Shown: positions 1 through 64,000 of the stretch, piece by piece
Layout of the letters: every line of letters starts with the position of its first letter
How positions within the stretch are numbered: position 1 is the first letter of the stretch
Source: a virus
Strand: one strand, 5' to 3'
DNA length: 64,000 nt
Virus record (IMG/VR): IMGVR_UViG_3300020039_000026
Program-made: the position numbers and the translations under genes
Notes under the pieces: model-generated
Told to the model about the DNA's origin: nothing
Database searches by the model: none
Seen by the model: the letters and a program-made list of their open reading frames with translations, nothing else

Positions 1-347
1 AAGGACGGGACGCCCGCCCGGACAGCCCACACGGGACGCCCGGACAGCGTTACCCGGTACACCGCCGCTCTTAAGACGGAAGGACGGGACGCCCGCCCGT
101 GAAAACACGCCATAAAGCCCCAAATTCCGGGGTTTAATGGATACATAAGGCCATACATCCCACCTATCATGCAAATTGACCTGTATGAAGTCAGAGGTGA
201 GAAGCCTAAAGCACCACACTATCAGGGTGGTGGCTCAACGGCCGGAAGGGTTGAGTAAACAGAGCCTGATGGAGCAAAGAGTGAGAGCGGCTAAGGCTCT
301 TAGGCTGCCGCGTGAGAATAAACACGCCTAAAGCCCCATATTTCGCG
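1..347. repeat. 5-prime noncoding direct repeats: GGAAGGACGGGACGCCCGCCCG at 1-21 and 79-100; about 28-bp imperfect repeat AAACACGCC(A/T)AAAGCCCCA(A/T)AT(T)TC(C/G)GG at 101-130 and 319-347
   Basis: Read directly. No convincing ORF on either strand across 1-1147 (only short antisense-looking ORFs). Confidence 0.5.
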
Positions 348-1168
348 GACATCTAAAGCCGTGGAATGTGGACACTCTTTCAAGCGATAACGCCATGTTC
401 CTGCGAAATGCAGGTCGGTAACGTCCTGAAAAGGTGAATCCGTAAAATGTAGAACGTGGGTCGCTTGAGAAGGTGCCACATCCAAGCAATCAACTAAAGG
501 CGTGATTTCGTGGGGCTTCTATTAGAGTGCTTCGGGTTGGGTGGTGCCCTCCTTCACCGCCCTCCCTTTAATGCGGCCAGTTCACCCAAAAGGTGCTGAC
601 AGTGACAAGCCTGTATAACGCAGAGTCAAAGGGTTTCTGATGAGCAATAATCGACCGATGAGCGCTATTTGAGCGCCACGCTGCACATGGCTATATATGT
701 GCCGCCTGGTTCCCCTGATGGGGCGTCGTATCGGAGTAGACGTGCGGCGTGCCGGGGCGTAAGTACGGCAATGGCCCGGTCGTGAAGTCCTGAGCTGACC
801 GGTGAACCAATCGCGGCTTGCGTGATAGGCTAAGCATGAGAATTTCAGATTCAAAATGATTTTGATGCGCCCTCTCTTGAAGCCCGCTTGTACCGTGGTT
901 TCTCAACGAGGAATTACGATAGGGTGAATGGAGAAAAGCAAGGGGTGATCCTCCTTGGGGCTGTGCTGAAATCCCAACGGGATGGATGTACGGATGCGGA
1001 GAGTCGTGAAGGGTTTGAAATTTGAGTGATACCCAAAGTTTGCACAATTCACGCATGGCGTGAAGTCTATATATCAAGCGCCCCGGTCTTTGTCCTGTAA
1101 TGGGACAGCCGGGACGCTTTCATATGGGCTTCGGCCTATAAAATGAATTGATGAAAGGGGTTTGCACC

Positions 1169-2068
1169 ATGGTATCCGAAAAAAGCCTTGCGCAGATTGA
1201 ATCGGAAATCAATGGTTCCATTAAGGAATGGAACAATGCCTTCAAGAAACAGGATTTGAAAGGCATGACCGCCGCCGAAGCCGCCCTGAAGGCCAGTGAA
1301 GCGGAGTATCTGGAAGTCAAGCAACATGAGGTCTTTTGTGAACTCAAGAAGGCTGAAAAGCCCGTGATTGCCGCTGTGACGCGGTACAGTTTCCCGGTTT
1401 TGAAGCACAAAACCGTTCGTGAGGACGGTGTTGAGGTGGGTATTGAACTCACCGAAAAAGAACGCCAGATTGACCTGGTGAAGTTCTGTAAGTTCTGTGA
1501 GCTGGATACGCTCTGGGCGTATAAGGTCGAAAAGTTCGGCCAGCTTCTGTGCCTGCGTGCGGCGAAGGAATTGAACATGAGCGCCGCTGAAATCAAGCAA
1601 ATCGCGTCCACCTACTACATGAAGGAATTGGCCCGGAAAGAGAATCTGGGTGAAACTCCGACCAGCAATACCCAGATCGTGAAGGCTTTGCAAAAGGTTA
1701 TTGATGCCTTCATGTTTGAAGCCGGTGACAACGGTGCCAACATCTATAAGGTCAACAACCATGACGTGGCGTATCTCCTGATGTGCTACACGAAGCGCTC
1801 CAATCGGAAGGAATTGACTGTTCAGGTTTCCAAGACTGGTTTCGTTCATGCCCTCCTGATGGACATTTGCCACCGTATCGTGACCGGCGGGGTTTATGGT
1901 CTGGATTATCGGCAGGAAAAGGCCAAGCCCGCGCAGGGTTCTGAGCCCAAAAAGGAATCGAAGCCCGCCGCCAAGAAGTCCGATGTGAAGCCTGTTGAAC
2001 CCGAACAGGTTGAGGTTGTGAAGGTTCCTGTCCCCCAGAAGGCCAAAAAGAAGGGAGAAGCGGCGTAA
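1169..2068 (+). CDS. Hypothetical protein with Lys/Pro-rich C-terminal tail (KPAAKKSDVKPVEPEQVEVVKVPVPQKAKKKGEAA)
   Basis: Long ORF with a GC3-rich codon pattern like neighbouring genes. ATG at 1169 follows AAAGGGG. The antisense 406-aa ORF is judged spurious. Confidence 0.5.
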   Translation: MVSEKSLAQIESEINGSIKEWNNAFKKQDLKGMTAAEAALKASEAEYLEVKQHEVFCELKKAEKPVIAAVTRYSFPVLKHKTVREDGVEVGIELTEKERQIDLVKFCKFCELDTLWAYKVEKFGQLLCLRAAKELNMSAAEIKQIASTYYMKELARKENLGETPTSNTQIVKALQKVIDAFMFEAGDNGANIYKVNNHDVAYLLMCYTKRSNRKELTVQVSKTGFVHALLMDICHRIVTGGVYGLDYRQEKAKPAQGSEPKKESKPAAKKSDVKPVEPEQVEVVKVPVPQKAKKKGEAA

Positions 2069-2095
2069 AGCCGCCTCCCCTGGGTTCTGAGGTGA

Positions 2096-2311
2096 ATGAT
2101 GAATCAGGTTCTGAAGCGGGTTTCGATCTTGGTTTTGTCCCTGATCGTTCTGCTGCTCGTGTGGTTTACCGGTTACCGTAGCGGCATGGATCATGTTATC
2201 TATAATGCAGAGCTTTTCATCGTCGATCTCCCTGAAGTCGGTGATGATTGGTTTACCGTGTACGTCGAAATTGATGACCAAACTCATGAGTATGAAGGTT
2301 TCATCGGCTGA
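2096..2311 (+). CDS. Small protein with an N-terminal transmembrane helix
   Basis: 71-aa ORF with a hydrophobic N-terminus, placed right after the previous gene. Confidence 0.35.
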   Translation: MMNQVLKRVSILVLSLIVLLLVWFTGYRSGMDHVIYNAELFIVDLPEVGDDWFTVYVEIDDQTHEYEGFIG

Positions 2312-2779
2312 AATAAATCGCCTGAAGCCCTGTTGTACACCTTTTAACACAGTCAATGTGTTAAAAAGTTTCAGAACCCCAGGAAAATCAAGGGTTTCAG
2401 AGGTCTTTCCTTAAAGAATAATAAGACCTAAGTTACAAAAAGAGCTAAACATAAACCTGGCTCCGCCCAGGAGACTGGAAGGGCGAGGCTGCTCTGTTCT
2501 CTGACACATAGTTTTTAATGCTCCCTACTTTCCAGAAGGAAAGGTTCCTGATGGATTTTCAATCCCAGGTTAAAGCATGGCAATGTAGGATCGGTGGTGT
2601 TCAGATGTCTAAAGCCCACAGGAAATTCGTTGAAACAGTTTTTGAAATGGAAACCGATTTGAGGGGAACCATCATCAAAAGGCTGGGGTTTCATCTGTAT
2701 CTAATACAAACCGAAGCAGGTGAACAGATTCAGTTCAAATGCTGAGGATTTGAATTCAAAATTAAATAGAGGTGAGCGC

Positions 2780-3004
2780 ATGACCTACTTTGAATCCAAA
2801 GGCGTGGAGATCCAGGGTAATTGCCTGAACGAGTTTCAGGCCAGGAAACAATTCGAGCGGTCATGTGAATGTTGCTGTATGCGAGGTCTCAGAATCAATT
2901 GCGATTCGTGCGCAGTGAAAGCCGCCCATGAACAGGTTCTTGATGCTTTCGCATCCAGTAAGCTTTCCTCACGTATCGCTTCGATCCGGCATTGCCAAGC
3001 GTAA
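2780..3004 (+). CDS. Hypothetical Cys-rich small protein
   Basis: ATG at 2780 preceded by GAGGTGA RBS. Several Cys residues (CECCCM...CDSC). Confidence 0.35.
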   Translation: MTYFESKGVEIQGNCLNEFQARKQFERSCECCCMRGLRINCDSCAVKAAHEQVLDAFASSKLSSRIASIRHCQA

Positions 3005-3046
3005 CCGAATGTGGTATAATTCCCCTGAAAACTAAGGTTTAAGGGG

Positions 3047-3355
3047 GTGATGAAATTGCAAATGTTGGAAAGGAGTGAGGAACGGACCGTCGAGGCAATG
3101 GCTCGAATGGTAAAAAACTTTATCCCAAGGAAATGCAGCATTAACTATTCAAATCTCATGTATTGGCTTGGGGTTGAAGAGTTTTTGAAGGATGTTACTT
3201 TTCTTATGGATGAAGGTTCTATAGTCGACGATCAAACCCTATTGAACATAATGCAAAACATCTACGATTCAAAAGAAAAACAAGGTGATACAGGGTTTAG
3301 CCTTTCTAAGGCGAGGAGAGGGATCAATCAACTCAAACGCGCTCTGAACGCATAA
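3047..3355 (+). CDS. Hypothetical protein
   Basis: 102-aa ORF preceded by GGGGGTGA RBS. Confidence 0.4.
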   Translation: MMKLQMLERSEERTVEAMARMVKNFIPRKCSINYSNLMYWLGVEEFLKDVTFLMDEGSIVDDQTLLNIMQNIYDSKEKQGDTGFSLSKARRGINQLKRALNA

Positions 3356-3398
3356 TATAGGCAATATAGAGTGCACGCCGTAAGGCAGGAGGAATTTC

Positions 3399-3977
3399 AT
3401 GCTCAAGAATATCATTAAAGGTCGTAAAGCAAATTCCAATGTAGAAATCTTCAACAACCGTTCTGTGAACGATTTGATGCCCAGCCTGGTTCATCTCAGT
3501 GATGAAACCTGCCGCGATGCCTTGAAATCCGTATGCGGAAAGGATTTCGACTCCCAAAAGGTTCTCAGTACCAAGGATGTCTGCGAGGCTCTGAACATGA
3601 ACGAACTCACTGTTCGTGACGTGTTGTATGGTGATGCCAGCGAGATTCTCCGCCGTCATATGGTTCAGACCAAGAGCCGCGTTAATCTGTGGACTCCCAG
3701 GTCTGTGGTAATTCTGGCAACCATCCTGCATTATCGCAGCGAAGCCTGCCGCGGTATCTCCATGAAGGTTGCTTCTCACTGTGCAATCAAAGCTCCCAAA
3801 GCCGAAAAGCACCTGGATGCAGAGGTTCTTCCCGCTCCCGTGCTGGCAAAAATCGATGCCCAACCCGTACCTGCCGAGGCTCATGCAATTCCTGAGCCCG
3901 CCAAGGCTCCTAAACCCAATGAAATTTCCATGGTTATCCGTCCTGGAACGATTATGCGGGTGGTGGCAGCGTTCTAA
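3399..3977 (+). CDS. Hypothetical protein with Ala/Pro-rich C-terminus
   Basis: 192-aa ORF with AGGAGG RBS upstream. Confidence 0.5.
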   Translation: MLKNIIKGRKANSNVEIFNNRSVNDLMPSLVHLSDETCRDALKSVCGKDFDSQKVLSTKDVCEALNMNELTVRDVLYGDASEILRRHMVQTKSRVNLWTPRSVVILATILHYRSEACRGISMKVASHCAIKAPKAEKHLDAEVLPAPVLAKIDAQPVPAEAHAIPEPAKAPKPNEISMVIRPGTIMRVVAAF

Positions 3978-3980
3978 GAG

Positions 3981-4352
3981 GTGAATTCTTTGACAGACGC
4001 TGAATTCTTAACTAAACTTTCTGCCCTGTACAAGATTGTCCTGAGCTTCCGTAAGGATGATGATTATGAAATCAATCAGACACAGATGGATAAGCTTTGT
4101 AATCTGTACAGGTTCTTCCTGGATACTGCCGGAAAACTGGATGGCGAGGTTGAACCCTTCAAACTGGTTCCGAAGGAAGAACATGGCGGTGTCGTAGCAA
4201 AGTTCCTTGTATTCGATGTGTATGGCGAAAACGTAAAACGGTTTTCGGATGCAATCAGCGCATGTTCCGCAATCGGTGTCGAAGCCCTGGCTGATGGAAG
4301 GGTTTGCATCGACTGCACGGTACCCAATGTTTTCGTGGAGAAAGCCAACTAA
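3981..4352 (+). CDS. Hypothetical protein
   Basis: 123-aa ORF with GTG start and AGAGGTG RBS, tightly packed after the previous gene. Confidence 0.4.
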   Translation: MNSLTDAEFLTKLSALYKIVLSFRKDDDYEINQTQMDKLCNLYRFFLDTAGKLDGEVEPFKLVPKEEHGGVVAKFLVFDVYGENVKRFSDAISACSAIGVEALADGRVCIDCTVPNVFVEKAN

Positions 4353-4436
4353 AGTCAGGAGAGCGTTCAGAAATGGGCGCTCTCCTTTCCGGTTCTAAGG
4401 AGGGTTTCGGCCCATGAAGAAAAATCGAGGGGTCTT

Positions 4437-4754
4437 ATGAACGGAATGTTTCAGGTCGGAGATGCCGTTCGTGTAAAATCCTGGGACGAAATGGAACGTC
4501 AATATGGCTTTGATGGCCTGAATAGGATTTGCAACCCGGGCGACAATGTATGCTTCATTCATTCCATGAAAAGCCTGTGCGAGAAGGAAGCTGTAATCGA
4601 AAGCCTCGAGGAAGAATATGGTGGGGTTTCGTATCACCTGAATATTGACTCTGGTGGTGATTGGCGGTTCCGCGATTGGATGCTTGAGCCCGCAGAGATC
4701 CATGTTCCAGAAGAGTTTCAGACCGATAGTTTTCTCAATCTCATAATAAAATAA
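4437..4754 (+). CDS. Hypothetical protein
   Basis: 105-aa ORF. Confidence 0.4.
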   Translation: MNGMFQVGDAVRVKSWDEMERQYGFDGLNRICNPGDNVCFIHSMKSLCEKEAVIESLEEEYGGVSYHLNIDSGGDWRFRDWMLEPAEIHVPEEFQTDSFLNLIIK

Positions 4755-4948
4755 TGGTTTGTGATTCCAAAGGCGCTTGAAAGAGCGTCTTTTTTCATGC
4801 GAATTTTGAAAGGATGTGCCGTTATGATTCGCTTTCTGAAGGGGTTCCTGAATTGGTTGAGGGTTCTCATCATCTATGGTGATTTGTATCTTGACCCTGA
4901 ACAGCTTCGCGTCGAAAGTGAAGCTAAGTTCCTCCAGGCCGAGGTGAT

Positions 4949-5362
4949 TTGATGAAACTTACGATTCTGAGCGAGGAGGAAAATCTCGCAAAGCAGGAGG
5001 CGCTTGAAAAAGCGAAAGCTCAGGAAGCGGAAAAGTCCAAGGCCGAAACCAATTCCGCCGTTACAGTCCATGAAATTGATGCGGATTTTGAAACTGGTTT
5101 AACCGCAATTGATGTCGCCGAGCGCGAGGATGATCTGGAACAGATGACAGCCGAATATATCCTGAACCTGATCGACGCCGAAGATATCGACGCCGAGGAA
5201 CTTGGTCTGGATTCCAATGAGCTTTCGTCTATCATTGATGAATTCGAGCAAATTCTCGCTGTTCGCGGCATCCAGGTATACCGCCCGGCTTTTGTCGAGG
5301 ATGATGACGGCACGATTCATATCGCTTATAGCAGATTCGATCAAGAGCTGAATTATCTGTAG
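4949..5362 (+). CDS. Hypothetical acidic protein
   Basis: 137-aa ORF, strongly acidic with a coiled-coil-like N-terminus. Confidence 0.45.
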   Translation: MMKLTILSEEENLAKQEALEKAKAQEAEKSKAETNSAVTVHEIDADFETGLTAIDVAEREDDLEQMTAEYILNLIDAEDIDAEELGLDSNELSSIIDEFEQILAVRGIQVYRPAFVEDDDGTIHIAYSRFDQELNYL

Positions 5363-5375
5363 TGGAGGGTTTTAT

Positions 5376-6149
5376 ATGAAAATCGATCCATGGCCGGCTT
5401 TTGATCGTCTGGTAATGGGTGAAACCGCAAAGCTCAAGCCGTCCGAAATCAAAGCCCTCGAAGCGCAACTTGCTGAGGACAAAATCTTGTGTATGCCAGG
5501 TTTCGCTCCCGTTGCAAATCAACTTGCCATAGGTAATATTGATAAATTCCATGTTGGCGATAAATTATCGACCTCAACTGAAACAGGTCTTGATCTTGAC
5601 TGGATTATCATCGGGAAAAATCAGGACGGCGATAATACGCTGACGGTTCAAACCGAAAAGGCTTTCGGAAAAGTTCGATACTGTAAGCCGACCATCACAC
5701 ATCGTTATGGGTGGAATCACCCTTTGCATAACGATATGACTGGTTATCTGCAAACCGTTTTTGCGAAAACATTTTTTAAGCAAGATCTCGAATGCCTGAC
5801 GAATGTTCAGAAAAAGACGAGAACGTGCGATGAAGATGGGGGCGAAATCATATCTACAACAGATATGTTCTTTCTCCTCTCTGCAAGCGAAGCCGGTTTT
5901 GAAGTCGATGATGAATACGTTTACGACGAAGGTTCCGCATACCAGTTCTACGCTGATAATGATGATTTTAAGCGTATGAAGGTTGATTTTAACAACGATC
6001 GCCGTCTCTGGTGGTTGCGGAGTCCGTACCCGTCGTACGCGTACCACGTCCGTCTCGTCGGTACAGACGGCAGCTTGATCAGCCTTAGTGCGGACCTCGC
6101 GAGCAGCGCGGTGGCCCCAGCTTGTGTAATCAAAGCGAAGCGCATCTGA
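5376..6149 (+). CDS. Hypothetical protein with C-terminal RLWWLRSPYPSYAYHVRLV segment. Paralog of 10573-11334.
   Basis: 257-aa ORF. The two paralogs share a G..G...W.IIGKN..DG core and a C-terminal W(W/T)RS(P/G)...Y.Y(H/V) block. Confidence 0.5.
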   Translation: MKIDPWPAFDRLVMGETAKLKPSEIKALEAQLAEDKILCMPGFAPVANQLAIGNIDKFHVGDKLSTSTETGLDLDWIIIGKNQDGDNTLTVQTEKAFGKVRYCKPTITHRYGWNHPLHNDMTGYLQTVFAKTFFKQDLECLTNVQKKTRTCDEDGGEIISTTDMFFLLSASEAGFEVDDEYVYDEGSAYQFYADNDDFKRMKVDFNNDRRLWWLRSPYPSYAYHVRLVGTDGSLISLSADLASSAVAPACVIKAKRI

Positions 6150-6153
6150 AAAT

Positions 6154-6180
6154 CCGCACCGATAGGTGCGGTTAAAGTTT
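6154..6180 (+). terminator. Rho-independent terminator candidate
   Basis: Hairpin CCGCACC-GATA-GGTGCGG followed by TTAAAGTTT, immediately after the stop at 6149. Confidence 0.45.
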
Positions 6181-6775
6181 CATGGGAGACCTCCAATTAA
6201 CCCAAAGGGCAATGCGCAGGAACATTGCCCGCCCTAAAGCCGCCAAAGCCGGTTCAAAGCCCGGTTGGGAAAGGCTGATGAGGGTCTTGGCGTCGAATTG
6301 AGTTGCCTTGAGAAAGCGGTTCACTAACGTCACTATCCTGTCCGTACATCGCCGCCGAACATCCGGTGGCGCGCTTAGAATAGAGTGTACGGCAAAAGCG
6401 CAAATGATATGGCGCACTTACCAATCTCCGTCCGGATAAGGCAGCGGACGTAAAGAAGATTGATGCCCAGTCGTGCAGATGTCAGAGGGTACACGGCAGG
6501 AGTCAGGGTGGTTTGGAGGACGCTCCCGCCATCCGGTCCTAAAGCAGCCAATGACGGTCTCAAGCCCGTATGAAAAATGCCGAGAGGGGCGTTCCAAATT
6601 CCAATGTGAATTTTGGTTCGATTCGTCGCACCGCTACACCATCAGAACGCAAAGTGAGAAAGGATGAAGTGTGATGTACCATGCGAGGTCGCCCACTAAG
6701 TTTCTAGAAGTTCGCAGAGAAGTCTGAGTTTCAAAATCAATCCCAATCTACATAGAATTAAAGGAGATATGAATC

Positions 6776-7393
6776 ATGATTAACGTCACCATCGGCAACA
6801 ACCTGAAGCGTTCCAACATCATCGTGTCTGAAGCCACCACCATCCGCAAGGCTCTGGAAGACAATGGCATCGACTACACCCGTGGCACCACCTCCCTGGA
6901 CGGCGCTACCCTGGCTCCCGGCCAGATGGACAAGACCTTCGCCGAACTGGGCGTGACCGAAAAGTGCTACCTGCTGAACGTGGTCAAGGCCGATAACGCC
7001 GCCGTGATCAAGATCGTCGGCAACGCTGCCGTGGTTGAATCCGGCCACAGCCTGGAGGATCTGAAGAAGGTCGAAAAGTACCGTCCCGACAGCCTGCGCC
7101 TGTATGAAGGCGATGGCAACAGCAAGCATGTGGTTTTCGCCGTGGGTACCACCAAGGGCAACGGCACCATCAACAGCGTCGGCGCTGAATTCGGTGAAAC
7201 CACCACCGAAGACGGCAAGGCTACTATCTCCATGCTGATGCCCGAGGGCACCAAGGAACCCAAGAAGTGGGTCGAGGAACACATCGGCGTGGCTATCCTG
7301 AAGCTGAACAAGATCGAAGCCCAGTATGCTCCCGCCCTGGCCGACGTGGCTGAGGAGCAGGCCGCTGTGCAGGCCGCCATCACCGTGATGTAA
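6776..7393 (+). CDS. Hypothetical protein with highly-expressed-like codon usage, possibly structural or abundant
   Basis: 205-aa ORF with strongly biased codons (CTG/GGC/ACC/AAG, near-uniform G/C third positions), unlike most neighbours. GGAGATATG RBS. Preceded by a 620-bp noncoding region. Confidence 0.6.
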   Translation: MINVTIGNNLKRSNIIVSEATTIRKALEDNGIDYTRGTTSLDGATLAPGQMDKTFAELGVTEKCYLLNVVKADNAAVIKIVGNAAVVESGHSLEDLKKVEKYRPDSLRLYEGDGNSKHVVFAVGTTKGNGTINSVGAEFGETTTEDGKATISMLMPEGTKEPKKWVEEHIGVAILKLNKIEAQYAPALADVAEEQAAVQAAITVM

Positions 7394-7491
7394 TCCAGGC
7401 ATCCGGCCCGGTTTTGAAGCGCCCTGGGGTTTCGGCCCTGGGGCGCTTCCTCTCTCAAGCCCGCTGGTATACTCCTGAATAGAGGTGTCAT

Positions 7492-8958
7492 ATGTTCGGT
7501 AAAAATCTTGGCGCTGTTGCGCCATTCATCTCCGAAGTTGCAGACAATCTGTTTGCAAACATTAACGGGGAAAGCTTCAACGACGACTGGTCGTTTTTGG
7601 CAGCGCTTCGTGCCATTCTGTTTAGGCGTATGCCAGAGGGTAATACCATCAATCTGTCGATCTACCGTAAGGACTACGGCAAAGATACGATTCATCGTTA
7701 CGAAGAAAACCCGGCTCCGCTCCTGAACGATCTGTTCGGCGATTCTCGTGACGCCATTCGCGTTATTAATTATCGGGCAGATGATGAGACGATCGCCGCG
7801 CTTTTTAAGCTCCTTGACGACGAGGAAAAGGGTTACGCGAAGTATTCCGGTTCTGAAGAACAAAAGGATATTGATTATTTCGTCAAAAATTACGTCAATG
7901 TCAGGTTCTATACGAACCGCGAGAAGCGCTCCGCAGTAATCCTTGTTCAGAACATGGATCTCCGGAAGTATCATTTCATCCAATGCTTCATCCCCAGGGC
8001 TCTGCCGTGGTATTTTGACGGGGAAGAAAATACCCTGGACGAACAGGAAGCTAAGCTGATTCGTTCTTTCCGTGAGAAGTATGCTCCGGAATACGAGGCC
8101 GCTATCGCTGCGCTCGGCGAACGCTTTGATTTCCGGAATGCCGCTATCAAAATGGTTCTGGGCAACTTTGAGAGGTATGCCAAGGAAGCGGAGGTCGGAA
8201 CGACCAGAAATACAATCAATGATATTCGCCGCCAAATCGCTGACAACGAGCAGCGATATAAGAATCTTCTTCAGACGCTGTATGATGCCAATATCCGGCT
8301 GAACGGACTGTTGAAGATGGCCAGTGATTGCGGCGATGAGTCCGAGCTTATTGATTATTTCAACCATAACAAGGCCATTACGCCTATTTCGACGCAAGGC
8401 ACCGCCCTCACGTTCATCGTCAAGACCTTCATTGAATTGTGGGACGAAAACATGTATGAAAAATACGCCGAGAATGGAGTGTTTTACAGAAACATCGGCG
8501 GAATTACCAACCCGGCTTTCGTCGATGTTGAAAAACGCAAGCGTTTCGCCGAGGAGCTTTTCTCTGACGACCCGCAATTCCGCGTGAAGGTCTGCGGAAT
8601 CTATACAATTGACATGCGCGGCGATGTTAATAGCGTGCGCAATTATACCTACCCGGCCGACTGCGCGGATTATCTCCCGAATCCGCATCTTCAGATTTTT
8701 GCCTGCATCGGCACCAACAGGCCGCACATCAAAGAGCTTCTCCGAAATGGGGACCCGATCACCGCCATCGAGCAGTGTATTGCTTCTTCCAAGGGGCTAA
8801 ACCTGTCCGAGGTCGAACAAACGATTCAGCCTTTTATGAAGTGGATTTTCAACTCCACCAAGAATATCATCCGCTTAAATGACGGGAGCGATGTAACTCC
8901 GGCTGAGGCTCTTGAGTGGCTGGACGAGCAGAAGAAAAAGAAGGAGGAAGATAAGTAA
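7492..8958 (+). CDS. Hypothetical 488-aa protein, translationally coupled to the downstream JAB gene
   Basis: Long ORF. Its stop overlaps the next ATG (TAATG). A C-terminal YLPNPHLQIFACIG segment is weakly reminiscent of an E2 HPN...C loop (unproven). Confidence 0.55.
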   Translation: MFGKNLGAVAPFISEVADNLFANINGESFNDDWSFLAALRAILFRRMPEGNTINLSIYRKDYGKDTIHRYEENPAPLLNDLFGDSRDAIRVINYRADDETIAALFKLLDDEEKGYAKYSGSEEQKDIDYFVKNYVNVRFYTNREKRSAVILVQNMDLRKYHFIQCFIPRALPWYFDGEENTLDEQEAKLIRSFREKYAPEYEAAIAALGERFDFRNAAIKMVLGNFERYAKEAEVGTTRNTINDIRRQIADNEQRYKNLLQTLYDANIRLNGLLKMASDCGDESELIDYFNHNKAITPISTQGTALTFIVKTFIELWDENMYEKYAENGVFYRNIGGITNPAFVDVEKRKRFAEELFSDDPQFRVKVCGIYTIDMRGDVNSVRNYTYPADCADYLPNPHLQIFACIGTNRPHIKELLRNGDPITAIEQCIASSKGLNLSEVEQTIQPFMKWIFNSTKNIIRLNDGSDVTPAEALEWLDEQKKKKEEDK

Positions 8959-9872
8959 TGCGACGGCCGATCGTATTGACGGATGAAATCATCGAAAAAA
9001 TGTCCCAGGAATTCATGGCGGCTTTGAAGGCTGCGAAACTGACTGACGGCGGCGTAAAGTACGAAAAAAAGTTCGTATACCCGGAAGAAGCCGGGAAGGA
9101 CAAGGCGATTGTCCTGTATGAGCCGAAAGCCTGGATCAAGCAGAAGCTCCTCCTGTATGAGTTCAGCACAGAAGTTGCCTGGCACGCCGTAGTAGAGCGC
9201 CGCGACGAAATCACTTTCGTTATCAAGGACATTTTGGTCTATCCCCAGGAAGTTACGGGAGGCACGGTCAACACCGACCAGGAGCTTTATCAGAAATGGA
9301 TGATGGAGCTTCCTGACGATGTGTACAACAACCTTCGCGGGCAGATGCATTCCCATGCAATTTTCGCCACCACCCCCTCCAGTGTTGACCTCACCCACCA
9401 GGAACGAATCCTGGACATGATGGGCGGCGACGACTACTATATCTTCTTCATTTGGAACAAGAAAATGGAGAAGACCGTCAAGATCTACGACATGGAAAAC
9501 AATATTCTCTACGAGAACGACGATGTTCTGGTAGAGGTAATCGACGAAGGCAGCGAGATGAACGAGCTTATCAGCTTCATCGGCGATTCCAACAACCATG
9601 TCAAAGCGAAGTCGTACACACAAGCCGGTTATTATTCCGGTTCCGCATACGGCGGCTCTGGTTACGATACCACCGGTAAGAAAGCGAAAGAGCCGAAGGC
9701 TGGCAAAAAGAGCAAGGAAACCGGGAAGGTTGCTGCCCAGCAGACCGCCCTTGCCCCATATAACGCAGGGAATCCGAATGTCGGCTATCAGGGGCAGACA
9801 CCCGGTAGTATTCTCGACCGTCATGATTCCTGGTATCGCAACCTTGTCGGCGACGGCGACGACCTGGATTAA
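8958..9872 (+). CDS. JAB/MPN (JAMM) metalloprotease-domain protein with Gly/Tyr/Ser/Lys-rich low-complexity C-terminal tail
   Basis: Exact JAMM motif H-x-H-x7-S-x2-D (HSHAIFATTPSSVD) with upstream Glu (EVAWHAVVE). 304 aa. Confidence 0.6.
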   Translation: MRRPIVLTDEIIEKMSQEFMAALKAAKLTDGGVKYEKKFVYPEEAGKDKAIVLYEPKAWIKQKLLLYEFSTEVAWHAVVERRDEITFVIKDILVYPQEVTGGTVNTDQELYQKWMMELPDDVYNNLRGQMHSHAIFATTPSSVDLTHQERILDMMGGDDYYIFFIWNKKMEKTVKIYDMENNILYENDDVLVEVIDEGSEMNELISFIGDSNNHVKAKSYTQAGYYSGSAYGGSGYDTTGKKAKEPKAGKKSKETGKVAAQQTALAPYNAGNPNVGYQGQTPGSILDRHDSWYRNLVGDGDDLD

Positions 9873-9884
9873 GGAGGTATCCTT

Positions 9885-10556
9885 ATGGACCTGAGTAAAT
9901 CCTACGATTTTTTCAAACCTGAAATGTTACAGGGACGGGTTCATATCATCGGCTGTGGGGCGATCGGCTCCACAGTCGCTGAAAACCTGTGTCGCTTTGG
10001 TGTAACCAAAATGACCCTGTACGATTTCGACATTGTCGAACCTAAAAACATCGCAAACCAGATGTTTACGTCCGAGGATATTGGCAAGAAAAAGGTTCGT
10101 GCGGTTGCCGAGTATCTTCGGAAAATCAACCCTGAAATCGTTGATGACCTTCGCGTTTGTGAAAATGGTTATACCGATCAGCGGCTTTCTGGATATATCT
10201 TCCTGTGCGTCGATAACATTGATCTTCGCCGGAAGATCGCGGAGTCCTGCCGTGGAAATCCCTTTGTGAAGGGCATGTTCGATTTCCGGATGAGGCTCAC
10301 AGACGCGCAGCACTATGCGGCGGACTGGAGTGACGAGGGAATGATTCAGGCTTTCTTGAACAGCATGGCCTTTTCCCATGAGGAAGCCAAAGAGGAAACG
10401 CCCGTTTCTGCCTGCAATATCACCCTTAGTGTCTGTACCACGGTTCGTTCGGTTGTAGCGGCCGGTGTATCCAACTTCGTAAATTTCGTCAAGGGTCAGG
10501 GAATCAAAAAAATGATCCTTTGCGATTCCTTCTCGTTTGGCCTGGATGCTTTTTAA
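9885..10556 (+). CDS. Minimal E1-like ThiF/MoeB-family adenylyltransferase domain protein
   Basis: Rossmann motif HIIGCGAIGS, then LYDFDIVEPKNIANQ (E1/MoeB DxDxVExSNLNRQ-like), GKKKVRAVAEYLRKINPEI (MoeB INPxI motif) and LCVDNIDLRRKI (DCxDN-like). 223 aa with no CxxC zinc motif. AAGGAGG RBS. Confidence 0.65.
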   Translation: MDLSKSYDFFKPEMLQGRVHIIGCGAIGSTVAENLCRFGVTKMTLYDFDIVEPKNIANQMFTSEDIGKKKVRAVAEYLRKINPEIVDDLRVCENGYTDQRLSGYIFLCVDNIDLRRKIAESCRGNPFVKGMFDFRMRLTDAQHYAADWSDEGMIQAFLNSMAFSHEEAKEETPVSACNITLSVCTTVRSVVAAGVSNFVNFVKGQGIKKMILCDSFSFGLDAF

Positions 10557-10572
10557 TCGATGAGGTGAGTAT

Positions 10573-11334
10573 ATGAAACTGAAAGAACTGCCGGTTGGAA
10601 ATCAAGTAGTTTTCGGCAGCTATGCCATGGATGGAAGTCATACATCCAAGGAATTGATTTGGACGAAGGTCACAGAAGACGGAAAATGCGTGTTAAAGCC
10701 AGATCAATTGAGCGGAAAGTTCGATTATCCGGAGCGTGGCGACGTTAATCGTGACCGCAAGGCGCATGGTTATAATTACTTCCCGATGGCAAACGTATTT
10801 CAGTTCATAAACTCGCCTGAAACTCAGTGGTTTCATCCGATGCATGAAGGCGACCGCGCTGGATACGATGCCAATCGCTGGGGTTTCCTGGCCTCATTCA
10901 CATCGGATGAAATCCGGCAGCTTCTTCCGCACGAAATCGAAATTGGCGTACCGGAAGGCTCCAGGAAGCAGCATGGCCGAAAAAACAAGCTGAAGTGTCT
11001 GGTTTCGCTCCCGTCGGCATCTCAATACCAGGAGACGGTCGATGATTATCTCCAGTGTGAGGGGGAGGTCATTCCTCTCCTGCAAAGAGACGGTGTTTTC
11101 CGTGGCTGGACGAGGAGCGGTGTTCTCGATTCGTGCCATGCATATGTGGCCAAATACGGATGGCTGGATGCATATCATTGTGATAATTCATTCACTATTT
11201 GCCCCATGGTCGTAATCAATCCTGAAAGCGAATTGACCCTTGATCCGGAAACCGGGCGTTATTACGTGAACATTCAATCGCAAGAAGAAGCGAGAATCAT
11301 GACTGATGATTTTCTCAATATGATTTTGAAATAA
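10573..11334 (+). CDS. Hypothetical protein, paralog of 5376-6149
   Basis: 253-aa ORF with GAGGTGAG RBS. Shared motifs with the paralog (FRGWTRSG vs RLWWLRSP; AYHCDN vs YAYHVR). Confidence 0.5.
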   Translation: MKLKELPVGNQVVFGSYAMDGSHTSKELIWTKVTEDGKCVLKPDQLSGKFDYPERGDVNRDRKAHGYNYFPMANVFQFINSPETQWFHPMHEGDRAGYDANRWGFLASFTSDEIRQLLPHEIEIGVPEGSRKQHGRKNKLKCLVSLPSASQYQETVDDYLQCEGEVIPLLQRDGVFRGWTRSGVLDSCHAYVAKYGWLDAYHCDNSFTICPMVVINPESELTLDPETGRYYVNIQSQEEARIMTDDFLNMILK

Positions 11335-11336
11335 AA

Positions 11337-11696
11337 TACTGCAATGCATAACCCGTTCTTTGAACGTGTGCTTTGTGCGTTACGCCAAAGTATCAAGATG
11401 CTGGAAAGAAGGATGACCGACCGCACTGGCAGCCGAAAGCACACCCTGAAGGCGCCATCCCCGGCAGGGTCTAATACCCAACCGACAGCAAACGTCGATC
11501 CCGGGATCCTACCATGCAACGATTTCACATGTACAACCTGGCAGCCCAATACAGCCATACGGAACATGCGAAAATCGTAAAATAAAATGCAATCGTCCGA
11601 AGACCGGCGCGTCGCCTCCAGGACAACCCAGATGACGACATCTCTACGATCGGACTCCTCTTCAGCAAGATCACCACAGGTACTCAGATTGCAGTA
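11337..11696 (+). ncRNA. Candidate retron msr/msd noncoding RNA. A 360-nt region bounded by inverted repeats a1 TACTGCAAT (11337-11345) and a2 ATTGCAGTA (11688-11696), ending 17 nt before the RT start.
   Basis: Perfect 9-bp inverted repeat (12 bp with one bulge) flanks the whole intergenic region, which is the retron a1/a2 layout. The interior is A/C-rich with a GATCCCGGGATC palindrome. No credible ORF. Confidence 0.4.
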
Positions 11697-11713
11697 ATTG
11701 GAGATGAATCAAA

Positions 11714-12856
11714 ATGCCTTATATCACGGTAAGACAGCCTCCTCCCACACAACAGATTACATTCGATGATCTGTTTCTTTCGCCAAACGCCATTCCAAAT
11801 CTCCCGATGGCGGTAAAGCGGGATATGTCAGGTACGATCACGAGGTTCGTGAAGTGCCCTAAAAAGGAATTAGTCGAGAGAATCAACGTTCAGTCGCTTA
11901 TTGATGCTCTGGAAATTTTCAATACGAAATACGGTCAGCTTCATGCGGCAAAACGGCAGGATCTTTACCATACTTTCTATATCCCGAAGCACTCCGGCGG
12001 TTTAAGAAAAATCGACGAACCCAACGAAGAACTGATGTCTGCTCTCAGGGAGCTAAAGTCCATCTTTGAAAATAAAATGGGAGCTTTATATCATACGTCG
12101 GCGTTCGCCTATGTCCCTGGTCGTTCCACCGTGGACGCAATCAAGCGCCACCAAGCAAATGAGAGCAGGTGGTTCTTAAAAACGGATTTCTCCAATTTCT
12201 TCGGCTCTACAACCGAAGAATTTTTATTTGAGTCCACTTCTCTTATCTTTCCGTTCAGCGAAATGGTCAGGTACACGAATGGCCGGGTTCAGCTAAGGCT
12301 CGCCCTGTCCCTCTGCATGTTGAACGGCGGCTTGCCCCAGGGTACGCCCATTTCACCAATGCTCACCAATCTGATGATGATCCCGATTGATCACAGGATC
12401 TTCAACGAGCTTTCCAAGGAGGGTTTCGTATATACCAGGTACGCTGATGACATTCAGCTTTCCCATAAATTCGAGTTCGATTATAAAGGGAAGGTCGATT
12501 ACATCAATACCGTCGTCAAGAGCTTCAGAGGGCCGTTTGAAATAAAGCCTGAGAAAACGCGGTATGGTTCTTCCTCCGGACGAAACTGGAACTTGGGTTT
12601 GATGCTGAATAAGGACAACGATATAACTGTCGGATATCAGCGCAAGAAGCAATTCAAGGCCATGACGAATAACTTTATCGTGGATTATCTGAATCACACG
12701 CCATGGCCGAAGGAAGATGTCCAGCATTTGAACGGTCTCAAAAGCTACTACCTTATGGTCGAGCCTGAATACTTCAAGTATATGCTCAGCCATCTTGAAC
12801 AAAAGTACAGCATTGATTTTGAAACTATGATGAAAGCGGCCTTAAACGCGGAGTGA
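11714..12856 (+). CDS. Reverse transcriptase, retron-type by motifs
   Basis: RT motifs: FYIPKHSGGLRKI (motif 2), AYVPGRSTVDAIKRH, KTDFSNFFGS (motif A), LPQGTPISPMLTNLMM (motif B-prime), VYTRYADDIQLS (motif C, YADD). 380 aa, retron-sized. GGAGATG RBS. Confidence 0.75.
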   Translation: MPYITVRQPPPTQQITFDDLFLSPNAIPNLPMAVKRDMSGTITRFVKCPKKELVERINVQSLIDALEIFNTKYGQLHAAKRQDLYHTFYIPKHSGGLRKIDEPNEELMSALRELKSIFENKMGALYHTSAFAYVPGRSTVDAIKRHQANESRWFLKTDFSNFFGSTTEEFLFESTSLIFPFSEMVRYTNGRVQLRLALSLCMLNGGLPQGTPISPMLTNLMMIPIDHRIFNELSKEGFVYTRYADDIQLSHKFEFDYKGKVDYINTVVKSFRGPFEIKPEKTRYGSSSGRNWNLGLMLNKDNDITVGYQRKKQFKAMTNNFIVDYLNHTPWPKEDVQHLNGLKSYYLMVEPEYFKYMLSHLEQKYSIDFETMMKAALNAE

Positions 12857-12865
12857 GGTGATTTC

Positions 12866-12973
12866 ATGCGAAGCGGATATTATGTAGGTTACGGTTACAA
12901 GGGTCTCGTTCGCGGCGTTTGGATGCTGTTCGCAACGGAACAGGAGTATATCGAGTACCTCCAAAACGACTAA
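12866..12973 (+). CDS. Small Tyr/Gly-rich ORF (35 aa) immediately after the RT
   Basis: ATG preceded by GAGGTGA RBS. Short, so uncertain. Confidence 0.25.
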   Translation: MRSGYYVGYGYKGLVRGVWMLFATEQEYIEYLQND

Positions 12974-12991
12974 ATCGAAGGAGGCCGCATC

Positions 12992-13747
12992 ATGAAGCCG
13001 CATAAATACAAGCCGATCTGCAAGGCTGGAGCGATGCTGCTCACAGAAGCCATCCTTTGGCAAGCTGGCCTTGATTGGCGAGAAAGTGACAGAATCCTCC
13101 AGCACAAAAATCGAAAGGACTTGCTGAGGCTGAAAAAGAACGTGGAGAGATTTTTCCGTTCTCAGTGGTTCGAGGATTTAACAGGGCTGGATGGGCGGGC
13201 GGTATTCCGCGAGCTCAGCGGCGGAAAGGATTTTATGAGCAAACCGTTTTGCACAGGCATGTACGGCGGAAAGTTTATGCCCATGCATAAAGGGCATCTG
13301 TACTGTCTAAAACAGGCATCGCGGCTGTGCGATAAAGTATATCTTATTTGCACGACAGGCGGTACGGACGAAGAAAGAATTGCGGGTGAAATTGAGCGCG
13401 GAGACACGGAGATCGGGGAATATCTTACCCCGGAATTTCGGCTGGAGCAAATCAAGCGTGCGGCCGCTATGCTTGATAACGTCGTCCCGGTCATGGTAGA
13501 TTTATCTTCCTGCCGCGATGAAAATGGCAATGAGGATTGGGATATGGAAACGCCCATTATCCTTGAAGCCTGCGGCGAACCCTTCGATGCCGTTTTTGGC
13601 AGCGAAGAATCCTATGCTCCGTACTTCAACCGGGCATATCCCGGTGCAGAGTACGTTTTGATAGATTGCGACCGGGCAGAGGTTCCTATCAGCGCGACAA
13701 AAGTTCGCGCCATGTCCAAGGACGAAGCGAAAGGATGGATGGTGTAA
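12992..13747 (+). CDS. NadR-type nicotinamide-nucleotide adenylyltransferase (NMNAT domain only) with about 85-aa N-terminal extension
   Basis: GGKFMPMHKGHLYCLKQASRLCDKVYLI matches the E. coli NadR NMNAT segment [34 protein letters not shown] matches ISGAQIR. No ribosylnicotinamide kinase domain. GAAGGAGG RBS. Confidence 0.65.
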   Translation: MKPHKYKPICKAGAMLLTEAILWQAGLDWRESDRILQHKNRKDLLRLKKNVERFFRSQWFEDLTGLDGRAVFRELSGGKDFMSKPFCTGMYGGKFMPMHKGHLYCLKQASRLCDKVYLICTTGGTDEERIAGEIERGDTEIGEYLTPEFRLEQIKRAAAMLDNVVPVMVDLSSCRDENGNEDWDMETPIILEACGEPFDAVFGSEESYAPYFNRAYPGAEYVLIDCDRAEVPISATKVRAMSKDEAKGWMV

Positions 13748-14467
13748 GTGTTTCATCTGGATTTCAAAAGAAGTTTCAAAAGCCTGAAATGGTACGAATG
13801 GGTCATGGCGATCATTATGATTGCCATTGCAGCTTGGGCGATGGTCTCCGCGTTCATCCATCCCAGTCCCAACGGGAACCCCGCCTGGTTGACCGTAATC
13901 AACTTCGTTAGCGCAGTGTGCGGGGTGATCTGCATCTTCTTCTGCGCTAAGGCAAACATCGGCAACTACATATTCGGCATCATCAACACGGTCGTATATG
14001 CCATTTACCTGATGTACTGGAAGATATACGGCACTTTCTTCCTGGAGGTTCTGTACTACCTGCCCACCAATATTGCCGGATGGTATCTCTGGACATGCTA
14101 TCGCGATTCCGATGATAGGAATATTACCATGTCCAAAAAATTGACGCCGAAACAAAACGCAATCGTTGCATTGTTCGTTGCTGCGACAACGGTGTTATAC
14201 CATGCAATTCTCGTTGCTGTGGGCGGCAATGTTGCCTGGTTGGATGCGGCCACCGTTGCCATCGGCCTTGTAGCCACATTCCTGCAAATGAAGCGATACA
14301 GAGAACAGTATGTATGGTGGCTTATCACAGACGTGGTTGCTGTCGCCATGTATATTGTTCATTTCGATCCCGTGTATCTCACGAAGAAATCAATCTATCT
14401 GATTATGGCGATTATCGGCTTAATTAACTGGGTTAAACTCAGCCAGAAAAATGTCGCCAACGAATAA
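13748..14467 (+). CDS. pnuC: PnuC-family nicotinamide riboside transporter
   Basis: 239 aa, about 7 predicted TM helices, PnuC-like aromatic-rich pattern (WYLW, NxxxW). Classic pnuC-nadR adjacency. Confidence 0.6.
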   Translation: MFHLDFKRSFKSLKWYEWVMAIIMIAIAAWAMVSAFIHPSPNGNPAWLTVINFVSAVCGVICIFFCAKANIGNYIFGIINTVVYAIYLMYWKIYGTFFLEVLYYLPTNIAGWYLWTCYRDSDDRNITMSKKLTPKQNAIVALFVAATTVLYHAILVAVGGNVAWLDAATVAIGLVATFLQMKRYREQYVWWLITDVVAVAMYIVHFDPVYLTKKSIYLIMAIIGLINWVKLSQKNVANE

Positions 14468-14761
14468 AGGATGAGCAGAAATGAGTCGGCAAGAACAGCA
14501 ATTTCAGACAGGGGATAAAGTTCTTGTTACGGAACGTATCCGTCCATGCAATGAATGCTATGAGTTTCTTGTCGGAGAACTTATACAGTAAGCGGTGTCG
14601 TTTTGCATCACGATCGCTACTACTATAAATTCCGTGATAATCCCACAGGAAATCGATCATTTGCTATTCTGGAACACTGTCTTGAACTTGTCGATGAAAC
14701 GCCCGTACCCAGTGAGATTCTTGCCGACTCTTTCTGTGATTTGATCTTCGGAGGTGATTAA

Positions 14762-15079
14762 ATGGATTTTTGTGTTGGTGATCGCGTTCGCTTTAAGGAT
14801 CTTGAAACGATCAAAGATCTTGAGGCGCATGAGAAAATTCGCTATGGCTGGCATCCACGTATGAATCCTCTTTGCGGCATGGAGTTCACGATCAGCAAAA
14901 TAGATCAAGACGGTGAAATCCATTTTAAAGAAGACGCGCCAGAACTGCACTGTAATATTATTGCATGGAAAGACCACTGGAATATATCAGAAGATATGAT
15001 CGAATATGTCGATAAAAATCCAGGAGCGGCAGACGAAATCATTGCCGACAATCATTTCTTTGATATGTTGCTGGTATAA
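14762..15079 (+). CDS. Hypothetical protein
   Basis: 105-aa ORF with GGAGGTGA RBS. Confidence 0.45.
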   Translation: MDFCVGDRVRFKDLETIKDLEAHEKIRYGWHPRMNPLCGMEFTISKIDQDGEIHFKEDAPELHCNIIAWKDHWNISEDMIEYVDKNPGAADEIIADNHFFDMLLV

Positions 15080-15082
15080 CTT

Positions 15083-15159
15083 CTGGGTGTAGCGAAGCTT
15101 GGTATCGCGCTTGATTTGGGATCAAGAGATCGCGGGTTCAAGTCCCACCACCCAGACCA
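15083..15159 (+). tRNA. tRNA-Pro (anticodon TGG), CCA encoded
   Basis: Acceptor CTGGGTG/CACCCAG, D-stem GCGA/TCGC, anticodon stem CTTGA/TCAAG with loop TTTGGGA, T-arm GCGGG-TTCAAGT-CCCAC (one C-A mismatch), ACCA end. Confidence 0.7.
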
Positions 15160-15556
15160 TTGGAAAGCGCATCTTTCCAATCTGTATGAAAGACTACCGT
15201 GAGCGGAGGACGCAGCGGATAGGCACCATGATGTCACGTCTTTTGTATAGAAAACGAATCAAAATACGATATATGATAGGCGTAGGCTACTGCGGCTTTA
15301 TTAAGAAGAAACGGATGCTACCCTGATGCGCGGGGAGCGGCAGTGAAAAGTTCCGTGTCGCATGATGATTCCTGGTTACATATGTAGATTGGGTGGTACG
15401 CGAGATCATCCAGGGCGAAGAAGCTGAAGTTCGTTCCGGATAGAAGAAACTGAGCATACGAGGAGCGGTCCGGAGAGGGTATGGAGAACCTCTGATATAA
15501 GTTCTGCCATGCGTTGTAGTTTGCTTGGTTTCGCCAGGATTCATCATGCAATGTGA

Positions 15557-15629
15557 GGGGCCGTAGCTCAATCGGCAGAGCGCCTGCTTTGCAAGCAGGA
15601 GGTAAGGGGATCGTAACCCCTCGGCTCCA
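15557..15629 (+). tRNA. tRNA-Ala (anticodon TGC) with non-canonical T-loop ATCGTAA
   Basis: Acceptor GGGGCCG/CGGCTCC (G3-U70 pair typical of tRNA-Ala), D-stem GCTC/GAGC, anticodon loop TTTGCAA, T-arm AGGGG-ATCGTAA-CCCCT. No CCA encoded. Confidence 0.6.
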
Positions 15630-15659
15630 TTCCTATTTGACTGTTCCGGAGGTTTTCCC

Positions 15660-15833
15660 ATGGCTGAATCGCAAGAGTATACGATCGTGTTTACGCCGGA
15701 TTGCTTTCACCCGGATATCAAAATCACCATTGCAGTACCGGCCGACCATGACGCGGAAGAATACATCGACCAGTATCTGGAATCCATTCTAAATAATAAT
15801 ATCCTGTATAACTGCGAATGGTCGTTTGCTTAA
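15660..15833 (+). CDS. Small hypothetical protein (57 aa)
   Basis: ATG ORF below the ORF-track size cutoff. Plausible acidic small protein between tRNAs. Confidence 0.3.
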   Translation: MAESQEYTIVFTPDCFHPDIKITIAVPADHDAEEYIDQYLESILNNNILYNCEWSFA

Positions 15834-15919
15834 TTGACCGCTTCAACATTTTGGGATATCAAACGTAATAAACACGTTACCTGCTGGATGCCGCTTCCCG
15901 AACATCCGAAGGAGAAAAC

Positions 15920-16105
15920 ATGAAGTGCAAAGACTGTAAATACTGGCAGATGGAAGATGAACCACCCGGCATCTCAGAGTTTATGGAATGTACACGCATT
16001 GACGAAAACGACCCTGACTGGTGGAAGAAGTGGCATTTTCGCGGGCCGGAAGATTCATGCGAATACGGGGAAAAGAAAGGAAGTTGGCAATCGCCCTTTG
16101 GATAG
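15920..16105 (+). CDS. Small Cys-rich protein
   Basis: 61 aa with GGAGAAAACATG RBS. CKDCKYW...C...C pattern suggests a zinc-binding fold. Confidence 0.35.
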   Translation: MKCKDCKYWQMEDEPPGISEFMECTRIDENDPDWWKKWHFRGPEDSCEYGEKKGSWQSPFG

Positions 16106-16162
16106 AGCCCTGTGTGAAATCCTCCGCATAGTGCAGAATGCTTTTCAGTTACGCAGCTCTAT

Positions 16163-16247
16163 GTCCCTGTGGTGGAATTGGCAGACGCGGGGGAATTAAA
16201 ATCCCTCGTCTTCGGACGTGTGAGTTCAAATCTCACCAGGGACACCA
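16163..16247 (+). tRNA. tRNA-Leu (anticodon TAA), class II with long variable arm, CCA encoded
   Basis: Acceptor GTCCCTG/CAGGGAC, D-arm GTGGTGGAATTGGCAGACGC (Leu-like), anticodon loop ATTAAAA, variable hairpin CGTC-TTCG-GACG, T-arm GTGAG-TTCAAAT-CTCAC, ACCA. Confidence 0.7.
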
Positions 16248-16249
16248 AA

Positions 16250-16570
16250 GGAATAACTGAAAAACGGGTTGGGAGGAAACAAGCTTTATTCTCGCTGCCA
16301 CCCAAAGGCAGAGAAGCAGATGGCGTACTGCACCCGTCACATAGCGTAGGTTATTCCATCCTGATGTATCCCGGCGAACAGGCCAAAAGCCGGGTGGTGG
16401 AGTGGACCCAGAGGGACGACGCGTGGGGGTGGTATCCTACGCAAATAAACCGCCAGCACAACGACTCCCTGTAGCTGGTAAACCAAAAGGCAGGCGTTTT
16501 CGTGGAGGGATACCGTAGAAGCGGAACGCAGAAGGCCAATGGTATGGGATTTACATTCATGCGGTTTGCC
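16250..16570 (+). ncRNA. Structured noncoding region with a conserved hairpin motif (16362-16398) and nested inverted repeats
   Basis: No ORF. GGAATAAC (16251) pairs with GTTATTCC (16349). GCGTAGG (16342) pairs with CCTACGC (16439). Motif TGATGTATCCCGGCGAACAGGCCAAAAGCCGGGTGGT recurs at 16652 with compensatory stem changes. Confidence 0.35.
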
Positions 16571-16575
16571 CATAA

Positions 16576-16648
16576 GGCTCCTTAGCTCAATCTGCAGAGT
16601 ATCTGACGATTAATCAGTATGATGTTGGTTCAAATCCAGCAGGAGCCA
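16576..16648 (+). tRNA. tRNA-like gene with non-canonical anticodon loop CGATTAA (G at position 33, nominal anticodon ATT). Identity unassigned.
   Basis: Perfect 7-bp acceptor GGCTCCT/AGGAGCC, D-arm GCTC-AATCTGCA-GAGT, T-arm GTTGG-TTCAAAT-CCAGC, 73 nt. Anticodon stem TCTGA/TCAGT has a terminal T-T mismatch and the loop lacks U33. Confidence 0.4.
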
Positions 16649-16649
16649 G

Positions 16650-17010
16650 ATTGATGTATCCCGATGAACAATAAAAATCGGGTGGTATGCTGTGGCTACA
16701 GGCGGAGTAGCGCTCCGCAGGGCTCCCGTTCCTAACCCTGGCCATGAATGCCTGTGGGGCTCATGGCCAAAGAACGGCTTCTGTGCGGGTAGCCTGGCGG
16801 CGATGGGTTCGATTCCCATGACTCGCGCAAGTGGCCGGGTAGCGCCCGGCTGATGTGAGCGTCCGCGCAACACCTCACAAAGAATGACAATGGCCGCTGA
16901 AAACGTACTTCGGCACATGTCCGGTCGCATGACTTCCCTCGACCGTCAGGGTGCATGACACGATCCGTCAGCGAAGCACGATAATCTAAGCGGCAAGCGC
17001 CCATTTCAGT
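16650..17010 (+). ncRNA. GC-rich structured noncoding region starting with the second copy of the covarying hairpin motif (16651-16686) and containing a tRNA T-arm-like element ATGGG-TTCGATT-CCCAT (16808-16824)
   Basis: Only antisense-looking ORFs. Multiple local hairpins (GGCGGAGTAGCGCTCCGC, GGCCATGAATGCCTGTGGGGCTCATGGCC). The T-arm-like element is followed by GACTCGC, which could pair with GCGGGTA upstream as a minihelix. Confidence 0.3.
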
Positions 17011-17094
17011 AATTCATTTGAAAGGTGGTATACATATGGAAATCCTGTTAACCAAGAAATCCCCTATGTGTATGCACGCCAGTAAGGAGTCACT

Positions 17095-17499
17095 ATGAGC
17101 AATTGGACACATGTAGCGGCCATCGTCCGCCTGGACTGTATTCGTCCACTGTATGACAGGGATCCTAATATGGATGACCTGTTCGGAAAAGAATGTTTGT
17201 GGGATGCGCCGGGAGAAGTTCGGAGCGACGCGGAGAAGCATCCTGAAAACTACCTGCCAACCGGAAGCGAGGGAAGCCTGCATAAAAGCGTGTGGATTAA
17301 TCCGAACCGTCAGGAGATTCCCGCCTTTGTCATTTCCATTTTCGGTGATCTGCGCGATCATGATTCTTCCCAGGAAATCATTGAGTGGTTTAAGAAGAAA
17401 TGCGAAAAGGCGATGGAGTTCCATTGCTTTATTCGCAATGCTGTGATTACTGCGGAGAATGAATGCAATGGTTCCGCGCATTGGGAGTACGAAGAATAG
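17095..17499 (+). CDS. Hypothetical protein
   Basis: 134-aa ORF with AAGGAG RBS. Confidence 0.5.
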   Translation: MSNWTHVAAIVRLDCIRPLYDRDPNMDDLFGKECLWDAPGEVRSDAEKHPENYLPTGSEGSLHKSVWINPNRQEIPAFVISIFGDLRDHDSSQEIIEWFKKKCEKAMEFHCFIRNAVITAENECNGSAHWEYEE

Positions 17500-17574
17500 G
17501 CCGAATGATCCCGTACATCAAACGTTCCCGAATTACGGTGGTAAGCTGACCGGCGAAAGCCTACGCGCCGAAAA

Positions 17575-17596
17575 TCGGATTTATGCCCGCCCGGTT
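17575..17596 (+). terminator. Hairpin terminator candidate just upstream of tRNA-Gly
   Basis: GCCCGCC-CGGTT-GGCGGGC followed by TTTG. Confidence 0.4.
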
Positions 17597-17668
17597 GGCG
17601 GGCTTTGCAGCCGTAGTGTAATGGCAATCACACCGTCCTTCCAAGTCGGGTTTGCGGGTTCGAGTCCC
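17597..17668 (+). tRNA. tRNA-Gly (anticodon TCC)
   Basis: Acceptor GCAGCCG/CGGCTGC, anticodon stem CCGTC/GTCGG (one T-T mismatch), loop CTTCCAA, T-arm GCGGG-TTCGAGT-CCCGT. No CCA. Confidence 0.6.
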
Positions 17669-17673
17669 GTCGG

Positions 17674-17775
17674 CTGCTTTTATGGGAGAGTAACCAAGAG
17701 GTCAAAGGTGCGAGACCGTAAATCTCGCGTTCTGATATGCCGCGCTAAAACAGAACTTCGCTGGTTCAAATCCAG
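17674..17775 (+). tRNA. tRNA-Tyr-like (anticodon GTA) with unusually long 28-nt variable arm and C at position 33. About 102 nt, possibly aberrant.
   Basis: Acceptor GGGAGAG/CTCTCCC with one extra nt before it. Tyr-like D-arm AACCAAGAGGTCAAAGGT. Anticodon stem CGAGA/TCTCG with loop CCGTAAA. Variable arm GTTCTG-ATATGCCGCGCTAAAA-CAGAAC. T-arm GCTGG-TTCAAAT-CCAGT. Confidence 0.4.
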
Positions 17776-17783
17776 TCCTCTCC

Positions 17784-17872
17784 CATTTTCTTTGGAAGGT
17801 TGGCTGAGCCTGGCTGAAAGCACCGGTCTTGAAAACCGGCAGCCCCAAAAGGGGCTCGTGGGTTCAAATCCC
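17784..17872 (+). tRNA. tRNA-Ser (anticodon TGA), class II
   Basis: Acceptor GGAAGGT/ACCTTCC with G73 discriminator, anticodon stem CCGGT/ACCGG, loop CTTGAAA, variable hairpin AGCCCC-AAAA-GGGGCT, T-arm GTGGG-TTCAAAT-CCCAC. Confidence 0.7.
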
Positions 17873-17905
17873 ACACCTTCCGCTTTTTGATTGGAGGAAT
17901 AAATC

Positions 17906-18325
17906 ATGACGGAATATCAACGGCAGGCAGAAGATTTTTTAGCCCGCAGCGGGACGACCATGAAAATCACACGCGACGGCGATGTGCGCGGCTTCCCGTT
18001 TGACAAAAGCGATCATCATATGCATGAGAAGTATCTCATCTCCATGCGTCGCGGCTGTCGCTCCTATGAGTTTCCTTTTTATGACTGTGCGGCGAACTTC
18101 CACACAAACAAGCGGCCAACCGCATATGATGTTCTGTCTTGTCTGGAAAAGTACGAAGTACCATCGGATGATTGGGATTTTGCACATGAGTTCGGCTACG
18201 ACATCCACGATAAAGAAAGCTTCAATCGCGTGTCCAAAATCCGTAAGGCGTGTGAAGAGCAATATGCCGCCCTGTATCTTATGTTCGGGGATCAATGGAT
18301 GGAAGAACTTAGGCAAATCAACTAA
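17906..18325 (+). CDS. Hypothetical protein
   Basis: 139-aa ORF with GGAGGAATAAATCATG RBS. Confidence 0.5.
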   Translation: MTEYQRQAEDFLARSGTTMKITRDGDVRGFPFDKSDHHMHEKYLISMRRGCRSYEFPFYDCAANFHTNKRPTAYDVLSCLEKYEVPSDDWDFAHEFGYDIHDKESFNRVSKIRKACEEQYAALYLMFGDQWMEELRQIN

Positions 18326-18382
18326 CCTATTGTCTGTTCATGAAAAGGATTAAGAATAGATAATCCAAAGCAGGTACTCCTT

Positions 18383-18787
18383 TTGGTTGTAAATGGGGGA
18401 ATATCTTTGTATATCCGAAAAAGTATCCATTCCATTGAGTCCGTCTACGAAGCCGTTCATGATACGATGTTCAATCCGAAAACCACATACATCCTATTCG
18501 ATGGCGATGAAATCAAAAGCACAAGTCAGCGCTATCAGGTATTTTTTACAAAAGGGATTCGCTGCGTTTCGTGCGGCATCGAAGGGAAATATTTTGCCAA
18601 GGAAAAAGGGCATGGTTCATCACAAGATCGCTATCACCTTAATTTATACGCCATTGACGAAAATGGCAAGGAAGTCCTGATGACCAAAGACCATATCATC
18701 CCAAGATCAAAGGGTGGTTTGAATCGTCTGGAAAACTATCAAACGATGTGTCAAATCTGCAATAGCAAAAAGGGAAGCGAACATTGA
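18383..18787 (+). CDS. HNH endonuclease, free-standing
   Basis: C-terminal HNH motif HIIPRSKGGLNRLENYQTMCQICNSKKGSEH with CxxC zinc ligands. Confidence 0.6.
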   Translation: MVVNGGISLYIRKSIHSIESVYEAVHDTMFNPKTTYILFDGDEIKSTSQRYQVFFTKGIRCVSCGIEGKYFAKEKGHGSSQDRYHLNLYAIDENGKEVLMTKDHIIPRSKGGLNRLENYQTMCQICNSKKGSEH

Positions 18788-18794
18788 TAGGTCT

Positions 18795-19595
18795 ATGGAT
18801 AAAGCATGGGTACAAGAAAAGGAAGCACAAAGGGCTGAAGAAATACGGCTTACCAAAGAAACTATCCGCCGGAAAATCTTAGACGCAGGGCTTCAGGAAT
18901 ATGTCGATGTTCTCTTAGCTGGCGTAGATAAGAGCTTTGATCTTCACGTATCATTTTTGTGCGGTTCAATAGAAATACTTGACGCAATTAAGAAGAAAAC
19001 TACTGGCAACAAAGAGCTATTTGCTTCTATTATCGAAAAGTATTGCTTGTTTGAGCATAGCATCCGCGAAGAGTTGGAAAAACTTTTTCAGCTTAAATAC
19101 AGCTTCCAGCAATTTTCCGACTCAGATCTGGTCGAGTTTGATGGGGATATTATCATTACAGATCCTTGCTATGTCATGCGAGACGACGCCGAAGATGATT
19201 GGGAAAAGTGTTCTTGCGGCGAGAACATGGACGAACTCGGCATCCATCACTTCATGAGCCGCAGTACCATTATTGGCGACTGGAGCTGTACTGTCTACAA
19301 TACAGATAATCATAGGAAGATAGGTGAGTTCTGCGCCGATGCGGGAATGGTTTCTGTTCTCCTGCTAAATGAAGTCCTTCAATACAATCCGTCCTTCGAC
19401 TATCATATAAATAGGAAGTGGACGACGGCGCTGATAAAGAATTTCAAAGGAACCGTTCAGTTTGTTGTTCACGAGGTACACTTTGAGTACAATGGCGAAG
19501 ATCATGTGGGCTACGAGGTGGAAGTAGTTGGGCATGGTGTCAATAAGAAAACCGGCAAGCCTTTCAACTTTTCGTCAAGACAAACCGGGTTATAA
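18795..19595 (+). CDS. Hypothetical protein
   Basis: 266-aa ORF. Confidence 0.5.
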   Translation: MDKAWVQEKEAQRAEEIRLTKETIRRKILDAGLQEYVDVLLAGVDKSFDLHVSFLCGSIEILDAIKKKTTGNKELFASIIEKYCLFEHSIREELEKLFQLKYSFQQFSDSDLVEFDGDIIITDPCYVMRDDAEDDWEKCSCGENMDELGIHHFMSRSTIIGDWSCTVYNTDNHRKIGEFCADAGMVSVLLLNEVLQYNPSFDYHINRKWTTALIKNFKGTVQFVVHEVHFEYNGEDHVGYEVEVVGHGVNKKTGKPFNFSSRQTGL

Positions 19596-19631
19596 AATTA
19601 CGCTTTTATTAATCGATAAGGAGGTAAACCT

Positions 19632-20042
19632 GTGGCATTTTGGAATAAAAAGAAGAAAAAAGATGAAAAGCAGGAACTTCCTATTAAAATATTATCCCCT
19701 TGCGAGCGTGGTGAACACCGTTACAAGGATTTTGATTGGTATATCAAAACATATGTTGATCAGTCCTATTATAACAACCGATATGTCGTTACGGTGATCG
19801 AACCATATGTCTGCATCCATTGCGGGCACCGCGAAGATCAGGAACTCGGCAAATGGATTTTTGCAAAGAAAACGGATAAAACCGCATTCGTTGAGCATCT
19901 CAGCAAGAATCCAAACATCAAGCCAATCATCGAAGTGGAAGACGCCATTCACGATATGCAGCTTGTCGATCGAGAGTATCTTTCAATTTTTCAGCAGCTC
20001 CATCCAGATAAAAAGATTTTGGATGAAGCCAAGCCGGATTAA
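19632..20042 (+). CDS. Hypothetical protein with Cys/His pairs
   Basis: 136-aa ORF with AAGGAGG RBS. CERGEHRY...CIHCGH suggests a zinc-binding fold. Its 3-prime end overlaps the tRNA-Thr start. Confidence 0.5.
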   Translation: MAFWNKKKKKDEKQELPIKILSPCERGEHRYKDFDWYIKTYVDQSYYNNRYVVTVIEPYVCIHCGHREDQELGKWIFAKKTDKTAFVEHLSKNPNIKPIIEVEDAIHDMQLVDREYLSIFQQLHPDKKILDEAKPD

Positions 20043-20105
20043 CTCAATTGGCAGAGTGCCGCTTTTGTACTGCGGAAGCTGCGGGTTCAATTCCTGTATC
20101 CGGCT
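20033..20105 (+). tRNA. tRNA-Thr (anticodon TGT)
   Basis: Acceptor GCCGGAT/ATCCGGC, D-stem ACTC/GAGT, anticodon stem CCGCT/TGCGG (terminal T-T), loop TTTGTAC, T-arm GCGGG-TTCAATT-CCTGT. No CCA. Confidence 0.55.
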
Positions 20106-20107
20106 CT

Positions 20108-20181
20108 GCCCCTGTCGCCTAAATGGAATAAGGCACCGGTTTCGTACTCCGGAGATGCTGGATCGTACCCAGCCAGGGGCT
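20108..20181 (+). tRNA. tRNA-Thr (anticodon CGT) with non-canonical T-loop ATCGTAC
   Basis: Acceptor GCCCCTG/CAGGGGC, D-stem GCCT/AGGC, anticodon stem CCGGT/TCCGG (terminal T-T), loop TTCGTAC, T-arm GCTGG-ATCGTAC-CCAGC. No CCA. Confidence 0.5.
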
Positions 20182-20205
20182 TTTGATTTGTAATGAGGTG
20201 ATATT

Positions 20206-20994
20206 ATGCCAGACTCCCTCGGTGACCGAATGAAAGCATATGAGAATATTTCCAGAATCTATCTTACGAAACGCCTGCCGGTTATTATCCGAATCGACGG
20301 GCGTGCGTTTCATACTCTTACTCGCGGTTTTGACCGTCCGTTTGATACTGTGTTTTCACGCTCTATGTGGGATACGGCGGCAGAGCTATGTAAGGAAATT
20401 GGCGGTGCAAAATTAGCTTACACCCAAAGCGATGAAATTTCCATCCTCCTCACCAATGACGATAACCTCGAAACCCAGCCGTGGTTCGATAATAATCTGC
20501 AAAAGCTGGTCAGTGTCGCCGCTTCGACCGCCACCAAGGAATTCAATAATATCTTCGACTGGTATTGGATCAATAATGATCCTGATGGAGAATTGCGGCT
20601 TGCTTATTCCAGAGCCTCCGGCGAAGCTACATTTGACGCCAGGGCATTCGTTCTTCCTCATGACGAGGTATGCAATTATTTCATTTGGCGGCAGCAGGAT
20701 GCCGTCCGCAATTCTATCCAGATGGCGGCTCAAAGCGTCTATTCTCACAAGGAACTGCAAGGGAAAAATCAAAACGACCTTCAGGAAATGTTGTTTCAGA
20801 AAGGAATCAATTGGAATAATTATGGTCCGTGGCACAAGCGCGGCGTGTGCGTAATTAAAAAGTTTGCGGAAGAGCAGGCCACCGGCGAGGAACAGGCACG
20901 TCTGCACTGGGTAGTGGATATGAATATTCCTATCTTCACTCAGGATCGTGGCTATATCGAAAACGCTTTGAAAGGGAATCAGAATGACACTTGA
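20206..20994 (+). CDS. Thg1-like protein (tRNA-His guanylyltransferase family 3-prime-to-5-prime polymerase)
   Basis: N-terminal MKAYENISRIYLTKRLPVIIRIDGRAFHTLTRGF matches the Thg1/TLP signature (FEYV...P.VVRIDGR.FH.F). 262 aa. Immediately downstream of the tRNA array. Confidence 0.6.
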   Translation: MPDSLGDRMKAYENISRIYLTKRLPVIIRIDGRAFHTLTRGFDRPFDTVFSRSMWDTAAELCKEIGGAKLAYTQSDEISILLTNDDNLETQPWFDNNLQKLVSVAASTATKEFNNIFDWYWINNDPDGELRLAYSRASGEATFDARAFVLPHDEVCNYFIWRQQDAVRNSIQMAAQSVYSHKELQGKNQNDLQEMLFQKGINWNNYGPWHKRGVCVIKKFAEEQATGEEQARLHWVVDMNIPIFTQDRGYIENALKGNQNDT

Positions 20995-22006
20995 AGAAAT
21001 CAAATCCACAATCGCAGGAAGCTCGTATGATTTTCTTAGAAATGATGAGCATTTGGTCGGCAGGATTGCTTTCATATGTCTCGGTGGTTCTTATGCATAC
21101 GGTACGAATGTAGAAGGTTCTGACCTGGATATTCGCGGCTGTGCATTAAATAGCGCAAGCGAGCTGATCGGCTTTCATCGTTTCGAGCAGCTTGTCGATT
21201 CCAAAACCGACACGACGATTTACGCCTTCAACAAATTGATCCGTCTCCTCCATTGCTGCAATCCAAATGTAATAGAGATGCTCGGTTGCAAACCTGAGCA
21301 TTATTTTTTCATGTCGGATGTCGGCAGGCAAATGATCGAGAACAGAAAAATGTTCTTGTCGAAACGTGCCGCCTATACATTCGGTGGCTATGCGTTCTCA
21401 CAGCTTCGTCGCCTTGAGAACGCCATTGCCCGTGACAGGCTTGATCAAGGCAGGAAAGAAGTTCATATCCGAAACAGCATTGATAAGGTTGTCAAGAATT
21501 TTAATAACGAAGGAAGAGCCATCCCTGTTTCATACACGCTTGATTTAGGCGCAGCCGTCCATGATGACCTGGAAACCGAAACATATATCACCATGGATTT
21601 AGGATATTATCCCGTCAGGGATTTAAAGGCGCTGGTCAACGAAATCAATAATGTCATTAACGACTATCAGAACGATCTGCATGGAAGAAATAAAAAGAAA
21701 GATGATTTTCATCTGAATAAACACGCCATGCATTTAATTCGCCTGTATTTGATGGCCATCGATATTTTGGAAAAGGAAGAAGTCGTCACATATAGAGAGA
21801 AGGATCACGACCTTTTGATGAGCATTAGGAATGGAAAATTCCAGCACGAAGACGGTACGTTCGACAGCTCATTCTTCGATTTGGTGCACCATCTTTCTCA
21901 TCGCATGGAATACGCGAAGGAAAACACGTCTCTTCCAAACAGTCCAGATGCAGACAAGATTGAAAAATTTGTAATGGATGTTAATCGACGAGTTATTTGT
22001 GATTAG
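20984..22006 (+). CDS. Pol-beta-superfamily nucleotidyltransferase (GS...DxD), specific family unassigned
   Basis: ICLGGSYAYGTNVEGSDLDIRG is the minimal NTase G[SG]x9-13DxD motif, followed by a roughly 250-aa helical region. Start overlaps the Thg1-like gene. Confidence 0.5.
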   Translation: MTLEEIKSTIAGSSYDFLRNDEHLVGRIAFICLGGSYAYGTNVEGSDLDIRGCALNSASELIGFHRFEQLVDSKTDTTIYAFNKLIRLLHCCNPNVIEMLGCKPEHYFFMSDVGRQMIENRKMFLSKRAAYTFGGYAFSQLRRLENAIARDRLDQGRKEVHIRNSIDKVVKNFNNEGRAIPVSYTLDLGAAVHDDLETETYITMDLGYYPVRDLKALVNEINNVINDYQNDLHGRNKKKDDFHLNKHAMHLIRLYLMAIDILEKEEVVTYREKDHDLLMSIRNGKFQHEDGTFDSSFFDLVHHLSHRMEYAKENTSLPNSPDADKIEKFVMDVNRRVICD

Positions 22007-22014
22007 ATTGGAGG

Positions 22015-22386
22015 ATGAATTCAGTGCCGGTATGCCGTGATTGGTGCGTCGAAGCGCAAGTTATTTCCAAAAGAGAGGCGGACGCATTGTCTATCGCCCT
22101 CGGAAACTATCTTGATGAGCCCGGTAACTGGGATAACGGGTTTTATCAGGCATCATTCTTTTCGGAAGGGATTCGAGATGATGAAATAATCGAATCTGCC
22201 ATAAAGGAATTCTCTTTGCAGCATCCGACCCTGACTATTTCAGTCTATGTAAAGCAGGATCCTGACGATTGCCCCGATAAAATGAAATTCCGAAACGGCA
22301 CAGTCAGATACTACACAGGGATCGTCAAATACTACGAGTACGATCCTCAGACCGGGCAAACCTCTGAAATTCCGGATAAGGAGTAG
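22015..22386 (+). CDS. Hypothetical protein
   Basis: 123-aa ORF. Confidence 0.4.
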   Translation: MNSVPVCRDWCVEAQVISKREADALSIALGNYLDEPGNWDNGFYQASFFSEGIRDDEIIESAIKEFSLQHPTLTISVYVKQDPDDCPDKMKFRNGTVRYYTGIVKYYEYDPQTGQTSEIPDKE

Positions 22387-22421
22387 AAAGCGCCCTAATT
22401 GATCAAAGAAAGGATAACAGA

Positions 22422-23009
22422 ATGGCAATAAAGAATAAGGCTTTCCTTCACCTCAGAAAGATCATCCAGCATCGTAAATGGGTCCGCCATTACTGCTTTA
22501 TGATCGGTCTGTACCGAGAAGGGATCACGCATGACCTTTCCAAGTTTTCGCCAGCCGAATTCCTTGAGTCAGCCCGTTTCTACCAGGGGACAAGCTCGCC
22601 TATTGACGCTTGCAAGAAAAAGAATGGCGTGTCTGTCGCCTGGCTCCATCATCGCGGTCGAAACAAGCACCACTGGGAATACTGGGTGGATGATTTCCAA
22701 AAAGGGATGCGGCCCGTCTGTATGCCATACAGGAGCGCGGCCGAAATGCTCTGCGATTTTCTTGGAGCGGGCCGTGCTTACATGGGCGCTTTGTTCACTT
22801 ATGAAAATGAATACGCATGGTGGGAAGAAAAGCGCGAGGTGATCATCGTCCATCCTGCCATCCGGATGTTCCTCGATTGGTGCTTTGAGGGGCTCAGAGA
22901 ATACGGCGAGCGCTGGCTCACGAAAGAAAACATCACACAGGTTTATCTCAGCACTACTCAGATCAAGGGCGCGGATTGTGAATTTGAACCGCGCTTTCTT
23001 TATAATTAA
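22422..23009 (+). CDS. Hypothetical protein with His-rich motifs (possible HD-like metal site)
   Basis: 195-aa ORF containing ITHDLSKF and HHRGRNKHHWEYW. Confidence 0.4.
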   Translation: MAIKNKAFLHLRKIIQHRKWVRHYCFMIGLYREGITHDLSKFSPAEFLESARFYQGTSSPIDACKKKNGVSVAWLHHRGRNKHHWEYWVDDFQKGMRPVCMPYRSAAEMLCDFLGAGRAYMGALFTYENEYAWWEEKREVIIVHPAIRMFLDWCFEGLREYGERWLTKENITQVYLSTTQIKGADCEFEPRFLYN

Positions 23010-23026
23010 GGAAAGAAGGTTTGATA

Positions 23027-23274
23027 TGTCCAGGGCGCTTCAATTTCCGAATGGGTTCAAGGCAGAACTCAATTATAATGAAATCACTAAGTCCGATACG
23101 CTCAGGCTCTACTCCCCTGACGAAACGTTCCTGGCAAGTATCCCATGCGAAGAAAGAAATTTTCATGCGGCAGCCGAGGGGCTTCTCAACGGATACTTTG
23201 CTGGATGGCGGGACTGTAAGTATCGGCTGACAGACGCAATAACGAACGCTTGTAAAATCGACATCACAGGATAA
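23027..23274 (+). CDS. Hypothetical small protein
   Basis: ATG at 23027 within ORF-track entry 22885-23274. 82 aa. Confidence 0.3.
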
Positions 23275-24274
23275 AATAAGAATTTTTGATTTAGAAGATA
23301 TAAAAAACAATGGAAAACACCACGATTTCTCATACATTGTCACTCCCGCTATAATGCAAAGATCATAAAATACAAGTTTCAATTGCAATGAAAACTGCTC
23401 TTAGGTACATAGTGTATTTTGAGCGCTTCATGTGATACGCTGAAGTAACACATAGTCCGGAAAGGGAACGCGGGCCGCACGACGAAAAGCGCACGAGCTA
23501 ACCAGGCTAAGCATGTAATCCGAAAGCTCAGACACGGAACACAATCAATGAAAACAAGCCAAAAGAAAGCAAAGGCCTGAACAATATACAAAGAACCGAA
23601 ACATCAGAACCACAAACTACACCTGAACTCGCCCCTCCAGCGCCCACTCCGCCTTTCACACACACATATATTAGATTGCAATGAAACATTATTTGATATA
23701 CACGCTATGAAAATTTTCGATTGTTCCGCGTTTATTCATACATATAAGCAATCGAATCTTCCAGGTTTAATCGGGAGAGTGAACTTAATGTACTCATTCA
23801 CGAGTAAAAGCTTGGCCTTCATTTAAATAAAACATTATGCTCCCCTAATTCTCGGGCTGTGAGTAACACACCCACGAGAATTAGGGTCACATATTCTTTT
23901 ATTTAAATGTGGCAGCTATCAGATAGCGTTTATACACGTTTGCACCATGCAATTTTCGCCATGATTTCTGGCGAGCCTTTTTGGTTTAACCGGAAGGAGA
24001 AACGAAAGTTTCTATCTCGATCGCACTCTCGGCCCAATGTTAGTACGGCCGAGAGATACGCAGATGGTGCGGCATCACACACAATATCAGGAAAGGGGAT
24101 TTAAGCCATGCTCATGACGCCAGGAAGGAAGCTTTGGTGCTATGACCGTTACGGACTCACGAAATATGCAGTACGATTCGTCAAGGATCTTGGCAACGGA
24201 TATGCGTCTGTCCAGCGCAAGGGGTGTTCTAATGTAATCATGGTTCAGAAAAGCTCTCTGCGCAAGGTGCATTT

Positions 24275-24916
24275 TTGCGAAAGGAAGCTGTGGTCAACGT
24301 GGTAATGGAACACGTCCATATTTCTCATGGTATAACCAAGCTTGGAGCGGATATTCCGTCCGTAAGTTTCCCCGCTGGAATTACATGCGATCCAGACGCG
24401 CCTTGCTTCAAAAAGTGCTATGCGCGAAAGGGCAGATTCTCATTCCCGAATGTAAAGAATCTCCTCGCTTTGAATCTCATGATCTGGAAAGAGGCGCCTG
24501 AACAGTTTGAGACAGATATCAAAATCTCTGCGTTCCATTCAAGGTTCTTCCGCTACTTTTCATCCGGCGACATTCCGGACGCTTCGTTTTTCGATATGAT
24601 GGTCCGCGTAGCAAATGAACTGCCAAACACGCAATTCCTCGCTTTCACAAAGAAAGCATGGATCGTCAATACATATGTCAAACAGCACGGTGATATCCCC
24701 GGAAATCTGCGTGTGGTATTCAGCGCATGGGGAGATTGGGCTCCGGATAATCCGAACAATTTCCCTGTAGCTTATATACGCTTCAAGAACGGAGATAACA
24801 GCGGCATACCCGATTCCGCCTGGCAATGCCCAAAGTATTGCGGAGATTGCGTCATGACGGGCTGCTCCTGCTGGGATCTCCAGAAAGGAGAGTCCGTATG
24901 CTTTGCTGAGCACTGA
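24275..24916 (+). CDS. Hypothetical Cys-rich protein
   Basis: 213-aa ORF with Cys clusters (CDPDAPCFKKC ... CPKYCGDCVMTGCSC). Confidence 0.45.
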   Translation: MRKEAVVNVVMEHVHISHGITKLGADIPSVSFPAGITCDPDAPCFKKCYARKGRFSFPNVKNLLALNLMIWKEAPEQFETDIKISAFHSRFFRYFSSGDIPDASFFDMMVRVANELPNTQFLAFTKKAWIVNTYVKQHGDIPGNLRVVFSAWGDWAPDNPNNFPVAYIRFKNGDNSGIPDSAWQCPKYCGDCVMTGCSCWDLQKGESVCFAEH

Positions 24917-25331
24917 CCAGTTCTATGAAGATCGGAGACTACATTCAACAGCTTCAGGCCACATGCGACAAAACAATCGACAAGAAGGTCATCGTTGATA
25001 CAACGGACAGAGACGGGAAACTCATCGCGGCATTTCTATCGTCCAATTTTGGGCAGGATCAAATCCTTGCCTTGTCCAATGAGAGCGAAAAACGGGAGGG
25101 TAACAATGGACGATACTGATATAAAACACGCAGCCAAATGCTTTTGTGATGGCTCAGAAAAATGTTCTGATTGCCCAGCAAACAGCGACGCCGATCACTG
25201 CCTGATCCATGCCATTATCGAATCGCCTATGGACGCAGTGAGAACATTCCGATTCCTAATGAATTATGCCACCTGCAATCCTGTTGTGGCGCTCGCCGAA
25301 GGAACCGTTACATAATGAAAGGAAGATGCTT

Positions 25332-25970
25332 ATGAATCTCAAAGAGTCATTTCGTTATCATAACTACTTGAACCAGATGATGAACCAAACATCCGGCTAC
25401 CTGGGCATCAACAACAACGTTACCAGAACAGTTCAGGTTCATCAGCGTAAGAAAGCCAATCCTGACGCAGAAGATGAGAAATTGGACGCGACGGCTGAGC
25501 GCACGCTTGGGGATTACAAAGTTGATGAAATCGTGCGGTTTTTCCAGGCGCTGGTCAATGAAAAGGTTCGTCTGTGCCATGCTGTCGAAACAGCAAAGCG
25601 TGGTTACAAACCCGCGTGCTTTGACGCGGAAATGGAGGCGAACAAAATTCGCCAGGACGCTGCGAGGACGCTGCGCCGAATGGCCGCTATCAAGAATACG
25701 GAAGCCTTGATAAACGGTCGCGATTATAAGTTCAACGCCAATGGAGATCAAGTCCCCTATATCTACGAAATCAAGTCCGTTACCACGATTGACTTCGACC
25801 GCAACCTTGTCCGCAATCTCGCAAAGGGTTTTACCGATGAGGCGAACAAGATCTCTGAAATGCTTGATCACGCTATGCTGGATATCGAGGTTGTTATCGA
25901 CCCGGTATTCAATATGACTGAAAGCTTTGAAGAATCTGTTGAATCATTCTTAAGCGCGGAAACCGCCTGA
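25332..25970 (+). CDS. Hypothetical protein
   Basis: ATG at 25332 (MLMNLKESF) preceded by AAAGGAAG. 212 aa. Confidence 0.45.
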   Translation: MNLKESFRYHNYLNQMMNQTSGYLGINNNVTRTVQVHQRKKANPDAEDEKLDATAERTLGDYKVDEIVRFFQALVNEKVRLCHAVETAKRGYKPACFDAEMEANKIRQDAARTLRRMAAIKNTEALINGRDYKFNANGDQVPYIYEIKSVTTIDFDRNLVRNLAKGFTDEANKISEMLDHAMLDIEVVIDPVFNMTESFEESVESFLSAETA

Positions 25971-25994
25971 TTTTACAAGGCGCTTTCGTGCATT

Positions 25995-26438
25995 GCCCGC
26001 CCCTTTCAGGGCTGAAGATTATGCGAAGTGAACACCGCTTCAGCCGCAGATGAAGTATGATGCTGCGGAAAATAGGGATTCAACTCTTCCCGAATGGGAA
26101 AGGTTTTGTTCCGTCTTTCGCGTGGGAAGTCCTACGTTCCAGAAATGCAAATGTTTTAGTTGGGTTGATTTCCAACTACTGTATGTATTTATTATTAATG
26201 CAAGATAAAAAGCACTTCTTAAGCTTTTTAGAAGATAACAATATGCGTTTCGTCATACATCCAACGTTCGTTCACACATCGCAAATACTACATTACGAAA
26301 TCCGTTATTCACTCAAGCGTTTCGTTATTCGCCATTTTTAAAGCAGATATTGGCTGTATAACAGTCGCTATATTTTGAACAATTAACAATTTTCGGGTGT
26401 AAACTAAACATCTTCTTCAGTCCTGAAAGGGGCGGGGC
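25995..26438. repeat. AT-rich 440-bp noncoding segment bounded by 16-bp long-range inverted repeat GCCCGCCCCTTTCAGG / CCTGAAAGGGGCGGGGC. MITE-like or regulatory.
   Basis: Inverted-repeat arms at 25995-26010 and 26422-26438, read directly. Interior has no credible ORF and is more AT-rich than its flanks. Confidence 0.4.
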
Positions 26439-26466
26439 TTTTCTTATCTGAGCGAAAGGAGGCTTT

Positions 26467-26688
26467 ATGAGGTCACAATTGGTTTATAAAAAAATCGGCC
26501 ATGAATTGCTGGCGAATAATATGGATACACAGATGCTCGCAGAGGCGACCGGGATCCCATATTATACGCTAAGAAGCCGATTTCGAGGGGAGTCTTCTTT
26601 CACCCTGGATGACGCAATCAGGATACATAAAGTCATCGGTTCGCACATGTCTATTGAACAATTATTTGAGAGAGATGATGTCCATTGA
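26467..26688 (+). CDS. Small helix-turn-helix DNA-binding regulator candidate
   Basis: 73 aa. LAEATGIPYYTLRSRFRGESSFTLDDAIRI looks like an HTH recognition region. AAAGGAGG RBS. Confidence 0.4.
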   Translation: MRSQLVYKKIGHELLANNMDTQMLAEATGIPYYTLRSRFRGESSFTLDDAIRIHKVIGSHMSIEQLFERDDVH

Positions 26689-27833
26689 TCTATTTAGACA
26701 ACGCGGCTACCACGCCATGCTCAAGGCGTGTCGTCGAAGAAATGCTCCCTTATTTTGAAACCAACTTTGGAAATCCGGAAAGCCTTCATGAAGCAGGGAG
26801 CATTTTACATGATCCAATCTATCAGGCCAGGATGTATGTCTCCGGCCTGTTTGGCGATCATCAGTGGCCTCATGTTGTATTTACATCAGGCGGCACAGAA
26901 GCCAATAATTTGGCTATTCTCGGCGCATCCAGGCGTCTTCTGGCGTCCGGAAAGACGCACTTGATAACTTCTATGACCGAGCACAAATCCGTTCTGGAGG
27001 CGTTCAGAAGGCTTGAAAATCAAGGCTTCCAGGTGACTTACCTAAAGCCTATCGAGCATGGTCTTATTACCGCTGAGCAGGTAAAGAACGCTCTTCGTTC
27101 CAATACCGGTTTTGTGTCCATTATGTTTGTAAATAACGAAACAGGGTGTGTCAATCAGGTAGCTGCCATTGGCAGGCTCCTCGATAAAAGGAATGTTTTA
27201 TTCCATGTTGACTGCGTCCAGGCGGCCGGATGCTATGAGATCAACCATAGGAGTTTGTGCGCTGATTTTCTGACGGTTTCCGCTCATAAAATCAACGGGC
27301 CAAAGGGAATTGGAGCGCTTTGGGTCAGATCGGCTGACCTAATCAACCCCATTCTTTGCGGCGGAGAGCAGGAGATGTTCCTTCGTCCAGGCACGCAGAA
27401 CGTACCGGGTATTATCGGGTTCGGCGAGGCAGCCAAGGCCGTCACCTCATTGCAGTTTGAACGCGCCGTTCACATCAGGCAGCTTGAAGAGCATTTATTC
27501 CGCCTGCTCAAAAACGGCCTGGAAGGATTCTACAGGAATTTTTCTTCCACATTTACCTGCCCAAAGGTTGCCAGCTACTTTTTTGACGGCGTTGACGGGG
27601 AAACGCTCTCAGCAGCCCTGAGTCTTCGCGGTGTTTGCGTATCCACAGGCGCTGCCTGTAACTCTCAGTCATCGGAGCCGAGCTACGTTCTTCTGGCATC
27701 CGGGCTGACTCCACAGGAAGCCTCCCAAACAATCCGGGTGTCTTTTTCGGACCAAAATACAATGGAAGAAATGGAAGAAGCCGCCGATATTATTATCGAT
27801 ACGGTCAGTTTTTTAAGAAACAGAGCCGCTTAA
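26685..27833 (+). CDS. Cysteine desulfurase (NifS/IscS/DndA-type aminotransferase class V)
   Basis: IYLDNAATTP N-terminus, PLP-lysine motif SAHKINGPKGIGAL, C-terminal active-site-region Cys (TGAACNS). 382 aa. Confidence 0.75.
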   Translation: MIYLDNAATTPCSRRVVEEMLPYFETNFGNPESLHEAGSILHDPIYQARMYVSGLFGDHQWPHVVFTSGGTEANNLAILGASRRLLASGKTHLITSMTEHKSVLEAFRRLENQGFQVTYLKPIEHGLITAEQVKNALRSNTGFVSIMFVNNETGCVNQVAAIGRLLDKRNVLFHVDCVQAAGCYEINHRSLCADFLTVSAHKINGPKGIGALWVRSADLINPILCGGEQEMFLRPGTQNVPGIIGFGEAAKAVTSLQFERAVHIRQLEEHLFRLLKNGLEGFYRNFSSTFTCPKVASYFFDGVDGETLSAALSLRGVCVSTGAACNSQSSEPSYVLLASGLTPQEASQTIRVSFSDQNTMEEMEEAADIIIDTVSFLRNRAA

Positions 27834-27847
27834 GGAGGTGAAGACGA

Positions 27848-28306
27848 TTGACCAAAGATCAGTGCAAGCTCGAAACGATCAAGCATATTGAGAATGTGCG
27901 AAGATATATCCGCATGTTCACGGACAGGCTTACACAGCGCGGCGTAGATCATGACAAACCGAAGCTGGAGCCGCCTGAGCTCGATATTTTCACTCAGTAT
28001 ACGCCTATGCTGGCGGAGCTGCAGTATGGGTCCGAAGAATATCAGGACTGCATCAAAAATATGAATGTCGCTCTTGAGCACCACTATGCCAATTGCCGTC
28101 ATCATCCTGAGCACTTTGCCAACGGCATCAATGATATGGACTTGATTGATATCGTTGAGATGTTCTGCGATTGGAAGGCCGCGACGCTCAGGCAGAACAA
28201 CGGAAATCTGCTCAAGAGTATCGACATTAACGCCGAAAGGTTTGGCTATGATGAACAGCTCAAGCAGATTTTCATCAATACGGCCAGAATTTTCGACGAC
28301 ATATAA
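27848..28306 (+). CDS. Hypothetical His-rich protein
   Basis: 152 aa containing HHYANCRHHPEHF. GGAGGTGAAGACGATTG upstream (TTG start per ORF track). Confidence 0.4.
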   Translation: MTKDQCKLETIKHIENVRRYIRMFTDRLTQRGVDHDKPKLEPPELDIFTQYTPMLAELQYGSEEYQDCIKNMNVALEHHYANCRHHPEHFANGINDMDLIDIVEMFCDWKAATLRQNNGNLLKSIDINAERFGYDEQLKQIFINTARIFDDI

Positions 28307-28317
28307 GAATTAAAGGA

Positions 28318-29253
28318 GTGGTTAGCTTGGGATTTTTCATTATTGGTATCATTATCATTTTAGCGGGTATCGTTGGATGCGTATACGGAGCGATCGAGCA
28401 TGAGGGAGGCCCGAAGGCCGTCGGAGCGATCGCAGCGATCGTCGGCGTTGTCGTGTTTGCCATCAGCTTTTTCGGTCATGTGCCGACGGGGTATACGGGC
28501 ATCGTCACAACATTCGGCAAGGTTCACGATACCACACTGGATGCCGGTATCCATACAAAATCTCCGTTTGATACCGTCGTGACGATGGATAACCGGGAAC
28601 AGCGGCTGCCATTTGAGCTTCAGGCGTTCTCGTCCGATATTCAGGAAGTTTCCGTCAAGGGGTCTGTCACGCTGAATATCGATAAATCAACTGCTATGAC
28701 TCTGTACCGGGATGTTGGCACAGGGTATCTTGATATTCTTGTCAGACCGCGCATCGAAGAAGACGTAAAATCTATCTTTTCCAAATACACCGCAGAGGGT
28801 CTGATCTCCAACCGAAACGATTTGTCGGCATCAATCCTCTCTTTGATGCGCGGAGACCTTTCCGGCCGTGGGCTCAATATCATTTCCGTCGCCATCGAGA
28901 ATATTGACTTTACCGACGCCTTTACCAACGCTGTAGAAGCAAAGCAGGTTGCCAGCCAGGAACTTCAGAAGGCTAAAACGCAGCAGGAGCAGCAAACAAT
29001 GGAGGCGCAGCAGACTGCGGAACGGCAGAAGATCAAAGCCCAGGCCGACGCAGACGTAGCAAAAATCAACGCGGACGCGGACGCCTATGCTATTCGCACA
29101 AAGGCAGAAGCGGAAGCAGACGCAAATGAAAAGATTGCTAAATCCATCACGAATGACCTGATTGAGTACAACAAGTCCCTGCAATGGGATGGAAAGCTGC
29201 CAAGTGTTTATGGCGGAGGCGGGCTTCTTCCAATTCTGACCGGCGATGATTAA
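28318..29253 (+). CDS. SPFH/band-7 (stomatin/prohibitin/YqiK-like) membrane protein
   Basis: N-terminal TM helix, SPFH-like core (GYTGIVTTFGKVHDTTLDAGIHTKSPFDTV...), then an Ala/Gln/Glu-rich coiled coil. Confidence 0.65.
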   Translation: MVSLGFFIIGIIIILAGIVGCVYGAIEHEGGPKAVGAIAAIVGVVVFAISFFGHVPTGYTGIVTTFGKVHDTTLDAGIHTKSPFDTVVTMDNREQRLPFELQAFSSDIQEVSVKGSVTLNIDKSTAMTLYRDVGTGYLDILVRPRIEEDVKSIFSKYTAEGLISNRNDLSASILSLMRGDLSGRGLNIISVAIENIDFTDAFTNAVEAKQVASQELQKAKTQQEQQTMEAQQTAERQKIKAQADADVAKINADADAYAIRTKAEAEADANEKIAKSITNDLIEYNKSLQWDGKLPSVYGGGGLLPILTGDD

Positions 29254-29334
29254 TCAATAATCGCATAAATCCATAGGAATGGTAGTTGACTTTCATGAGC
29301 TGATCGAATACAATGAAAGTGGTGTTCACATTGA

Positions 29335-29565
29335 ATGAATAGTAAAAGGCGGGAGAAATTGCAAGCAGCTGTCGATCATCTCGGTCAGGCGGTATCTATC
29401 GTCGAAAGCGTTCGCGAAGAAGAAAAGGATTGCCTTGATAATATGCCGGAAAATCTACAGAATTCAGAACGTTACGAAGCGATGGAAGAAGCCGTTGACG
29501 CTTTGGAGGAAGCCATAGAAAGCATTAACGAAGCGAACGAGTCAATTGAACAGGCTTGCAAGTAA
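29335..29565 (+). CDS. Small acidic helical protein
   Basis: 76-aa ORF. Confidence 0.35.
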   Translation: MNSKRREKLQAAVDHLGQAVSIVESVREEEKDCLDNMPENLQNSERYEAMEEAVDALEEAIESINEANESIEQACK

Positions 29566-30413
29566 GCAAAATGGATTTTTTATGGGTTGTTGGAACCATT
29601 ATTCTGATTGGTTGGAAGATACACAAACGGTATCCTTGCGTAGTATCCTATATTCTTATCTATTTGGCGCTCACGGTTGGTCCGGTGGTGATTTGGGGGC
29701 ATAGCAACGAAATACTTGCAGGGATTCTTTCTGCTACGGGGATATGTTTGACGTATCCGTATATACAGCTTTTTTTGCACTGCATGGAGTTTCATCCGCA
29801 AGTAATAAAGGAAAGGATTGAAAAAATTGTAAAAGACAAGAAATGGGATATCGAACAATCCGTCCCCTCAGATCAGGAAATCTATGAGATCGTCAGCGAC
29901 GATGAATATTTCCACAAATACTATGACCAATTTTTCCACCATTCAATCCAGGATCATAATCTTCTTATCGATCCAGAAAGCTCATTTTACTATTTGAAAG
30001 ACAATATTGTTAAACAAAGAGCGACCTGGTTCTGGAGACAAAAGAAAATAGAAGAGATCGATAAATCTCTGGATCAAATCGAGGCAGAATACAGACGAGA
30101 GCTTGACTCGAAACGATGGTTTAAAAGGAAGCATAAGCAAACGGCTCCGCTCAAGGAATCAAAATTCTTTTCAGACGAGGTTCGCGAAAGAGTACAAAAG
30201 ATTGCCCCAACCAATAAACAGCTTGCTCATTTCATGTCCAAGCGTTATGTGCAGAATCGCAACGGTGCAATGAAAATGCATTCTCAGCAAGAATGGATAG
30301 AAATTTTTTCGTCCGACAGCCAAGCGTATCAGATTGCGCTCTCCTTATGGAGAGAGGAGTGCGCCAGAAGGATCATTGCGTCTGGCGAATGGCCTAATGG
30401 TTTTCACGAATAA
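29556..30413 (+). CDS. Hypothetical membrane-anchored protein
   Basis: 285 aa with two N-terminal TM helices. Lower GC than the core genes. Confidence 0.45.
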   Translation: MQVSKMDFLWVVGTIILIGWKIHKRYPCVVSYILIYLALTVGPVVIWGHSNEILAGILSATGICLTYPYIQLFLHCMEFHPQVIKERIEKIVKDKKWDIEQSVPSDQEIYEIVSDDEYFHKYYDQFFHHSIQDHNLLIDPESSFYYLKDNIVKQRATWFWRQKKIEEIDKSLDQIEAEYRRELDSKRWFKRKHKQTAPLKESKFFSDEVRERVQKIAPTNKQLAHFMSKRYVQNRNGAMKMHSQQEWIEIFSSDSQAYQIALSLWREECARRIIASGEWPNGFHE

Positions 30414-30437
30414 CTGAAAGGAATTAGTGCAGCAACG

Positions 30438-31103
30438 ATGGAACTTGTAGCCGGTGTGTTTTGGATCGCGTTAGGGATTTTTATCATTATTAAGAAGGGG
30501 GTTGCCGATGAAAGCAGATCCTCTTTGCTCGGTGCTGCCTGCGCGATATGGGCTTTCCTGAGTTTCTTCGTTTGCGGTAAAATCCTTGAGTTCACAGAAG
30601 GTTCTGTTATCTGCTTTTTCTTTGCGTCGCTGTCATGCGTATTCGCGCTTGTGTACGTGGCTTCAAATGACAAGCAGGGCGTTATGCGCCTGTTTCTCCG
30701 GCTGTTTGGATTCATTTTCACACCGATTGGTTTCATTGTCGAGTGTCTGAAATTCTTCACCGATCACACGTTCAATCCGTTTTCACTGGCGATATATGTG
30801 TTCTTCGCCTGCTATGATATCTATTGGTTCATAAAGAAAAAAGAATCAGAGTCCAAAGAGCAGGATAAGTTTTGCGAAGAAACAAAGAAAGAACATGGGG
30901 AATCAAATGATCGGCCTGCGGAATGTGATACCTGCGACCATTCTGAAAGAATTTGGATGAATGGCAGATTTGTAGAATCGGCGCAAGAAGAGGAGCACGG
31001 CGCTATGAATGAGCAGATCGCGAATAATAGCGACGAATATATATCCGACTATACTTCTTGTTATTCATCCTATCCGTTTAACGGAGACTCTCAAGATCCG
31101 TGA
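30438..31103 (+). CDS. Hypothetical multi-pass membrane protein with acidic C-terminal tail
   Basis: 221 aa with about 4 TM helices. Confidence 0.45.
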   Translation: MELVAGVFWIALGIFIIIKKGVADESRSSLLGAACAIWAFLSFFVCGKILEFTEGSVICFFFASLSCVFALVYVASNDKQGVMRLFLRLFGFIFTPIGFIVECLKFFTDHTFNPFSLAIYVFFACYDIYWFIKKKESESKEQDKFCEETKKEHGESNDRPAECDTCDHSERIWMNGRFVESAQEEEHGAMNEQIANNSDEYISDYTSCYSSYPFNGDSQDP

Positions 31104-31282
31104 TTTACGATTTTCGTAAATAATATACAATATTGCAACATTTTGTAGTGATTGTTCATGAAATTTACTCAAAACGCATATTATATCCAAATGAGCATCG
31201 AAATATATGATTCCTGAATTTTGGGTTTTAGGTGGCCCGTGGTATACTCAGCCCGTAATCAAGAACGAGCGAGGTATTCACT

Positions 31283-31714
31283 ATGGCTATCTATCCAAAC
31301 GACACAATCAGGAATCCCAAGATCGGCGATATCTATATGATGTCATTCGACGGGGAGGGCAGCGAGCAGGGCGGTTTGCGGCCTGGCATCGTTTTCCAAA
31401 ATAATATCGGCAACGCCCACAGCCCAAATCTGATTGCTCTCCCCCTTACATCCGCAATCAAAAAGATCAATCTTCCGACCCACGTTTATCTTCCGGCGAA
31501 AGATACAGGGCTTAGGCGGGACAGTATCGCGCTTTGTGAAAATCCGCAGCGCATGTCAAAAGCCCGCCTCGGCCGTTATATTACCCATTTGCCGGATTCC
31601 TATATGAAGCAAATCGCCGTAGCCAATCTCGTGGCTACATCCGCTATTTCTTTCATTGATTTCGATACCCTGGTCAAAACATGGGAGACCAGTGTTCGGT
31701 ACAACGCATCGTAA
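31283..31714 (+). CDS. MazF/PemK/Kid-family (CcdB/MazF fold) endoribonuclease toxin-like protein
   Basis: GDIYMMSFDGEGSEQGGLRPGIVFQNNIGNAHSPNLIALPLTS matches the PemK/MazF N-terminal signature (GD...RP.LVV..N...VIV.P.TS). 143 aa. Extended -10 TGGTATACT at 31241. Confidence 0.6.
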   Translation: MAIYPNDTIRNPKIGDIYMMSFDGEGSEQGGLRPGIVFQNNIGNAHSPNLIALPLTSAIKKINLPTHVYLPAKDTGLRRDSIALCENPQRMSKARLGRYITHLPDSYMKQIAVANLVATSAISFIDFDTLVKTWETSVRYNAS

Positions 31715-31981
31715 TCATTTATTCTTTATCCAGACAGCCGTTCCTGGCTGTCTTTTTTCGTACAGAAAAATAAACTGGAGGTATTGCTGTGTTCTATTTT
31801 CTACCATGGCAGCTTGCCGCTCTCGCTCTGTTTCTTCTTGTCGTCGGTATGCTGATATGGCGCGGTATTCATCTGTCCTGTGTCCATCGGCGCCTGCGCA
31901 GTGAGGCCAGATACCGCAGGCAGCGAACCCATAGCTTAAATAATTGGCAGCGTGGCTATTATCAGCAAAGGAGCTATTGAT

Positions 31982-32422
31982 ATGCAATCGCCGGTAATGC
32001 TTCACCGTGAGGCGGAGTTTGATACGTGCCATCCGGAGGATCACCTCTGCAAGTTCCTCGAATTCTGTTCTAACGTAGTCAGCCGTTACGAAGGAAATCT
32101 CAGAGAATGCGACGAGATGGAAAATACGCTGCAGGATCTTCTTCATTATGTTGAAATGACGGACGATGATGATCCAAATATTTGCCTTGCTATCAGAAAC
32201 GCACGCAGGCAGCGCAGGCTTTGCAAGAATGAAAACGATCTGCTCCAGCCCTTCTATGAATTCATCAGCGATAAAACGCTTGTCAATAAGCTGTCTCAGA
32301 TCCTTGGCAAGGTTCGCGCAGCTGATGAGCGTGTTACAAAAAGAACCTACATCGCCAGAACTGACGCATTGGAAAAGATCATCGACCGGGAAGAAAAGAC
32401 TGAGGCTGACGAGACGACTTAA
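31982..32422 (+). CDS. Hypothetical protein
   Basis: ATG at 31982 within ORF-track entry 31952-32422. Confidence 0.4.
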   Translation: MQSPVMLHREAEFDTCHPEDHLCKFLEFCSNVVSRYEGNLRECDEMENTLQDLLHYVEMTDDDDPNICLAIRNARRQRRLCKNENDLLQPFYEFISDKTLVNKLSQILGKVRAADERVTKRTYIARTDALEKIIDREEKTEADETT

Positions 32423-32436
32423 ATGGAGGATATGAA

Positions 32437-32973
32437 TTGACTACCAAAAAATATCTTGTTGTTATCGACATGCAGAATGATTTTATCGACGGTTCTCTTG
32501 GCACCAAAGAAGCTCAGGCTATTGTCCCGCGTGTCGTTGATCGAATCAAGGAATGTATCAATGAAGGTTACGAGGTATTCGCCACGCAGGACACACACGG
32601 CAACGATTACCTTGATACGACGGAGGGTAAATACCTTCCCGTGCGACACTGCATTGACGGAAGTCCGGGGCATGAAATCCCGCAGGAGATTCTGGAACTC
32701 ATTCCGCAAAACAATATCATCATCAAGAATACATTTGGCTCCATCCCGCTCGGATATACCCTTCAATGGCGACCGGCGGCCTGCGAAAATGTCATTATTG
32801 AATTGGTTGGCCTGTGCACGGATATCTGCGTTGTCACCAACGCGCTGCTTCTTAAAACGTTCCTTCCAAACGCAATCATTCGGGTCAACGCGGCTTGCTG
32901 TGCTGGCGTAACGCCAGAATTGCACGAAGCCGCGCTTAAAACAATGAAATCGTGCCAGATTGAAATCATTTAA
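32437..32973 (+). CDS. pncA: Nicotinamidase / isochorismatase-family cysteine hydrolase
   Basis: LVVIDMQNDF (Asp), IIKNTFGS (Lys) and GLCTDICV (Cys) form the isochorismatase/PncA catalytic triad. 178 aa. Confidence 0.7.
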   Translation: MTTKKYLVVIDMQNDFIDGSLGTKEAQAIVPRVVDRIKECINEGYEVFATQDTHGNDYLDTTEGKYLPVRHCIDGSPGHEIPQEILELIPQNNIIIKNTFGSIPLGYTLQWRPAACENVIIELVGLCTDICVVTNALLLKTFLPNAIIRVNAACCAGVTPELHEAALKTMKSCQIEII

Positions 32974-32984
32974 TCGGAGGTTTT

Positions 32985-33770
32985 ATGACTTATCGTTTTG
33001 ATCCAGTTCGTGTGCGGGATGAGCTTGTCTCTCAAATCAGAGAATACATGAACGGCCAGGGGATTGAAAGGGTTGTTGTCGGAATTTCTGGTGGTAAAGA
33101 CTCCACCGTCACTGCCGCCCTGTGCGTAAGAGCCCTCGGAAAAGAAAATGTATTCGGCGTTATGCTTCCCGATAAGGTTCAGTTGGATATATCCGATAGC
33201 TTAAAGGTATGCCGTGTGCTGGAAATTCCTCATACAGAAATCAACATTGGGGCTGCGCACATAGAGCTGCTCAGGGCAATTGACTTGGCGAATGATCGCA
33301 GTGAGCATGAATATTTCGATGTCCTCTTCTCTCCCGAAAGCGACATCAATATCGGTCCCAGGCTGCGTATGACAGCGCTCCGGTATATTACACAGGCACT
33401 CGGAGCACGGCTTGCCGGGACAGGGAATTTGTCCGAAATTACCGTCGGTTATTGCACGAAGGACGGAGATACTTCATGCGACCTCTCCGTTCTTGGGAAC
33501 TTGACCAGCGAGGAGGTCGTGCAGGTTGGCCTAACCATGGAAGAGCTTCCGCGTGAACTGGTCGTGAAGACTCCGTCCGACGGTCTCTCTGGTATGTGCG
33601 ACGAAGAGAAGCTCGGTATCCTCTATTCAGATATTCATCAATATATCCGTTTTGGAACAAGCGGAAACAGCGAGATTGATCTGAAAATATACCAAAAGCA
33701 TTGTGCGAATCTCCACAAGTTTATGAAGCCATATACGCTGATCCCGCCCGTATGGAGTGATGAATATTGA
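32985..33770 (+). CDS. nadE: NH3-dependent NAD+ synthetase
   Basis: PP-loop VVVGISGGKDSTVTAAL. Size and overall pattern match NadE. 261 aa. Confidence 0.8.
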   Translation: MTYRFDPVRVRDELVSQIREYMNGQGIERVVVGISGGKDSTVTAALCVRALGKENVFGVMLPDKVQLDISDSLKVCRVLEIPHTEINIGAAHIELLRAIDLANDRSEHEYFDVLFSPESDINIGPRLRMTALRYITQALGARLAGTGNLSEITVGYCTKDGDTSCDLSVLGNLTSEEVVQVGLTMEELPRELVVKTPSDGLSGMCDEEKLGILYSDIHQYIRFGTSGNSEIDLKIYQKHCANLHKFMKPYTLIPPVWSDEY

Positions 33771-34387
33771 AAAGAATACTTGCCTTCTTTGGCGCGTTTA
33801 ATCCCCCAACAAAAGCCCATATCGAATTGGCAGAACTCGCCATGAAGAAAACCTGCAGCGAAGAGGTTATCTTTATTCCATCGCAAAGTGAATATATTAC
33901 CGAGATTCAAAAGAAGAATTTCGCTTTTGAAGATGGCGAACGCATATATATGTTAGATAGCCTCATACAAAACCATCCTTGGCTTAACGTTTGCAATCAT
34001 GATATCGTAGCCGATATGCAGCCAAGGACATATGAGACGCTATGCTGGCTTCGGGATAGGTTCGGCATCAAGCCAAAGCTGCTAATTGGCGAGGATCAAT
34101 TTCTACAAATGGAAACTGCTTGGAAAAATGTGCCCGAGATAGCCAAAGAATTCGGCATTGTCGTTATGTCTCGGCCGTTTTCTTTCGCAAACTCATACAT
34201 CAAAAACACTCCGTTCTATCAAAGTATCGCGCAATATGTCACAGAAATAGAAGCGCCGTCCGCATACAAAGGAATGTCGTCAACAGACGTAAGAGAGCAT
34301 ATTCAACAGGCAAAGGCACATATTGATTCAATTAAGCGTATCGTGCCGGAGGAAGTCCTCCGCTATATCAAGGAGAATTACCTATGA
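33767..34387 (+). CDS. nadD: Nicotinate-nucleotide adenylyltransferase-like cytidylyltransferase
   Basis: FGAFNPPTKAHIEL (HxGH-type), MSSTDVRE (ISSTxIR-like) and VLRYIKENYL C-terminus are typical of NadD. 206 aa. Translationally coupled to both neighbours. Confidence 0.7.
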   Translation: MKRILAFFGAFNPPTKAHIELAELAMKKTCSEEVIFIPSQSEYITEIQKKNFAFEDGERIYMLDSLIQNHPWLNVCNHDIVADMQPRTYETLCWLRDRFGIKPKLLIGEDQFLQMETAWKNVPEIAKEFGIVVMSRPFSFANSYIKNTPFYQSIAQYVTEIEAPSAYKGMSSTDVREHIQQAKAHIDSIKRIVPEEVLRYIKENYL

Positions 34388-35586
34388 AACTTGAACCAAT
34401 TATCCAATCTCTGCTTGACACCGACTTGTATAAGTTCAATATGAACCAGGTCATGTTCCATTTTCATTCGGATTTATGGGGAGAATATGATTTCAAATGC
34501 AGAAACCAAGGCGTGGTTTTTACGGAAGAAATGCTGCAGGAAATCTACGAGCAGATCAAGCACCTTTGTGCCCTCCGGTTCACCGACGACGAACTGAATT
34601 ATCTGCGTTCCATCCGCTTTATTAAACCGGATTACGTCGAATTCCTCCGTCTTTGGCATCCTATCGAAAAGTATGTTTCGATTGGCCTGTATGACAGCGG
34701 AGAATTGTCTGTCAGGGTTTCCGGCCCTCTGTTTTCCGCAATGCAATTCGAGATCTACCTGCTGGAAATTATCAATGAAGTGTATTTTCGTATGCATCCG
34801 GAATACTCTTACAACGCGCTGGTAGGAAGCGCGAGAGGTCTTTTGCACGATAAGATCTTGAATTTCAAAAATGGCAATTATACATTCAACTTTGCCGAGT
34901 TCGGCTGCCGCCGTCGTTTATCCCGCGAATGGGAGGACGAAATGATTCAGATGTTCGTCGATAACAACATCAGAAACATGGTTGGCACTTCCAATGTGTA
35001 CTTGGCCAAGAAATACGGTCTTACTCCAATCGGCACATTCGCCCATGAGTTCGTCCAAATGTACCAGGGAATTCCAAAAATCCCGCTGGCTTATACGAAT
35101 TATTACGCACTTAAGGATTGGTATAACGAATACAAAGGGGATAACGGCACAGCGCTTACGGACACGATCACTACCGATTTATTCCTTCTGGATTTCGACC
35201 GTAGCATGTGCAACAACTTTACCGGCGTCCGCCATGATTCCGGCGATCCATATGTATGGGGCGATAAGATGATTGCTCATTACCAGAAGTATGGCATCGA
35301 CCCAAAAACCAAAACACTTCTGTTCTCCGACAGCCTGAATTTCAAAAAAGCACAGGCGCTGTACGATTATTTTAAAGATCGCGCCAAGGTTTCCTTTGGT
35401 ATCGGCACATTTGTTTCCAACGATACCATAGCCACTCCTCTCAATATCGTTATCAAGCTCCAGTCCGTTAATGGGAACCCGGTTGCCAAGCTCTCAGATT
35501 CTGAAGGGAAAACCATGTGCCGCGATCCACAGTACATTGATTACTTAAAGAACGCGGTTCGGTTCAGGTTAAACCGTGACAGCTAA
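34384..35586 (+). CDS. pncB: Nicotinate phosphoribosyltransferase
   Basis: N-terminus IIQSLLDTDLYKFNMNQVMFHFH matches E. coli PncB ([22 protein letters not shown]). 400 aa. Confidence 0.8.
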   Translation: MKLEPIIQSLLDTDLYKFNMNQVMFHFHSDLWGEYDFKCRNQGVVFTEEMLQEIYEQIKHLCALRFTDDELNYLRSIRFIKPDYVEFLRLWHPIEKYVSIGLYDSGELSVRVSGPLFSAMQFEIYLLEIINEVYFRMHPEYSYNALVGSARGLLHDKILNFKNGNYTFNFAEFGCRRRLSREWEDEMIQMFVDNNIRNMVGTSNVYLAKKYGLTPIGTFAHEFVQMYQGIPKIPLAYTNYYALKDWYNEYKGDNGTALTDTITTDLFLLDFDRSMCNNFTGVRHDSGDPYVWGDKMIAHYQKYGIDPKTKTLLFSDSLNFKKAQALYDYFKDRAKVSFGIGTFVSNDTIATPLNIVIKLQSVNGNPVAKLSDSEGKTMCRDPQYIDYLKNAVRFRLNRDS

Positions 35587-35986
35587 AAAGAGTGATTTCG
35601 ACATTTTGCTGGAAATGCTCGATAGATCAATGTACAGAAACCACTATGAAGTGTTTGAGTTTGATAACAGATGCAGAGGAATTACGATTCATGACGCGGC
35701 GGACAGCATCGATTTGCTTTTCAACAAAGCCGGGAAGATAGAATAATGAAAAAAGGAGCGGTTCCATGTGTAAGACTCATTTGCTTAAATGCCCAACCGA
35801 CGAGGATGACGATCCGGATATGAATGGCGAAATGAATTGCCAGGACTGTGACTTTGCTGGTTGTGGTGTTTGCAACCATCCGGACGCTGTGTATGTAGAT
35901 GGAGACGGTAGATATACGTGATTTTGTAAAACGGACCGTTCTGTGTCTGAAACGCCGTTGTTTTCGCATCACAAGAGAGGTGTAGC

Positions 35987-36280
35987 ATGAAGACCAATGA
36001 AGAAAATCTTTTGGAATTGACTAAAAAGGGAGATGAATCGAAGTGTCCTTCTGATTTTCGAGAATGGGTGCATGGAGATTTGTCAGAATTATTCTGGCAT
36101 CACCTCGGCACATACAGCCATAATCCAACTGAACATTCTTTAAAAATCATGGAGCGAGCTTTCTTGTGGGCTGCCCATGATAATTACGGCCTTGCCAATT
36201 CTTTTCTCCATGCGTTTAAGTGGGTAACCGGTGGTAACGATTTCTATGATGAGGCCGTAAAACATGGATGGGAACAATAG
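35987..36280 (+). CDS. Hypothetical protein
   Basis: 97-aa ORF. Confidence 0.4.
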   Translation: MKTNEENLLELTKKGDESKCPSDFREWVHGDLSELFWHHLGTYSHNPTEHSLKIMERAFLWAAHDNYGLANSFLHAFKWVTGGNDFYDEAVKHGWEQ

Positions 36281-36305
36281 AAGCTATAATACGAGGAGAG
36301 TAGAA

Positions 36306-36797
36306 ATGCCGAAAATCAATATTCCAATTGAAATCAGCAATGATATTTTTGATGAAGCATCCATCCAGCTGCTGAAGTCCAAAGTTCGCAGTATCGCCGC
36401 AGCGGAAATTGATGGGAGGGTCCGCGAGCTGATCGACGAAGCAGTGAAAAAACAAATTGATAGAGTCGTTGACGAATTGAGCCGCTCCTACAATTACTAT
36501 GGAGCAAAGGAACTTCGCGAAAAGATGCGTGCAAAAATTGTTGATATTGCCGCTGAAAAATACGTCGATGAAAGGATCCTCATGAAATCGATTGATGATT
36601 TCCTCAAACCCATCAAAGACTACGCAAATCAAAAAACAAAAGAACTCGCGTCACAGGCGAGCTGGCTGGATACTCGGATTTCTGAGGAAATCAAATCACG
36701 GGTAGACAGTCTTTTTAATTCCAATCTTGTTGCGGCGTTGGCGAGCGTCGTTTTGAGTAAAACTGAAGGAAATGGTAAAAATGTCGGAAACGCATGA
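36306..36797 (+). CDS. Hypothetical coiled-coil protein
   Basis: ATG at 36306 (MPKINIP) preceded by GAGGAGAG. Confidence 0.4.
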   Translation: MPKINIPIEISNDIFDEASIQLLKSKVRSIAAAEIDGRVRELIDEAVKKQIDRVVDELSRSYNYYGAKELREKMRAKIVDIAAEKYVDERILMKSIDDFLKPIKDYANQKTKELASQASWLDTRISEEIKSRVDSLFNSNLVAALASVVLSKTEGNGKNVGNA

Positions 36798-37077
36798 TGA
36801 GAAATCGCGGGAAACTCCACAAGTTGAAATGAATAAAATTGACCTTTTATGCTGTACTGTTTCCAAGATGACTGATAAAGACTTTGAAGAAATGGAAGAG
36901 CTCATCAAAGACCAGCGCGAATGGAATATCCCTCTTCTTCCCAAAACAACAGCGTGGCAGCACGAGCTCGCTGAGTTTAACGCCCGCGTTCTTCTAAAAG
37001 TTCGCGAACTCAAAGAGCTTATCGCAGAGGGCGATTCCATCGTTCAGCCGGTTGAAACGCCGGAGTTTTTCTCATGA
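36772..37077 (+). CDS. Hypothetical protein
   Basis: 101-aa ORF. Confidence 0.4.
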   Translation: MVKMSETHDEKSRETPQVEMNKIDLLCCTVSKMTDKDFEEMEELIKDQREWNIPLLPKTTAWQHELAEFNARVLLKVRELKELIAEGDSIVQPVETPEFFS

Positions 37078-37203
37078 TTATTATATGCGCAATTATCTGC
37101 GGCATACTTAATTTCAGTGATTTGGCTGCTATTGGCGTTGCAATCTGTTTATTGGCAGATGTAATTTTGTTGAAAGATTTTGAAATAAAGGTGAAAATAA
37201 AAG

Positions 37204-38295
37204 ATGAGAAAATTGGCAAGCATTAAAACGATTGCCTCTATCTCCCCTATCGAAGGCAAGGACCGTATTGGTCTTGCCACGGTGGATGGATGGCAGGTCA
37301 TCGTTCAAAAAAGTGAGTTTTCTCCGGGGGATCGATGTGTTTATGTCGAAATCGATTCTGTTATGCCGGAGAAGCCGGAGTTTGAATTTCTGCGCAAGAA
37401 GGATTTTCGTATTCGCACCATGAAGATGGCTGGCGTTATCAGCCAGGGAATCTGTTTCCCGCTCTCCATTCTGCCTCCGAAGGAAAACGGAGAATACGAA
37501 TTGGAGGAAGACGTTACCGAAATCCTCGGCATCACCCAATACGAGCCAACTATGGACGCCGACCCAGAACCGGATGAAACCGGTAAGAGCAAGGTGCGAA
37601 AGTACCCTGCTTTTTTGATGCGTTTTAAATGGTTTAGAAGCCTTGTCCTGCCAAAGAAAAGGAACAAGGGCTTCCCGACCTTCGTCAGCAAAACCGATGA
37701 AATACGAATCCAGAATATTCCGAACATCGTTCATGATAAACGGGAATGGATCGCCACGGAAAAAGTGGATGGCCAGTCTGGAACATTCGCGCTGGTTCGT
37801 CACAAGAGCCGTATACCATTTAAAAAAGATACGTTTGAGTATATCGTCTGCTCCAGGAACTTGCGGCTATTGAAGCCGGATCGCACCCCCTATTGGCGGG
37901 TTTCCGATCGGTATCAGATCGAAAATGCGCTAAGAAATATGATCGGCGATCGCGATTGGATCGCCATCCAGGGAGAATGCGTCGCTCCCAATGTGCAGGG
38001 TAATAAATACAAGGTCAAGGAGCCAGATCTCTATGTATTTAATCTCATTTATCCAACGGGGAGAGTCGATTCCATTCGCGCAAAATCCATCATCGAGCAG
38101 CACGGCATGAAGTTCGTGCCTATCATTGGCACGGGTTACGTCCTGCCAGATTCCGTCGAAGAAGTTTTGGCTTATGCCACAGGTCAGAGCACACTGGCAG
38201 ATACGCTCAGAGAGGGAATTGTATTCCGGAGCAACGACGGGAAACATTCGTTCAAGGCTGTTTCGCCGGAATTCCTGCTGGCTTATAACGAATAA
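37204..38295 (+). CDS. ATP-dependent RNA ligase, Rnl5-like architecture (N-terminal domain plus nucleotidyltransferase domain, no C-terminal OB)
   Basis: Ligase motif I KxDG (WIATEKVDGQSGTF) about 190 aa into the protein. Motif IV/V-like LREGIVFRS...FKAVSPEF. 363 aa, matching the size and layout of DraRnl/NgrRnl-type ligases. Confidence 0.55.
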   Translation: MRKLASIKTIASISPIEGKDRIGLATVDGWQVIVQKSEFSPGDRCVYVEIDSVMPEKPEFEFLRKKDFRIRTMKMAGVISQGICFPLSILPPKENGEYELEEDVTEILGITQYEPTMDADPEPDETGKSKVRKYPAFLMRFKWFRSLVLPKKRNKGFPTFVSKTDEIRIQNIPNIVHDKREWIATEKVDGQSGTFALVRHKSRIPFKKDTFEYIVCSRNLRLLKPDRTPYWRVSDRYQIENALRNMIGDRDWIAIQGECVAPNVQGNKYKVKEPDLYVFNLIYPTGRVDSIRAKSIIEQHGMKFVPIIGTGYVLPDSVEEVLAYATGQSTLADTLREGIVFRSNDGKHSFKAVSPEFLLAYNE

Positions 38296-38303
38296 AGGAA
38301 AGG

Positions 38304-39041
38304 GTGTTGTATTTGCCTGTAAAAACAGAAGCGGCAGAGGGGCTCAACCTCCTCCAGAAGCTTGCTAAAATCCGCAAAGTAGTAGAGGTTCTGCAAAAGG
38401 ATAAACAGGGCTACGGCTACAAATACGTTACCGAAGAACAAATCCTGTCAAAGATCACCGGTCTCATGGATAGGCTTGGAGTTTCTTTGCTCCCTGGCAT
38501 CGTCCCCGGAACAACCGTTATGGAGCCTTATCATTACGAAAAAACGAAGGCGACAAAAGACGGAAAAGTATATCAGGAGCAAGTCAATGAAATTCTGATC
38601 AAAGCCGACACCACCTGGACATGGGTGGATAATGCAAATCCGGAAGATCGGATTTCGATTCCGTGGAGCCTCGTCGGCCAGCAGTCAGACGCCAGCCAGG
38701 CTTTCGGCTCTGGGTTATCCTATTCCAGCAGGTACTTCCTGCTTAAATATTTCAACGTTTCCACCACCGAGGATGATCCGGATAACTGGCGCACAAAACA
38801 GAAGGAAGCGGAAGACGCGGAGCAGCACGAAATCGCCAAGGGTATCGTGGAGCAAATCAAGGCGAAGCTCAGCCGATACATAGCCAAGCATCCGGAGGCC
38901 GAAAAGGACGTGATTGCCGTTATTAAACAGCACGTTTTTGAACGCGGCAAGCCAAGCACGAATTACCTGACGATCAAGGATCCAATCATTGCCACGAAAC
39001 TGATGGATGATCTGAATGATAAATTCTCGGAGGAAGAATAA
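38304..39041 (+). CDS. ERF-family single-strand annealing protein candidate
   Basis: KQGYGYKYVTEEQIL and GSGLSYSSRYFLLKYFNV resemble conserved ERF blocks. Sits beside a RecB/Cas4-like exonuclease, the usual recombination pairing. Confidence 0.5.
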   Translation: MLYLPVKTEAAEGLNLLQKLAKIRKVVEVLQKDKQGYGYKYVTEEQILSKITGLMDRLGVSLLPGIVPGTTVMEPYHYEKTKATKDGKVYQEQVNEILIKADTTWTWVDNANPEDRISIPWSLVGQQSDASQAFGSGLSYSSRYFLLKYFNVSTTEDDPDNWRTKQKEAEDAEQHEIAKGIVEQIKAKLSRYIAKHPEAEKDVIAVIKQHVFERGKPSTNYLTIKDPIIATKLMDDLNDKFSEEE

Positions 39042-39058
39042 CTGAATGAGGTGAGTTT

Positions 39059-39409
39059 ATGTCCGAAGAAGTCATTGCGCCTTATCGAAAGAAGAAAGAT
39101 TCAAGCACCAGCAAGTCGTCAAAGAAATCCGATCATAAGCACATTTGGGATGATTGTTTTATCCATGCCACGCTGCCGGAAAAATACTGCTGGGTTCAGG
39201 ATCCGATCAAGAAGAAGGAATTTCTTGACGCGCTCAGTCCGGGTTCGCGCTGTATCCTGTGCGGACGTCTAAAATTGAATTACCAAACAGAGCTTCGGTA
39301 TGCTCGCGAGGGCGGGTTTCTTCGGCGGCTCACGAATAATGAAATGCTTCGCCTTCACCCGAACTGGACAATTTACGAAGTACCGGGAGAAGACTGGTAT
39401 AAACTATAA
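39059..39409 (+). CDS. Hypothetical protein
   Basis: 116-aa ORF with GAGGTGAG RBS. Confidence 0.4.
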   Translation: MSEEVIAPYRKKKDSSTSKSSKKSDHKHIWDDCFIHATLPEKYCWVQDPIKKKEFLDALSPGSRCILCGRLKLNYQTELRYAREGGFLRRLTNNEMLRLHPNWTIYEVPGEDWYKL

Positions 39410-39805
39410 TTGGAGGAAAAACAAATGGGTTTTAGAACCGGTGCATACGGCACCGTATTTGGCGTAGAGCCCGGCAAGGGCAATTTTACAAAGGTTCGTC
39501 TCAGCATCTCCAGAAAAAATAAGGATACCGGCGCTTTCGAGCAGGATTTTTCTGGCTTCTGCACATTTATCGGCAATGCTCACGCACTGGCATCTCGTCT
39601 GAAAGAACGGGACCGCATCAAGCTCGGCGATGTTGATGTCAGCAATTCTTACGATAAGGAATCAAAGAAGGAATATGTCAATTACAAGGTATTTTCCTTT
39701 GAAATCGTAAACGGGACAGGCGGACAGGCCACGAAAACGGAAGCCGCGCAGCAGGAAGACAATCCTGCGGAAGGCGAAAACGATCCTGATAAAATCCCAT
39801 TCTGA
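39410..39805 (+). CDS. Possible SSB-like OB-fold protein
   Basis: 131 aa with a beta-strand-rich N-terminus and acidic C-terminal tail. Weak resemblance only. Confidence 0.35.
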   Translation: MEEKQMGFRTGAYGTVFGVEPGKGNFTKVRLSISRKNKDTGAFEQDFSGFCTFIGNAHALASRLKERDRIKLGDVDVSNSYDKESKKEYVNYKVFSFEIVNGTGGQATKTEAAQQEDNPAEGENDPDKIPF

Positions 39806-39813
39806 TATAACGC

Positions 39814-40575
39814 ATGTATTCCATCATCACTTCGCAGATGACCTGGAGCTATTCCAGGTTGTCTGCGTTTGAGACATGCCCTTATCGGTTTTATTTGAAA
39901 TATCTCCATGGGTGCGAGGAAAAGCCAAAGTTTTTTTCGCAGTACGGAGAGTTTGTTCATCAAATTCACCAGCTCGTCTTCAATTCCGAACTACCTAAAA
40001 AGTACGCTGCTCAATACTATGTCCGCCATTTCATGGAGCGCGTGACCGAAAAAGCACCGACTCAACAAGTTTTCTTATCCTATTTTCGTGGCGGGCTTTC
40101 CTATTTTGAAGACATGCCAGAGTTTGAAGGTTCTCCTCTCGGCATTGAAAAAGAATTCCGTTTTGAAATAGATGGCTTCCCTTTTATCGGATACGCGGAT
40201 TATCTCACAAAAAGTGACGGAATCATCTTATACGACCATAAGGCAAGAGCGTTAAAGCCGCGTAGCAACAGAAAGAAACCAACCCTGTCAGACAAAGAAC
40301 TCGACCAATATTTCAGACAGTTATACCTTTATTCAATTCCTATCAAAGAACTGTACGGCGAGTATCCAAGGGAACTGGTTTTCAATTGCTATCGCACAAA
40401 ATGTTTCATCAGGGAACCTTTTGATATAGAGAAATTGGATGCGGCGAAAGACTGGGCGGTTGGCTCTATTCGTAAAATTATTTCAACAGAAGACTGGCCA
40501 CCGTCCATCGAAGCGTTTCGTTGCAGAAATCTTTGCGGGATAGAAGACGACTGTTGTTATTATGATTTTCTATAA
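39814..40575 (+). CDS. PD-(D/E)xK nuclease of the RecB/Cas4 exonuclease family
   Basis: N-terminal YSRLSAFETCPYRFYLKYL with Cys, the IGYADYL...ILYDHK nuclease core, and C-terminal Cys cluster CRNLCGIEDDCC (Cas4-like Fe-S ligands). Confidence 0.6.
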   Translation: MYSIITSQMTWSYSRLSAFETCPYRFYLKYLHGCEEKPKFFSQYGEFVHQIHQLVFNSELPKKYAAQYYVRHFMERVTEKAPTQQVFLSYFRGGLSYFEDMPEFEGSPLGIEKEFRFEIDGFPFIGYADYLTKSDGIILYDHKARALKPRSNRKKPTLSDKELDQYFRQLYLYSIPIKELYGEYPRELVFNCYRTKCFIREPFDIEKLDAAKDWAVGSIRKIISTEDWPPSIEAFRCRNLCGIEDDCCYYDFL

Positions 40576-40578
40576 GAG

Positions 40579-41016
40579 GTGCGTATGTATTACCACGAAG
40601 AACAAATGAATCTTCTCAGCGTTCCACAAGGTTATATGCTTGCACATTGTATCAGCGGAGACTACGCCTTGGGTGCCGGGATTGCCAAACAAATCGATCA
40701 GGCATTCGGCATGAAGGACATGTTGAAAACTCGCTGGCGCTTTATCGATTACGATTCATGCGGGCCAATTTGCCTCACATGCGCAAATGTGTATAATCTC
40801 GTCACAAAACCAAAGTTTTGGAATAAGCCAACGCTTGGTACGCTGCGTGAGGCGCTTTTATCAATGAGGCGGAACGCGGAAACAGACGGAGTCAAGAAGA
40901 TCGCCATGCCGAAAATCGGCTGTGGGCTTGACAGACTTAATTGGGAAGATGTCAAAAAGATCATTATGGAAATCTTTGATGATATGGACGTGGAAATTCT
41001 CGTATGCTACCTATAA
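40579..41016 (+). CDS. Macro-domain (ADP-ribose binding/processing) protein candidate
   Basis: LAHCISGDYALGAGIAKQI and IAMPKIGCGLDRLNWEDVKKII resemble the macro-domain Gly-rich loop and the IAFPxISTGxYGxP block. 145 aa. Confidence 0.45.
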   Translation: MRMYYHEEQMNLLSVPQGYMLAHCISGDYALGAGIAKQIDQAFGMKDMLKTRWRFIDYDSCGPICLTCANVYNLVTKPKFWNKPTLGTLREALLSMRRNAETDGVKKIAMPKIGCGLDRLNWEDVKKIIMEIFDDMDVEILVCYL

Positions 41017-41031
41017 TCTGGTGGTGATTAT

Positions 41032-42378
41032 TTGATCGAGGGCTCAAGCGCGAGCGACATTAAGAATATCGAGGCAGAGGCTGGCGTCATCGCCTCGATC
41101 TTAATGAATCCAGAACTCACTTTTTACTCGGAACAACTTAAACCAAATCATTTCACAGACACGCAAAACGCATACGTTTATTGGGCGGTTCGTGAGCTTG
41201 CAAAAAAAGGTATCGATAAGGTTGACGCTTACAATATCAGAAACATGATTTCTGCGCGGCGCGGAACGGAAAAGGCTGCGGAAATCATTACCATCCAATC
41301 GTTGAACGATCTGATTGATGTCGCAAAAAATATTGCCAGGGGTTCGCCGGAAGATTATAAAGCCATCGTCGACCATGTTCTTGACGCTGCTTTCAGGCGG
41401 GATACATATTTAAAGCTTATCGAGTGCGAGCGCCTTTGCTTTAACAGCACGGAGACGGGGATCGAGCACAAGATTTATGAAACGCTCGATAACGTTATGA
41501 TGGAGTTTTCAACCGCAAACGAGGTACCTCAATACAAGGACGTTGTAGAACAATATTGGCAGGAAATCGAGGAACGCCAGTCGCCCGAAAACAATGGCGC
41601 TATACCGTTTAAATTCCAAAATCTTAATTCCTACGTCATGATTGAACGTGGGGAATTAGTTATTTTTGGAGCTGAACAAAAGATGGGAAAGTCCATGCTT
41701 TTGCTGAACTGCGCAGTTGATCTGCTCAGGCGCGGGCTTCGCGTCCTGTATCTGGACAGTGAATTGAATTCAAGGTTATTTACCTGCAGAATGATTTCCC
41801 ATTTGACAGGCATTGAGTTTCGCCGTGTTCGTTCCGGCCAGTACAACGAAGAAGAACATAAGCGAATCGAAGATGCCGTTGCGTGGCTAAAAACACGGGC
41901 ATTTACCCATCTGTATATGCCGGTATTCGATGAACAAAATATTTACACAGTCGTCAAAAAGGTTTATCACCAGCAAGGTATCGACGTTCTGATTATCGAC
42001 TATTTCAAGGGCGGTGATAACGAGGATGCATTTGCCACCTACCAAAGCCTCGGCGGCCTTACAGACTTGGTCAAGAATGAAATCTGCGGCAATATGAACA
42101 TCGCCGGTATCGGCGCGGCTCAGGCAACCGCCACAGGTAAGCTGGCAGACAGCGCGAAGATCGCCAGAAACGCCTCCACTATTATCATGGTACAGAGCAA
42201 AACACCAGAAGAAATAGAAGCTGACGGAGACGAGTGCGGAACAAAGAAGCTCTTTGTCAGGTTCAATCGCAACGGCCCGCAAATGACGGACGGAGAGTAT
42301 ATCGATATGGTGTTTAACGGCGATAGAATTTTGTACGAAGAAGCGCCAAAGCAACATATCCCAGATACCCCATACTGA
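41032..42378 (+). CDS. dnaB: DnaB-like replicative DNA helicase
   Basis: DnaB N-terminal-like region (EAEAGVIASILMNPE), Walker A FGAEQKMGKSMLLLN and RecA-like core. 448 aa. Confidence 0.7.
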   Translation: MIEGSSASDIKNIEAEAGVIASILMNPELTFYSEQLKPNHFTDTQNAYVYWAVRELAKKGIDKVDAYNIRNMISARRGTEKAAEIITIQSLNDLIDVAKNIARGSPEDYKAIVDHVLDAAFRRDTYLKLIECERLCFNSTETGIEHKIYETLDNVMMEFSTANEVPQYKDVVEQYWQEIEERQSPENNGAIPFKFQNLNSYVMIERGELVIFGAEQKMGKSMLLLNCAVDLLRRGLRVLYLDSELNSRLFTCRMISHLTGIEFRRVRSGQYNEEEHKRIEDAVAWLKTRAFTHLYMPVFDEQNIYTVVKKVYHQQGIDVLIIDYFKGGDNEDAFATYQSLGGLTDLVKNEICGNMNIAGIGAAQATATGKLADSAKIARNASTIIMVQSKTPEEIEADGDECGTKKLFVRFNRNGPQMTDGEYIDMVFNGDRILYEEAPKQHIPDTPY

Positions 42379-42387
42379 GGAGCATAT

Positions 42388-42744
42388 ATGTACGTTAAGG
42401 TTATAAGAGGAAACAGAACTGATGTGCCATATCCGGAAAACACACTAATTCCTCCTGCTATCATACATCACGGGGGTAGACCTGATGATTACAAGGAAAT
42501 AATTAACCAGGCAAGAATAAAGCTCCATTTGCGAAAACAAAATTATAATCTGCTGAAGTATTACGCCGACAGCGCATCAGGGTTTACGCCTTCACTTGCC
42601 TTGATACAAAGAGAAACAGGAATACACGCAAAAGAAGTTAGCGCCGTCAGAAAACGTCTCGTCGATAAGGGTCTCATTCTTTATGATAGGAAAATCCATA
42701 TGGTATGTATTTTATGGAATGCTATAAAGGCATTAGCAAATTAA
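42388..42744 (+). CDS. Hypothetical protein with winged-helix-like region
   Basis: 118-aa ORF (IQRETGIHAKEVSAVRKRLVDKGLILYD). Confidence 0.4.
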   Translation: MYVKVIRGNRTDVPYPENTLIPPAIIHHGGRPDDYKEIINQARIKLHLRKQNYNLLKYYADSASGFTPSLALIQRETGIHAKEVSAVRKRLVDKGLILYDRKIHMVCILWNAIKALAN

Positions 42745-43233
42745 GTGCAGACAGAGGAGGAATATATGAGAGTTATCTTTCTCGATATTGACGGTGTCCT
42801 GAATGAAGCCTATTCGCATTCCAGAGCGCCAAATGGGTGTATCGGCGTCGATGATGATAAGGTGCAAAGGCTACGGCAAATTGTTGATGCCACCGGGGCA
42901 AAAATCGTCCTGTGCTCCACCTGGAAATCTGGTTGGAGCCGCGATCCGGAGCTTTGCGACCACGACGCGGAGTATTTAAACAAAAAGCTCAGCCGTGAAC
43001 ACCTTCGCATCCTTGATAAAACGCAGGATCAGATTATAGATCGTGGCGCTGGTATTCTCCGCTGGCTTGAAAAAAGAAGCGACAAGCCAGCATGGATCGT
43101 TCTGGATGACGATATCTTCAAGGATTATGAAGAATGTGGTGTCATGTCGCATTTGGTCAAAACGTCTTTCTATAAAGGCGGATTGCAGGACGAGCATGTG
43201 AAAAGGGCGATCGACCTGCTGATGGAGGGGTGA
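42745..43233 (+). CDS. HAD-superfamily phosphatase (DxDG motif I), Pnkp-phosphatase-like
   Basis: VIFLDIDGVLN is HAD motif I. Motif II/III candidates LCSTWK and WIVLDDD. 162 aa. Confidence 0.5.
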   Translation: MQTEEEYMRVIFLDIDGVLNEAYSHSRAPNGCIGVDDDKVQRLRQIVDATGAKIVLCSTWKSGWSRDPELCDHDAEYLNKKLSREHLRILDKTQDQIIDRGAGILRWLEKRSDKPAWIVLDDDIFKDYEECGVMSHLVKTSFYKGGLQDEHVKRAIDLLMEG

Positions 43234-44240
43234 TGCCTTTGGAGGTTTCCGATATTCTTGATGCCGTAGATATGGCTGAGTATATTTCTCAGTATACAGA
43301 TCTAAAAGAAGAAAACGGTGAGCTTTGGGGGCTTAGTCCCTTCAAGGATGAAAAGACGCCATCCTTTTCTGTTCGCCCTGAAACAGGATATTTTTATGAT
43401 TTCTCCGCAGGGTTCGGCGGGAATCTGCTTGATTTCATCATGCGGTATGACAATATTTCCCTTATCCCAGCGATCAATAAGCTGAAGGCATACGCCCATA
43501 TCACGGACGCTCCTGCCGGAGACATTGCTTCAGGGAGAATGACGGCTACCAAAATTGCCAAGAAATATAGGCAATCCGCAAAACCACAAACAAAATGTAC
43601 TGCAAAAATCCTTCCGCCTTCTTATATGAATCAGTTTGAGTTCAGAAAAGATAAGCTGATGCCGTGGTATGAAGAGGGAATCCCGTGGGAGGTCATGTGG
43701 GAATACGGCGTCCGTTACGACGCCCTTGACAACCGCATCGTCTATCCAATTAAGGATCTGCAGGGCAATATTTTCTGCGTTTCCGGCAGAACGTGTGATC
43801 CTGATTGGAAGCAAAAGAAAATACGGAAATATACATATACAAGTTCAATCGGCGCATTGCCAACCATCTATGGTTTTTCAGACCATCTTCAGTACATCCG
43901 AGAAAGCAAGGAGATCATCCTTTTTGAAGGATGCAAGAGTGTTCTTAAGATGGTCGGGTGGGGAAAGAAAAATGCTGGAGCACTGCTCACTTCCCATTTG
44001 TCTCCGGCGCAATTTGATTTTTTGGTAAAGCTCGCGTCTTTCGACGGGGTGCGGATCGTGTTCGCATTAGATTCAGACGTAGATCTTACCAAGGACGACA
44101 ACGTGAAGCGGCTTTGCTCCTATGCAAGAGTGGAGTGGGTCCGTAATATAGATGGCTTATTGAACGATAAGGACTCCCCTGTTGACAAAGGGAAAGAAGT
44201 TTTTGAGAAGTTGTATAAAGAAAGGAGGCGGCTTAACTGA
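43230..44240 (+). CDS. dnaG: DnaG-like DNA primase (zinc-less N-terminal domain plus TOPRIM)
   Basis: GLSPFKDEKTPSFSV...YFYDFSAGFGGNLLDF parallels the CPFHxEKTPSF...CFGCGxGG primase block without the Cys ligands. TOPRIM-like ILFEGCKSVLKMVGWG...ALDSDVD. Confidence 0.6.
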   Translation: MMPLEVSDILDAVDMAEYISQYTDLKEENGELWGLSPFKDEKTPSFSVRPETGYFYDFSAGFGGNLLDFIMRYDNISLIPAINKLKAYAHITDAPAGDIASGRMTATKIAKKYRQSAKPQTKCTAKILPPSYMNQFEFRKDKLMPWYEEGIPWEVMWEYGVRYDALDNRIVYPIKDLQGNIFCVSGRTCDPDWKQKKIRKYTYTSSIGALPTIYGFSDHLQYIRESKEIILFEGCKSVLKMVGWGKKNAGALLTSHLSPAQFDFLVKLASFDGVRIVFALDSDVDLTKDDNVKRLCSYARVEWVRNIDGLLNDKDSPVDKGKEVFEKLYKERRRLN

Positions 44241-44284
44241 GCGAAAGGAATTATGTTGCCATTCACGTTCACAGCGACTACAGC

Positions 44285-46424
44285 TTGCTGGACAGCTGTA
44301 CGGACTTTAAAGAATATGTCGATCTCGCCAAGAAATACGGCCAGAAAGCCATCGCCACAACCGAACACGGTATGCACAAGGGCTATATTGCCAAGAAGCT
44401 CTACTGCAATGAGGTCGGCATGAAGCTTCTCATTGGCGTAGAGGTTTACTTAACTGAGCAGCTTGAGCCAAAGGTCAGGGATAACTACCACACTATCCTG
44501 ATCGCTAAGAACGAAGAGGGCTTAAAGGAAATTCATCGGCTGATCCGCATGTCCACCCAGGACGATCACTTCTATTATAACAACCGGATCTCATTTGATG
44601 AGTTCCTGAATATTTCCGATAACATTATCAGCACCAGCGCCTGCCTCGCTTCCCCTTTAAATAAGCTTCCGGACGATCATCCGTATTATATGCGGCTGGC
44701 GAGAAAGTATAATTATTTAGAGGTTCAGCCCCACAACCACCCGGAACAAATCGCGTTCAATAAAAGGCTGCTTTTATTATCACAGAAAATCGGCACACCG
44801 CTGATCGTTGGCACAGACACGCATAGCTCCACGCCTTATATGGCAGAATGCCGCGCCGTACTGCTTGCCGCCAAAGGCAAAAAGTACCACGACGACGAAT
44901 TCGATCTTACATATAAAACCTACGATCAGCTTGTTGAAATGTTTCGTATCCAGGGCGCTCTTCCGGAAGAGGTTTACCTTGAGGCGCTTGAAAATACCAA
45001 CGTACTTTCAGACAGCGTCGAAGATATTCCTCTGGATACCTCCATTAAGTATCCTATTCTGTACGGCTCCCGCGAAGCGGATGACCAGAAGTTTGCCGAA
45101 ACAGTAGAAAGCAAGTTCCGTGAAAAATTGGAATCCGGCATCATTCCTCAAGAGCAGGAAGCAGCCTTCCGTTCGGCAATTGATGAAGAAATGCGCGTGT
45201 TCAGAAAGCTGAAAATGACGGGCTTCATGCTCTCCATGTCTGAGCTTATCAGCTGGTGCCGCAATAACAATATCGCTATCGGCACGGCTCGCGGTTCCGT
45301 CGGCGGTTCGCGCATCGCATATGTCACCGATATTATCGACCTGAACCCAGAGCAATGGCATACGGTCTTCTCGCGGTTTTGCAACGAGGACCGGGTTGAA
45401 ATCGGGGATATCGATATCGACTGCATTGAAACAGACCGCCCGCGCATCTTCGAGCATATCATTTCCAGATTCGGCGCGGATAAATGCGCCCGCGTGGCTT
45501 CTTACGGCACTATCCAGGATAAGAAGGTCGTCGATGAAGTTGGCCGCTATCTCGCGGATCAATGGAAAATAAAGCATCCTGATGGCGGCGACAATCCATA
45601 TTCCATCAAGCAGCTCATGAAGATCAAACAGGAGTTCGAGAGCAATCCAGAAAAAACAAAGGAAAAGTATCCGGAAATTTTCTACTATTTCGATGGCTTG
45701 ATGAATACGAAGATCAGCCAGAGCGTTCACCCTGCCGGTATGGTTATCAGTCCGATTGTGCTAAGTGAAAATTATGGCACTTTCATGAAAGACGGCGAAT
45801 GGTGCCTGATGCTTGATATGGAGGAGGTTCACGACGGCTGCGGGCTTGCCAAATACGATTTTTTGATTCTGAAAACGGTCCAGGTAATTCGCGATACATG
45901 CCGTCTGATTGGCGTGCCGTACCCAAGAACACACGAAATCAACTGGAACGATGAAGCGGTCTGGGCAGATATGCGAAAAAATCAAACGGCGATTTTCCAG
46001 TTTGAAAGTGTATTTGCAGCAGATTGCTTCAAAAAATTCAAAACAGACAGCATCGAAGATATGTCTCTGGTTACTGCCTGTATCCGCCCGTCCGGCTCCT
46101 CCTACCGTGATGAACTACTGGCAAGAAAGGTTCATAAGAATCCGTCCGCCATCATCGACGAGCTGTTAAAAGACAACCTGGGCTGGCTTGTATATCAAGA
46201 GGACACCATCAAGTTCCTCCAGCAGATTTGCGGGCTGTCAGGAAGCGAGGCCGATAATATCCGCCGTGCCATCGGCCGTAAGCAAAAGGATCGTCTGGAT
46301 AAGGCTATGCCATCCATTTTGGAAGGATATTGCAATAAGTCTGATAAGCCAAGAAAGGAGGCGGAGGCCGAAGCAAAAGAATTTTTGCAGGTTATCGAAG
46401 ACAGCGCCAGCTACCAGTTTGGGT
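44285..46424 (+). CDS. dnaE: DNA polymerase III alpha subunit, exon 1 (PHP domain and polymerase core). Ends ...SYQFG plus one nucleotide before the intron.
   Basis: PHP motifs IHVHSDYSLLDS and ATTEHGMHKGY, plus the DnaE palm/fingers region. The ORF stops at TAA 46424-46426, just inside the proposed intron. Confidence 0.75.
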
Positions 46425-47255
46425 AAATGATTTGCCCTTTGCAGCAGAGATGTTGTATTATAACGATGTGAACACATATCAAAGTGGTGTATCAGCAACG
46501 AAAGTAACTGCAGGAAATGGCAGTGTATGCTGATGCTAACAGGGAAACCTTCTCGTAATTTACGAAAGGCAATCCTGTGCCAAGCTGAGTTCTAAGAAAG
46601 GAGGATGTGTTTATGTGGAAGTCTATTAAAGGATATGAAGGTTACTATGAAGTTAGTGACGATGGCCGCGTTAGGAGTCTCGATAGAATAGTCAAAAACT
46701 TTGGTGATTACCAACGTCATCTCAAAGGGAAAGAGATGAAATTAACTATGGCGAACAACGGATATTATGTTGTCAATCTTCGCAAAAAAAGATCAGCTAA
46801 GGTTTTTACCGTTCATACTCTTGTGGCGCAAGCATTTATAGATAATCCAAATAATTACCCGACCGTAAACCACAAAGACGGGAATAAGCTAAACAACAGA
46901 GTCGATAATCTCGAATGGGTTTCTTACGGCGAAAACAATGTTCATGCTATTGTGCATAATCTTCGTAGACCACGAGGAGTATCAGTCTCGCAGTTCGATC
47001 TCTTCGGAAATATAATTGCCGTATTTCGTTCTGTCACAGAAGCCTCAAGGCAAACCGGTGTTTCGAGAGAAAGCATTTCTTTGTGTGTAAACCACTATAC
47101 ACATTCAGCCGGAGGATATATCTGGAAAAGGGACTCAGAAGGTCAAACGACTATCTCGAAAGAGAGTACACCGGAGACTGATGCCGGTGGAAGCGCATCG
47201 CATCCGTAATGGATGAAGATATAGTCTATACCATCAGAAATGATGGAATAATATG
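46425..47255 (+). other. Group I intron candidate interrupting dnaE, carrying an HNH homing endonuclease ORF
   Basis: Exon 1 ends in U (46424) and the intron ends in G (47255). Joining 46424 to 47256 gives a seamless frame ...SYQFG-Y-NHSIAYCLLGYL... that aligns with E. coli DnaE [19 protein letters not shown]. Candidate internal guide GCCC (46435) pairs with exon GGGU, giving a U-G wobble at the splice site. Confidence 0.55.
46607..47209 (+). CDS. HNH homing endonuclease (NUMOD4 plus HNH plus C-terminal DNA-binding module), intron-encoded
   Basis: GYEGYYEVSDDGRVRSL (NUMOD4), VNHKDGNKLNNRVDNLEW (HNH), ASRQTGVSRESISLCVNH (IENR/NUMOD1-like). Confidence 0.7.
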   Translation: MFMWKSIKGYEGYYEVSDDGRVRSLDRIVKNFGDYQRHLKGKEMKLTMANNGYYVVNLRKKRSAKVFTVHTLVAQAFIDNPNNYPTVNHKDGNKLNNRVDNLEWVSYGENNVHAIVHNLRRPRGVSVSQFDLFGNIIAVFRSVTEASRQTGVSRESISLCVNHYTHSAGGYIWKRDSEGQTTISKESTPETDAGGSASHP

Positions 47256-48235
47256 ATAATCATTCAATCGCTTACTGCCTGCTTGGTTATCTGTGCGGAT
47301 ATTACAGGCACTATTACCCAGGCGAGTTTATCACAGCCTTTTTGAATAACGCCGCCAACGACGACGACATCAGCAACGGCACATTACTTGCCAGGGTCTA
47401 TGGTATCAAGGTCACGCCGCCAAAATTCGGCGCATCGCAGAGCGAATATTCCTATAACCCAGAAACTAAAGAAATCGCAAAAGGTCTTTCGTCCATTAAG
47501 TTCATCGGGGAAAAGCTTGCAATCTCTCTGTATGAAATGTCCAGGCAACATGAGTATACATATTTTTCAGATGTGCTTGCCGACGCCCATACATACTGCG
47601 GAATCGACGCCAGACAATTGGATATTCTTATCCGAATCGACTTTTTCAGCAAGTTCGGCAACCAAAGGGAACTGAAACGCATTGTCGATCTATATGATAT
47701 GTTTTCTGGTGCAAGCCAAATTAAAAAAAAGAAAATCGAAGGATCCTATTTTGAAGAAATCGTCGCCAAGTACGCGAACGGCCTTACAAAAACAGGAAAG
47801 GAAGCGGCCTCCTGGACGATAATCGATAACGCAGCTATCATCCATGACTGTGAAAAAAAGATATTAAGTCTTGATCTTCCTGATATGAACATCGTTTCCA
47901 AGGTAAGGAGTTTCGCTGAAGCTATGGGATACGCGGGGTACATTTCCGGCAGCGACGAGGACAGAGCAAAGCTGTATATCAGAAAGGTTTTCCCCGTAAA
48001 AAGGAAAAAGGACGGGAAGCAATTCGGCTACAGCATCCTCACGCAGTCGATTGGATCTGGGAAGGAAAGCAGATTTACGATTTTCAATCCAGTTTTTGAC
48101 GCCGACCCTATTAAAGAAGGCGATGTAATTCTTTGTAAAGGATGGCGTCGCGACAACGGTGGTTACTTTACTATGACTGCCTACAAAATTTTGCGCGGTG
48201 ATGACATGGACGAAATTGAGGAGGAAACAGCGTGA
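47256..48235 (+). CDS. dnaE: DNA polymerase III alpha subunit, exon 2 (C-terminal region). ORF track shows it as 47342-48235.
   Basis: The frame is open from 47252. IAYCLLGYLCGYYRHYYPGEFITAFLNNAANDDD aligns with DnaE [37 protein letters not shown]. No independent RBS and ATG at the junction. Confidence 0.65.
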
Positions 48236-48927
48236 TCTACGTTACTGGCGATACGCACAGAGACTTTTCGCGTATCAGCGCGTTCTGCATGGAACACGGC
48301 ACAAATCAAAACGACGATGTTATGATCGTCCTTGGAGACGCTGGCATCAATTACTTTGGAGACCAACGGGATGATGAGTTCAAGCGGTACCTGAAAAAGA
48401 TCCCCATCACGTTTTTCTGCATCCATGGCAACCACGAGATGCGTCCATGGCACTTTCAAGAAATGATTATAGACGACTGGCACGGAGACTTGGCTTATCA
48501 TCAATATCAGTACCCCAATATTTTCTACGCAAGAGATGCCAGCGTTTACAATTTCGCCGGGTATCACTGTCTCGCCGTCGGCGGGGCGTACAGCGTAGAT
48601 AAGTATTATCGCCTGCGGCGCGGGTGGCGATGGTTTTCTGACGAACAGCCTACAGATCAAATCAAAAAGCAGGTCGATCAATCCATCGCGAAGCATCCAG
48701 AAATATCAGTCGTCCTTTCCCATACCTGCCCTTATCGGTATATCCCAAGAGAAGCGTTCTTGTCAAGTATCGACCAATCAACGGTAGATGACAGCACGGA
48801 GCGTTATCTTGATACCGTCGAAGAACGTGTGAATTACCAAAAATGGTACTGCGGCCATTGGCATATCAACAAATCCATCGATAAATTGCATTTCCTATTT
48901 GACGACATCAGGGAAATCGGAGGGTGA
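48232..48927 (+). CDS. Calcineurin-like metallophosphoesterase
   Basis: Motifs YVTGDTHRD, VLGDAG, FCIHGNHEM. 231 aa. Confidence 0.65.
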   Translation: MIYVTGDTHRDFSRISAFCMEHGTNQNDDVMIVLGDAGINYFGDQRDDEFKRYLKKIPITFFCIHGNHEMRPWHFQEMIIDDWHGDLAYHQYQYPNIFYARDASVYNFAGYHCLAVGGAYSVDKYYRLRRGWRWFSDEQPTDQIKKQVDQSIAKHPEISVVLSHTCPYRYIPREAFLSSIDQSTVDDSTERYLDTVEERVNYQKWYCGHWHINKSIDKLHFLFDDIREIGG

Positions 48928-49166
48928 TACATATGGCAAAACTGTGTAATAGGTGCGGAAAAGAATTTGACGTGTGGGACGACCAGGAGGATTTCGGCAT
49001 CGACCATTACTTTGGTTACGGCTCTAAGCATGATATGGAACATATCAACGCGCATTTCTGCTGTAAGTGCTTTGATGATATCCTGGATCAAATTATTCCT
49101 CAGTTGAATATTCCTATGGATGTTGAGGAGTATACGTTCATAAATGACGTGGTCCCGGAAGAATAA
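48924..49166 (+). CDS. Hypothetical Cys/His-containing small protein
   Basis: 80-aa ORF (CNRCGKEFD...HFCCKCFDD). Confidence 0.4.
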   Translation: MIHMAKLCNRCGKEFDVWDDQEDFGIDHYFGYGSKHDMEHINAHFCCKCFDDILDQIIPQLNIPMDVEEYTFINDVVPEE

Positions 49167-49186
49167 TACATAATAATGAAAGAGGT

Positions 49187-49462
49187 GTGCGCATGGCAAG
49201 GAAAAAGGCTCCTAAGCACAATGATGAGTTGTTTAGGAAAACATTTGAAGAGGGATTTCGCAAACAGTTCCAAAACGGGCTGCTCCAAGGCTCCCGCGCA
49301 ATTTGCAAGGTTGTTTTCGATAAAGCGTCCGATGAGAAGAAAACCATCCAGGAGCGGATCGACGACATTAAGAAGTTCTGTGGAATCCTCACCGGCCTCC
49401 CCATTAAGGAGGAAGAAGCTACGAATGAAGCAGGCGAAACAGAAGACAACCAGTCTGAATGA
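49187..49462 (+). CDS. Hypothetical protein
   Basis: 91-aa ORF with AAAGAGGTGTG RBS. Confidence 0.4.
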   Translation: MRMARKKAPKHNDELFRKTFEEGFRKQFQNGLLQGSRAICKVVFDKASDEKKTIQERIDDIKKFCGILTGLPIKEEEATNEAGETEDNQSE

Positions 49463-49604
49463 TATTCTTGTAGCGATTCGGAAAAAGTGCCTTGACTGCT
49501 GCGGCAATCAAAGCAAGTACGTCAAAGCCTGCCGTTCAAAGGATTGCCCGCTTTATCCGTTTCGCTGCGTCGAAGAGTTAGAAAAGCTTGCAATCAAAGC
49601 ATAA
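49444..49604 (+). CDS. Small Cys-rich protein (53 aa)
   Basis: ATG at 49444. CLDCCGNQSKYVKACRSKDCPLYPFRC suggests a zinc-ribbon. Confidence 0.3.
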
Positions 49605-49610
49605 CGCGGT

Positions 49611-50351
49611 TTGCCGCGTTTTTTGATTGCGGAAAGGTGTGAGGTACATGAAGAAATTATGAAATTTGAAAACACGGAAGTCATGAATTTTCGTGCCGCA
49701 TTACGCGGCATGAGAAACCCAAAAAACAGTTGGGCAAAATCCGATAGTTTTGATTTGCCAATCGATGATCCGGATTTCGCAAAGCTCGGCGAATATTATA
49801 TTGGGCCGAACGATATGAAGCTGGCACAGACGCTTATCCGTTCCGGCAGCGAACATCGCAAGTTTCTTCGTCAAATCTTTGTGTCTGTTGATATTACAGC
49901 GCCACTGTATTGGTGGAAGGAATTTGATACATACAAGGTCGGCACAGTAGCAAATTCGTGCTCAACCATGCACAAGATCCATTCTGCCCCCATCACTATG
50001 GATAGCTTTGAGCTCGGAGATTATCACCCGGACGTTAAGCTGATTGACGGAAGAACGTTAGGGGATGTCATGAACGCCATCGCAGACACCATGGAGGTCG
50101 TCAGGCAAACATACCTGAAAACGAAGGATAAGTCATGCTGGAAAGAGCTGATCCGCTGGCTGCCAGAAGGCTGGCTCCAGAAGCGCACCGTGACGATGAA
50201 TTATGAAAATCTTCTTGGCATCTGCTCAAAATCACAGCGGAGGTTCCATAAGCTGGACGAATGGAGCCAAGACTTTATTGCGTGGGCTCGCTCTCTCCCT
50301 TACGCACAAGAATTTATTTTTATTGACGAATTGGAGGGAGAAGATGAGTAA
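49611..50351 (+). CDS. ThyX (Thy1)-fold protein lacking the canonical RHR...S..RY dUMP-binding motif
   Basis: Alignable by eye to T. maritima ThyX in two blocks ([25 protein letters not shown] vs [47 protein letters not shown] vs [22 protein letters not shown]). Where ThyX has RHRIASYNELSGRY this protein has [16 protein letters not shown]. Confidence 0.5.
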   Translation: [246 protein letters not shown]

Positions 50352-50559
50352 CGCGGTAGACCTTCCTTCCCACTATAACCGTGGGAAAATTGAAGTGATC
50401 GATTTTATCGAAGATCAGAATCTGAACTTTAACCTGGGCAGTTCCATTAAATATATCTGCCGGGCTGGATTCAAGGATGACATGATTCAAGATTTGCGGA
50501 AAGCCGCCTGGTATATCAACAGGGAAATCGAAAGGCTTTCCAAAGGAGGAGAAGAATGA
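50347..50559 (+). CDS. Small hypothetical protein
   Basis: ATG at 50347 (MSNAVDLPSHYNRGKIEVIDFI), 70 aa. Overlaps the previous stop. Confidence 0.35.
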   Translation, partial: SNAVDLPSHYNRGKIEVIDFIEDQNLNFNLGSSIKYICRAGFKDDMIQDLRKAAWYINREIERLSKGGEE

Positions 50560-50768
50560 TCGTTCTTTACACTATCGGATGCCCCAAATGCAACGTGCTC
50601 AAAAACAAGCTCGACAGTAAGGGCATCCATTATATCACCTGTACAAGCATTGATGAAATGAAGCGGCTTGGTATTGACGACAAGCCCTTTCCAATGCTCC
50701 GCGTAGGAGAAAACATTCTGAACTTCCATGATGCGAACGAATGGGTAAATCAATGGAAGGAAGAGTGA
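50556..50768 (+). CDS. Glutaredoxin/NrdH-like redoxin
   Basis: CPKC active-site motif near the N-terminus (VLYTIGCPKCNVLK). 70 aa. Immediately upstream of nrdD. Confidence 0.55.
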   Translation: MIVLYTIGCPKCNVLKNKLDSKGIHYITCTSIDEMKRLGIDDKPFPMLRVGENILNFHDANEWVNQWKEE

Positions 50769-50772
50769 CAAT

Positions 50773-52737
50773 ATGAATATCCCAATCAAAACCGATAAAG
50801 ACTTTGAAAAGCACATGCACCTACTCAGCGAAAAGTATGGCGAGGATTTTGATATGCTGAACGGCTTCCACGAATCACAGCTTAACTTTTCCGATTTTAT
50901 CGATGGGTTCGTCGATAAAAATGTGGCGGATGTTACCATTGACGCTAACGCGAACGCGAGCAATAAGGACATCCGGAGCATGATAAATGAAAAGGGAAAG
51001 CCATTGGATAAGCTGTTCGCTTTCAGCAAAATTTTCTATGAAACCAAGAAAATGTACAATCTTCGCACGGCTAAGGAATGGCTGGAGCAGGAGTACAGCG
51101 GCGGTTTTTACCTCCATGACGCCCCCTCATCTACATATATTCCGTACTGCTACGCATACGACCTGACACGCCTCGCAATGGAAGGCTTGTTCTTTCTCAA
51201 AAACTATAATAATAAAGCGCCAAATCACCTTACCACCTTCCTGGATGATGTAATTGAATACATCAGCTACATGAGCAACCGATCCAGCGGTGCCGTCGGC
51301 ATTCCCAACGTCCTGATCTGGACGTATTATTTCTGGAAAAAGGACTGTGAGAACGGCTATTATATCAAGAATCCAGACTACTATATCCGTCAATCCTTCC
51401 AGAAGCTCATCTACCGCCTGAACCAGCCGTTTATGCGCATTGATCAAACAGCCTTTGTAAATGTTTCTATTTTCGATCGAAACTACATTGAATCTTTGTT
51501 CGGCGGCGTCCAATATCCGGATGGTTCTTATGTTATCGATAACATTGAGGAGCTCATCCGCCACCAGAAAATCTTTATGGAAGTCGTATCGGATATTCGC
51601 AGCGAAAATATGTTTACATTCCCCGTATTAACATACTCTTTACTCAAACGCGGCGATATTACATACGACGAGGCGCAGGAAATGATGCGCACCCATAATT
51701 ACCATGTATTTGTTGACGAAGAATTTGCCCGCTGGTGTTCCGACCACAACTGCCTGTGGAATGACAGCAACTTCTTTATGAGCGACGATGTCACGACGCT
51801 CAGCAATTGCTGCCGTCTGCTATCCGACACGACGAAGCTCAGCGGGTTTATCAATTCTATCGGCGGCACGGCACTATCTATTGGCTCCGTAAAGGTCAAT
51901 ACGATCAATCTCATGCGTATTGCCCTCGAAACGGAATGCAAGGAAGAAGATTATCTGAGGCTCCTTCGCAGGCGGGCAATCCTTTGCTGCAGAACGCTGG
52001 ATGTCGTGCGGCATATTATTAAGCGAAACGTTGAGAAGGGTTTGCTGCCAAACTACCAGGACGGCGCGGTGGAAATGGACAAGCAGTATTGCACCATTGG
52101 TATCCTCGGTCTGTTTGAAGTGATCGAGGCTTTCGGCTACACCAGACAGGATGAGTTTGGCAATATCTACTACACGGACGATGGCATCCGTTTTGCCAGC
52201 AAAATTTTCGAGGTTCTCAATGATGTGAAGGATAATTTCACCAAGGAATATTCTTTCAATATTGAGTCAGTCCCCGCAGAGCGTGCCGCCGTTATTCTTT
52301 GCCAAAAAGATAATAAGCTGTACGATCTGAACGAGAAGTTTATCTATTCCAACCAGTGGATCCCGCTGTCCGCAAAATGCACCATTCAGGAAAAGCTGAG
52401 GCTCAGTGCCATCCTGGACGCCAAGTGCTCAGGAGGTTCTATTGCCCATATCAATCTGGAATCCAATTTCCCTAATACGGACACCGCCTGGGAAATGCTG
52501 AACCAGATCGCCCTCCAGGATGTGATTTACTTCGCGTTCAATACACGCATCAATGAGTGTAAAAATCACCACGGTTTTGTAGGTCAGGATCATTGCCCTG
52601 TCTGCGGAGAACCGGTAAGCGATACATATCAGCGAATCGTAGGCTATTTGGTTCCCACAAGAAGTTATTCAAAGGACCGTTTCCGGGAATTCAATACCCG
52701 CAAATGGTATGAATACGCGGAGATGATGCGCGAGTGA
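50773..52737 (+). CDS. nrdD: Anaerobic ribonucleoside-triphosphate reductase (class III)
   Basis: 654 aa with C-terminal glycyl-radical motif RIVGYLVP and Zn-ribbon Cys (CPVCGE). Confidence 0.85.
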   Translation: MNIPIKTDKDFEKHMHLLSEKYGEDFDMLNGFHESQLNFSDFIDGFVDKNVADVTIDANANASNKDIRSMINEKGKPLDKLFAFSKIFYETKKMYNLRTAKEWLEQEYSGGFYLHDAPSSTYIPYCYAYDLTRLAMEGLFFLKNYNNKAPNHLTTFLDDVIEYISYMSNRSSGAVGIPNVLIWTYYFWKKDCENGYYIKNPDYYIRQSFQKLIYRLNQPFMRIDQTAFVNVSIFDRNYIESLFGGVQYPDGSYVIDNIEELIRHQKIFMEVVSDIRSENMFTFPVLTYSLLKRGDITYDEAQEMMRTHNYHVFVDEEFARWCSDHNCLWNDSNFFMSDDVTTLSNCCRLLSDTTKLSGFINSIGGTALSIGSVKVNTINLMRIALETECKEEDYLRLLRRRAILCCRTLDVVRHIIKRNVEKGLLPNYQDGAVEMDKQYCTIGILGLFEVIEAFGYTRQDEFGNIYYTDDGIRFASKIFEVLNDVKDNFTKEYSFNIESVPAERAAVILCQKDNKLYDLNEKFIYSNQWIPLSAKCTIQEKLRLSAILDAKCSGGSIAHINLESNFPNTDTAWEMLNQIALQDVIYFAFNTRINECKNHHGFVGQDHCPVCGEPVSDTYQRIVGYLVPTRSYSKDRFREFNTRKWYEYAEMMRE

Positions 52738-53216
52738 GAGTCAAAGCAATCGTCGATGAAGATTTTGTCAACTACAAGAAAGCGTCCATGTTCATCGGCA
52801 CTTGCTTTTGTGATTGGAAATGCTGTACGGAAAGCGGGTTCGGCAAAGAAATTTGTCAGAACTCGCCAACCGCACAGCAACCGAATATAGAGATAACAAA
52901 TGAACAAATCTATAATCGGTATATTTCAAACCCAATTACAAGCGCAATCGTCGTCGGTGGCCTCGAACCATTCCTGCAGTTTTCAGAACTGCTTAGCTTA
53001 GTTATTTATTTCAGATCACACGGATGCCAGGATGATTTTGTTATCTACACTGGATATAGGTTTGAGGAAATAACGACATTCGTTTTGTATCTCGCAAAAC
53101 AAAAGAATATCATCATTAAGTACGGGCGTTACGTTCCTGGCGATACGCCACATTTCGACGATGTCCTCGGGGTAAACTTGGCAAACAAAGAACAATATGC
53201 GAGGAAAATTTCATGA
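52734..53216 (+). CDS. nrdG: Anaerobic RNR activating protein (radical SAM)
   Basis: Overlaps the nrdD stop. Cys cluster GTCFCDWKCC (non-standard spacing). SAM-binding GGEP-like AIVVGGLEPF. Confidence 0.65.
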   Translation: MRVKAIVDEDFVNYKKASMFIGTCFCDWKCCTESGFGKEICQNSPTAQQPNIEITNEQIYNRYISNPITSAIVVGGLEPFLQFSELLSLVIYFRSHGCQDDFVIYTGYRFEEITTFVLYLAKQKNIIIKYGRYVPGDTPHFDDVLGVNLANKEQYARKIS

Positions 53217-53467
53217 ACGAAGAAAAACATGGCGGGATCCCCGGTACATACAAAGGCCGGGAAATCCGCGTCACCTTTTCGGATGATAAAGAGTTCAACG
53301 ACATTATCCGCAGCTCTCTCAAAAAAAACGACGGCTACTGTCCATGCAGAGCCGTCAAAACAAAAGACACAAAATGTATGTGTAAAGCTTTCCGCGATCA
53401 AATCGAAGCCGGTATTCCGGGCCCGTGTCATTGCGGACTCTATGTAATAACAATCACGGAGGATTAA
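53213..53467 (+). CDS. Hypothetical Cys-rich small protein
   Basis: 84-aa ORF (CPCRAVKTKDTKCMCKAF...CHCG). Confidence 0.35.
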   Translation: MNEEKHGGIPGTYKGREIRVTFSDDKEFNDIIRSSLKKNDGYCPCRAVKTKDTKCMCKAFRDQIEAGIPGPCHCGLYVITITED

Positions 53468-53667
53468 TTTATGTCGCATTCATACGATGTTCGATATGAA
53501 AAAGATAACTACGGAGAAAAACCAAATTACACCATCAGCGTAGAAACATCGAATTTCAGCTGCTATTCGGAATTGAAGGATCTCGTAACGACCACTGTCG
53601 CCCAGTATGAGCTTAAAGAGTCCGCAGCGGAAGATAATAAGTCTGAATAAAATCAGGGTTTTAAGAG

Positions 53668-54999
53668 GTGAAAATGTTCATCAATAAGCTTAGATGGCAG
53701 GTAAAAACCATCAAGGACGCCTTGGAGAAGATCGCCAGCGCCAAGGGAAAGGCAGAAAAGGAAGCTGCCATTTCCGAGTGCCTTCAAAACGAAGTGGCCG
53801 CCAAAGGGCTTCGTTATCTTCTTGACCCTGGCATTGTCTTTCATTGCGGAGAAAAAACTTTCGGGAAGGACGTTGGCTTCGCCGGTACCATTTACGAAGA
53901 TTTCTTTGAGATGCTGGATGAATTGAACTCCATGCCAGCGCTTTCTTACGCGACGATCTCAAAAGTCAAGTCCACGCTTAACGTCCTGAATGGGAACGAT
54001 TGGTATGATGAGGGGCTTATGGGATTTGCCTATAATTATCTTTGCAAATCATTGAAAATCGGCGTCACGGCGAAGACGGTCAACAAGATCTGCTACACTG
54101 AATTTATACCAGAGTTTCGGTGTATGCTTGCTAATAAGTATTTCGACCATTCCGATAAAGTTGAAGGCAAGCATTTCTATCTGACGGAAAAGCTGGACGG
54201 CATCCGGTGCGTGGCGCTCGTCACCCCGGATTCCGCAAAGCTGTTTACCAGACAGGGTCAGCGCATTGAGGGGCTGCTGGATGTGGAAGCAGAGCTTATT
54301 GAAGAAGCGTATAACCTAAATGAGTCATTCGTGCTCGACGGCGAACTGCTGATTGCCAACCGAACAGGCATCCCTTCCAAGGATCAATATAAAGTGACTA
54401 CCATGATCGTCCGAAGAGACGGCACAAAAACAGGTATTACCTACAATGCCTTTGACATTCTTGACTACAATGACTTTACGGCCCGGAAATGCGAGGTTCC
54501 TTATGTGGAAAGGCGCGGCAGACTAAACAGCTTGTTTAAAACATCCAAGTATGTTAGGGTTCTGCCCGTTCTATATCGCGGCAGCGATACAGCAAAGATC
54601 ACTGAGTTTCTGAATGCCCAGCGCAGGCTCGGCCATGAGGGAGTTATGATTAACATCTCCGAAGCGCCATATCAATTCACGCGAACAAACGCGCTTTTGA
54701 AAGTGAAGGTCATGCAGGATGCGGATCTTCTTGTGACGGATGTTCAGGAGGGCGCTGGCAAGTATAAAGGAACGCTTGGAGCCTTGATCGTTGATTATAA
54801 GGGAAGCCCCGTAGGTGTAGGCTCCGGCCTGGATGACGATACGCGATTCGAGGTTTGGCAGCATAAGGACAAGTATATCGGGCGCGTAGCAAAAATCCAA
54901 TATTTCGAGGAAACGCACGGGGAGGACGGCCTGCCGTCCATTCGGTTCCCTGTGTTTTTGGAATTCAGAGAAATTGGGAAAGAGGTTTCATACAACTAA
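53668..54999 (+). CDS. ATP-dependent DNA ligase
   Basis: Motif I KLDGIRCVALV (KxDGxR), motif IV/V LGHEGVMIN...LLKVK. 443 aa. Confidence 0.8.
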   Translation: MKMFINKLRWQVKTIKDALEKIASAKGKAEKEAAISECLQNEVAAKGLRYLLDPGIVFHCGEKTFGKDVGFAGTIYEDFFEMLDELNSMPALSYATISKVKSTLNVLNGNDWYDEGLMGFAYNYLCKSLKIGVTAKTVNKICYTEFIPEFRCMLANKYFDHSDKVEGKHFYLTEKLDGIRCVALVTPDSAKLFTRQGQRIEGLLDVEAELIEEAYNLNESFVLDGELLIANRTGIPSKDQYKVTTMIVRRDGTKTGITYNAFDILDYNDFTARKCEVPYVERRGRLNSLFKTSKYVRVLPVLYRGSDTAKITEFLNAQRRLGHEGVMINISEAPYQFTRTNALLKVKVMQDADLLVTDVQEGAGKYKGTLGALIVDYKGSPVGVGSGLDDDTRFEVWQHKDKYIGRVAKIQYFEETHGEDGLPSIRFPVFLEFREIGKEVSYN

Positions 55000-55229
55000 T
55001 GAAAGAAAAATTCACCATCTACCGTGAGGATGGCTTTGACGAAGAAAGCCAGAAAACAAAGTATGCCGTTTTAAAAACCATGAAGCGAGAGCCAGACGCT
55101 GTCGCATACATAAATGATCTCAAGAACATCCGGGAATATGGGTATCTCAGGCTGGAAAAGCGCGGAGAGGACGGCAGCAGCTACCTCTGGAACGAGTACC
55201 CCGAAGGGTGGGAATTGATTCATGATTAA
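54999..55229 (+). CDS. Hypothetical protein
   Basis: 76-aa ORF, translationally coupled to both neighbours. Confidence 0.4.
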   Translation: MKEKFTIYREDGFDEESQKTKYAVLKTMKREPDAVAYINDLKNIREYGYLRLEKRGEDGSSYLWNEYPEGWELIHD

Positions 55230-56070
55230 ACTCGGAACGGACTATATCGGTTATAAGTATTTATTCGACGACGATCCAATCCTGCCAAACCTTTATGCGG
55301 ACAAGACCACAAATTGGTGTGACCTTCTGGAAAACGAATACCTGCTTGTCGTAACGCGCGACGGCTGTGTGGTTGACCGCTTCAAATGGCAGGACGGGAA
55401 GCACAAGCAGGTTTACAGGAAGCCTGTTGAAAGTTCAATGCTCGGTAAAATCAAGGCAAAGAACCCTGAGCAGGAATTTGCAATCGATTTGCTGATGGAT
55501 GATTCCGTTACCGTGAAGCTCATTACTGGATCATTTGGATCGGGTAAAACCTTCTTGGCTTGCTGCACTGCGTTCCAAATGCTGCAGGAGAATCGCTATG
55601 AAAAGATCGTTTGGGTTCGCAACAACATCGAAGTAAAGGACAGCAACCCAATTGGAGCACTCCCTGGCGATTACGCCGCAAAAATGAATATTTGGGCAAT
55701 GCCGCTTGCCGACCATCTTGGAGGCCGCGACGCTCTGGATATGCAAATTCAGCGCGGCAAAATCGAAGTTGAGCACTTGGGTTTTATGCGTGGCCGTGAC
55801 ATCAAAAACAGTATTATCTTTGTGTCGGAGGCAGAGCATCTTACCAGAGAACATGTTCAGCTTCTGCTGGGTCGTGTCGCGGAAGGCAGTGTTATTATCT
55901 TTGAAGGCGACTGCCGACAAATTGATAAGAAGGCTTTTGAAAACAGCAACGGTCTTGTTGCGGCCATTGACCGTCTCAAGGGGAACCGCTTGTTTTCATA
56001 CGTCCATCTGCGGGAATCCGTCCGCAGCGAAACGGCGAAGCTCGCCGATCTTTTAGACCAGGAGGATTAA
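55222..56070 (+). CDS. phoH: PhoH-like ATPase
   Basis: Walker A ITGSFGSGKTFLA and PhoH-like core. 282 aa. Confidence 0.75.
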   Translation: MIKLGTDYIGYKYLFDDDPILPNLYADKTTNWCDLLENEYLLVVTRDGCVVDRFKWQDGKHKQVYRKPVESSMLGKIKAKNPEQEFAIDLLMDDSVTVKLITGSFGSGKTFLACCTAFQMLQENRYEKIVWVRNNIEVKDSNPIGALPGDYAAKMNIWAMPLADHLGGRDALDMQIQRGKIEVEHLGFMRGRDIKNSIIFVSEAEHLTREHVQLLLGRVAEGSVIIFEGDCRQIDKKAFENSNGLVAAIDRLKGNRLFSYVHLRESVRSETAKLADLLDQED

Positions 56071-56073
56071 CCT

Positions 56074-56712
56074 ATGTCAGAAATCTTCGATCTGCCGCTT
56101 TCCGTCTTCGGAGAGAACGGCGAACTGCAAGGGCAGGTATTGCCGCTCCCTGACGACATCAGCTACTATGTTCTGGAGAAGGAGCGAAAAATCTATTTGG
56201 ACTACGATGTTTCCCCGGACATCATGGCTCTCCAACGAATGATTCTTCGATGGAATATTGAGGACTCAATTGATGGCGTGCCTATTGGCGAAAGGAAACC
56301 AATCCGTATTTATATCATGAGCTACGGCGGCGATATGGACTACATGTGGAGCATGGTCGATGCAATTGAAACGTCCGTCACTCCTGTATACACCATCAAT
56401 ATGGGAACAGCGGGGTCGGCGGCCGCTCTGATTTTTATGGCGGGCCATAAGCGGTTCTCCATGCCTCGTTCCCGTGTCGTTATCCACGAAGGCAGCGCGT
56501 CAATGTCTGGGGACTCCACGAAGGTGCTCAATGCGTCTGACAGTTATCGCAAAGCAATCAAGCGCATGAAGCAGTTTATCCTGTCCAAAACGCAAATCCC
56601 CCCGGCCACCCTCAATAAAAAGCGTAATGACGATTGGGAGCTTGATGCTGAAACATGCGCTAAATATCATATCTGTGATTCGATCGTTTACTCGATGAAC
56701 GAAATCATCTGA
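56074..56712 (+). CDS. ClpP-family (S14) serine protease-like protein
   Basis: IYIMSYGGDM, GTAGSAAALIF (Ser region) and RVVIHEGSA (His region) parallel the ClpP blocks IYINSPGG / GQAASMG / RxMIHQP. Confidence 0.65.
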   Translation: MSEIFDLPLSVFGENGELQGQVLPLPDDISYYVLEKERKIYLDYDVSPDIMALQRMILRWNIEDSIDGVPIGERKPIRIYIMSYGGDMDYMWSMVDAIETSVTPVYTINMGTAGSAAALIFMAGHKRFSMPRSRVVIHEGSASMSGDSTKVLNASDSYRKAIKRMKQFILSKTQIPPATLNKKRNDDWELDAETCAKYHICDSIVYSMNEII

Positions 56713-57047
56713 TACATATTGCGGGTAGCCAAGCACTAATAGGCGAGAAGAAAATATAGCTCATACGGTGGGACACCAGCGGAGAGGACCGCGTCACCAA
56801 CATCCGTGCAACCCAACCTGAGACGCGCGTGATTGCGCATATACAGAGGACGGAACAGGCAGCCGTCGCCATAAATAAATAGGAGATATGGAAGTGTCGC
56901 TCCATCTGTATATGCAACTGCACGCCCCGCAGAGAAAACGAGAGCGGCACACCGGCATCGTGTTACTGTACTACCTCGCAGTAACCATAGCGGTAACTTT
57001 GACCTTTCGGTGCGCCCTCTTATTCATAATAAACAAAGAAACCACAC

Positions 57048-57959
57048 ATGTTAATGTATGGAAAGGAAATATTGACTATGGCTACCATTATGGACTGCAA
57101 AGCACTGGCAGAAGAAATCTATGACGATTTAAGGGCCCGTGTTCAAAAACTAAATAGTAATAAAAGGTCTGTCGGCCTCGCCGCCATTCTCGTCGGTGAC
57201 GATCCGGCCAGTCAGATCTATGTCAATAACAAAGAAAAAGCCTGTCGTGAAATCGGTATTATTTCCGAAACCCATCACCTTCCGGCATCCGCAAAACAAA
57301 GAGAGCTGGAAGCGCTTATTGATAACGTCAGGCATGACAAACGAATGAATGGCATTATCGTTCAACTTCCTCTGCCAGACGGGCTGGACGCCGACAAAGC
57401 GCTTGCCAGGCTCACACCAGAAGTGGACGTGGACGGTTTGCACGCCGCCAACATCGGTCGCTTATCAAAAGGTCTGGACGGTTTTATGGCCTGCACACCC
57501 AAAGGTATCATCAGAGTCCTTGAAGAGTACGAGATTCCATTGGAGGGAAAGCACGCTGTCGTCGTAGGCAGAAGCAATATCGTTGGTAAGCCTATCGCAA
57601 TGGCGCTCCTGAATAAGGACTGCACAGTCACTATCTGCCATTCCAAAACGCAGAACCTCGCCGATATTACCAGCCAGGCGGATATTCTTGTCGTAGCCGT
57701 CGGTCAACCCAAGTTCGTCACCGCCGATATGGTAAAGGAAGGCGCTGTTGTTATTGATGTTGGCATTAACCGTACAGACGATGGCATTGTAGGCGATGTA
57801 GACTTCGACGAAGTCGAGCCCGTCGCGGGTTATATCACGCAGGTCCCTGGCGGAATCGGTAAAATGACCGTCGCTATGCTGATGGAGAATACAGTAGAAG
57901 CTGCAGAAAACATGCACGCTGAAGCTTATAGCGGTAATATTTATGAGTATTATCAGTAA
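57048..57959 (+). CDS. folD: Bifunctional methylenetetrahydrofolate dehydrogenase/cyclohydrolase
   Basis: Full-length match to FolD pattern (ILVGDDPASQIYVNNKEKAC, IVQLPLP, VVVGRSNIVGKPIAMALL, VIDVGINR). 303 aa. Confidence 0.85.
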   Translation: MLMYGKEILTMATIMDCKALAEEIYDDLRARVQKLNSNKRSVGLAAILVGDDPASQIYVNNKEKACREIGIISETHHLPASAKQRELEALIDNVRHDKRMNGIIVQLPLPDGLDADKALARLTPEVDVDGLHAANIGRLSKGLDGFMACTPKGIIRVLEEYEIPLEGKHAVVVGRSNIVGKPIAMALLNKDCTVTICHSKTQNLADITSQADILVVAVGQPKFVTADMVKEGAVVIDVGINRTDDGIVGDVDFDEVEPVAGYITQVPGGIGKMTVAMLMENTVEAAENMHAEAYSGNIYEYYQ

Positions 57960-57976
57960 TTCACGGAGGAAGAAAA

Positions 57977-58405
57977 ATGGAAATCAGAATTAAGTACCAC
58001 GACGACGAAATTGCAAAAATGGGCTTGGAACAGCATGGTGACTGGATCGATCTTCGCGCAGCAGAGGATGCTGAGATTGCGCCTGGCGGATTTAAGATCA
58101 TCTCGCTGGGCGTATCCATGAAACTGCCAGCAGGCTATGAGGCGCACCTCGCTCCGCGTTCCTCTACATATAAAAAGTGGGGCATCCTGCAAACCAATTC
58201 TGTAGGCGTTATTGATGAACTTTACTGCGGAGAAGACGATGTTTGGGGCTTCCCGGCTTATTCTCCAAACGGTTCCGTTATCCATAAGGGAGATCGCATT
58301 GCTCAGTTCCGCCTCGTCGAAAAGATGGATATGGTTGACTTCGTGCGCGTAGATCACCTGGATGATACCTCTCGAGGCGGATTTGGTTCTTCGGGGGCGA
58401 ACTAA
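57977..58405 (+). CDS. dut: dUTP diphosphatase
   Basis: dUTPase motifs APRSS, GVIDELYCGE and C-terminal RGGFGSSG. 142 aa. Confidence 0.8.
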   Translation: MEIRIKYHDDEIAKMGLEQHGDWIDLRAAEDAEIAPGGFKIISLGVSMKLPAGYEAHLAPRSSTYKKWGILQTNSVGVIDELYCGEDDVWGFPAYSPNGSVIHKGDRIAQFRLVEKMDMVDFVRVDHLDDTSRGGFGSSGAN

Positions 58406-58578
58406 TGACTTCTGATATTTACATTGGCACTCTGTCGCTGGTTTGTATGTTCTTATCGCTGGTGTCAGCAGAAAATGAGAGGGCGTTTTACTATCGCAAC
58501 CGCGCCAATATCATCCTAAACTGCCTGGCGGCCTTATGTGCCGTCATTGCCATTGCTGCTTTTACGGGGGCATTACGA

Positions 58579-58958
58579 TGAACGACAATCGTTGTGTGTG
58601 CTGTGGAGAAATCATACCGGAGGGCAGGATTGTCTGCCCCATTTGCGCTGGTGATGTGGAAAAGGGAGAACCATATCCTATTCCCAGCGTTAATCGTTTG
58701 GAAGAAGTATCAACCATTCTCAAATCATGGGCGAATTATTTCAGACACTCACACAAAAACAGGGCTTATGATCCGGCCTTTACAAAATTCAATAAGCTAT
58801 TCCCAGTGCTCGCGAGCAGAATGGCGGATGTCATCGACTCAGCCCTGCTCGACGGTGAACAGATTTCTATGGCTGACCAAAGGCGAAGTTGTCACTCATT
58901 TGGCACCGCTTCCGATCATGGAACAGGACAAAGGGAAGCATCTGTGGAACGCACAGAA
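58579..58958 (+). CDS. Hypothetical protein with N-terminal zinc-ribbon
   Basis: ATG at 58579 (MNDNRCVCCGEIIPEGRIVCPICAG). Confidence 0.4.
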
Positions 58959-59186
58959 CTAACAATTTAATGGCTAATTAGGGCGTGACAAGCTACAGGC
59001 GGTATACCGCACAGCGTACTATGTCATGATGGAGGGATACTATCCAACCCAACCTGAACAGGGGGTAGGGGTTCAGGGTTTGTTCCATAAAAAAGTATTG
59101 ACTTTTATAATGCAAAGCTATATAATTAAAGTGTGGAAACCCAAATGGTTGCCCGAGTAAACAACAGCAGCAATGAGGTCAAAACC

Positions 59187-59313
59187 TCAACCCTGTGAGT
59201 CGTCTGCCGCGAACAGACGGCTCACTTTCTTTAATAACGTAACAGTGCCTTTGCGGATCGCATAAGCGAACATAACAAGAGTGGCAATATCAGCCATAAC
59301 AGAAAGTGTCATG
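59187..59313 (-). CDS. Small hydrophobic protein (42 aa) on minus strand, divergent from xis/int
   Basis: Minus-strand ATG preceded by GGAGGA RBS. MTLSVMADIATLVMFAYAIRKG is a single predicted TM helix. Confidence 0.3.
59196..59235. terminator. Hairpin terminator candidate (12-bp stem) with T-tract on the plus strand
   Basis: GTGAGTCGTCTG-CCGCGAA-CAGACGGCTCAC followed by TTTCTTTAAT. Confidence 0.4.
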
Positions 59314-59579
59314 CATCGTCCTCCTATGGGGTTATTCCAGTTCTCCGGTATATCCCACGAGGGCGGCACAATCGCCTCCTTACCCGCACCTCGCGGGAGT
59401 CCGAAGGCAACCGTCTTTTTAACCTCCACCAGAAGAACAGAAAAGAAGGTGTGGTGGTGAGTTTCCACGGATTTATTATATGGCCTATGTCGAAAGAAGT
59501 CAATAAGAGAAAAAAGAACGGCTTGGATTTTGAGTCCAGGCCGTTATTTATTTATCTAACCAAGAAAGGAGATTTCAAA

Positions 59580-59918
59580 ATGTCAAAACAATTTGACAGT
59601 AGCATCCAGATTCTATATAATCAAGAATTGGAGCAGTTCATAGAAAGAGCCGTTGAAAAGGCGGTGTCTCATGTGTTGTCTGCTCTCATGAATCTTGACA
59701 ATGGAACAGATGTACACGACCCGCCGTTGTGCGTTAAGCCTACCTTAACCGTGGATGAAGCGGCAAGGCTTATCGGCATCTCGAAGCCAAAGATGTATGA
59801 GCTCACGAAATCGCCGGATTTCCCGGTCATACATATCGGCAGAAAGATCCTGATAAACCGCCAGTCGCTCCTCCGATGGATGAAAGGAGAAATCAATCAT
59901 GGCAAAAAGACGCGCTAA
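59580..59918 (+). CDS. xis: Excisionase/HTH DNA-binding protein
   Basis: LTVDEAARLIGISKPKMYELTKSPDFPVIHIGRKILINRQSLLRWM is a typical excisionase-family HTH. Start overlaps the integrase. Confidence 0.55.
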   Translation: MSKQFDSSIQILYNQELEQFIERAVEKAVSHVLSALMNLDNGTDVHDPPLCVKPTLTVDEAARLIGISKPKMYELTKSPDFPVIHIGRKILINRQSLLRWMKGEINHGKKTR

Positions 59919-61035
59919 CGGCGAAGGGACATTAAGGAAAAGGAATAATGGCGTGTGGGAAGGCCGCTTCTCCGCAAACGGTGAGCAGCACTCTGTATAC
60001 AGCAAGTCGCAATCCGTTGTCAGGAAGAAGATGGTAGAAGCGTTTTCAGACATTGAGAATGATGAGTTTCTTGTTGAAAGCAACCAATCGCTGGAAGCAT
60101 GGCTGATGTTCTGGCAAGACACTTTCCTCGACGATGTAAAGCAGTCCTCTGCCGATCGGTATAGATCCTGCATCAAAACCCATATCATCCCTGCTCTCGG
60201 GAAAATCTGCATCGCTGATTTGAGGCCGTCTGTCATTCAAAGGTTCCTGAACAACTGTAAGACGCAGAAGGAGCTTTCCAGAAAGAGCGTGCAGAACATC
60301 CGGCTTGTTCTCAGCAAGGCTCTCGATAAGGCAGTCGATGATGAACTTATCAAGAAGAATCCCTGTCTGAAAACTAAGCTTCCAGCCTATAATAACCCGC
60401 AAAAAGAAATGCGCCCTATAACCGGAAGCGAAATATCTCAATTTCTCGAAGCAATCAGCGGAACGGAATACGAACAAATGTTTTACATTGGCCTTTTTAC
60501 CGGAATGAGGGAGAGCGAACTTATTGGATTATCTTGGGACTGCATCGACTTTAAAAAGGGAACGATTCACCTTTACAGGCAGCTAAAACGAGCGCGTGGA
60601 GGAGATAACTGTTACGCTTTTTCTTCTTTGAAGACGAAGCAGAGCAGGACATTCTCTGTCCCCAAAAACGTGCTGGATGTCCTGAAAAAAGTGAGGACGC
60701 GCCAAGCGGAACAAAGGCTGTGCGCCGGAAGCTCATGGGCTAACAAAGATAATCTTGTCTTCACAAATGCGTTAGGTGAGCACGTCCACACCAAAACGCT
60801 TTACAGAAGGTTTAAGAAAGTCGCGTCAGACATAGGAATACCAGAGCTTCGTTTCCACGATTTGAGGCACTCCTACGCCACACTGGCGCTCGAAAACGGG
60901 GTAGACCCTAAGACCGTATCGACAAATTTAGGACACGCCACAGTGGCCTTTACGCTCGATAAATACGGTCACGTCAGCCAGGCAATGATGGACGACTCCG
61001 CCTCCAAGATGCAGAGGTTCATAGAGTCCCTCTGA
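59899..61035 (+). CDS. int: Tyrosine-type site-specific integrase
   Basis: N-terminal ANGEGTLRKRNNGVWEGRFS (Firmicutes phage/ICE integrase type). C-terminal catalytic block RFHDLRHSYATLALENGVDPKTVSTNLGHATVAFTLDKYGHV (R..H..R..H..Y). Confidence 0.85.
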   Translation: MAKRRANGEGTLRKRNNGVWEGRFSANGEQHSVYSKSQSVVRKKMVEAFSDIENDEFLVESNQSLEAWLMFWQDTFLDDVKQSSADRYRSCIKTHIIPALGKICIADLRPSVIQRFLNNCKTQKELSRKSVQNIRLVLSKALDKAVDDELIKKNPCLKTKLPAYNNPQKEMRPITGSEISQFLEAISGTEYEQMFYIGLFTGMRESELIGLSWDCIDFKKGTIHLYRQLKRARGGDNCYAFSSLKTKQSRTFSVPKNVLDVLKKVRTRQAEQRLCAGSSWANKDNLVFTNALGEHVHTKTLYRRFKKVASDIGIPELRFHDLRHSYATLALENGVDPKTVSTNLGHATVAFTLDKYGHVSQAMMDDSASKMQRFIESL

Positions 61036-61262
61036 TTCCAATTAGGGTACTAATTAGGGTACTAAGCCTCCAAAAATGGAAAGAAGCCTTGATTTACAAG
61101 GCTTCCAGATGGTCTGGGTGGAGAGATTTGAACTCGCTGGTTCTCGTACAACTTGGTATAATACCGTGTAATATCGTACCATATTGTACATAAATCTATG
61201 GTTCCAGACAACAGAAAACAATCTCGATAAATGCTGGTTAGGGTACTAATTAGGGTACTACG
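61036..61262. promoter_or_regulatory. attP-like attachment region. A tRNA-Pro 3-prime fragment (minus strand, 61110-61150) is flanked by two perfect 23-bp direct repeats TTAGGGTACTAATTAGGGTACTA (61042-61064 and 61238-61260), candidate arm-type sites.
   Basis: The reverse complement of 61110-61137 is GCGAG-TTCAAAT-CTCTC-CACCCAG-A-CCA, which is a T-arm, acceptor 3-prime strand and CCA ending in the same CCACCCAGACCA as the phage tRNA-Pro. No anticodon arm upstream. Repeats read directly. Begins 7 bp after the int stop. Confidence 0.5.
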
Positions 61263-61432
61263 GCGGGCGTGTACTGTTCCATAGAAGCAGGTTTCTACCA
61301 AAGCACCATAAAGGTGATGTTTTGTTAGGAATCTCAGAAATACGCCAAATGGGCCCTTCGACCCCATACGCTTGTTTGTGAAGGATTAACGCTAAACGCT
61401 TTTTGAAAAATGTATTGATCTTACCAGAGTCA

Positions 61433-61711
61433 TTACTCTAACCTAAGCTTCTTTCTCCAAAGCGACTTTAATCTTTTTTCTGCTTTTAGTCGAGGTTCAA
61501 CAACCATAAAATCATATTCATCGTCGTAAATAACTGGTTGTGACGAATTATCATGTGTATCTGTAATTTGCTGTATGTGCACAGGGTTATACTGTTCTTC
61601 AACACAAACAACTCGAAAAACGATATTTGATCTTTTTCTCAGATCCCTGTAATTTTTTGATGGTACTCTTTGCTTATCAATCATTATAACTACCCCCAAA
61701 TTCCATTTCAC
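61433..61711 (-). CDS. Hypothetical protein, AT-rich cargo gene
   Basis: 92-aa minus-strand ORF in a markedly AT-rich block. Confidence 0.45.
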   Translation of the reverse strand: MKWNLGVVIMIDKQRVPSKNYRDLRKRSNIVFRVVCVEEQYNPVHIQQITDTHDNSSQPVIYDDEYDFMVVEPRLKAEKRLKSLWRKKLRLE

Positions 61712-61751
61712 TTTCTAATATATCAAAGGTGGTTCTGTTCTATTCTTGATT

Positions 61752-62708
61752 TCAAGAAATAGGCGACGGTGGTAAAGCTATTGCAGCTTTTTCAGCCTTG
61801 TGTAAAAGTACAATAATAGATGAGTAGATTCTTAGCAGTTTTTGTATATTCTGCATTTCATATTCATTTTCGGCAATACGGCTCCCGGCGGCTACAAGGA
61901 TTTCTATAAGACCTATCATGTTTTGCTTATCACAAGATACAGGAATGAATAAAAACTGTTCTATTCTGCCTGATTCTTTTTCTCGGTCATCGTAATAGAA
62001 CACCTTATCTACTTCATCAGCCGTTAGACGATATTCCGCGTGGATTTTTTTCATCGCAAACATTTGAATGTCGAAATATGTATCTTTGGCATCTACAACA
62101 TCTCTTTCGACTCCATTTATCTTTGGTGCATCACCAAACTGATTTGAACAACCAACCATTTTTATCCTTGTTCCTACATCATTAATTGTTCTAACATAAT
62201 AAACATTTATAGATGTCTTAGTATAATCTTCGATAAATCGGGCAATCGATTCGCATACTTCATCGATGGCCGGATTAACAAAAGCCCATCTGTTTTCTGA
62301 TACAATTCCATTCGTCGTAATATCTTTTGCTATGTGATTTAGCCCTTTTGCTTGTTTAAACAAAAGGGGCGGAAGGTATTGGAAATACTTTTGATAAATC
62401 TTTATCTTTCGTTCCATTTCATCAACGGTTAATTCTCTGAGCTTGTCTATATTGGTACAGCGAAGAGAGAAAATAACCTGTAAAATAATAAAAATAACTG
62501 CGAAAACAATAACGAATACTTTCAATGTATCATCCATAGGTACTGATATCAATCCACAGAGAATTGCTGGAATACAAGTAAATGCTATAGTAAGAATTGC
62601 GCGTGGTACTTTTTTATCAAACCAAAGAATTCTATGCGATTCCGCATTTTTCTTTTTCAAGGCCATAAAATCTTTCGCTCTCTTTCTGTTGTACAAATAA
62701 ATGTTCAA
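61752..62708 (-). CDS. Hypothetical membrane-anchored protein (2 N-terminal TM helices plus about 230-aa cytoplasmic domain), AT-rich cargo gene
   Basis: 318-aa minus-strand ORF, opposite in orientation and about 33% GC against about 50% for the phage core genes. Confidence 0.5.
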   Translation of the reverse strand: MNIYLYNRKRAKDFMALKKKNAESHRILWFDKKVPRAILTIAFTCIPAILCGLISVPMDDTLKVFVIVFAVIFIILQVIFSLRCTNIDKLRELTVDEMERKIKIYQKYFQYLPPLLFKQAKGLNHIAKDITTNGIVSENRWAFVNPAIDEVCESIARFIEDYTKTSINVYYVRTINDVGTRIKMVGCSNQFGDAPKINGVERDVVDAKDTYFDIQMFAMKKIHAEYRLTADEVDKVFYYDDREKESGRIEQFLFIPVSCDKQNMIGLIEILVAAGSRIAENEYEMQNIQKLLRIYSSIIVLLHKAEKAAIALPPSPIS

Positions 62709-62993
62709 TTATTCTAATCATCTAAAAACTAATACCAATACGCTTATTTTCCATCCTCTGCGGGTTCTACTTCTACCTGCTGTCTCTGGAGTTCTGTGGA
62801 ACACTCGCTCCACCGTGTTATTATAGCATAGGCATTAAATAATTGTCAACATTTTTCCCACATAAAACATTGACAAATGGCGAGGAAAACACTATACTTT
62901 CTAATTATCTGAAAAATCACGGGACAGCATCGTGAACTGCACCCCATTTGTTAGACAAGTATGGTATACTACTAACAAATGGGGTGATTTATT

Positions 62994-63344
62994 ATGCCGA
63001 GAGGGAAGCCAAACAAGAAGTACACGCCGGAATTCAAACAAACGGTAGTGGAAACAATGCAGAGGGAGAAGCTGAGTTACAAAGAAGCAGCACGAGAATT
63101 TCAAGTAAATGGTCACAGTCGCATACAAGAATGGGAGCGCATTTATTTGGAAGAAGGGCCAGAAGGTTTCCAGATAGAGCGGCGAGGACGGAAAAGCACA
63201 GGACGTCCGCCCAAAAAGCTAAAGCCAAAGGTTGAGGAGGATCTCATAGCAGAGGTTCAAAGGCTGAGAGCGGAGATAGCGTACCTAAAAAAATTGAATG
63301 CCTTGGTTTTAGAAGAGGAACGCCAAAGCAAAAGGCGCAAGTGA
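62994..63344 (+). CDS. IS3-family transposase OrfA (HTH)
   Basis: MPRGKPNKKYTPEFKQTVVETMQREKLSYKEAAREFQV is the canonical IS3 OrfA N-terminus. Leucine-zipper-like C-terminus. Confidence 0.8.
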   Translation: MPRGKPNKKYTPEFKQTVVETMQREKLSYKEAAREFQVNGHSRIQEWERIYLEEGPEGFQIERRGRKSTGRPPKKLKPKVEEDLIAEVQRLRAEIAYLKKLNALVLEEERQSKRRK

Positions 63345-64000
63345 TCTGGGAACTGAGGCATGAATACAAGGTAGCGCTGTTGCTGGATGTAGCGAAGCTG
63401 GCCCGGTCAACGTATTACTACTATGCGAAGCACCGCCAGGAGCCGGACAAGTACAGCGAGATCAAAGAACAGATCACGAACATCTTTCATGAGAACCGGG
63501 GCAGATATGGCTATCGTCGGATCACAATGGAAATGAAGAACCGGGGCTATTGTATCAACCACAAGACTGTGCAGCGGCTTATGAAGGAATTGAAACTGGA
63601 ATGCAAGGTCCGGATGAAGAAATATCGTTCCTATAAAGGTGAAGTAGGAAAGATCGCTCCTAACCTGCTGGAAAGAGATTTCAGTACTACAGCTCCCAAT
63701 CAGAAATGGGTGACAGATGTCACGGAATTTGCGCTGTTTGGGCAGAAGATTTACCTCTCGCCAATCCTTGATCTTCATTCCAGTGACTTGGTCAGCTACG
63801 TGATCTCCGACAGACCTGTACTGTCCATGGTTACGGATATGGTGAAGAAGGCACTTCCTGTCCTGCCAAAGAAAGCATCACCAATCCTTCATTCAGATCA
63901 GGGCTGGCAGTATCAGCATAAACATTACCAGAAGTTGCTGAGAGATAACGGCATCCAGCAAAGCATGAGCCGAAAGGGTAACTGTCTTGACAACGCTGTG
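63290..64000 (+). CDS. IS3-family transposase OrfB (DDE integrase core), partial. Expressed by -1 frameshift from orfA.
   Basis: Frame translation includes YGYRRITMEMKNRGYCINHKTVQRLMKEL, NQKWVTDVTEF (first D), HSDQGWQY (second D) and GNCLDNAV. No stop before the window end. Confidence 0.7.

Follow-up and report, generated by a model that had tools for sequence, protein, structure and literature searches.

The phage lineage described here probably carries an effector-less (orphan) retron-type system whose predicted msDNAs would serve the phage itself. The stretch of DNA analysed, hereafter the window, is 64 kb of a phage genome of ~114 kb, and it encodes a reverse transcriptase (RT) with a msr-msd-like non-coding RNA (ncRNA) unit directly upstream. 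The core reading of an earlier note on this DNA, that of a retron-type RT with an RNA bounded by a1/a2-type repeats and not a diversity-generating retroelement (DGR), is supported by the analysis. Retrons have been studied as bacterial anti-phage toxin-antitoxin systems built from one RT, one ncRNA and one effector.

The protein at the centre of the locus is the following.

11714-12856, + strand: retron-type RT of 380 aa with a YADD active site, assigned by HMM, PDB sequence match and AlphaFold2 fold

All four motifs that the earlier note had quoted are present in this open reading frame, and its description of a 380-aa RT with retron-type motifs agrees with the HMM, PDB and fold matches, all of which point to retron RTs. 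The best PADLOC match is retron RT_II-A (1.6e-48), with retron RT models making up 25 of the 25 matches listed, and the NCBIfam model retron_St85_RT matches with 180 bits (4e-53) over model positions 4-286 of 289. By HMM and fold, the RT is thus placed within the retron clade yet outside any named family, because its 180 bits fall under the curated cut-off of 235 bits for retron_St85_RT. The closest PDB sequences are the RTs of Ec83, Ec78 and Ec86, with the retron VTG region aligning, and the AlphaFold2 model (mean pLDDT 86) has retron RTs as its top Foldseek matches (E 1e-17 to 1e-13); group II (1e-12), DRT9 (1e-10), DGR (1e-9) and DRT2 (4e-9) proteins rank lower, the DGR RT fold standing at rank 26 with E 9e-10. 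Among bacterial retrons, the nearest are type II-A (Ec86/Eco1, St85/Sen2) by profile and type I-A (Ec78/Eco7, Ec83) by solved structure. Unlike these, the phage RT has an NLG variant in the VTG region, reads DAxxH for NAxxH, and carries an N-terminal extension of 60-75 residues; its motif 4 is QGTPISP (pattern QGxxxSP).

The RNA directly upstream has the parts of a retron ncRNA in the expected order.

11337-11696, + strand: ncRNA unit 1, msr-msd-like, 360 nt, directly upstream of the RT gene (covariance model R1, 53.6 bits)
11337-11345, + strand: 5′ arm of the terminal stem (a2-type), TACTGCAAT, which pairs with the 3′ arm
11346, + strand: conserved G just 3′ of the 5′ arm, candidate branching (priming) guanosine (G in 51 of 51 distinct sequences, alignment A4)
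11351-11369, + strand: msr hairpin 1, variable in sequence with its shape kept among relatives
11370-11391, + strand: msr hairpin 2, GCUUUGUGCGUUACGCCAAAGU then UAUCAAGAUG, with 6 bp, a one-base bulge, 3 bp and a short loop
11392-11684, + strand: A/C-rich, fast-evolving body, presumed msd template (from composition and hypervariability)
11688-11696, + strand: 3′ arm of the terminal stem (a1-type), ATTGCAGTA, with CAG just before it

The inverted repeat reported earlier at 11337-11345 and 11688-11696 lies exactly there, its 3′ arm ending 17 nt before the RT start at 11714 and its 5′ arm following the stop codon (11332-11334) of the upstream reading frame. The proposed extension to 12 nt also stands (11334-11345 versus 11688-11699), with one mismatch. 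Taken alone, this 9-bp repeat lacks significance: chance would supply about one, and another perfect 9-bp inverted repeat occurs in the same 800 nt. Its significance comes from comparison with relatives, and the architecture of unit 1 recurs in more than 100 related loci. We aligned 70 non-identical related loci, anchored on the conserved core sequence only, and found that the terminal stem covaries. The innermost pair is free of mismatches, being T-A in 34 loci and C-G in the other 36; the middle variable pair is T-A in 53, C-G in 14 and C-A in 3; and at the four outer positions 74% of cells are paired, as opposed to 24-45% when the partner is slid. In a separate test, units were defined by their 5′ module alone and searched for a perfect complement, 8 bp or longer, to the sequence ending exactly before the G, 150-480 nt downstream. 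Among RT-adjacent units 76% have such a complement, and among the remaining units 66%; each of two control searches gave 0%. The earlier claim of a msr-msd-like RNA bounded by a1 and a2 therefore gains a covarying terminal stem, after which come the G and two hairpins.

The features inside the stem are likewise conserved. For the positions after the conserved G the consensus is G-N-A-U-W, and from retron geometry we infer that G11346 is the priming site; just before the 3′ arm the consensus is A-U-G-U-A-G. The shape of two abutting hairpins is found in 50 of 51 distinct relatives, with a mean of -13.3 kcal/mol versus -6.4 kcal/mol for shuffles. Hairpin 2 has pairing in 95.8% of cells and changes on both sides in 106 cells, a level that 0 of 500 shuffles reach and that compares with 33-53% for slid pairing. 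The Rfam scan suggested in the earlier note, run on 10500-13500 at E up to 10, matched no family; at gathering thresholds no family matched the ncRNA units, and the whole window gave only tRNAs and one sRNA. A 78-aa reading frame at 11344-11580 was rejected as a gene: it is not conserved, has in-frame stops in relatives, and no gene is called there in them. Alignment gaps among close relatives in the unit 1 region are of 1, 2 and 5 nt, and no reading frame is conserved.

The window contains a second such unit, which the earlier note missed, together with the multi-unit arrangement.

23381-23682, + strand: ncRNA unit 2, ~302 nt (model R1, 36.9 bits, E = 1.5e-5 with filters off)
23382-23389, within unit 2: 5′ arm, ATTGCAAT
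23390, within unit 2: G
23675-23682, within unit 2: 3′ arm, ATTGCAAT

Unit 2 sits in a gap of its own, 10.5 kb from the RT gene, and runs from 5′ arm through G, two hairpins, a strongly A/C-rich body and UUAG to the 3′ arm. A possible third unit at 26177-26248 scored only 14 bits, lacked a matching 3′ arm and was not counted. Among relatives, all 262 of 262 covariance-model matches are on the RT strand, and up to six units occur per locus. With nhmmer we recovered 185 units that have a terminal stem, spread over 105 loci (one unit in 42 loci, two in 47, three in 15 and four in 1), at a median length of 302 nt; of the 103 extra units, 78 come immediately behind the RT gene. Each unit has its own terminal stem of 8-12 bp, a G, two conserved hairpins and an A/C-rich body of 150-290 nt.

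These units bear on whether the upstream RNA could serve the RT operon as a cis-regulatory leader, such as a Rho-loading site or attenuator, with the RT acting on other templates. The C-rich, G-poor and weakly structured body would suit such a leader, as would the result of a scan just upstream of unit 1, which found no promoter-like site, so that the RNA is probably co-transcribed. However, complete units follow the RT gene, unit 2 at 10.5 kb cannot be the RT leader, and the terminal stem, G and two hairpins are exactly the parts needed by a retron RT. We consider a leader very improbable.

In composition, the region enclosed by the repeats is as first described. The unit 1 body has A.31, C.33, G.20 and T.16, and the region has a GC skew of -0.17 to -0.23 and an AT skew of +0.27 to +0.40, opposite in sign to those of the flanking genes; the palindrome GATCCCGGGATC is present inside the body at 11497-11508. 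What sets the body apart is its rate of change. In a clade of 12 phages, identity is 96% for the RT and 97% for the msr but 72% for the body, and along the locus it drops sharply to 0.64 in the body versus 0.93-0.98 in the flanks, the divergence of the body being about twice that of RT four-fold degenerate sites. Where RT nucleotide identity is below 80%, bodies are alignable in 0 of 272 pairs, whereas the msr is alignable in 85% of those pairs. The unit body changes at or above the neutral rate while its length and composition are kept. Substitutions in it comprise 210 A-G, 188 C-T and 194 transversions and are not adenine-specific.

Across the family, the body folds no better than shuffled sequence (mean z -1.2; 0.54 versus 0.52 of bases paired), and a duplex test over 179 units found no general closing helix (mean z -0.36). 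Unit 1 of the window alone has some structure, with z -3.5 as RNA and z -4.2 as the predicted cDNA. A CTGAAG/CTTCAG pairing and a long-range stem from RNAalifold were each considered as a general msd hairpin or closing helix and set aside, being unsupported by the 179-unit duplex test. Thus, unlike bacterial retrons, the phage units have a long A/C-rich body without a stable msd hairpin family-wide.

A non-coding template beside a phage RT also raises the idea of a DGR, or of a DRT2-like system, in which concatenated cDNA becomes a gene, and by chance some units do contain a stop-free frame. The sequence of the element argues strongly against both. The earlier note had found no DGR hallmarks, and our searches agree: the 64-kb window, out of a genome of ~114 kb, holds no second copy of the unit 1 body and no target of the body longer than 13 nt; motif 4 (QGxxxSP) is not of the DGR type; and the substitutions lack the adenine bias. 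The Drt2 model scores 43.7 bits against a cut-off of 390, and in the fold search DGR and DRT2 proteins come far behind retron RTs. Across 15 relatives the stop-free frames agree neither in strand nor in frame, for which reason a gene-synthesis (neo-like) reading was rejected as well. Of the explanations weighed here, a DGR or DRT2-like element is the one to which we give least credence, and we regard it as extremely unlikely.

Where the element sits, and in whose company, bears on its function. The genes around it are as follows.

7492-8958, + strand: p488, conserved, function unassigned (context only)
8958-9872, + strand: p304, with a HxHx7Sx2D JAB/MPN-like motif seen by eye (context only)
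9885-10556, + strand: ThiF/E1-like adenylyltransferase, 223 aa, a constant upstream neighbour (Pfam ThiF 1.5e-25; context only)
12992-13747, + strand: NadR-type NMNAT, variable cargo and not part of the element (4 of 109 loci)
13748-14467, + strand: PnuC, variable cargo and not part of the element (7 of 109 loci)

The adjacency of the NMNAT and PnuC genes, which the earlier note had singled out, is incidental, as their rarity among the loci indicates. The upstream genes are far more constant: in 109 loci, ThiF is present in 107, p304 in 105, p488 in 103 and p205 in 66. Neither p488 nor p205 has a known domain; Pfam matched neither p488 nor p304, and the JAB domain of p304 was unconfirmed even at E = 5. 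ThiF homologues are found in crAss-like and Xanthomonas phages. The RT locus occupies one fixed position, in the replication region, in every lineage member examined; all 6 of 6 extra loci reached through ThiF also have the RT; and RT identity to the window correlates with neighbour identity (r = 0.62-0.79). Most likely, then, the RT is inherited vertically with its replication-region neighbours. The family is large: clustering at 50% identity gives at least 150 clusters with E < 1e-68 and 439 with E < 1e-30, and 177 relatives come from IMG/VR; a nucleotide search of 10500-14500 against known phage records gave no match. The element is most likely part of the conserved genome of a large lineage of ~100-kb gut and rumen Clostridia phages. 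This differs from bacterial retrons, in that the RT is a constant gene of a phage lineage and not the cargo of an island.

This context can be set against the best-known role of retrons. A classical defensive retron would act in a lysogen, with RT-msDNA restraining a toxic effector and setting off abortive infection when another phage superinfects; its effector would be encoded at an unlinked site or by a constant neighbour, either the ThiF/E1-like and JAB-like block or p488. The retron-type architecture of RT and RNA fits such a system, as do the 103-107 of 109 loci in which ThiF, p304 and p488 adjoin the RT, and PADLOC links ThiF to E1 domains of defence systems; of the neighbours tested, ThiF alone matched a PADLOC model. 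Prophage-borne retrons are known, and because this phage encodes a tyrosine integrase (59899-61035), a defensive role in lysogens is still conceivable. Against it, the fixed position and co-divergence with neighbours contrast with defence cargo, which is usually sporadic, and several fast-diverging templates are unexpected for an antitoxin fitting one effector. In crAss001, the equivalent block (gp79-gp76, including a metalloprotease-domain protein) has no RT annotated in the surrounding 10 kb, and on this ground the ThiF/JAB-like block was rejected as a retron-specific partner. A search for a conserved downstream effector gene in 127 loci found none; small downstream reading frames were rejected as effectors, the largest cluster reaching at most 17 of 127 loci, and in the close clade that makes up this cluster they begin where the next ncRNA unit lies. 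Altogether, we regard a defensive retron as unlikely.

Retrons in phage genomes have precedents. The earlier note considered a retron in a phage unusual, but temperate P2/P4-type phages provide examples, and a retron-like RT has been noted in lytic Staphylococcus jumbo phages. Retrons of the P2/P4 type, Ec67 and Ec73 among them, are complete three-part defence systems and occupy variable hotspots in the genomes of temperate phages. The prophage-borne retrons of temperate phages likewise place a retron in a phage genome; unlike the P2/P4-type ones, the present element has no effector and one fixed position in its lineage. The retron-like RT gp206 of the lytic Staphylococcus jumbo phage MarsHill, with 501 aa and a 200-residue N-terminal domain (bioRxiv 10.1101/2020.12.14.422802), is similar in being a phage RT that follows a long non-coding stretch and has no effector linked to it; it shares only about 29-30% identity with the RT studied here, and no ncRNA has so far been described alongside it. 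Bacterial orphan retrons of the Retron-Eco5/Ec107 branch also consist of an RT and ncRNA without an effector, and the authors who described them allow for action in trans or by another mechanism (Mestre et al. 2020, PMC7736814). These are bacterial, with a single ncRNA and a hairpin msd, whereas the phage family has several units and another type of template.

The closest parallel for ncRNA arrays is UG27, whose RT is of class 2 UG/Abi type with YSDD at the active site and needs two accessory proteins free of known domains, sORF and bORF, encoded beside it (Mestre et al. 2022, PMC9226505; bioRxiv 10.64898/2026.09.22.753630). Its units are ~135-167 nt long and give rise to hairpin cDNAs of 50-100 nt from an internal start motif (bioRxiv 10.64898/2026.09.22.753630). 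The two systems share a gut-phage RT of ~380-450 aa, a variable number of structure-conserved, sequence-diverse units and the lack of a defence-island association, and we asked if the phage family could be a divergent UG27 relative or analogue, in which diverse ncRNA arrays template short cDNAs with accessory proteins, from an internal motif and with no branched G. UG27 RTs, at 380-450 aa, are common in Bacteroidota and Bacillota gut phages beside diverse ncRNA arrays (PMC9226505; bioRxiv 10.64898/2026.09.22.753630); the present family likewise has several diverse units per RT and unassigned neighbours (p488, p205), and the U-R-U-A-G that is conserved ahead of its 3′ arm is similar to UANAG in the UG27 motif. 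However, the full motif (AUCN7UANAG plus UUYA) occurs in only 16 of 185 units, and among 270 RT family members the active site is YADD in ~235 and FADD in 25, with YSDD in only 3-4. Units of ~300 nt with a terminal stem and G differ from units of ~150 nt with a main hairpin, internal loop and pseudoknot, and the best full-length HMM and fold matches are to retron RTs and not to class 2 UG RTs such as DRT2 or DRT9. Weak matches to other gut-phage RTs were not accepted as UG27: some are classical retron RTs, and others lie beside a crAssphage tail-fibre gene, suggesting DGRs. The description of UG27 thus sets it apart from the phage retron family, and descent from or analogy to it seems improbable, more so than a defensive retron.

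We therefore return to an orphan retron-type system serving the phage. Like bacterial retrons, it has a retron-clade RT, an upstream ncRNA on the same strand, a terminal inverted repeat, a G after the 5′ arm, msr stem-loops and then the template; unlike them, it belongs to a phage family without an effector gene and has several ~300-nt units per RT. Following the established retron mechanism, the RT would bind the two hairpins of each unit and prime from the 2′-OH of the conserved G, 11346 in unit 1 and 23390 in unit 2. Copying of the body would begin beside the 3′ arm, at ~11687 and ~23674, and proceed towards the hairpins. The predicted product is a long branched, G/T-rich msDNA, some 200-290 nt in length. 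Because there is no toxin partner, inheritance is vertical and the templates are multiple and diversify fast, we propose that the msDNAs would serve the phage. They may act as abundant single-stranded DNA (ssDNA) decoys or sponges that occupy ssDNA-binding or ssDNA-sensing proteins of the host or of rivals, which we consider the most plausible role and a toxin-antitoxin abortive-infection switch a less likely one. This assignment of function is the weakest step of the proposal, drawn from context and from the exclusion of alternatives.

In an extended and much more tentative form of this proposal, which we put forward as a speculation, the RT with its changeable template array would flood the cell with long G/T-rich ssDNA decoys, and the cDNAs may recombine back into their own loci. 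Such copy-back would explain why hypervariability is confined to the body, why transitions dominate, and why the A/C skew has the reverse sign of that in the flanking genes; such a skew would arise if C and A were deaminated on the single-stranded cDNA before it was copied back.

In this phage family, retron machinery takes the form of a constant, vertically inherited gene with no effector and several rapidly diversifying templates. A retron fixed in a phage lineage suggests that phages themselves use retron-made ssDNA and, together with the UG27 arrays, that ssDNA synthesis from RNA arrays recurs as a strategy among phages. If the proposed mechanism is true, these RTs copy low-structure templates of 200-290 nt and accept different ncRNAs, both of which are properties sought for retron-based genome editing.

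The retron-like feature at 11337-12856 is real. The inverted repeat that the earlier note had placed around the region upstream of the reverse transcriptase (RT) gene is present, with TACTGCAAT at 11337-11345 and its exact reverse complement ATTGCAGTA at 11688-11696, and the stem can be extended to 12 nt with one mismatch. The RT open reading frame is likewise as described, with all of the quoted motifs, and the palindrome GATCCCGGGATC lies at 11497-11508. The enclosed region was said to be A/C-rich, and its body, the stretch between the second hairpin and the 3′ arm, indeed contains A, C, G and T at.31,.33,.20 and.16; relative to the flanking genes, the region upstream of the RT has GC and AT skews of opposite sign. 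Because a lone 9-bp inverted repeat per 800 nt is close to chance expectation (a second perfect 9-bp pair is present in the same 800 nt), the case rests on comparison with relatives.

Features around the RT gene in the window
Ends at 11334: 253-aa ORF (p253) preceding unit 1
11337-11696 (+): unit 1, ncRNA
11714-12856 (+): RT, 380 aa
12866-12973: 35-codon ORF directly 3′ of the RT, kept in just 4-6 relatives; gene status uncertain

Profile searches and structural comparison both point to retron RTs. RVT_1 is the sole Pfam match. The top PADLOC match is retron RT_II-A (1.6e-48), with the best 25 matches listed all being retron RT models, and the top NCBIfam match is retron_St85_RT, which is covered over nearly its whole length at 180 bits, short of the cut-off of 235; Drt2, Drt3a and AbiA score far below it. 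Retrons Ec83, Ec78 and Ec86 supply the best-matching solved RT structures, against which the retron-specific VTG region aligns to NLG of the window RT. An AlphaFold2 model (33 relatives as input, mean pLDDT 86) matches retron RTs first (E 1e-17 to 1e-13), followed by a group II intron RT (1e-12), DRT9 (1e-10), a DGR RT (9e-10) and DRT2 (4e-9). By these profile and predicted-fold matches the RT is assigned to the retron clade, but by curated cut-off it is outside every named retron family. In relatives L106 (5283-5513), L158 (8286-8513), L164 (8772-9089) and L165 (8805-9065) the RT gene is interrupted by insertions of 228-318 nt that keep the frame, each a multiple of three in length, at two sites, after residue ~97 and after residue ~256-267; they may represent either additional domains or mobile insertions.

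The family is large. Among the matches listed there are at least 120 RT relatives with 53-100% identity (90%-identity clusters); IMG/VR holds 177, and at least 150 clusters (50% identity) match the RT at E <1e-68 and 439 at E <1e-30. GTDB genome bins contribute 64 loci, nearly all metagenome-assembled and mostly labelled Clostridia, on contigs typically of 50-130 kb from gut, rumen and termite samples. Deposited phage records yield a single close relative, a human faecal contig that lacks annotation.

Nearly all loci have a 300-440-nt gap with no called gene 5′ of the RT, and the ends of the gap covary (e.g. CTGCAAT/ATTGCAG, CTGTAAT/ATTACAG, CTGTAAC/GTTACAG, CTGTGAT/ATCACAG, CATAGCGAC/GTCGCTATG). 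As the initial stem search selected for pairing, we retested the stem with units anchored solely on conserved core sequence. Across 70 such loci, the innermost position is always paired (T-A in 34, C-G in 36), and the four outer positions are paired in 74% of cells versus 24-45% with a slid partner. When units were defined by the 5′ module alone (5′ arm, G and two msr hairpins), 66-76% had a complement to the arm of 8 bp or more, versus 0% in two controls. All aligned units have a G immediately 3′ of the 5′ arm, and two abutting hairpins begin four or five bases after it; this two-hairpin fold is predicted for 50 of 51 distinct sequences, at -13.3 kcal/mol versus -6.4 for shuffles. For hairpin 2, pairing holds in 95.8% of cells and 106 cells carry changes on both sides, a level reached by none of 500 shuffles (slid controls, 33-53%). 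The consensus 5′ of the 3′ arm is A-U-G-U-A-G, in which the frequency of G is slightly inflated because unit selection slightly favoured AG there. Judged by its sequence, the unit is predicted to be arranged like a retron msr-msd RNA, closed by a stem with a G at the inner end, followed by msr stem-loops and then by a template reaching the opposite arm.

The surroundings of the unit vary. In one distant relative, L012, an ~80-codon ORF separates the ncRNA unit from the RT (~5280-6000), so the unit does not always directly adjoin the RT start. In loci L001, L006 and L007, GC-rich terminator-like hairpins with a T run end 10-15 nt 5′ of the 5′ arm of unit 1, which leaves hardly any space for the unit to have a promoter of its own.

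A covariance model made from the 5′ module found further matches in most loci besides the RT-upstream unit, one locus (L033) having six matches in all, and the 262 matches are without exception on the strand of the RT. A sequence-only search, which is less sensitive, recovered 185 units with terminal stems in 105 loci (one unit in 42 loci, two in 47, three in 15 and four in 1). The extra units among them match the RT-adjacent ones in span (median 302 nt) and composition, and 78 of 103 lie directly after the RT gene; in one close clade, ORFs 3′ of the RT begin at the position of the second unit and are thus probably not genes. The window has one such unit:

23381-23682 (+): unit 2, in a gene-free gap of ~1 kb, 10.5 kb downstream of the RT; arms ATTGCAAT/ATTGCAAT, G at 23390, two hairpins, a strongly A/C-rich body, and UUAG before the 3′ arm

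Since extra units directly follow the RT in most relatives, the genes that separate unit 2 from the RT here (NAD, tRNA and others) have the look of inserted cargo. The remainder of the gap (23683-24275) contains strong hairpins, among them CCCCTAATTCTCG...CGAGAATTAGGG at ~23843-23887 and CTCTCGGCC...GGCCGAGAG at ~24027-24056. Farther downstream, 26177-26248 matches the unit model weakly (14 bits, E ~0.5), starting with TACTGTAT-G and including an element similar to hairpin 2; no matching 3′ arm was found for this candidate, which could reflect decay of a former unit or coincidence. In loci L180-L185, where the RTs are ~42% identical and the ThiF-gap-RT layout is kept, the 5′-module model detected no unit; the RNA there is too diverged for the model, and the family's actual number of units is therefore underestimated.

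We found no natural retron with several ncRNAs in the literature searched. The closest parallel to the present RT family is UG27, a class 2 UG/Abi RT found widely in gut phages (PMC9226505; bioRxiv 10.64898/2026.09.22.753630), in whose systems 50-100-nt hairpin cDNAs are made from arrays of ~150-nt sequence-diverse ncRNAs, aided by two accessory proteins (September 2026 preprint, bioRxiv 10.64898/2026.09.22.753630). As UG27 is described, however, the present family is set apart by its unit size and architecture, and its active site is YADD or FADD in ~260 of 270 members, in contrast to the YSDD described for UG27 (bioRxiv 10.64898/2026.09.22.753630). Retron RTs also rank first among its profile and fold matches, again unlike UG27 as described.

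From hairpin 2 to the last ~40 nt, units are unalignable even between phages with 74%-identical RTs. Within a clade of 12 close phages, identity is 96% in the RT, 97% in the 5′ module and 93-95% in the flanks versus 72% in the body, and a scan over 11 kb dips sharply to 0.64 exactly at the body. Body divergence in this clade is ~2x that at four-fold degenerate sites of the adjacent RT, with mostly transitions and no adenine bias. Among 82 RT-adjacent units, body identity falls from 89% at 98-100% RT identity to 74%, over half the length, at 90-95%; at 70-80% RT identity, none of 272 body pairs align and the 5′ module aligns in 85% of those pairs. We found no consistent open frame in the body, no second copy of it elsewhere within the 64-kb window, and no family-wide body structure beyond that of composition-matched shuffles; the RNA of unit 1 and its predicted cDNA fold better than shuffles (z -3.5 and -4.2). 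Body length and A/C-richness are maintained despite this divergence. These results show that the template region is selected for length and composition, not for sequence.

A census of 109 non-redundant loci found the ThiF/E1-like gene (9885-10556 in the window) in 107, p304 in 105, p488 in 103, p205 in 66, p253 in 29, PnuC in 7 and NMNAT in 4. The NAD genes beside the RT, which the earlier note had found unusual, are thus rare among these loci and represent incidental cargo. All six extra loci found via ThiF also have the RT, and the RT and its neighbours vary together in their identity to the window (r = 0.62-0.79), which fits vertical co-inheritance. No gene downstream of the RT is conserved across 127 loci, and no candidate effector was found among the neighbours. 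The replication region of Bacteroides phage crAss001 has an equivalent block of gp79, gp78, gp77 (metalloprotease-domain) and gp76 (ThiF) with no RT annotated there, so the neighbour block is not retron-specific. A ThiF homologue is present in Xanthomonas jumbo phages, and in p304 we spotted by eye an HxHx7Sx2D (JAB-like) motif, the JAB domain not being confirmed by Pfam. The window's 6776-10556 (p205, p488, p304, ThiF) appears to be an E1/JAB-type module of large phages that is so far uncharacterised.

The window belongs to a large phage genome, and an identical RT protein is found on a 114,344-base contig. Phage-encoded replication genes in the window comprise helicase, primase, DNA polymerase, NrdD and DNA ligase. 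The tRNA count is eight by ARAGORN and nine with a tRNA-like Rfam match at 17685-17784; a skipping-rope RNA (RF02924) lies at 56839-56913 (57.6 bits, above the gathering score).

Accessory and integration genes in the window
12992-14467: NAD route 1, NadR-type NMNAT and PnuC
15083-22006 and 37204-38295: tRNA supply and repair set (tRNAs, Thg1-like enzyme, nucleotidyltransferase, RNA ligase)
20206-20994: Thg1-like tRNA-His guanylyltransferase
20984-22006: nucleotidyltransferase
32985-35586: NAD route 2, NAD synthase, cytidylyltransferase-like adenylyltransferase and NAPRTase
59899-61035: tyrosine integrase (PHROG phrog_1, 9e-69)

We take the two NAD routes to resemble the NAD-reconstitution counter-defence of other phages. 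Given the integrase, the phage may be temperate, despite the full replication machinery of its own.

Retrons are already known in temperate phages; lytic Staphylococcus jumbo phages have a retron-like RT without an effector (bioRxiv 10.1101/2020.12.14.422802), and orphan bacterial retrons exist (PMC7736814). In the present family, a retron-clade RT and several predicted cognate RNAs hold every sequence feature for retron-type self-priming: the RT would prime from the conserved G and then copy the body into a long G/T-rich msDNA. What this DNA would do is the weakest step of our interpretation. Because the phage has an integrase, a defensive role of the RT system in lysogens is possible. The lack of an effector gene, the fixed genome position, the co-divergence with neighbouring replication-region genes and the several fast-diverging templates per RT speak against a toxin-antitoxin switch and favour a role that serves the phage, in which the msDNAs may act, for example, as ssDNA decoys or sponges.

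Follow-up and report, generated by a model that had tools for sequence, protein, structure and literature searches.

A PnuC-family transporter and a kinase-less NadR-type adenylyltransferase as a probable NAD+ salvage cassette in a phage of gut Clostridia

Introduction

What might a phage gain from a PnuC-type transporter and a NadR-type NMN adenylyltransferase (NMNAT) that lacks the ribosylnicotinamide-kinase (RNK) domain? The question is raised by two adjacent genes in a stretch of viral DNA of 64,000 nucleotides, which was analysed as a whole and is called the window here. Canonical NadR proteins combine an NMNAT with an RNK domain, with or without an HTH domain, and the characterised PnuC proteins have nicotinamide riboside (NR) as their substrate.

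Phage NAD+ reconstitution (NARP1, NARP2, NARP3) is an active topic. The 2024 NARP paper proposed a phage operon of PnuC and NadR as a further route of reconstitution, and the demonstration of this operon, as NARP3, followed in August 2026 (Sci Adv, PMC13464706). In NARP3, the PnuC protein Bas30_87 and the NadR-like RNK-NMNAT Bas30_86 restore NAD+ depleted by Sir2-HerA and DSR1, and RNK activity is required (PMC13464706). Clusters of pncB-nadD-nadE, and pnuC, have been described in gut phages (Microbiome 2024, PMC11662467). A preliminary description of the window had emphasised that its gene content differs from the NARP1 and NARP2 sets. This difference stands, but the pairing of PnuC with NadR had already been proposed in 2024 and has been shown as NARP3. 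The claim to novelty has been overtaken, and the locus is a variant of published phage NAD-rebuilding systems. It differs from them in its RNK-less enzyme, in belonging to a conserved Firmicute cassette and in a fused phrog_7024 domain.

Results

A NadR-type NMNAT without a kinase domain

The first gene of the pair (positions 12992..13747, plus strand like all features described here) was delimited by its translation, its Shine-Dalgarno sequence and its homologues. A strong AAGGAGG motif lies 8 nt 5' of the ATG at 12992. The encoded 251-aa protein joins an N-terminal domain (12992..13234) to an NMNAT domain of the NadR family of HIGH-type nucleotidyltransferases (13235..13747), with the similarity to the NMNAT half of NadR extending over residues ~87-240. 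The NCBIfam model TIGR01526 (nadR_NMN_Atrans) matched the ORF with an E-value of 1e-17 over model positions 3-144 of 325, and PHROG 3462 ('nicotinamide-nucleotide adenylyltransferase') matched with 2.8e-25. As half of the TIGR01526 model has no counterpart in the window protein, the whole-protein score of 64.4 bits falls far short of the curated cutoff (341); the NF005988 score was 25.8 against a cutoff of 201. The top PDB sequence matches were all NadR proteins, namely 9x6f, 8x7f (E. coli), 1lw7 (H. influenzae), and 6gye. An AlphaFold model of the ORF (pLDDT 88) gave 1lw7 and 8x7f as the best Foldseek matches (E 4-6e-9). Thus, profiles, PDB sequences and fold bear out the earlier assignment to the NadR-type NMNATs, and the by-eye alignment with E. 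coli NadR behind it, which included the ISGAQIR motif, was reproduced by HMMER.

Among 60 homologues, there is little or no variation in the motifs G93-K-F-x-P-x-H-x-G-H102 and I233-S-A-T-x-x-R239. The protein ends only 12 residues past ISATKVR and therefore has no RNK domain, as had been proposed. Its best PDB match, 9x6f, is a 357-aa 'nicotinamide-nucleotide adenylyltransferase' that is, by our inference, Bas30_86: the 11 residues that the NARP3 paper names all fit it at a constant offset of 6. According to our own mapping from the HMMER alignment, seven of the 11 mappable site-2 residues of Bas30_86 are identical in the window NMNAT. Bas30_86 K10, F11, F110, S112, V139, and I141 correspond to window K94, F95, F202, S204, V231, and I233, and a neighbouring W/Y position is added to these.

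The 120 top-ranking homologues have lengths of 150-265 aa, and on sequence grounds the window protein is a member of a separate clade of NMNAT-only proteins of ~165 aa. In the alignment, these standalone homologues begin at its internal Met82, and the enzyme may be translated from this codon as a second form. Four full-length homologues (P0001-P0004) share 60-94% identity with the window protein overall and 37-95% in their N-terminal parts alone. The same fusion gene was called in JGI and ENA metagenome contigs.

A fused small phage protein at the N-terminus

An N-terminal extension of roughly 85 aa had been noted before; it is present, with a measured length of 81 aa. The AF2 model of this domain (pLDDT 93) shows a four-helix fold, and the domain is a member of phrog_7024 (E 6.5e-13). 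A word-index search came back empty, and the homologues were recovered by an exhaustive HMMER search. The family comprises 98 representative clusters, nearly all of 66-185 aa and one of 4,292 aa, and among these a fusion to NMNAT is confined to the window's own clade. A standalone phrog_7024-type gene occurs in the related locus L131, downstream of the same type of reverse transcriptase (RT) that neighbours the pair in the window. We conclude from these homologies that the domain derives from a small phage protein and that its fusion to the NMNAT is specific to this lineage. An identity with the HTH domain of NadR was rejected: the extension had no Pfam match even at E<=1, no NCBIfam match and no PDB match of its fold at E<1, and belongs to phrog_7024 instead.

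A PnuC-family transporter directly downstream

The GTG start of pnuC (13748..14467, 239 aa) abuts the stop codon of the NMNAT gene. The protein scored 120.2 bits against the TIGR01528 equivalog model (cutoff 42.45; positions 3-185 of 187) and 131.8 bits against the Pfam family NMN_transporter (PF04973; cutoff 27.3, E 3e-38). It also matched phrog_1880 and, over residues 46-234, PDB 4qtn with an E-value of 5e-23. About seven to eight hydrophobic segments appeared in a hydropathy scan, in agreement with the 7-TM PnuC-like transporter of the preliminary description. Profile searches open to non-NMNAT and non-PnuC families assigned the two ORFs to the NMNAT and PnuC families.

The protein is 66% identical to the PnuC of the related phage lineage L008. 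At L004, the gene call suggested a truncated pnuC; this was rejected, since tblastn shows an intact full-length frame.

A nicotinamide-to-NAD operon

Four consecutive ORFs, two of whose junctions overlap, lie 18 kb from the NMNAT-PnuC pair, and all four pass their family thresholds. They encode a PncA-like nicotinamidase of the isochorismatase family (32437..32973; PF00857, E 6e-22), the single-domain NAD synthase NadE (32985..33770; PF02540, E 1e-42), the nicotinate-nucleotide adenylyltransferase NadD (33767..34387; TIGR00482, 114.1 bits with a cutoff of 112.45; Pfam CTP_transf_like), and the nicotinate phosphoribosyltransferase PncB (34384..35586; NAPRTase PF04095, E 1e-65, and NAPRTase_N PF17767, E 1e-29). 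The Pfam and TIGR00482 matches thus confirm the pncA-nadE-nadD-pncB operon that had been described, and the gene identities support the idea of a broad kit for NAD+ acquisition and synthesis. The flanking ORFs (31952-32422 and 36264-36797) had no informative matches. Bacteria and viruses alike have loci in which a pncA homologue is clustered with the NMNAT-PnuC cassette.

Search for the missing kinase

Neither an RNK nor another small-molecule P-loop kinase is encoded in the 64-kb window. With the phage NadR of Kirov as the tblastn query, only the NMNAT half was matched in the window, and phmmer with two RNK domains and an HMM of the kinase found in related phage cassettes gave no match there. 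Pfam scans of essentially all window ORFs (concatenated) revealed no AAA_28 or other small kinase, and a Walker-A scan of the window returned only DnaB and PhoH. In the positive control, L001, the RNK query detected a gut-phage NadR with an E-value of 4e-39.

About half of the related phages carry a PNK/PSTK-like (AAA_33) kinase beside the RNK-less cassette; in L008 its gene spans 7195-7710. In sister phages, a 171-aa kinase adjoins PnuC. Its reading as a split RNK was dropped as a firm claim because it is most closely related to PSTK, Pnkp, and T4 PNK and because the cassette kinase co-occurs with an RNK-bearing NadR in 3 of 25 loci.

Distribution of the cassette and origin of the phage

Among 80 genomic loci of the RNK-less clade, from gut and rumen Firmicutes, the NMNAT gene is followed directly by pnuC in 74, and an RNK was found within 8 kb in none. 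The NAD regulator NrtR (NUDIX plus NrtR_WHD) is encoded just downstream in 21 of these loci. In about 10, pncA, pncB, nadE or nadD belong to the same cluster; the gene order in L089 is pncA-pncB-NMNAT-PnuC-nadE-nadD. The RNK-less cassette is also present in complete genomes, among them that of Eubacterium ruminantium FB3002. The literature searched held no characterisation of this bacterial cassette.

The cassette is also kept in 26 of the 27 RNK-less loci from IMG/VR and in sister phages of the window. The phage collection holds 373 records with a NadR-like match and 755 with a PnuC match. Megablast of the locus against cultured phages gave no match, and these phages contain distant protein relatives only, with about 33% identity among the best-ranked matches.

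The window phage carries genes for replication, RNA repair, an integrase and the anaerobic NrdD. The DnaE proteins closest to its own are those of Clostridioides phages, and binning had placed a close relative in a Lachnospiraceae MAG. The source is a temperate phage of gut Clostridia, probably of Lachnospiraceae, with a genome of ~106-114 kb, about 50 kb of it beyond the window. This remainder is represented by JGI 3300011008 Ga0139362_1000209 (about 64-114 kb in window coordinates) and by ENA ERZ3810914 NODE_26. Its cassette was most likely captured from Firmicute hosts, in which the RNK-less two-gene operon is common.

Discussion

We consider it probable that the NMNAT-PnuC pair is an NAD+ salvage cassette that sustains NAD+ during infection and that is most likely of Firmicute origin. 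PnuC would import a pyridine nucleoside, NR or possibly NMN, into the infected cell, and the NMNAT would join NMN and ATP to NAD+. Nicotinamide is the product of SIR2- and TIR-type NADases. The PncA, PncB, NadD, and NadE enzymes of the phage are predicted to convert it to NAD+ by the deamidated Preiss-Handler route, so that cassette and operon together would keep or rebuild the NAD+ pool. By analogy with NARP2 and NARP3, the selective benefit would most likely be resistance to NAD+-depleting defence. We infer the substrates and this anti-defence role, and the NMN may come from a host NR kinase, from direct import or from the intracellular NMN. The window pair would be unable to turn NR into NAD+ alone, because NARP3 requires RNK activity and the window encodes none. 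If NR is imported, the pathway is incomplete unless the host supplies a kinase, because the 64 kb contain no RNK or other small kinase.

The pair resembles NARP3 in that an adjacent, phage-borne PnuC-family transporter is combined with a NadR-family NMNAT without HTH domain, whose best PDB sequence match is 9x6f. It differs in that the enzyme has no RNK domain and an extra N-terminal phrog_7024 domain, in the low identity of the NMNAT domain (just ~25-30%), in the host range (gut Firmicutes rather than Enterobacteriaceae) and in the full nicotinamide-to-NAD operon added by the window phage. The bacterial NadR-PnuC salvage of H. influenzae, L. lactis, and enterobacteria shares its logic of PnuC plus NadR NMNAT, the fold and the motifs. 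Unlike canonical NadR, however, the window clade consists of ~165-aa NMNAT-only proteins that are paired with PnuC in Firmicute MAGs and have no RNK within 8 kb. Phage-borne pncB-nadD-nadE and pnuC link the window to the published gut-phage clusters (PMC11662467), but its phage of ~110 kb is not a jumbo phage. NARP2 (Nampt plus NMNAT) also rebuilds NAD+ from nicotinamide, as is predicted for the window operon, whereas the window route is the deamidated one, with four steps of which PncA takes the first, and no Nampt. Unlike NARP2 and the gut-phage clusters, the window operon is joined by an RNK-less NMNAT-PnuC pair 18 kb away.

A bolder reading, to which we give about one chance in four, is that RNK-less NMNAT and PnuC form a distinct, self-sufficient pathway that is conserved in gut Firmicutes and has repeatedly been captured by phages. 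PnuC could then import NMN, or else NR that an unrelated kinase phosphorylates, and the NMNAT could trap the NMN as NAD+. The AAA_33 kinase that lies within the NAD cluster of about half of the related phages would be a new kinase of the NAD pathway, for instance a non-orthologous NR kinase, and in the window lineage the enzyme could additionally be tethered to the small phage protein of phrog_7024.

That the 64 kb have neither an RNK nor another small kinase, whereas an adjacent kinase accompanies about half of the RNK-less cassettes in related phages, would also fit an incomplete or partly decayed NARP3-type module. The NMNAT would then be minor and PnuC would feed the nicotinamide route, imported NR being split by a host nucleosidase or phosphorylase and passed to PncA-PncB-NadD-NadE, or the cassette would be a neutral passenger. 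That pncA directly adjoins pnuC in several loci (e.g., L114, L115, L066, and L091) agrees with such a feeding role. We nevertheless regard this explanation as unlikely. In 74 of the 80 bacterial loci, which come from many families, the two genes remain together, intact and overlapping, and the catalytic residues are invariant; a conserved RNK-less pair with such residues argues for a functional enzyme under selection and not for decay. Moreover, three independent assemblies of metagenomes contain the window's NMNAT and PnuC in intact form, and so do relatives with identities as low as about 60%.

Pnu-type transporters include subfamilies for other vitamins. The PnuC homologue might accordingly carry another nucleoside or vitamin, and the NMNAT-like domain might act on NaMN, another nucleotide or a cofactor precursor. 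In our own mapping from the HMMER alignment to 4qtn, only one of the four NR-coordinating residues of N. mucosa PnuC is identical in the window protein (Y242, here Y217), and the other three differ (Q124 is N108, Q196 is T177, and N214 is D195). The triad by which Bas30_87 coordinates NR differs from the N. mucosa residues as well. Some NMNAT homologues have weak precomputed Citrate_ly_lig matches, and Foldseek also returned PPAT and NadM at E~1e-5. Nevertheless, NadR NMNATs consistently lead the matches by profile, sequence and fold, PnuC scores threefold above the curated equivalog cutoff, and the neighbours are NAD genes and NrtR, not genes of other vitamin pathways. We therefore judge a different substrate to be improbable, somewhat more so than decay.

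The preliminary description had placed the pair after a retron-type RT, and this placement proved to be synteny of one lineage rather than a functional module. The RT scored 180 bits against retron_St85_RT, under the cutoff of 235. Immediately 5' of the RT, ~340 nt are enclosed by a 9-bp inverted repeat in which L008 has compensatory changes; an Rfam search for a retron ncRNA gave no match. That the pair is an effector or accessory module of this RT/ncRNA is very improbable. Relatives with about 60-76% identity do share the succession of RT, small ORFs, NMNAT, and PnuC, and the fused N-terminal domain recurs as a standalone gene in the downstream set of the L131 RT. However, no RT accompanies the cassette in 79 of the 80 bacterial loci or in 26 of the 27 RNK-less viral ones (an RT lies within 10 kb in one viral locus), four genes including a DNA ligase intervene in the L008 lineage, and L131 has the RT and small genes without NMNAT-PnuC.

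Thus, phages of gut Firmicutes carry a differently built version of NAD+ reconstitution, with a transporter, a kinase-less NMNAT and a nicotinamide-to-NAD operon, and they most likely drew the RNK-less part from a widespread bacterial cassette. If the pair does not work alone, it belongs to an ordinary set of auxiliary metabolic genes. If it does, either a subfamily of PnuC takes up NMN or there is an NR kinase that has so far escaped recognition; each of these, if true, would be relevant to how vitamin B3 is exchanged in the gut microbiome and to phage escape from NAD+-depleting immunity.

Identification of the NMNAT-PnuC pair

The ORF at 12992–13747, with a strong ribosome-binding site (AAGGAGG) ahead of its start codon, encodes a 251-aa protein, of which residues ~87–240 were assigned to the NadR-type NMN adenylyltransferase (NMNAT) domain by profile, PDB sequence, and fold matches. 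The NCBIfam model nadR_NMN_Atrans aligned with an E-value of 1e-17, but with the first 144 of its 325 positions only, and PHROG 3462, annotated as NMNAT, matched with an E-value of 2.8e-25. The top four PDB sequence matches were all NadR proteins (9x6f, 8x7f (E. coli), 1lw7 (H. influenzae), and 6gye (L. lactis)), and 1lw7 and 8x7f were also the best Foldseek matches of the AlphaFold2 model (pLDDT 88). Two motifs, HxGH (G93-K-F-M-P-M-H-K-G-H102) and ISATKVR, were invariant or nearly so among 60 homologues. As the protein stops 12 residues past ISATKVR, it has no ribosylnicotinamide kinase (RNK) domain. An identical protein is encoded, in the same gene order, on a 114 kb contig (JGI 3300011008) and a 106 kb contig (ENA).

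The first base of the following ORF (13748–14467) directly succeeds the NMNAT stop codon. Its product was identified as the transporter PnuC by TIGR01528 (120 bits; cutoff 42) and by PDB entry 4qtn (E 5e-23). The genes pncA, nadE, nadD, and pncB occupy four consecutive ORFs 18 kb downstream of this cassette, and two of the junctions overlap. The preliminary description, which had proposed a kinase-less NadR-type NMNAT, an adjacent PnuC, and a pncA-nadE-nadD-pncB operon, was thus borne out, with exact coordinates for both ORFs of the pair. About 700 nt upstream of the operon lies a PemK/MazF-type toxin gene (31283–31714; Pfam E 1.3e-23), for which no antitoxin was identified. Upstream of DnaB, the same phage carries a further NAD/ADP-ribose-related function, a Macro domain protein (40579–41016; ADP-ribose binding or hydrolysis).

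The N-terminal extension

Residues 1–81 of the fusion protein are kept in the four closest NMNAT homologues (37–95% identity) and absent from all others; the standalone enzymes begin where the internal Met82 aligns. The extension matched phrog_7024 (E 6.5e-13), a family of small standalone proteins comprising 98 representative clusters, nearly all of 66–185 aa, in which fusion to NMNAT occurs in the window's own clade only. Cultured phages of Ruminococcus and Erysipelothrix have the phrog_7024 member flanked by a helicase and, downstream, by a small gene, which in one of these phages carries the annotation transcriptional regulator. Locus L131 encodes the family member as a gene of its own: a reverse transcriptase (RT) of the type that precedes the fusion gene lies a few small ORFs upstream, and no NMNAT-PnuC pair follows. 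The 81-aa domain was confidently predicted to form four helices (pLDDT 93); profile and fold searches matched it neither to a Pfam family nor to a fold in the PDB. We read the extension as a lineage-specific gene fusion. The Shine-Dalgarno (SD) sequence ahead of Met82 is weak, which leaves room for a possible short isoform starting at this residue.

Between the RT and fusion genes, we also observed a conserved 35-aa ORF (12866–12973; MRSGYYVGYGYKGLVRGVWMLFATEQEYIEYLQND) with its own SD sequence and without any family match. It was also called in the close relative L003, and gene calls in L006 and L007 place an ORF of the same length at the corresponding position.

The cassette in bacteria and phages

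The enzyme's 120 top-ranking database homologues all measure 150–265 aa and are therefore too short to contain an RNK domain. A survey of bacterial and archaeal contigs, with one genome per species, yielded 80 loci encoding this RNK-less NMNAT clade (L015-L094; examples are L089, L043, and L032), mostly from Clostridia, Lachnospiraceae, Oscillospiraceae, Erysipelotrichaceae, and Bacilli of gut and rumen. PnuC was encoded directly downstream on the same strand in 74 of them, and no RNK was detected within 8 kb in any of the 80. We therefore regard the kinase-less pair as a conserved cassette and not as a truncation. In 21 of the 80 loci, PnuC is directly followed by the regulator NrtR (NUDIX plus NrtR winged helix), and in about ten the cluster also includes pncA, pncB, nadE, or nadD, as in locus L089 with the order pncA-pncB-NMNAT-PnuC-nadE-nadD. 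Thus, the six NAD genes of the phage mirror a bacterial gene set, and this context supports the functional assignment. A Macro-HTH protein accompanied the cassette in 10 and a radical-SAM protein in 17 of the bacterial loci. We found no description of an RNK-less NMNAT-PnuC operon in the literature searched, which is not proof of absence.

In IMG/VR, the RNK-less clade was represented by 27 loci, with PnuC adjacent in 26 and pncA, pncB, or nadE also present in several. A P-loop kinase of ~175 aa (AAA_33) was matched in 14 of these loci and abuts the cassette in 13, either just before NMNAT or between PnuC and pncA; this is also its place in the L008-L011 lineage of sister phages (137–140 kb; 7195–7710 in L008). 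Searching with the kinase itself retrieved 25 viral loci, 18 of which have a NAD gene within 5 kb. Over all searches, the kinase was noted in L008, L097, L100-L109, L117, L118, L120, and L133-L156. Among characterised proteins, it is closest to 5'-OH polynucleotide or tRNA kinases (PSTK, Pnkp, and T4 PNK), and in three of the 25 loci it occurs together with an RNK-bearing NadR. It is therefore a NAD-cluster-associated kinase, not a proven RNK substitute. Our searches did not detect it in the window, its close relatives, or any of the 80 bacterial loci.

Search for a kinase in the window

A phage NadR query matched the window with its NMNAT half alone and not with its RNK half, two RNK domains used as phmmer queries gave no match, and Pfam scans of essentially all window ORFs revealed neither AAA_28 nor another small-molecule kinase. 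A Walker-A scan returned DnaB and PhoH only. The same RNK query picked up the full NadR of L001, a human faecal phage scaffold, with an E-value of 4e-39, indicating that the search was sensitive enough. Since the whole phage is ~50 kb larger, the term kinase-less refers to the enzyme and these 64 kb, not to the whole genome.

The neighbouring retron-like RT

The RT gene (11714–12856) is retron-like (retron_St85_RT, 180 bits, below cutoff). Directly upstream, a 9-bp inverted repeat (TACTGCAAT / ATTGCAGTA) brackets ~340 nt, a candidate ncRNA (11337–11696) without Rfam match. The repeat is kept in the relatives L005, L006, and L015, and its L008 version shows two compensatory double changes (AACCGTAAT / ATTACGGTT). 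Judged from sequence, this arrangement has the layout of a retron msr-msd; no effector was identified for the RT. An RT was missing nearby in 79 of the 80 bacterial and 26 of the 27 RNK-less viral loci, four genes separate RT and cassette in the L008 lineage, and in L131 the RT is present but the cassette is not. Thus, the cassette is independent of the RT.

Just upstream of the RT, we noted a block of four ORFs (7492–8958, 8958–9872, 9885–10556, and 10573–11334) that encode, in this order, a 488-aa protein without family match, a 304-aa protein carrying a JAMM-like motif (HSHAIFATTPSSVD), a ThiF/E1-like protein (Pfam E 1.5e-25), and a 253-aa protein of unassigned function. The block may serve ubiquitin-like conjugation or deconjugation. 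The close relatives L003-L006 have it at the same place, whereas ThiF was its only member seen at that place in the L008 lineage.

The carrier phage

Most window genes lie on the plus strand. They include DnaB, primase, ERF recombinase, ATP-dependent DNA ligase, PhoH, ClpP, FolD, dUTPase, anaerobic NrdD/NrdG, and a DNA polymerase III alpha (44285–48235) split by an HNH/NUMOD homing-endonuclease ORF (46607–47209) into a part with PHP, core, and finger domains (44285–46426) and an HhH C-terminal part (47342–48235). Eight tRNAs, plus a weak ninth at 17685–17784, and an RNA-repair set of Thg1-like tRNA-His guanylyltransferase, RlaP, RNA ligase with a PHA02142 OB domain, and HAD_SAK_2 (15083–20181, 20206–22006, 37204–38295, and 42745–43233) suggest a defence against tRNA-targeting nucleases. 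An Rfam 'skipping-rope' sRNA motif (RF02924; 57.6 bits, gathering score 36.7) was located between the ClpP-like gene and folD (56839–56913). Beyond an excisionase-like HTH_17 protein and a tyrosine integrase (59451–61035) come minus-strand ORFs and one transposase-HTH ORF (61062–63778); the right end of the window may be a lysogeny or cargo region. By DnaE, the closest cultured relatives are the Clostridioides phages LIBA2945 and LIBA6276 (132–134 kb; 42% identity), and a close relative was binned in a Lachnospiraceae MAG. Together with the integrase and the 106–114 kb contigs, this identifies the carrier as a large, temperate phage infecting anaerobic Clostridia of the gut.

Relation to known systems

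The 2024 NARP paper noted that phage NadR genes are usually in an operon with PnuC and might constitute a further NAD+ reconstitution pathway. In August 2026, this was shown as NARP3: Bas30_87 (PnuC) imports nicotinamide riboside (NR), Bas30_86 (RNK plus NMNAT, no HTH) turns it into NAD+, and together they replenish the NAD+ that Sir2-HerA and DSR1 deplete, an effect abolished when the RNK site or the NMNAT site is mutated (PMC13464706). With PnuC plus NadR demonstrated, the earlier view that the gene set falls outside the published NARP systems no longer holds. Clusters of pncB-nadD-nadE, and also pnuC, were described in gut jumbo phages in a 2024 Microbiome paper (PMC11662467), and a phage collection gave NadR-like matches in 373 and PnuC matches in 755 records, many annotated as such, e.g., the adjacent pnuC-nadR of Bacillus phage Kirov. 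The general idea is therefore established knowledge. In contrast to Bas30_86, the window enzyme lacks RNK.

In the proposed pathway, PnuC would bring in a pyridine nucleoside, NMNAT would convert NMN and ATP into NAD+, and PncA, PncB, NadD, and NadE would lead from nicotinamide to NAD+. The step from NR to NMN has no gene in the 64 kb. NMN could be supplied by a host kinase or drawn from the intracellular NMN, or it might pass directly through this PnuC subfamily: metabolic engineering employs a Bacillus mycoides PnuC to export NMN, and of the four residues quoted as contacting NR in N. mucosa PnuC, three differ in the aligned window protein. By analogy with NARP2 and NARP3, the benefit for the phage would most plausibly be NAD+ maintenance under NAD+-depleting defence. 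NARP3 and the papers on NAD genes of gut phages greatly reduce the novelty; what stays new is an enzyme without RNK, probably of Firmicute origin, in fusion with a small phage protein.

What the first reader, a model, noticed from the sequence alone, without database searches (positions are those of the whole stretch)
15083..22006. Phage tRNA array (9 tRNA or tRNA-like genes) coupled to a Thg1-like 5-prime tRNA repair enzyme and a minimal nucleotidyltransferase
Within 5 kb the phage encodes tRNA-Pro(TGG), Ala(TGC), Leu(TAA), an unassigned tRNA-like gene, Gly(TCC), a Tyr(GTA)-like gene, Ser(TGA), Thr(TGT) and Thr(CGT), interleaved with small ORFs. Only Pro and Leu encode CCA. Immediately downstream are a Thg1-like protein (MKAYENISRIYLTKRLPVIIRIDGRAFH) and, start-overlapped with it, a GS...DxD nucleotidyltransferase of unassigned family. 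Thg1-like proteins repair tRNA 5-prime ends; an NTase beside them could add CCA or be a regulatory nucleotidyltransferase. With the Rnl5-like ligase and HAD phosphatase further downstream, this looks like a tRNA supply-and-repair strategy against host anticodon nucleases or tRNA-depleting defenses.
Basis: partly seen in the sequence, partly recalled or inferred. Interest (0 to 1): 0.65.

Follow-up and report, generated by a model that had tools for sequence, protein, structure and literature searches.

The report
Phage tRNA island with tRNA-end repair genes
A large gut phage carries nine tRNA or tRNA-like genes followed by two overlapping genes for enzymes that rebuild broken tRNA ends, which is a real but already anticipated kind of phage counter-defence kit; an undescribed structured RNA also sits among the tRNAs.

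Summary
Rfam finds nine tRNA or tRNA-like genes at 15083-20181 and ARAGORN finds eight. The next gene (20206-20994) is a bacterial-type Thg1-like 3'-5' polymerase, 56% identical to the characterised B. thuringiensis TLP. It overlaps by 11 nt a nucleotidyltransferase (20984-22006).

That NTase is not of unassigned family. It is RlaP (PF10127), whose characterised members add 1-2 nucleotides to the 3'-OH of broken tRNA. It is not a CCA-adding enzyme. In related phages, 23 of 32 RlaP clusters have a true CCA-adding enzyme abutting RlaP, and 12 of 32 have a Thg1-like gene within 10 kb. This window has no CCA enzyme.

An Rnl5-type RNA ligase, a HAD_SAK_2 phosphatase and a Macro domain lie 15-21 kb downstream. 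No polynucleotide kinase was found.

Best reading: tRNA supply plus a tRNA-end repair kit suited to 3'-OH/5'-phosphate damage. The Aravind group predicted this kind of system in 2016 and 2021, so this is a new member of a known kind.

The gaps between tRNAs are partly conserved structured RNAs. One is a roughly 110-175-nt motif absent from Rfam. It has at least 107 phage copies, and most start exactly 4 nt after a tRNA 3' end.

The parts
15083..15159 (+). tRNA-Pro(UGG), CCA encoded
   Evidence: ARAGORN; Rfam tRNA 62.6 bits; 3' end read
15160..15556 (+). Conserved structured non-coding RNA between tRNA-Pro and tRNA-Ala. A 16-bp long-range helix pairs 15360-15375 with 15534-15549.
   Evidence: No ORF is called here in the same phage (L087). 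MFE z-score is -3.9. Sequence is 75-90% conserved with L088, with one compensatory change in the long-range helix. L088 carries a drum RNA (RF02958) inserted inside it.
15557..15629 (+). tRNA-Ala(UGC), no CCA
16163..16247 (+). tRNA-Leu(UAA), CCA encoded
16576..16648 (+). Irregular tRNA-like gene: nominal anticodon AUU, loop CGAUUAA with G33, and a U-U mismatch at the top of the anticodon stem. No CCA.
   Evidence: Rfam 53.1 bits; ARAGORN 'Asn(att)'. The closest tRNAs among the fetched loci are Lys(UUU) and Thr(UGU). No orthologue in L088.
16830..17002 (+). Undescribed structured RNA motif with hairpin H1, hairpin H2 (GUGAG..CUCAC), the single-stranded stretch AGAAUGACAAUG, and closing helix H3 around a variable hairpin. 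It follows a T-arm-like element at 16784-16829.
   Evidence: Model R1 scores 94.9 bits here. The sequence pattern has 107 IMG/VR hits. All 5 H1 pairs covary and 98.8% of cells are paired. H3 covaries. No Rfam family matches. The MFE fold recovers H1-H3.
17607..17678 (+). tRNA-Gly(UCC), no CCA
17684..17785 (+). Irregular class-II tRNA-Tyr(GUA)-like gene: C33, a variable arm of about 30 nt, and one extra nucleotide between the T and acceptor stems. No CCA.
   Evidence: Rfam 34 bits, above the gathering score of 29. ARAGORN rejects it. The orthologue at L088 4868-4970 has the same loop CCGUAAA and compensatory changes in the variable arm.
17794..17883 (+). tRNA-Ser(UGA), no CCA
18383..18787 (+). 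HNH endonuclease inside the tRNA island
   Evidence: Pfam HNH_5 and HNH; conserved in L088
20033..20106 (+). tRNA-Thr(UGU), no CCA; its 5' end overlaps the stop of ORF 19632-20042
20108..20181 (+). tRNA-Thr(CGU), no CCA; lies 24 nt upstream of the Thg1-like start codon
   Evidence: the same Thr-Thr-Thg1-RlaP order occurs in L088
20206..20994 (+). Bacterial-type Thg1-like protein (TLP), a templated 3'-5' RNA polymerase
   Evidence: Pfam Thg1 1.6e-30. PHROG 4717, 4.7e-96. BtTLP 4KGK 5.8e-76, 56% identity, with D31 and S75-D76-E77 conserved.
20984..22006 (+). RlaP-family (PF10127) Pol-beta nucleotidyltransferase; its start overlaps the Thg1-like gene by 11 nt
   Evidence: Pfam RlaP 6.7e-15. 7819 homologues, those listed all PF10127. 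Invariant G35, S36, D47, D49, D76 and K246. AF2 model with pLDDT 94, showing an NTase domain plus a helical domain.
22015..22386 (+). 123-aa protein of unknown function in the same tight gene string
   Evidence: no significant family match; an ORF of similar size occupies the same position in L088
22422..23009 (+). DUF5662 protein, probably a divergent HD-superfamily phosphohydrolase; a paralogue lies at 27848-28306
37204..38295 (+). Rnl5-type ATP-dependent RNA ligase (N-terminal OB fold plus ligase domain), distal to the island
   Evidence: Pfam PF21189 + PF09414. NgrRnl 5COT 8.5e-44. TIGR02306 scores 150 bits against a cut-off of 151.15.
40579..41016 (+). Macro domain protein, distal
   Evidence: Pfam Macro 9e-08
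42745..43233 (+). HAD_SAK_2 phosphatase ('Swiss Army Knife' RNA-repair HAD domain), distal
   Evidence: Pfam PF18143 1.9e-25

Best explanation
This is the tRNA island of a large, probably temperate phage of gut Bacillota. It ends in an operon-like string: tRNA-Thr, tRNA-Thr, Thg1-like polymerase, RlaP, a 123-aa protein, and an HD-like DUF5662 protein.

The island supplies seven canonical tRNAs and two irregular tRNA-like RNAs. Seven of the nine lack CCA and so need a CCA-adding enzyme, which here must be the host's.

The two enzymes rebuild tRNA ends from opposite sides. The Thg1-like protein activates a 5'-phosphate end and adds nucleotides in the 3'-to-5' direction, templated by the 3' strand of the acceptor stem. 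This restores 5'-truncated tRNAs. [quoted passage not shown] Such an end can then be sealed by the phage's Rnl5-type ligase, or finished by a CCA-adding enzyme.

Together with the supplied tRNAs, this keeps translation running when host or competitor nucleases nibble or cut tRNAs.

Shown: the identity of the genes, their catalytic motifs, their overlap, and their recurrent linkage in relatives. Inferred: the activities, by homology to BtTLP, Pf/PaRlaP and NgrRnl. Also inferred: co-transcription with the tRNAs, the counter-defence role, and the nature of the damaging nuclease.
For: - Gene identities are established.
- The 11-nt overlap and gaps of 8-35 nt in a same-strand string are seen.
- The order Thr-Thr-Thg1-RlaP-x-DUF5662 is kept in a relative whose RlaP is 82% identical. 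That relative also carries RtcB inside its tRNA array.
- The nearest IMG/VR relatives (70% identity) keep the Thg1/RlaP overlap.
- Among 32 dereplicated RlaP clusters of this clade, 23 have a CCA-adding enzyme abutting RlaP. Twelve have a Thg1-like gene within 10 kb in at least 8 different arrangements, 9 have Rnl5 and 3 have RtcB.
- Fully contiguous trios exist: L119 has Thg1-RlaP-CCA and L025 has RlaP-CCA-Thg1.
- Thg1-like genes are embedded in or next to tRNA arrays in about 9 of 80 other phage loci. Eighteen of 80 have tRNAs within 10 kb.
- Biochemistry of the families: RlaP adds 1-2 NMP to RNA 3'-OH, prefers broken-tRNA mimics, and restores aminoacylation of over-trimmed tRNA (bioRxiv 10.64898/2025.12.29.696909). 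Bacterial TLPs repair 5'-truncated tRNA (abstract of PMC3061083, listed).
- The surrounding 9-43 kb is rich in auxiliary and counter-defence genes: a full NAD salvage set, Macro and MazF.
- A review of jumbo phages groups RlaP, CCA-adding enzyme and Thg1 as restorers of lost RNA-end nucleotides (PMC7824862).
Against: - There is no experiment on any phage TLP or on this RlaP clade.
- From the Thg1 side the link is weak. Only 7 of 64 dereplicated phage Thg1-like clusters have RlaP within 10 kb.
- No CCA-adding enzyme, RtcB or polynucleotide kinase is present in the 64 kb.
- The ligase and phosphatase are 15-21 kb away in the replication module, so their partnership is conjecture.
- All nine tRNA genes have properly paired 5' ends, so nothing in the phage's own tRNAs demands 5' repair.
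- The promoter and terminator scans were at chance level, so co-transcription is unproven.
- Codon usage in the window shows no preference for the codons read by the supplied tRNAs. This gives no evidence for supply by codon demand.
Confidence: 0.6

Rival explanations
1. Maturation rather than defence repair. The Thg1-like protein, RlaP and, in relatives, the CCA enzyme finish the ends of the phage's own tRNA precursors. The array is densely packed with tRNAs, irregular tRNA-like genes and structured RNAs that abut tRNA 3' ends. Processing of such transcripts could leave ragged ends that these enzymes tidy.
For: - The enzymes sit at the end of the tRNA island, 24 nt after the last tRNA.
- Seven of nine tRNAs lack CCA.
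- Two tRNA-like genes are structurally irregular.
- A conserved RNA motif starts exactly 4 nt after a tRNA 3' end in 50 of 78 distinct copies.
- Pistol ribozyme and RAGATH RNAs occur in the same kind of arrays.
- CCA-adding enzymes are tightly coupled to RlaP in relatives.
Against: - All nine genes encode complete, paired acceptor stems, so no 5' editing is needed.
- Many phages with similar arrays lack these enzymes. Only 18 of 80 Thg1 loci have tRNAs nearby.
- RlaP addition is untemplated and error-prone according to the preprint, which suits emergency repair better than routine maturation.
Confidence: 0.2
2. The Thg1-like protein is a tRNA-His guanylyltransferase, as phage annotations say. 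It would add G-1 to a phage or host tRNA-His.
For: PHROG 4717 and GenBank phage records name the family 'tRNA-His guanylyltransferase'. Some phage arrays near Thg1-like genes include tRNA-His.
Against: - No tRNA-His occurs in this array or anywhere in the 64-kb window.
- The three phage tRNA-His genes examined near Thg1-like genes all encode G at -1.
- The protein is 56% identical to BtTLP (5.8e-76). It matches eukaryotic and archaeal Thg1 enzymes only at 1e-7 to 1e-16.
- Bacterial TLPs are reported to act in tRNA 5'-end repair (abstract of PMC3061083).
Confidence: 0.05
3. The NTase is the phage's CCA-adding enzyme, or a regulatory or toxin-type minimal NTase such as MNT, MenT or a CD-NTase.
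For: It has the generic GS...DxD Pol-beta motif. There is a weak profile match to an MNT antitoxin over 49 residues (E 0.003). Seven of nine tRNAs lack CCA.
Against: - It matches PF10127 above threshold and has no PolyA_pol (PF01743) match.
- Orthologues sit directly next to a separate, genuine CCA-adding enzyme.
- No HEPN or toxin partner is adjacent.
- Fold similarity to aminoglycoside NTases is only generic, with TM about 0.3.
Confidence: 0.04
4. The adjacency is incidental. The tRNAs serve only translation supply, and the two enzymes are unrelated cargo of a variable auxiliary region.
For: The region is a mosaic of auxiliary genes with an HNH endonuclease. Gene content differs between relatives: RtcB, ECF transporter and CCA genes are variably present.
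Against: The Thg1/RlaP overlap and the linkage to CCA, Rnl5 and RtcB recur in many independent arrangements. All these partners act on tRNA or RNA ends.
Confidence: 0.1

Closest known systems
Bacillus thuringiensis Thg1-like protein (BtTLP; PDB 4KGK/4KGM; PMC3701042, PMC3061083)
   Same: The two proteins are 56% identical over 235 aligned residues (E 5.8e-76). The RIDG and SDE catalytic motifs are conserved, and length and domain order match. The expected activity is the same: templated 3'-5' repair of 5'-truncated tRNA.
   Different: This one is phage-encoded. It has an insertion of about 14 residues at positions 119-139, it sits at the end of a tRNA array, and it is translationally overlapped with RlaP. 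The in vivo role of BtTLP is unknown, and the activity of this protein is untested.
RlaP nucleotidyltransferases (PF10127): P. fluorescens and P. aeruginosa RlaP, and T4 NrdC.11 (Burroughs & Aravind 2016; bioRxiv 10.64898/2025.12.29.696909)
   Same: It matches the same Pfam family, has three conserved catalytic Asp residues, and has an NTase domain plus a C-terminal helical domain. Linkage to RNA-repair genes is present.
   Different: The characterised enzymes sit between RtcB and RtcA. This phage clade is instead coupled mainly to a CCA-adding enzyme (23 of 32 clusters) and to Thg1-like genes (12 of 32). A ligase lies within 10 kb in only 9 of 32 clusters for Rnl5 and 3 of 32 for RtcB. Sequence is too distant for any PDB sequence match.
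Phage T4 tRNA repair (Pnkp + Rnl1 against the PrrC anticodon nuclease), and the RNA-repair complements of jumbo phages (PMC7824862)
   Same: A phage carries both its own tRNAs and enzymes that restore damaged tRNAs. The review names RlaP, CCA-adding enzyme and Thg1 as restorers of lost terminal nucleotides.
   Different: No polynucleotide kinase or Rnl1/Rnl2 was found. The ligase is Rnl5-type, which seals nicks in duplex RNA. [quoted passage not shown] The genome is about 106-114 kb, so it is not a jumbo phage.
Orphan structured RNAs of phage tRNA regions: drum, skipping-rope, RAGATH, GOLLD and ROOL (PMC5737381), and, from my own knowledge, the small stable RNAs C and D of the T4 tRNA cluster
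   Same: The new motif at 16830-17002 and the element at 15160-15556 are conserved structured RNAs lying between tRNAs on the same strand. In other phages they neighbour drum, RAGATH-21, RAGATH-33 and Pistol RNAs.
   Different: No Rfam 15 model matches them. The motif has a fixed 4-nt spacing from the preceding tRNA 3' end. I have not seen this spacing reported for the known motifs.

Membership tests
tRNA (Rfam RF00005) | Cloverleaf covariance-model score at or above the gathering score of 29 bits | tested here: met
   Nine matches at 34-62.8 bits. ARAGORN confirms 8 of them.
tRNA (Rfam RF00005) | Canonical 7-nt anticodon loop with U33 and a regular acceptor/T-stem junction, as expected for a decoding tRNA | tested here: not met
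   This is met for 7 genes. It is not met for 16576-16648 (G33, nominal anticodon AUU). It is also not met for 17684-17785 (C33, plus an extra nucleotide at the T/acceptor junction). These two are called 'tRNA-like' only.
Thg1 / Thg1-like proteins (PF04446) | Match to the Thg1 catalytic-domain HMM above the curated cut-off | tested here: met
   106.1 bits against a cut-off of 29.2. The C-terminal Thg1C domain scores 24.9 against 26.3, just below its cut-off.
Thg1 / Thg1-like proteins (PF04446) | Conserved metal-binding carboxylates of the palm domain (RIDG Asp and the SDE motif) | tested here: met
   D31 and S75-D76-E77 align with identical residues of BtTLP.
Thg1 / Thg1-like proteins (PF04446) | Membership of the bacterial TLP subgroup rather than the eukaryote-type G-1-adding Thg1 subgroup | tested here: met
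   E is 5.8e-76 to BtTLP. It is 2e-20 to the archaeal TLP and 5e-16 to 7e-07 to the yeast, human and other Thg1 enzymes.
Thg1 / Thg1-like proteins (PF04446) | 3'-5' templated nucleotide addition to 5'-truncated tRNA | not testable with these tools
   This needs an enzyme assay.
RlaP (PF10127) | Match to the PF10127 HMM above the curated cut-off | tested here: met
   55.9 bits against a cut-off of 23, covering profile positions 18-141 of 249. Homologues are precomputed as PF10127. PHROG 388 'nucleotidyltransferase' matches at 3.4e-51.
RlaP (PF10127) | Pol-beta NTase catalytic set: the G[GS] motif and three Asp residues | tested here: met
   G35, D47 and D76 are invariant, and S36 and D49 are nearly invariant (90% or more), in 62 diverse homologues.
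RlaP (PF10127) | N-terminal NTase domain plus a C-terminal helical domain, with a terminal helix packing back, as in the PfRlaP crystal structure | tested here: inconclusive
   The AF2 model (pLDDT 94) has an alpha/beta N-terminal domain, a long helical C-terminal part and a final helix at 323-339. The PfRlaP coordinates were not in the PDB copy, so no superposition was possible.
RlaP (PF10127) | Genomic association with RNA ligases or other RNA-repair genes | tested here: met
   In the window an Rnl5-type ligase lies 15 kb downstream. In the clade, Rnl5 lies within 10 kb in 9 of 32 clusters and RtcB in 3 of 32. CCA-adding enzyme is present in 23 of 32 and Thg1-like in 12 of 32.
RlaP (PF10127) | Addition of 1-2 NMP to the RNA 3'-OH | not testable with these tools
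   This needs an enzyme assay.
Class-II CCA-adding enzyme (PF01743 PolyA_pol) | PolyA_pol head domain with an RNA-binding body and tail (plus HD in bacteria) | tested here: not met
   The NTase has no PF01743 match. tblastn with a relative's CCA enzyme finds nothing in the window; the best E is 0.046.
Rnl5-type RNA ligase (NgrRnl / DraRnl) | N-terminal OB domain followed by the ligase nucleotidyltransferase domain, with homology to NgrRnl or DraRnl | tested here: met
   PF21189 + PF09414. NgrRnl matches at 8.5e-44. The DraRnl equivalog TIGR02306 scores 150 bits, just under its cut-off of 151.15.
T4-type healing-and-sealing tRNA repair pathway | A 5' polynucleotide kinase paired with a 3' phosphatase and an RNA ligase | tested here: not met
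   Candidate phosphatases are present (HAD_SAK_2, a Metallophos protein and the HD-like DUF5662). No kinase domain was found among about 60 scanned ORFs of the window. The rest of the genome was not seen.

The most novel reading that the evidence does not exclude
In this gut-phage lineage, RlaP may not be mainly a ligase helper at broken anticodon loops. It may instead belong to a three-enzyme kit that rebuilds the acceptor end of tRNA. In that reading, RlaP restores the discriminator or last stem nucleotides that a CCA-adding enzyme cannot add, the CCA enzyme then completes the 3' end, and the Thg1-like polymerase refills the 5' strand.

The kit might also be tied to how the phage makes its tRNAs. 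An undescribed structured RNA with at least 107 phage copies begins exactly 4 nt after tRNA 3' ends. It could be a processing or self-cleaving element that defines those ends.
Probability: 0.15. Interest if true: 0.75.

Novelty: new member of a known kind. Interest (0 to 1): 0.4.

Why it matters
What bacterial-type Thg1-like polymerases do in living cells is still unknown, and RlaP was first characterised biochemically only in late 2025. This phage lineage repeatedly wires a TLP, an RlaP and usually a CCA-adding enzyme together next to tRNA arrays. That gives a concrete, testable setting for both enzymes: which tRNA ends get damaged during infection, by what, and how they are rebuilt. It also suggests that host or competitor nucleases attacking tRNA acceptor ends, not only anticodon loops, matter in gut Bacillota. 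Separately, the conserved RNAs between the tRNAs add to the set of orphan structured RNAs of phage tRNA regions. One of them has an unusually strict position relative to tRNA 3' ends.

Tried and rejected
- **Close cultured relative.** None exists. DNA search of 50,697 phage records gave only tRNA-level and weak Thg1 hits. The nearest isolate by RlaP is Clostridioides phage AR1086-1 at 44% identity. It has KptA nearby but no Thg1 or CCA enzyme.
- **Solved RlaP structure.** There was no PDB sequence or profile match. Foldseek gave only generic kanamycin-NTase-like hits with TM about 0.3. The fold could therefore not be tested against PfRlaP.
- **The NTase as a CCA-adding enzyme.** Rejected.
- **tRNA-His G-1 addition.** Rejected as the main role.
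- **5' editing of mismatched phage tRNAs.** Rejected, because all acceptor stems are paired.
- **Codon-usage match to the tRNA set.** Not evident, and the host is unknown.
- **Promoter and terminator scan.** Results were at chance level.
- **Known Rfam families in the non-coding gaps (GOLLD, ROOL, drum, tmRNA, ribozymes).** There were no hits in the window at E up to 1.
- **18-mer search for the motif core in IMG/VR.** No hits. A degenerate pattern worked.
- **Model R1 on the Thg1 and RlaP loci.** It found no members beyond its seeds.
- **Burroughs & Aravind 2016.** This paper is not held in the library. What I say about it rests on citations and on my own memory.
- **Genome-collection scan with the alignment.** It failed. 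The single-protein scan gave only 4 Bacillota MAG hits.

Full report
**Observation**

ARAGORN finds eight tRNA genes on the + strand between 15083 and 20181 and none elsewhere in the 64 kb. The Rfam tRNA model finds the same eight at 48-63 bits against a gathering score of 29. It adds a ninth at 17685-17784 with 34 bits. Direct reading of the 3' ends shows CCA after the discriminator only for Pro and Leu.

Two genes are irregular:
- 16576-16648 has anticodon loop CGAUUAA, giving G33 and a nominal AUU anticodon, with a U-U mismatch at the top of the anticodon stem.
- 17684-17785 has loop CCGUAAA, giving C33 and anticodon GUA. It has a variable arm of about 30 nt and one surplus nucleotide between the T and acceptor stems. 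ARAGORN rejects it.

The Tyr-like gene is nonetheless conserved in a related phage (L088 4868-4970). There it has the same loop, compensatory substitutions in the long variable arm, and an encoded CCA. I therefore take it to be a real, unusual RNA gene. I found no orthologue of the AUU gene, and its function is open.

**The two proteins**

The gene at 20206-20994 matches the Pfam Thg1 domain (1.6e-30) and PHROG 4717 (4.7e-96). It is 56% identical over 235 aligned residues to the Bacillus thuringiensis Thg1-like protein whose structure is solved (4KGK, E 5.8e-76). The RIDG aspartate (D31) and the S75-D76-E77 motif are conserved. Eukaryotic-type Thg1 enzymes match far more weakly. It is therefore a bacterial-type TLP. 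That group is reported to act in tRNA 5'-end repair (abstract of PMC3061083).

The gene at 20984-22006 starts 11 nt before the TLP stop codon. It is not of unassigned family. [quoted passage not shown] It has thousands of homologues, and those listed are all precomputed as PF10127. In an alignment of 62 diverse homologues, G35, D47, D76 and K246 are invariant, and S36 and D49 are nearly so. The AlphaFold model is confident (pLDDT 94.2). It shows an N-terminal alpha/beta NTase domain followed by a helical domain and a terminal helix. This matches the description of the PfRlaP crystal structure. No RlaP structure was in the PDB copy, so I could not superpose them.

A December 2025 preprint reports the biochemistry of Pseudomonas RlaP enzymes:
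- They add one or two NMPs to the 3'-OH of RNA.
- They prefer mimics of tRNA broken in the anticodon loop.
- They work best with Mn2+.
- They can restore aminoacylation of a tRNA that has lost a nucleotide.
- T4 NrdC.11 belongs to the family.

**Comparative context**

The same phage occurs as a 106-kb ENA contig, and its RlaP occurs on contigs up to 114 kb. A relative with 82%-identical RlaP (L088) keeps the order tRNA-Thr(UGU), tRNA-Thr(CGU), Thg1-like, RlaP, small ORFs, DUF5662. It also has an RtcB ligase inside its tRNA array.

I fetched 80 IMG/VR loci encoding RlaP at 51-71% identity and dereplicated them at 90% identity into 32 clusters:

| Partner gene | Clusters of 32 | Position relative to RlaP |
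|---|---|---|
| Class-II CCA-adding enzyme | 23 | Usually 2-21 nt after the RlaP stop |
| Thg1-like gene | 12 | Within 10 kb, same strand, at least eight different spacings |
| Rnl5-type ligase | 9 | Within 10 kb |
| RtcB | 3 | Within 10 kb |

Contiguous trios exist: L119 has Thg1-RlaP-CCA and L025 has RlaP-CCA-Thg1. A very common relative has RlaP overlapped with a PolyA_pol + HD CCA enzyme (L082).

The link is asymmetric. Of 64 dereplicated phage Thg1-like clusters, only 7 have RlaP within 10 kb. Eighteen of the 80 Thg1 loci have tRNAs within 10 kb, and about nine have the Thg1-like gene embedded in or next to the array.

This window has no CCA-adding enzyme and no RtcB.

**Other repair-type genes in the window**

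- 37204-38295 is an Rnl5-type ligase. It has the PHA02142 OB fold plus an RNA ligase domain, matches NgrRnl at 8.5e-44, and scores just under the DraRnl equivalog cut-off.
- 42745-43233 is a HAD_SAK_2 phosphatase.
- 40579-41016 is a Macro domain protein.
- 48232-48927 is a calcineurin-like phosphoesterase.

The first three lie among recombination and replication genes: ERF, a PD-(D/E)XK nuclease, DnaB, primase and Pol III alpha. The phosphoesterase lies just downstream, next to a DNA polymerase gene. They are not physically coupled to the island. I found no polynucleotide kinase among about 60 scanned ORFs.

**Mechanism**

I commit to this reading. The island supplies tRNAs, and the overlapping TLP/RlaP pair repairs tRNA ends.

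- The TLP refills missing 5' nucleotides using the 3' strand as template.
- RlaP adds back one or two nucleotides at a 3'-OH.
- The product is then sealed by the Rnl5 ligase if the break is internal, or completed by a CCA-adding enzyme if it is the acceptor end. Here that enzyme must be the host's.

The three visible enzymes share a chemistry. From the RlaP preprint, RlaP needs a 3'-OH. From established knowledge of TLP activation and of Rnl5 nick sealing, those two enzymes need a 5'-phosphate. No kinase is visible. The kit therefore looks better suited to damage that leaves 3'-OH and 5'-phosphate ends, such as exonucleolytic nibbling or metal-dependent nucleases. [quoted passage not shown]

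The gene identities, motifs, overlap and linkage are shown. The activities, co-transcription and counter-defence purpose are inferred. The promoter and terminator scans were uninformative. The window's codon usage shows no preference for the cognate codons.

The surrounding auxiliary island fits a counter-defence setting. It encodes:
- PnuC
- two NMNAT-like proteins
- PncA
- NAPRTase
- NadD
- NadE
- a Macro domain protein
- MazF
- an SPFH protein

**Rivals**

- **Maturation of the phage's own precursors.** This is the main rival, at about 0.2. The location and the dense, odd array favour it. The fully paired acceptor stems and the untemplated nature of RlaP addition argue against it.
- **tRNA-His G-1 addition.** This is unlikely. 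There is no tRNA-His in the window, and the three phage tRNA-His genes I examined near Thg1-like genes all encode G-1.
- **CCA-adding or toxin-type NTase.** Rejected.
- **Coincidental adjacency.** The recurrent linkage argues against it.

**Comparison with what is known**

Burroughs and Aravind (2016) named RlaP, as cited. The jumbo-phage survey (PMC7824862) lists RlaP, CCA-adding enzyme and Thg1 as phage enzymes that restore nucleotides lost from RNA ends, alongside phage tRNAs. The system is therefore a new member of a known, predicted kind.

What I did not find described in the papers I could read is the tight operonic coupling of this RlaP clade to a CCA-adding enzyme and a TLP rather than to a ligase. 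That coupling suggests work on the acceptor end. This is the basis of my 'novel case'.

**Non-coding RNAs in the island**

The gaps are not just small ORFs.

*Element at 15160-15556.* No gene is called here in the same phage. It folds far better than shuffles (z = -3.9) and is conserved in L088. A 16-bp long-range helix (15360-15375 with 15534-15549) carries one compensatory change there. L088 has a drum RNA inserted inside it.

*Motif at 16830-17002.* This is a conserved motif with these features:
- **Conservation.** It recurs in divergent phages. A degenerate pattern finds 107 IMG/VR stretches.
- **Structure.** A covariance model aligns 83 copies, 50 of them distinct. All five pairs of hairpin H1 show compensatory changes and 98.8% of cells are paired. 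The closing helix H3 also covaries. H2 was fixed by my search pattern, so its invariance says nothing.
- **Novelty.** No Rfam 15 family matches it.
- **Position.** In 50 of 78 distinct copies it begins exactly 4 nt after the 3' end of a same-strand tRNA. In the window it follows a T-arm-like element at 16784-16829. That element shows a compensatory change relative to L088.
- **Neighbours.** In other phages these include drum, RAGATH-21, RAGATH-33, Pistol and GP20-b RNAs.

I cannot say what the motif does. Its fixed position suggests a role in tRNA 3'-end processing or co-processing.

**Verdict**

The NTase is RlaP, not a CCA enzyme, and 'anticodon nuclease' as the target is unproven. This is a new member of a known kind. 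Interest is moderate (0.4), because it offers a natural test bed for the unknown in vivo role of bacterial-type TLPs and for RlaP, and it carries an apparently undescribed tRNA-abutting RNA motif.

Noticed in passing
window 16830-17002 (+); also L088 3205-3323, L157 19430-19538, L130 3331-3492 and L173-L279: This is a structured RNA motif absent from Rfam 15. It has hairpin H1, hairpin H2 (GUGAG..CUCAC), the single-stranded stretch AGAAUGACAAUG, and helix H3 enclosing a variable hairpin. There are 107 IMG/VR hits. H1 and H3 covary. In 50 of 78 distinct copies the motif starts exactly 4 nt after a same-strand tRNA 3' end.
   Followed up: partly
window 15160-15556 (+): This is a conserved non-coding element of about 400 nt between tRNA-Pro and tRNA-Ala. 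Its MFE z-score is -3.9. A 16-bp long-range helix pairs 15360-15375 with 15534-15549. The relative L088 has a drum RNA (RF02958) inserted inside the same element.
   Followed up: partly
window 16248-16575 and 16649-16829 (+): More conserved non-coding sequence flanks the irregular tRNA. A repeated hairpin module GAUGUAUCCCGRY..RYCGGGUGGU occurs at 16362 and 16652, with compensatory differences between the two copies. A T-arm-like GGGUUCGAUUCCC element at 16784-16829 shows a compensatory change in L088.
   Followed up: partly
window 16576-16648 and 17684-17785: These are two irregular tRNA-like genes, one with G33 and anticodon AUU, the other with C33, anticodon GUA and a giant variable arm. 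L088 has further odd ones at 2109-2199 (6-nt loop), 3046-3154 and 4701-4780. They could be decoys, nuclease-resistant variants or non-decoding RNAs.
   Followed up: partly
window 20033-20181: Both tRNA-Thr genes have a U31-U39 mismatch closing the anticodon loop, which effectively gives a 9-nt loop. The pair is conserved directly upstream of the Thg1-like gene in L088.
   Followed up: no
[not shown]
   Followed up: partly
window 12992-14467 and 32437-35586: The window encodes a near-complete NAD+ uptake and salvage set. It comprises an NMNAT-like protein (12992-13747), PnuC (13748-14467), PncA-like isochorismatase (32437-32973), NadE (32985-33770), NadD-like (33767-34387) and NAPRTase (34384-35586). 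This probably counters NAD-depleting defences.
   Followed up: no
window 5376-6583 and 11714-12856: A reverse transcriptase (RVT_1) lies at 11714-12856 and a DUF6273 protein at 5376-6149. A 51-nt imperfect direct repeat (6228-6278 and 6533-6583, 73% identity) lies just after the DUF6273 gene. This could be a diversity-generating retroelement.
   Followed up: no
window 56839-56913 (+): A skipping-rope RNA (RF02924) scores 57.6 bits against a gathering score of 36.7. It lies between a Clp protease gene and a FolD-like gene. tRNA-Thr(CGU) at 20107-20181 also gives a weak skipping-rope match of 23.9 bits.
   Followed up: no
window 31283-31714, 28318-29253, 26685-27833 and 9885-10556: A MazF/PemK toxin has no obvious antitoxin called. 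An SPFH/Band-7 protein, a NifS-like cysteine desulfurase and a ThiF-like protein are also present. Several of these are conserved in relatives around the RlaP locus.
   Followed up: no
window 17521-17606 (+): A short conserved non-coding stretch lies after ORF 17095-17499. It ends in a GC hairpin plus U-run that shows compensatory changes in L088 4783-4860. It may be a terminator or a small RNA just upstream of tRNA-Gly.
   Followed up: no
window 59451-61035: An excisionase-like HTH protein and a tyrosine integrase are present, and relatives also carry integrases. The element is therefore probably temperate. No virion genes lie in the window, so the phage assignment rests on IMG/VR relatives and PHROG matches.
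   Followed up: no
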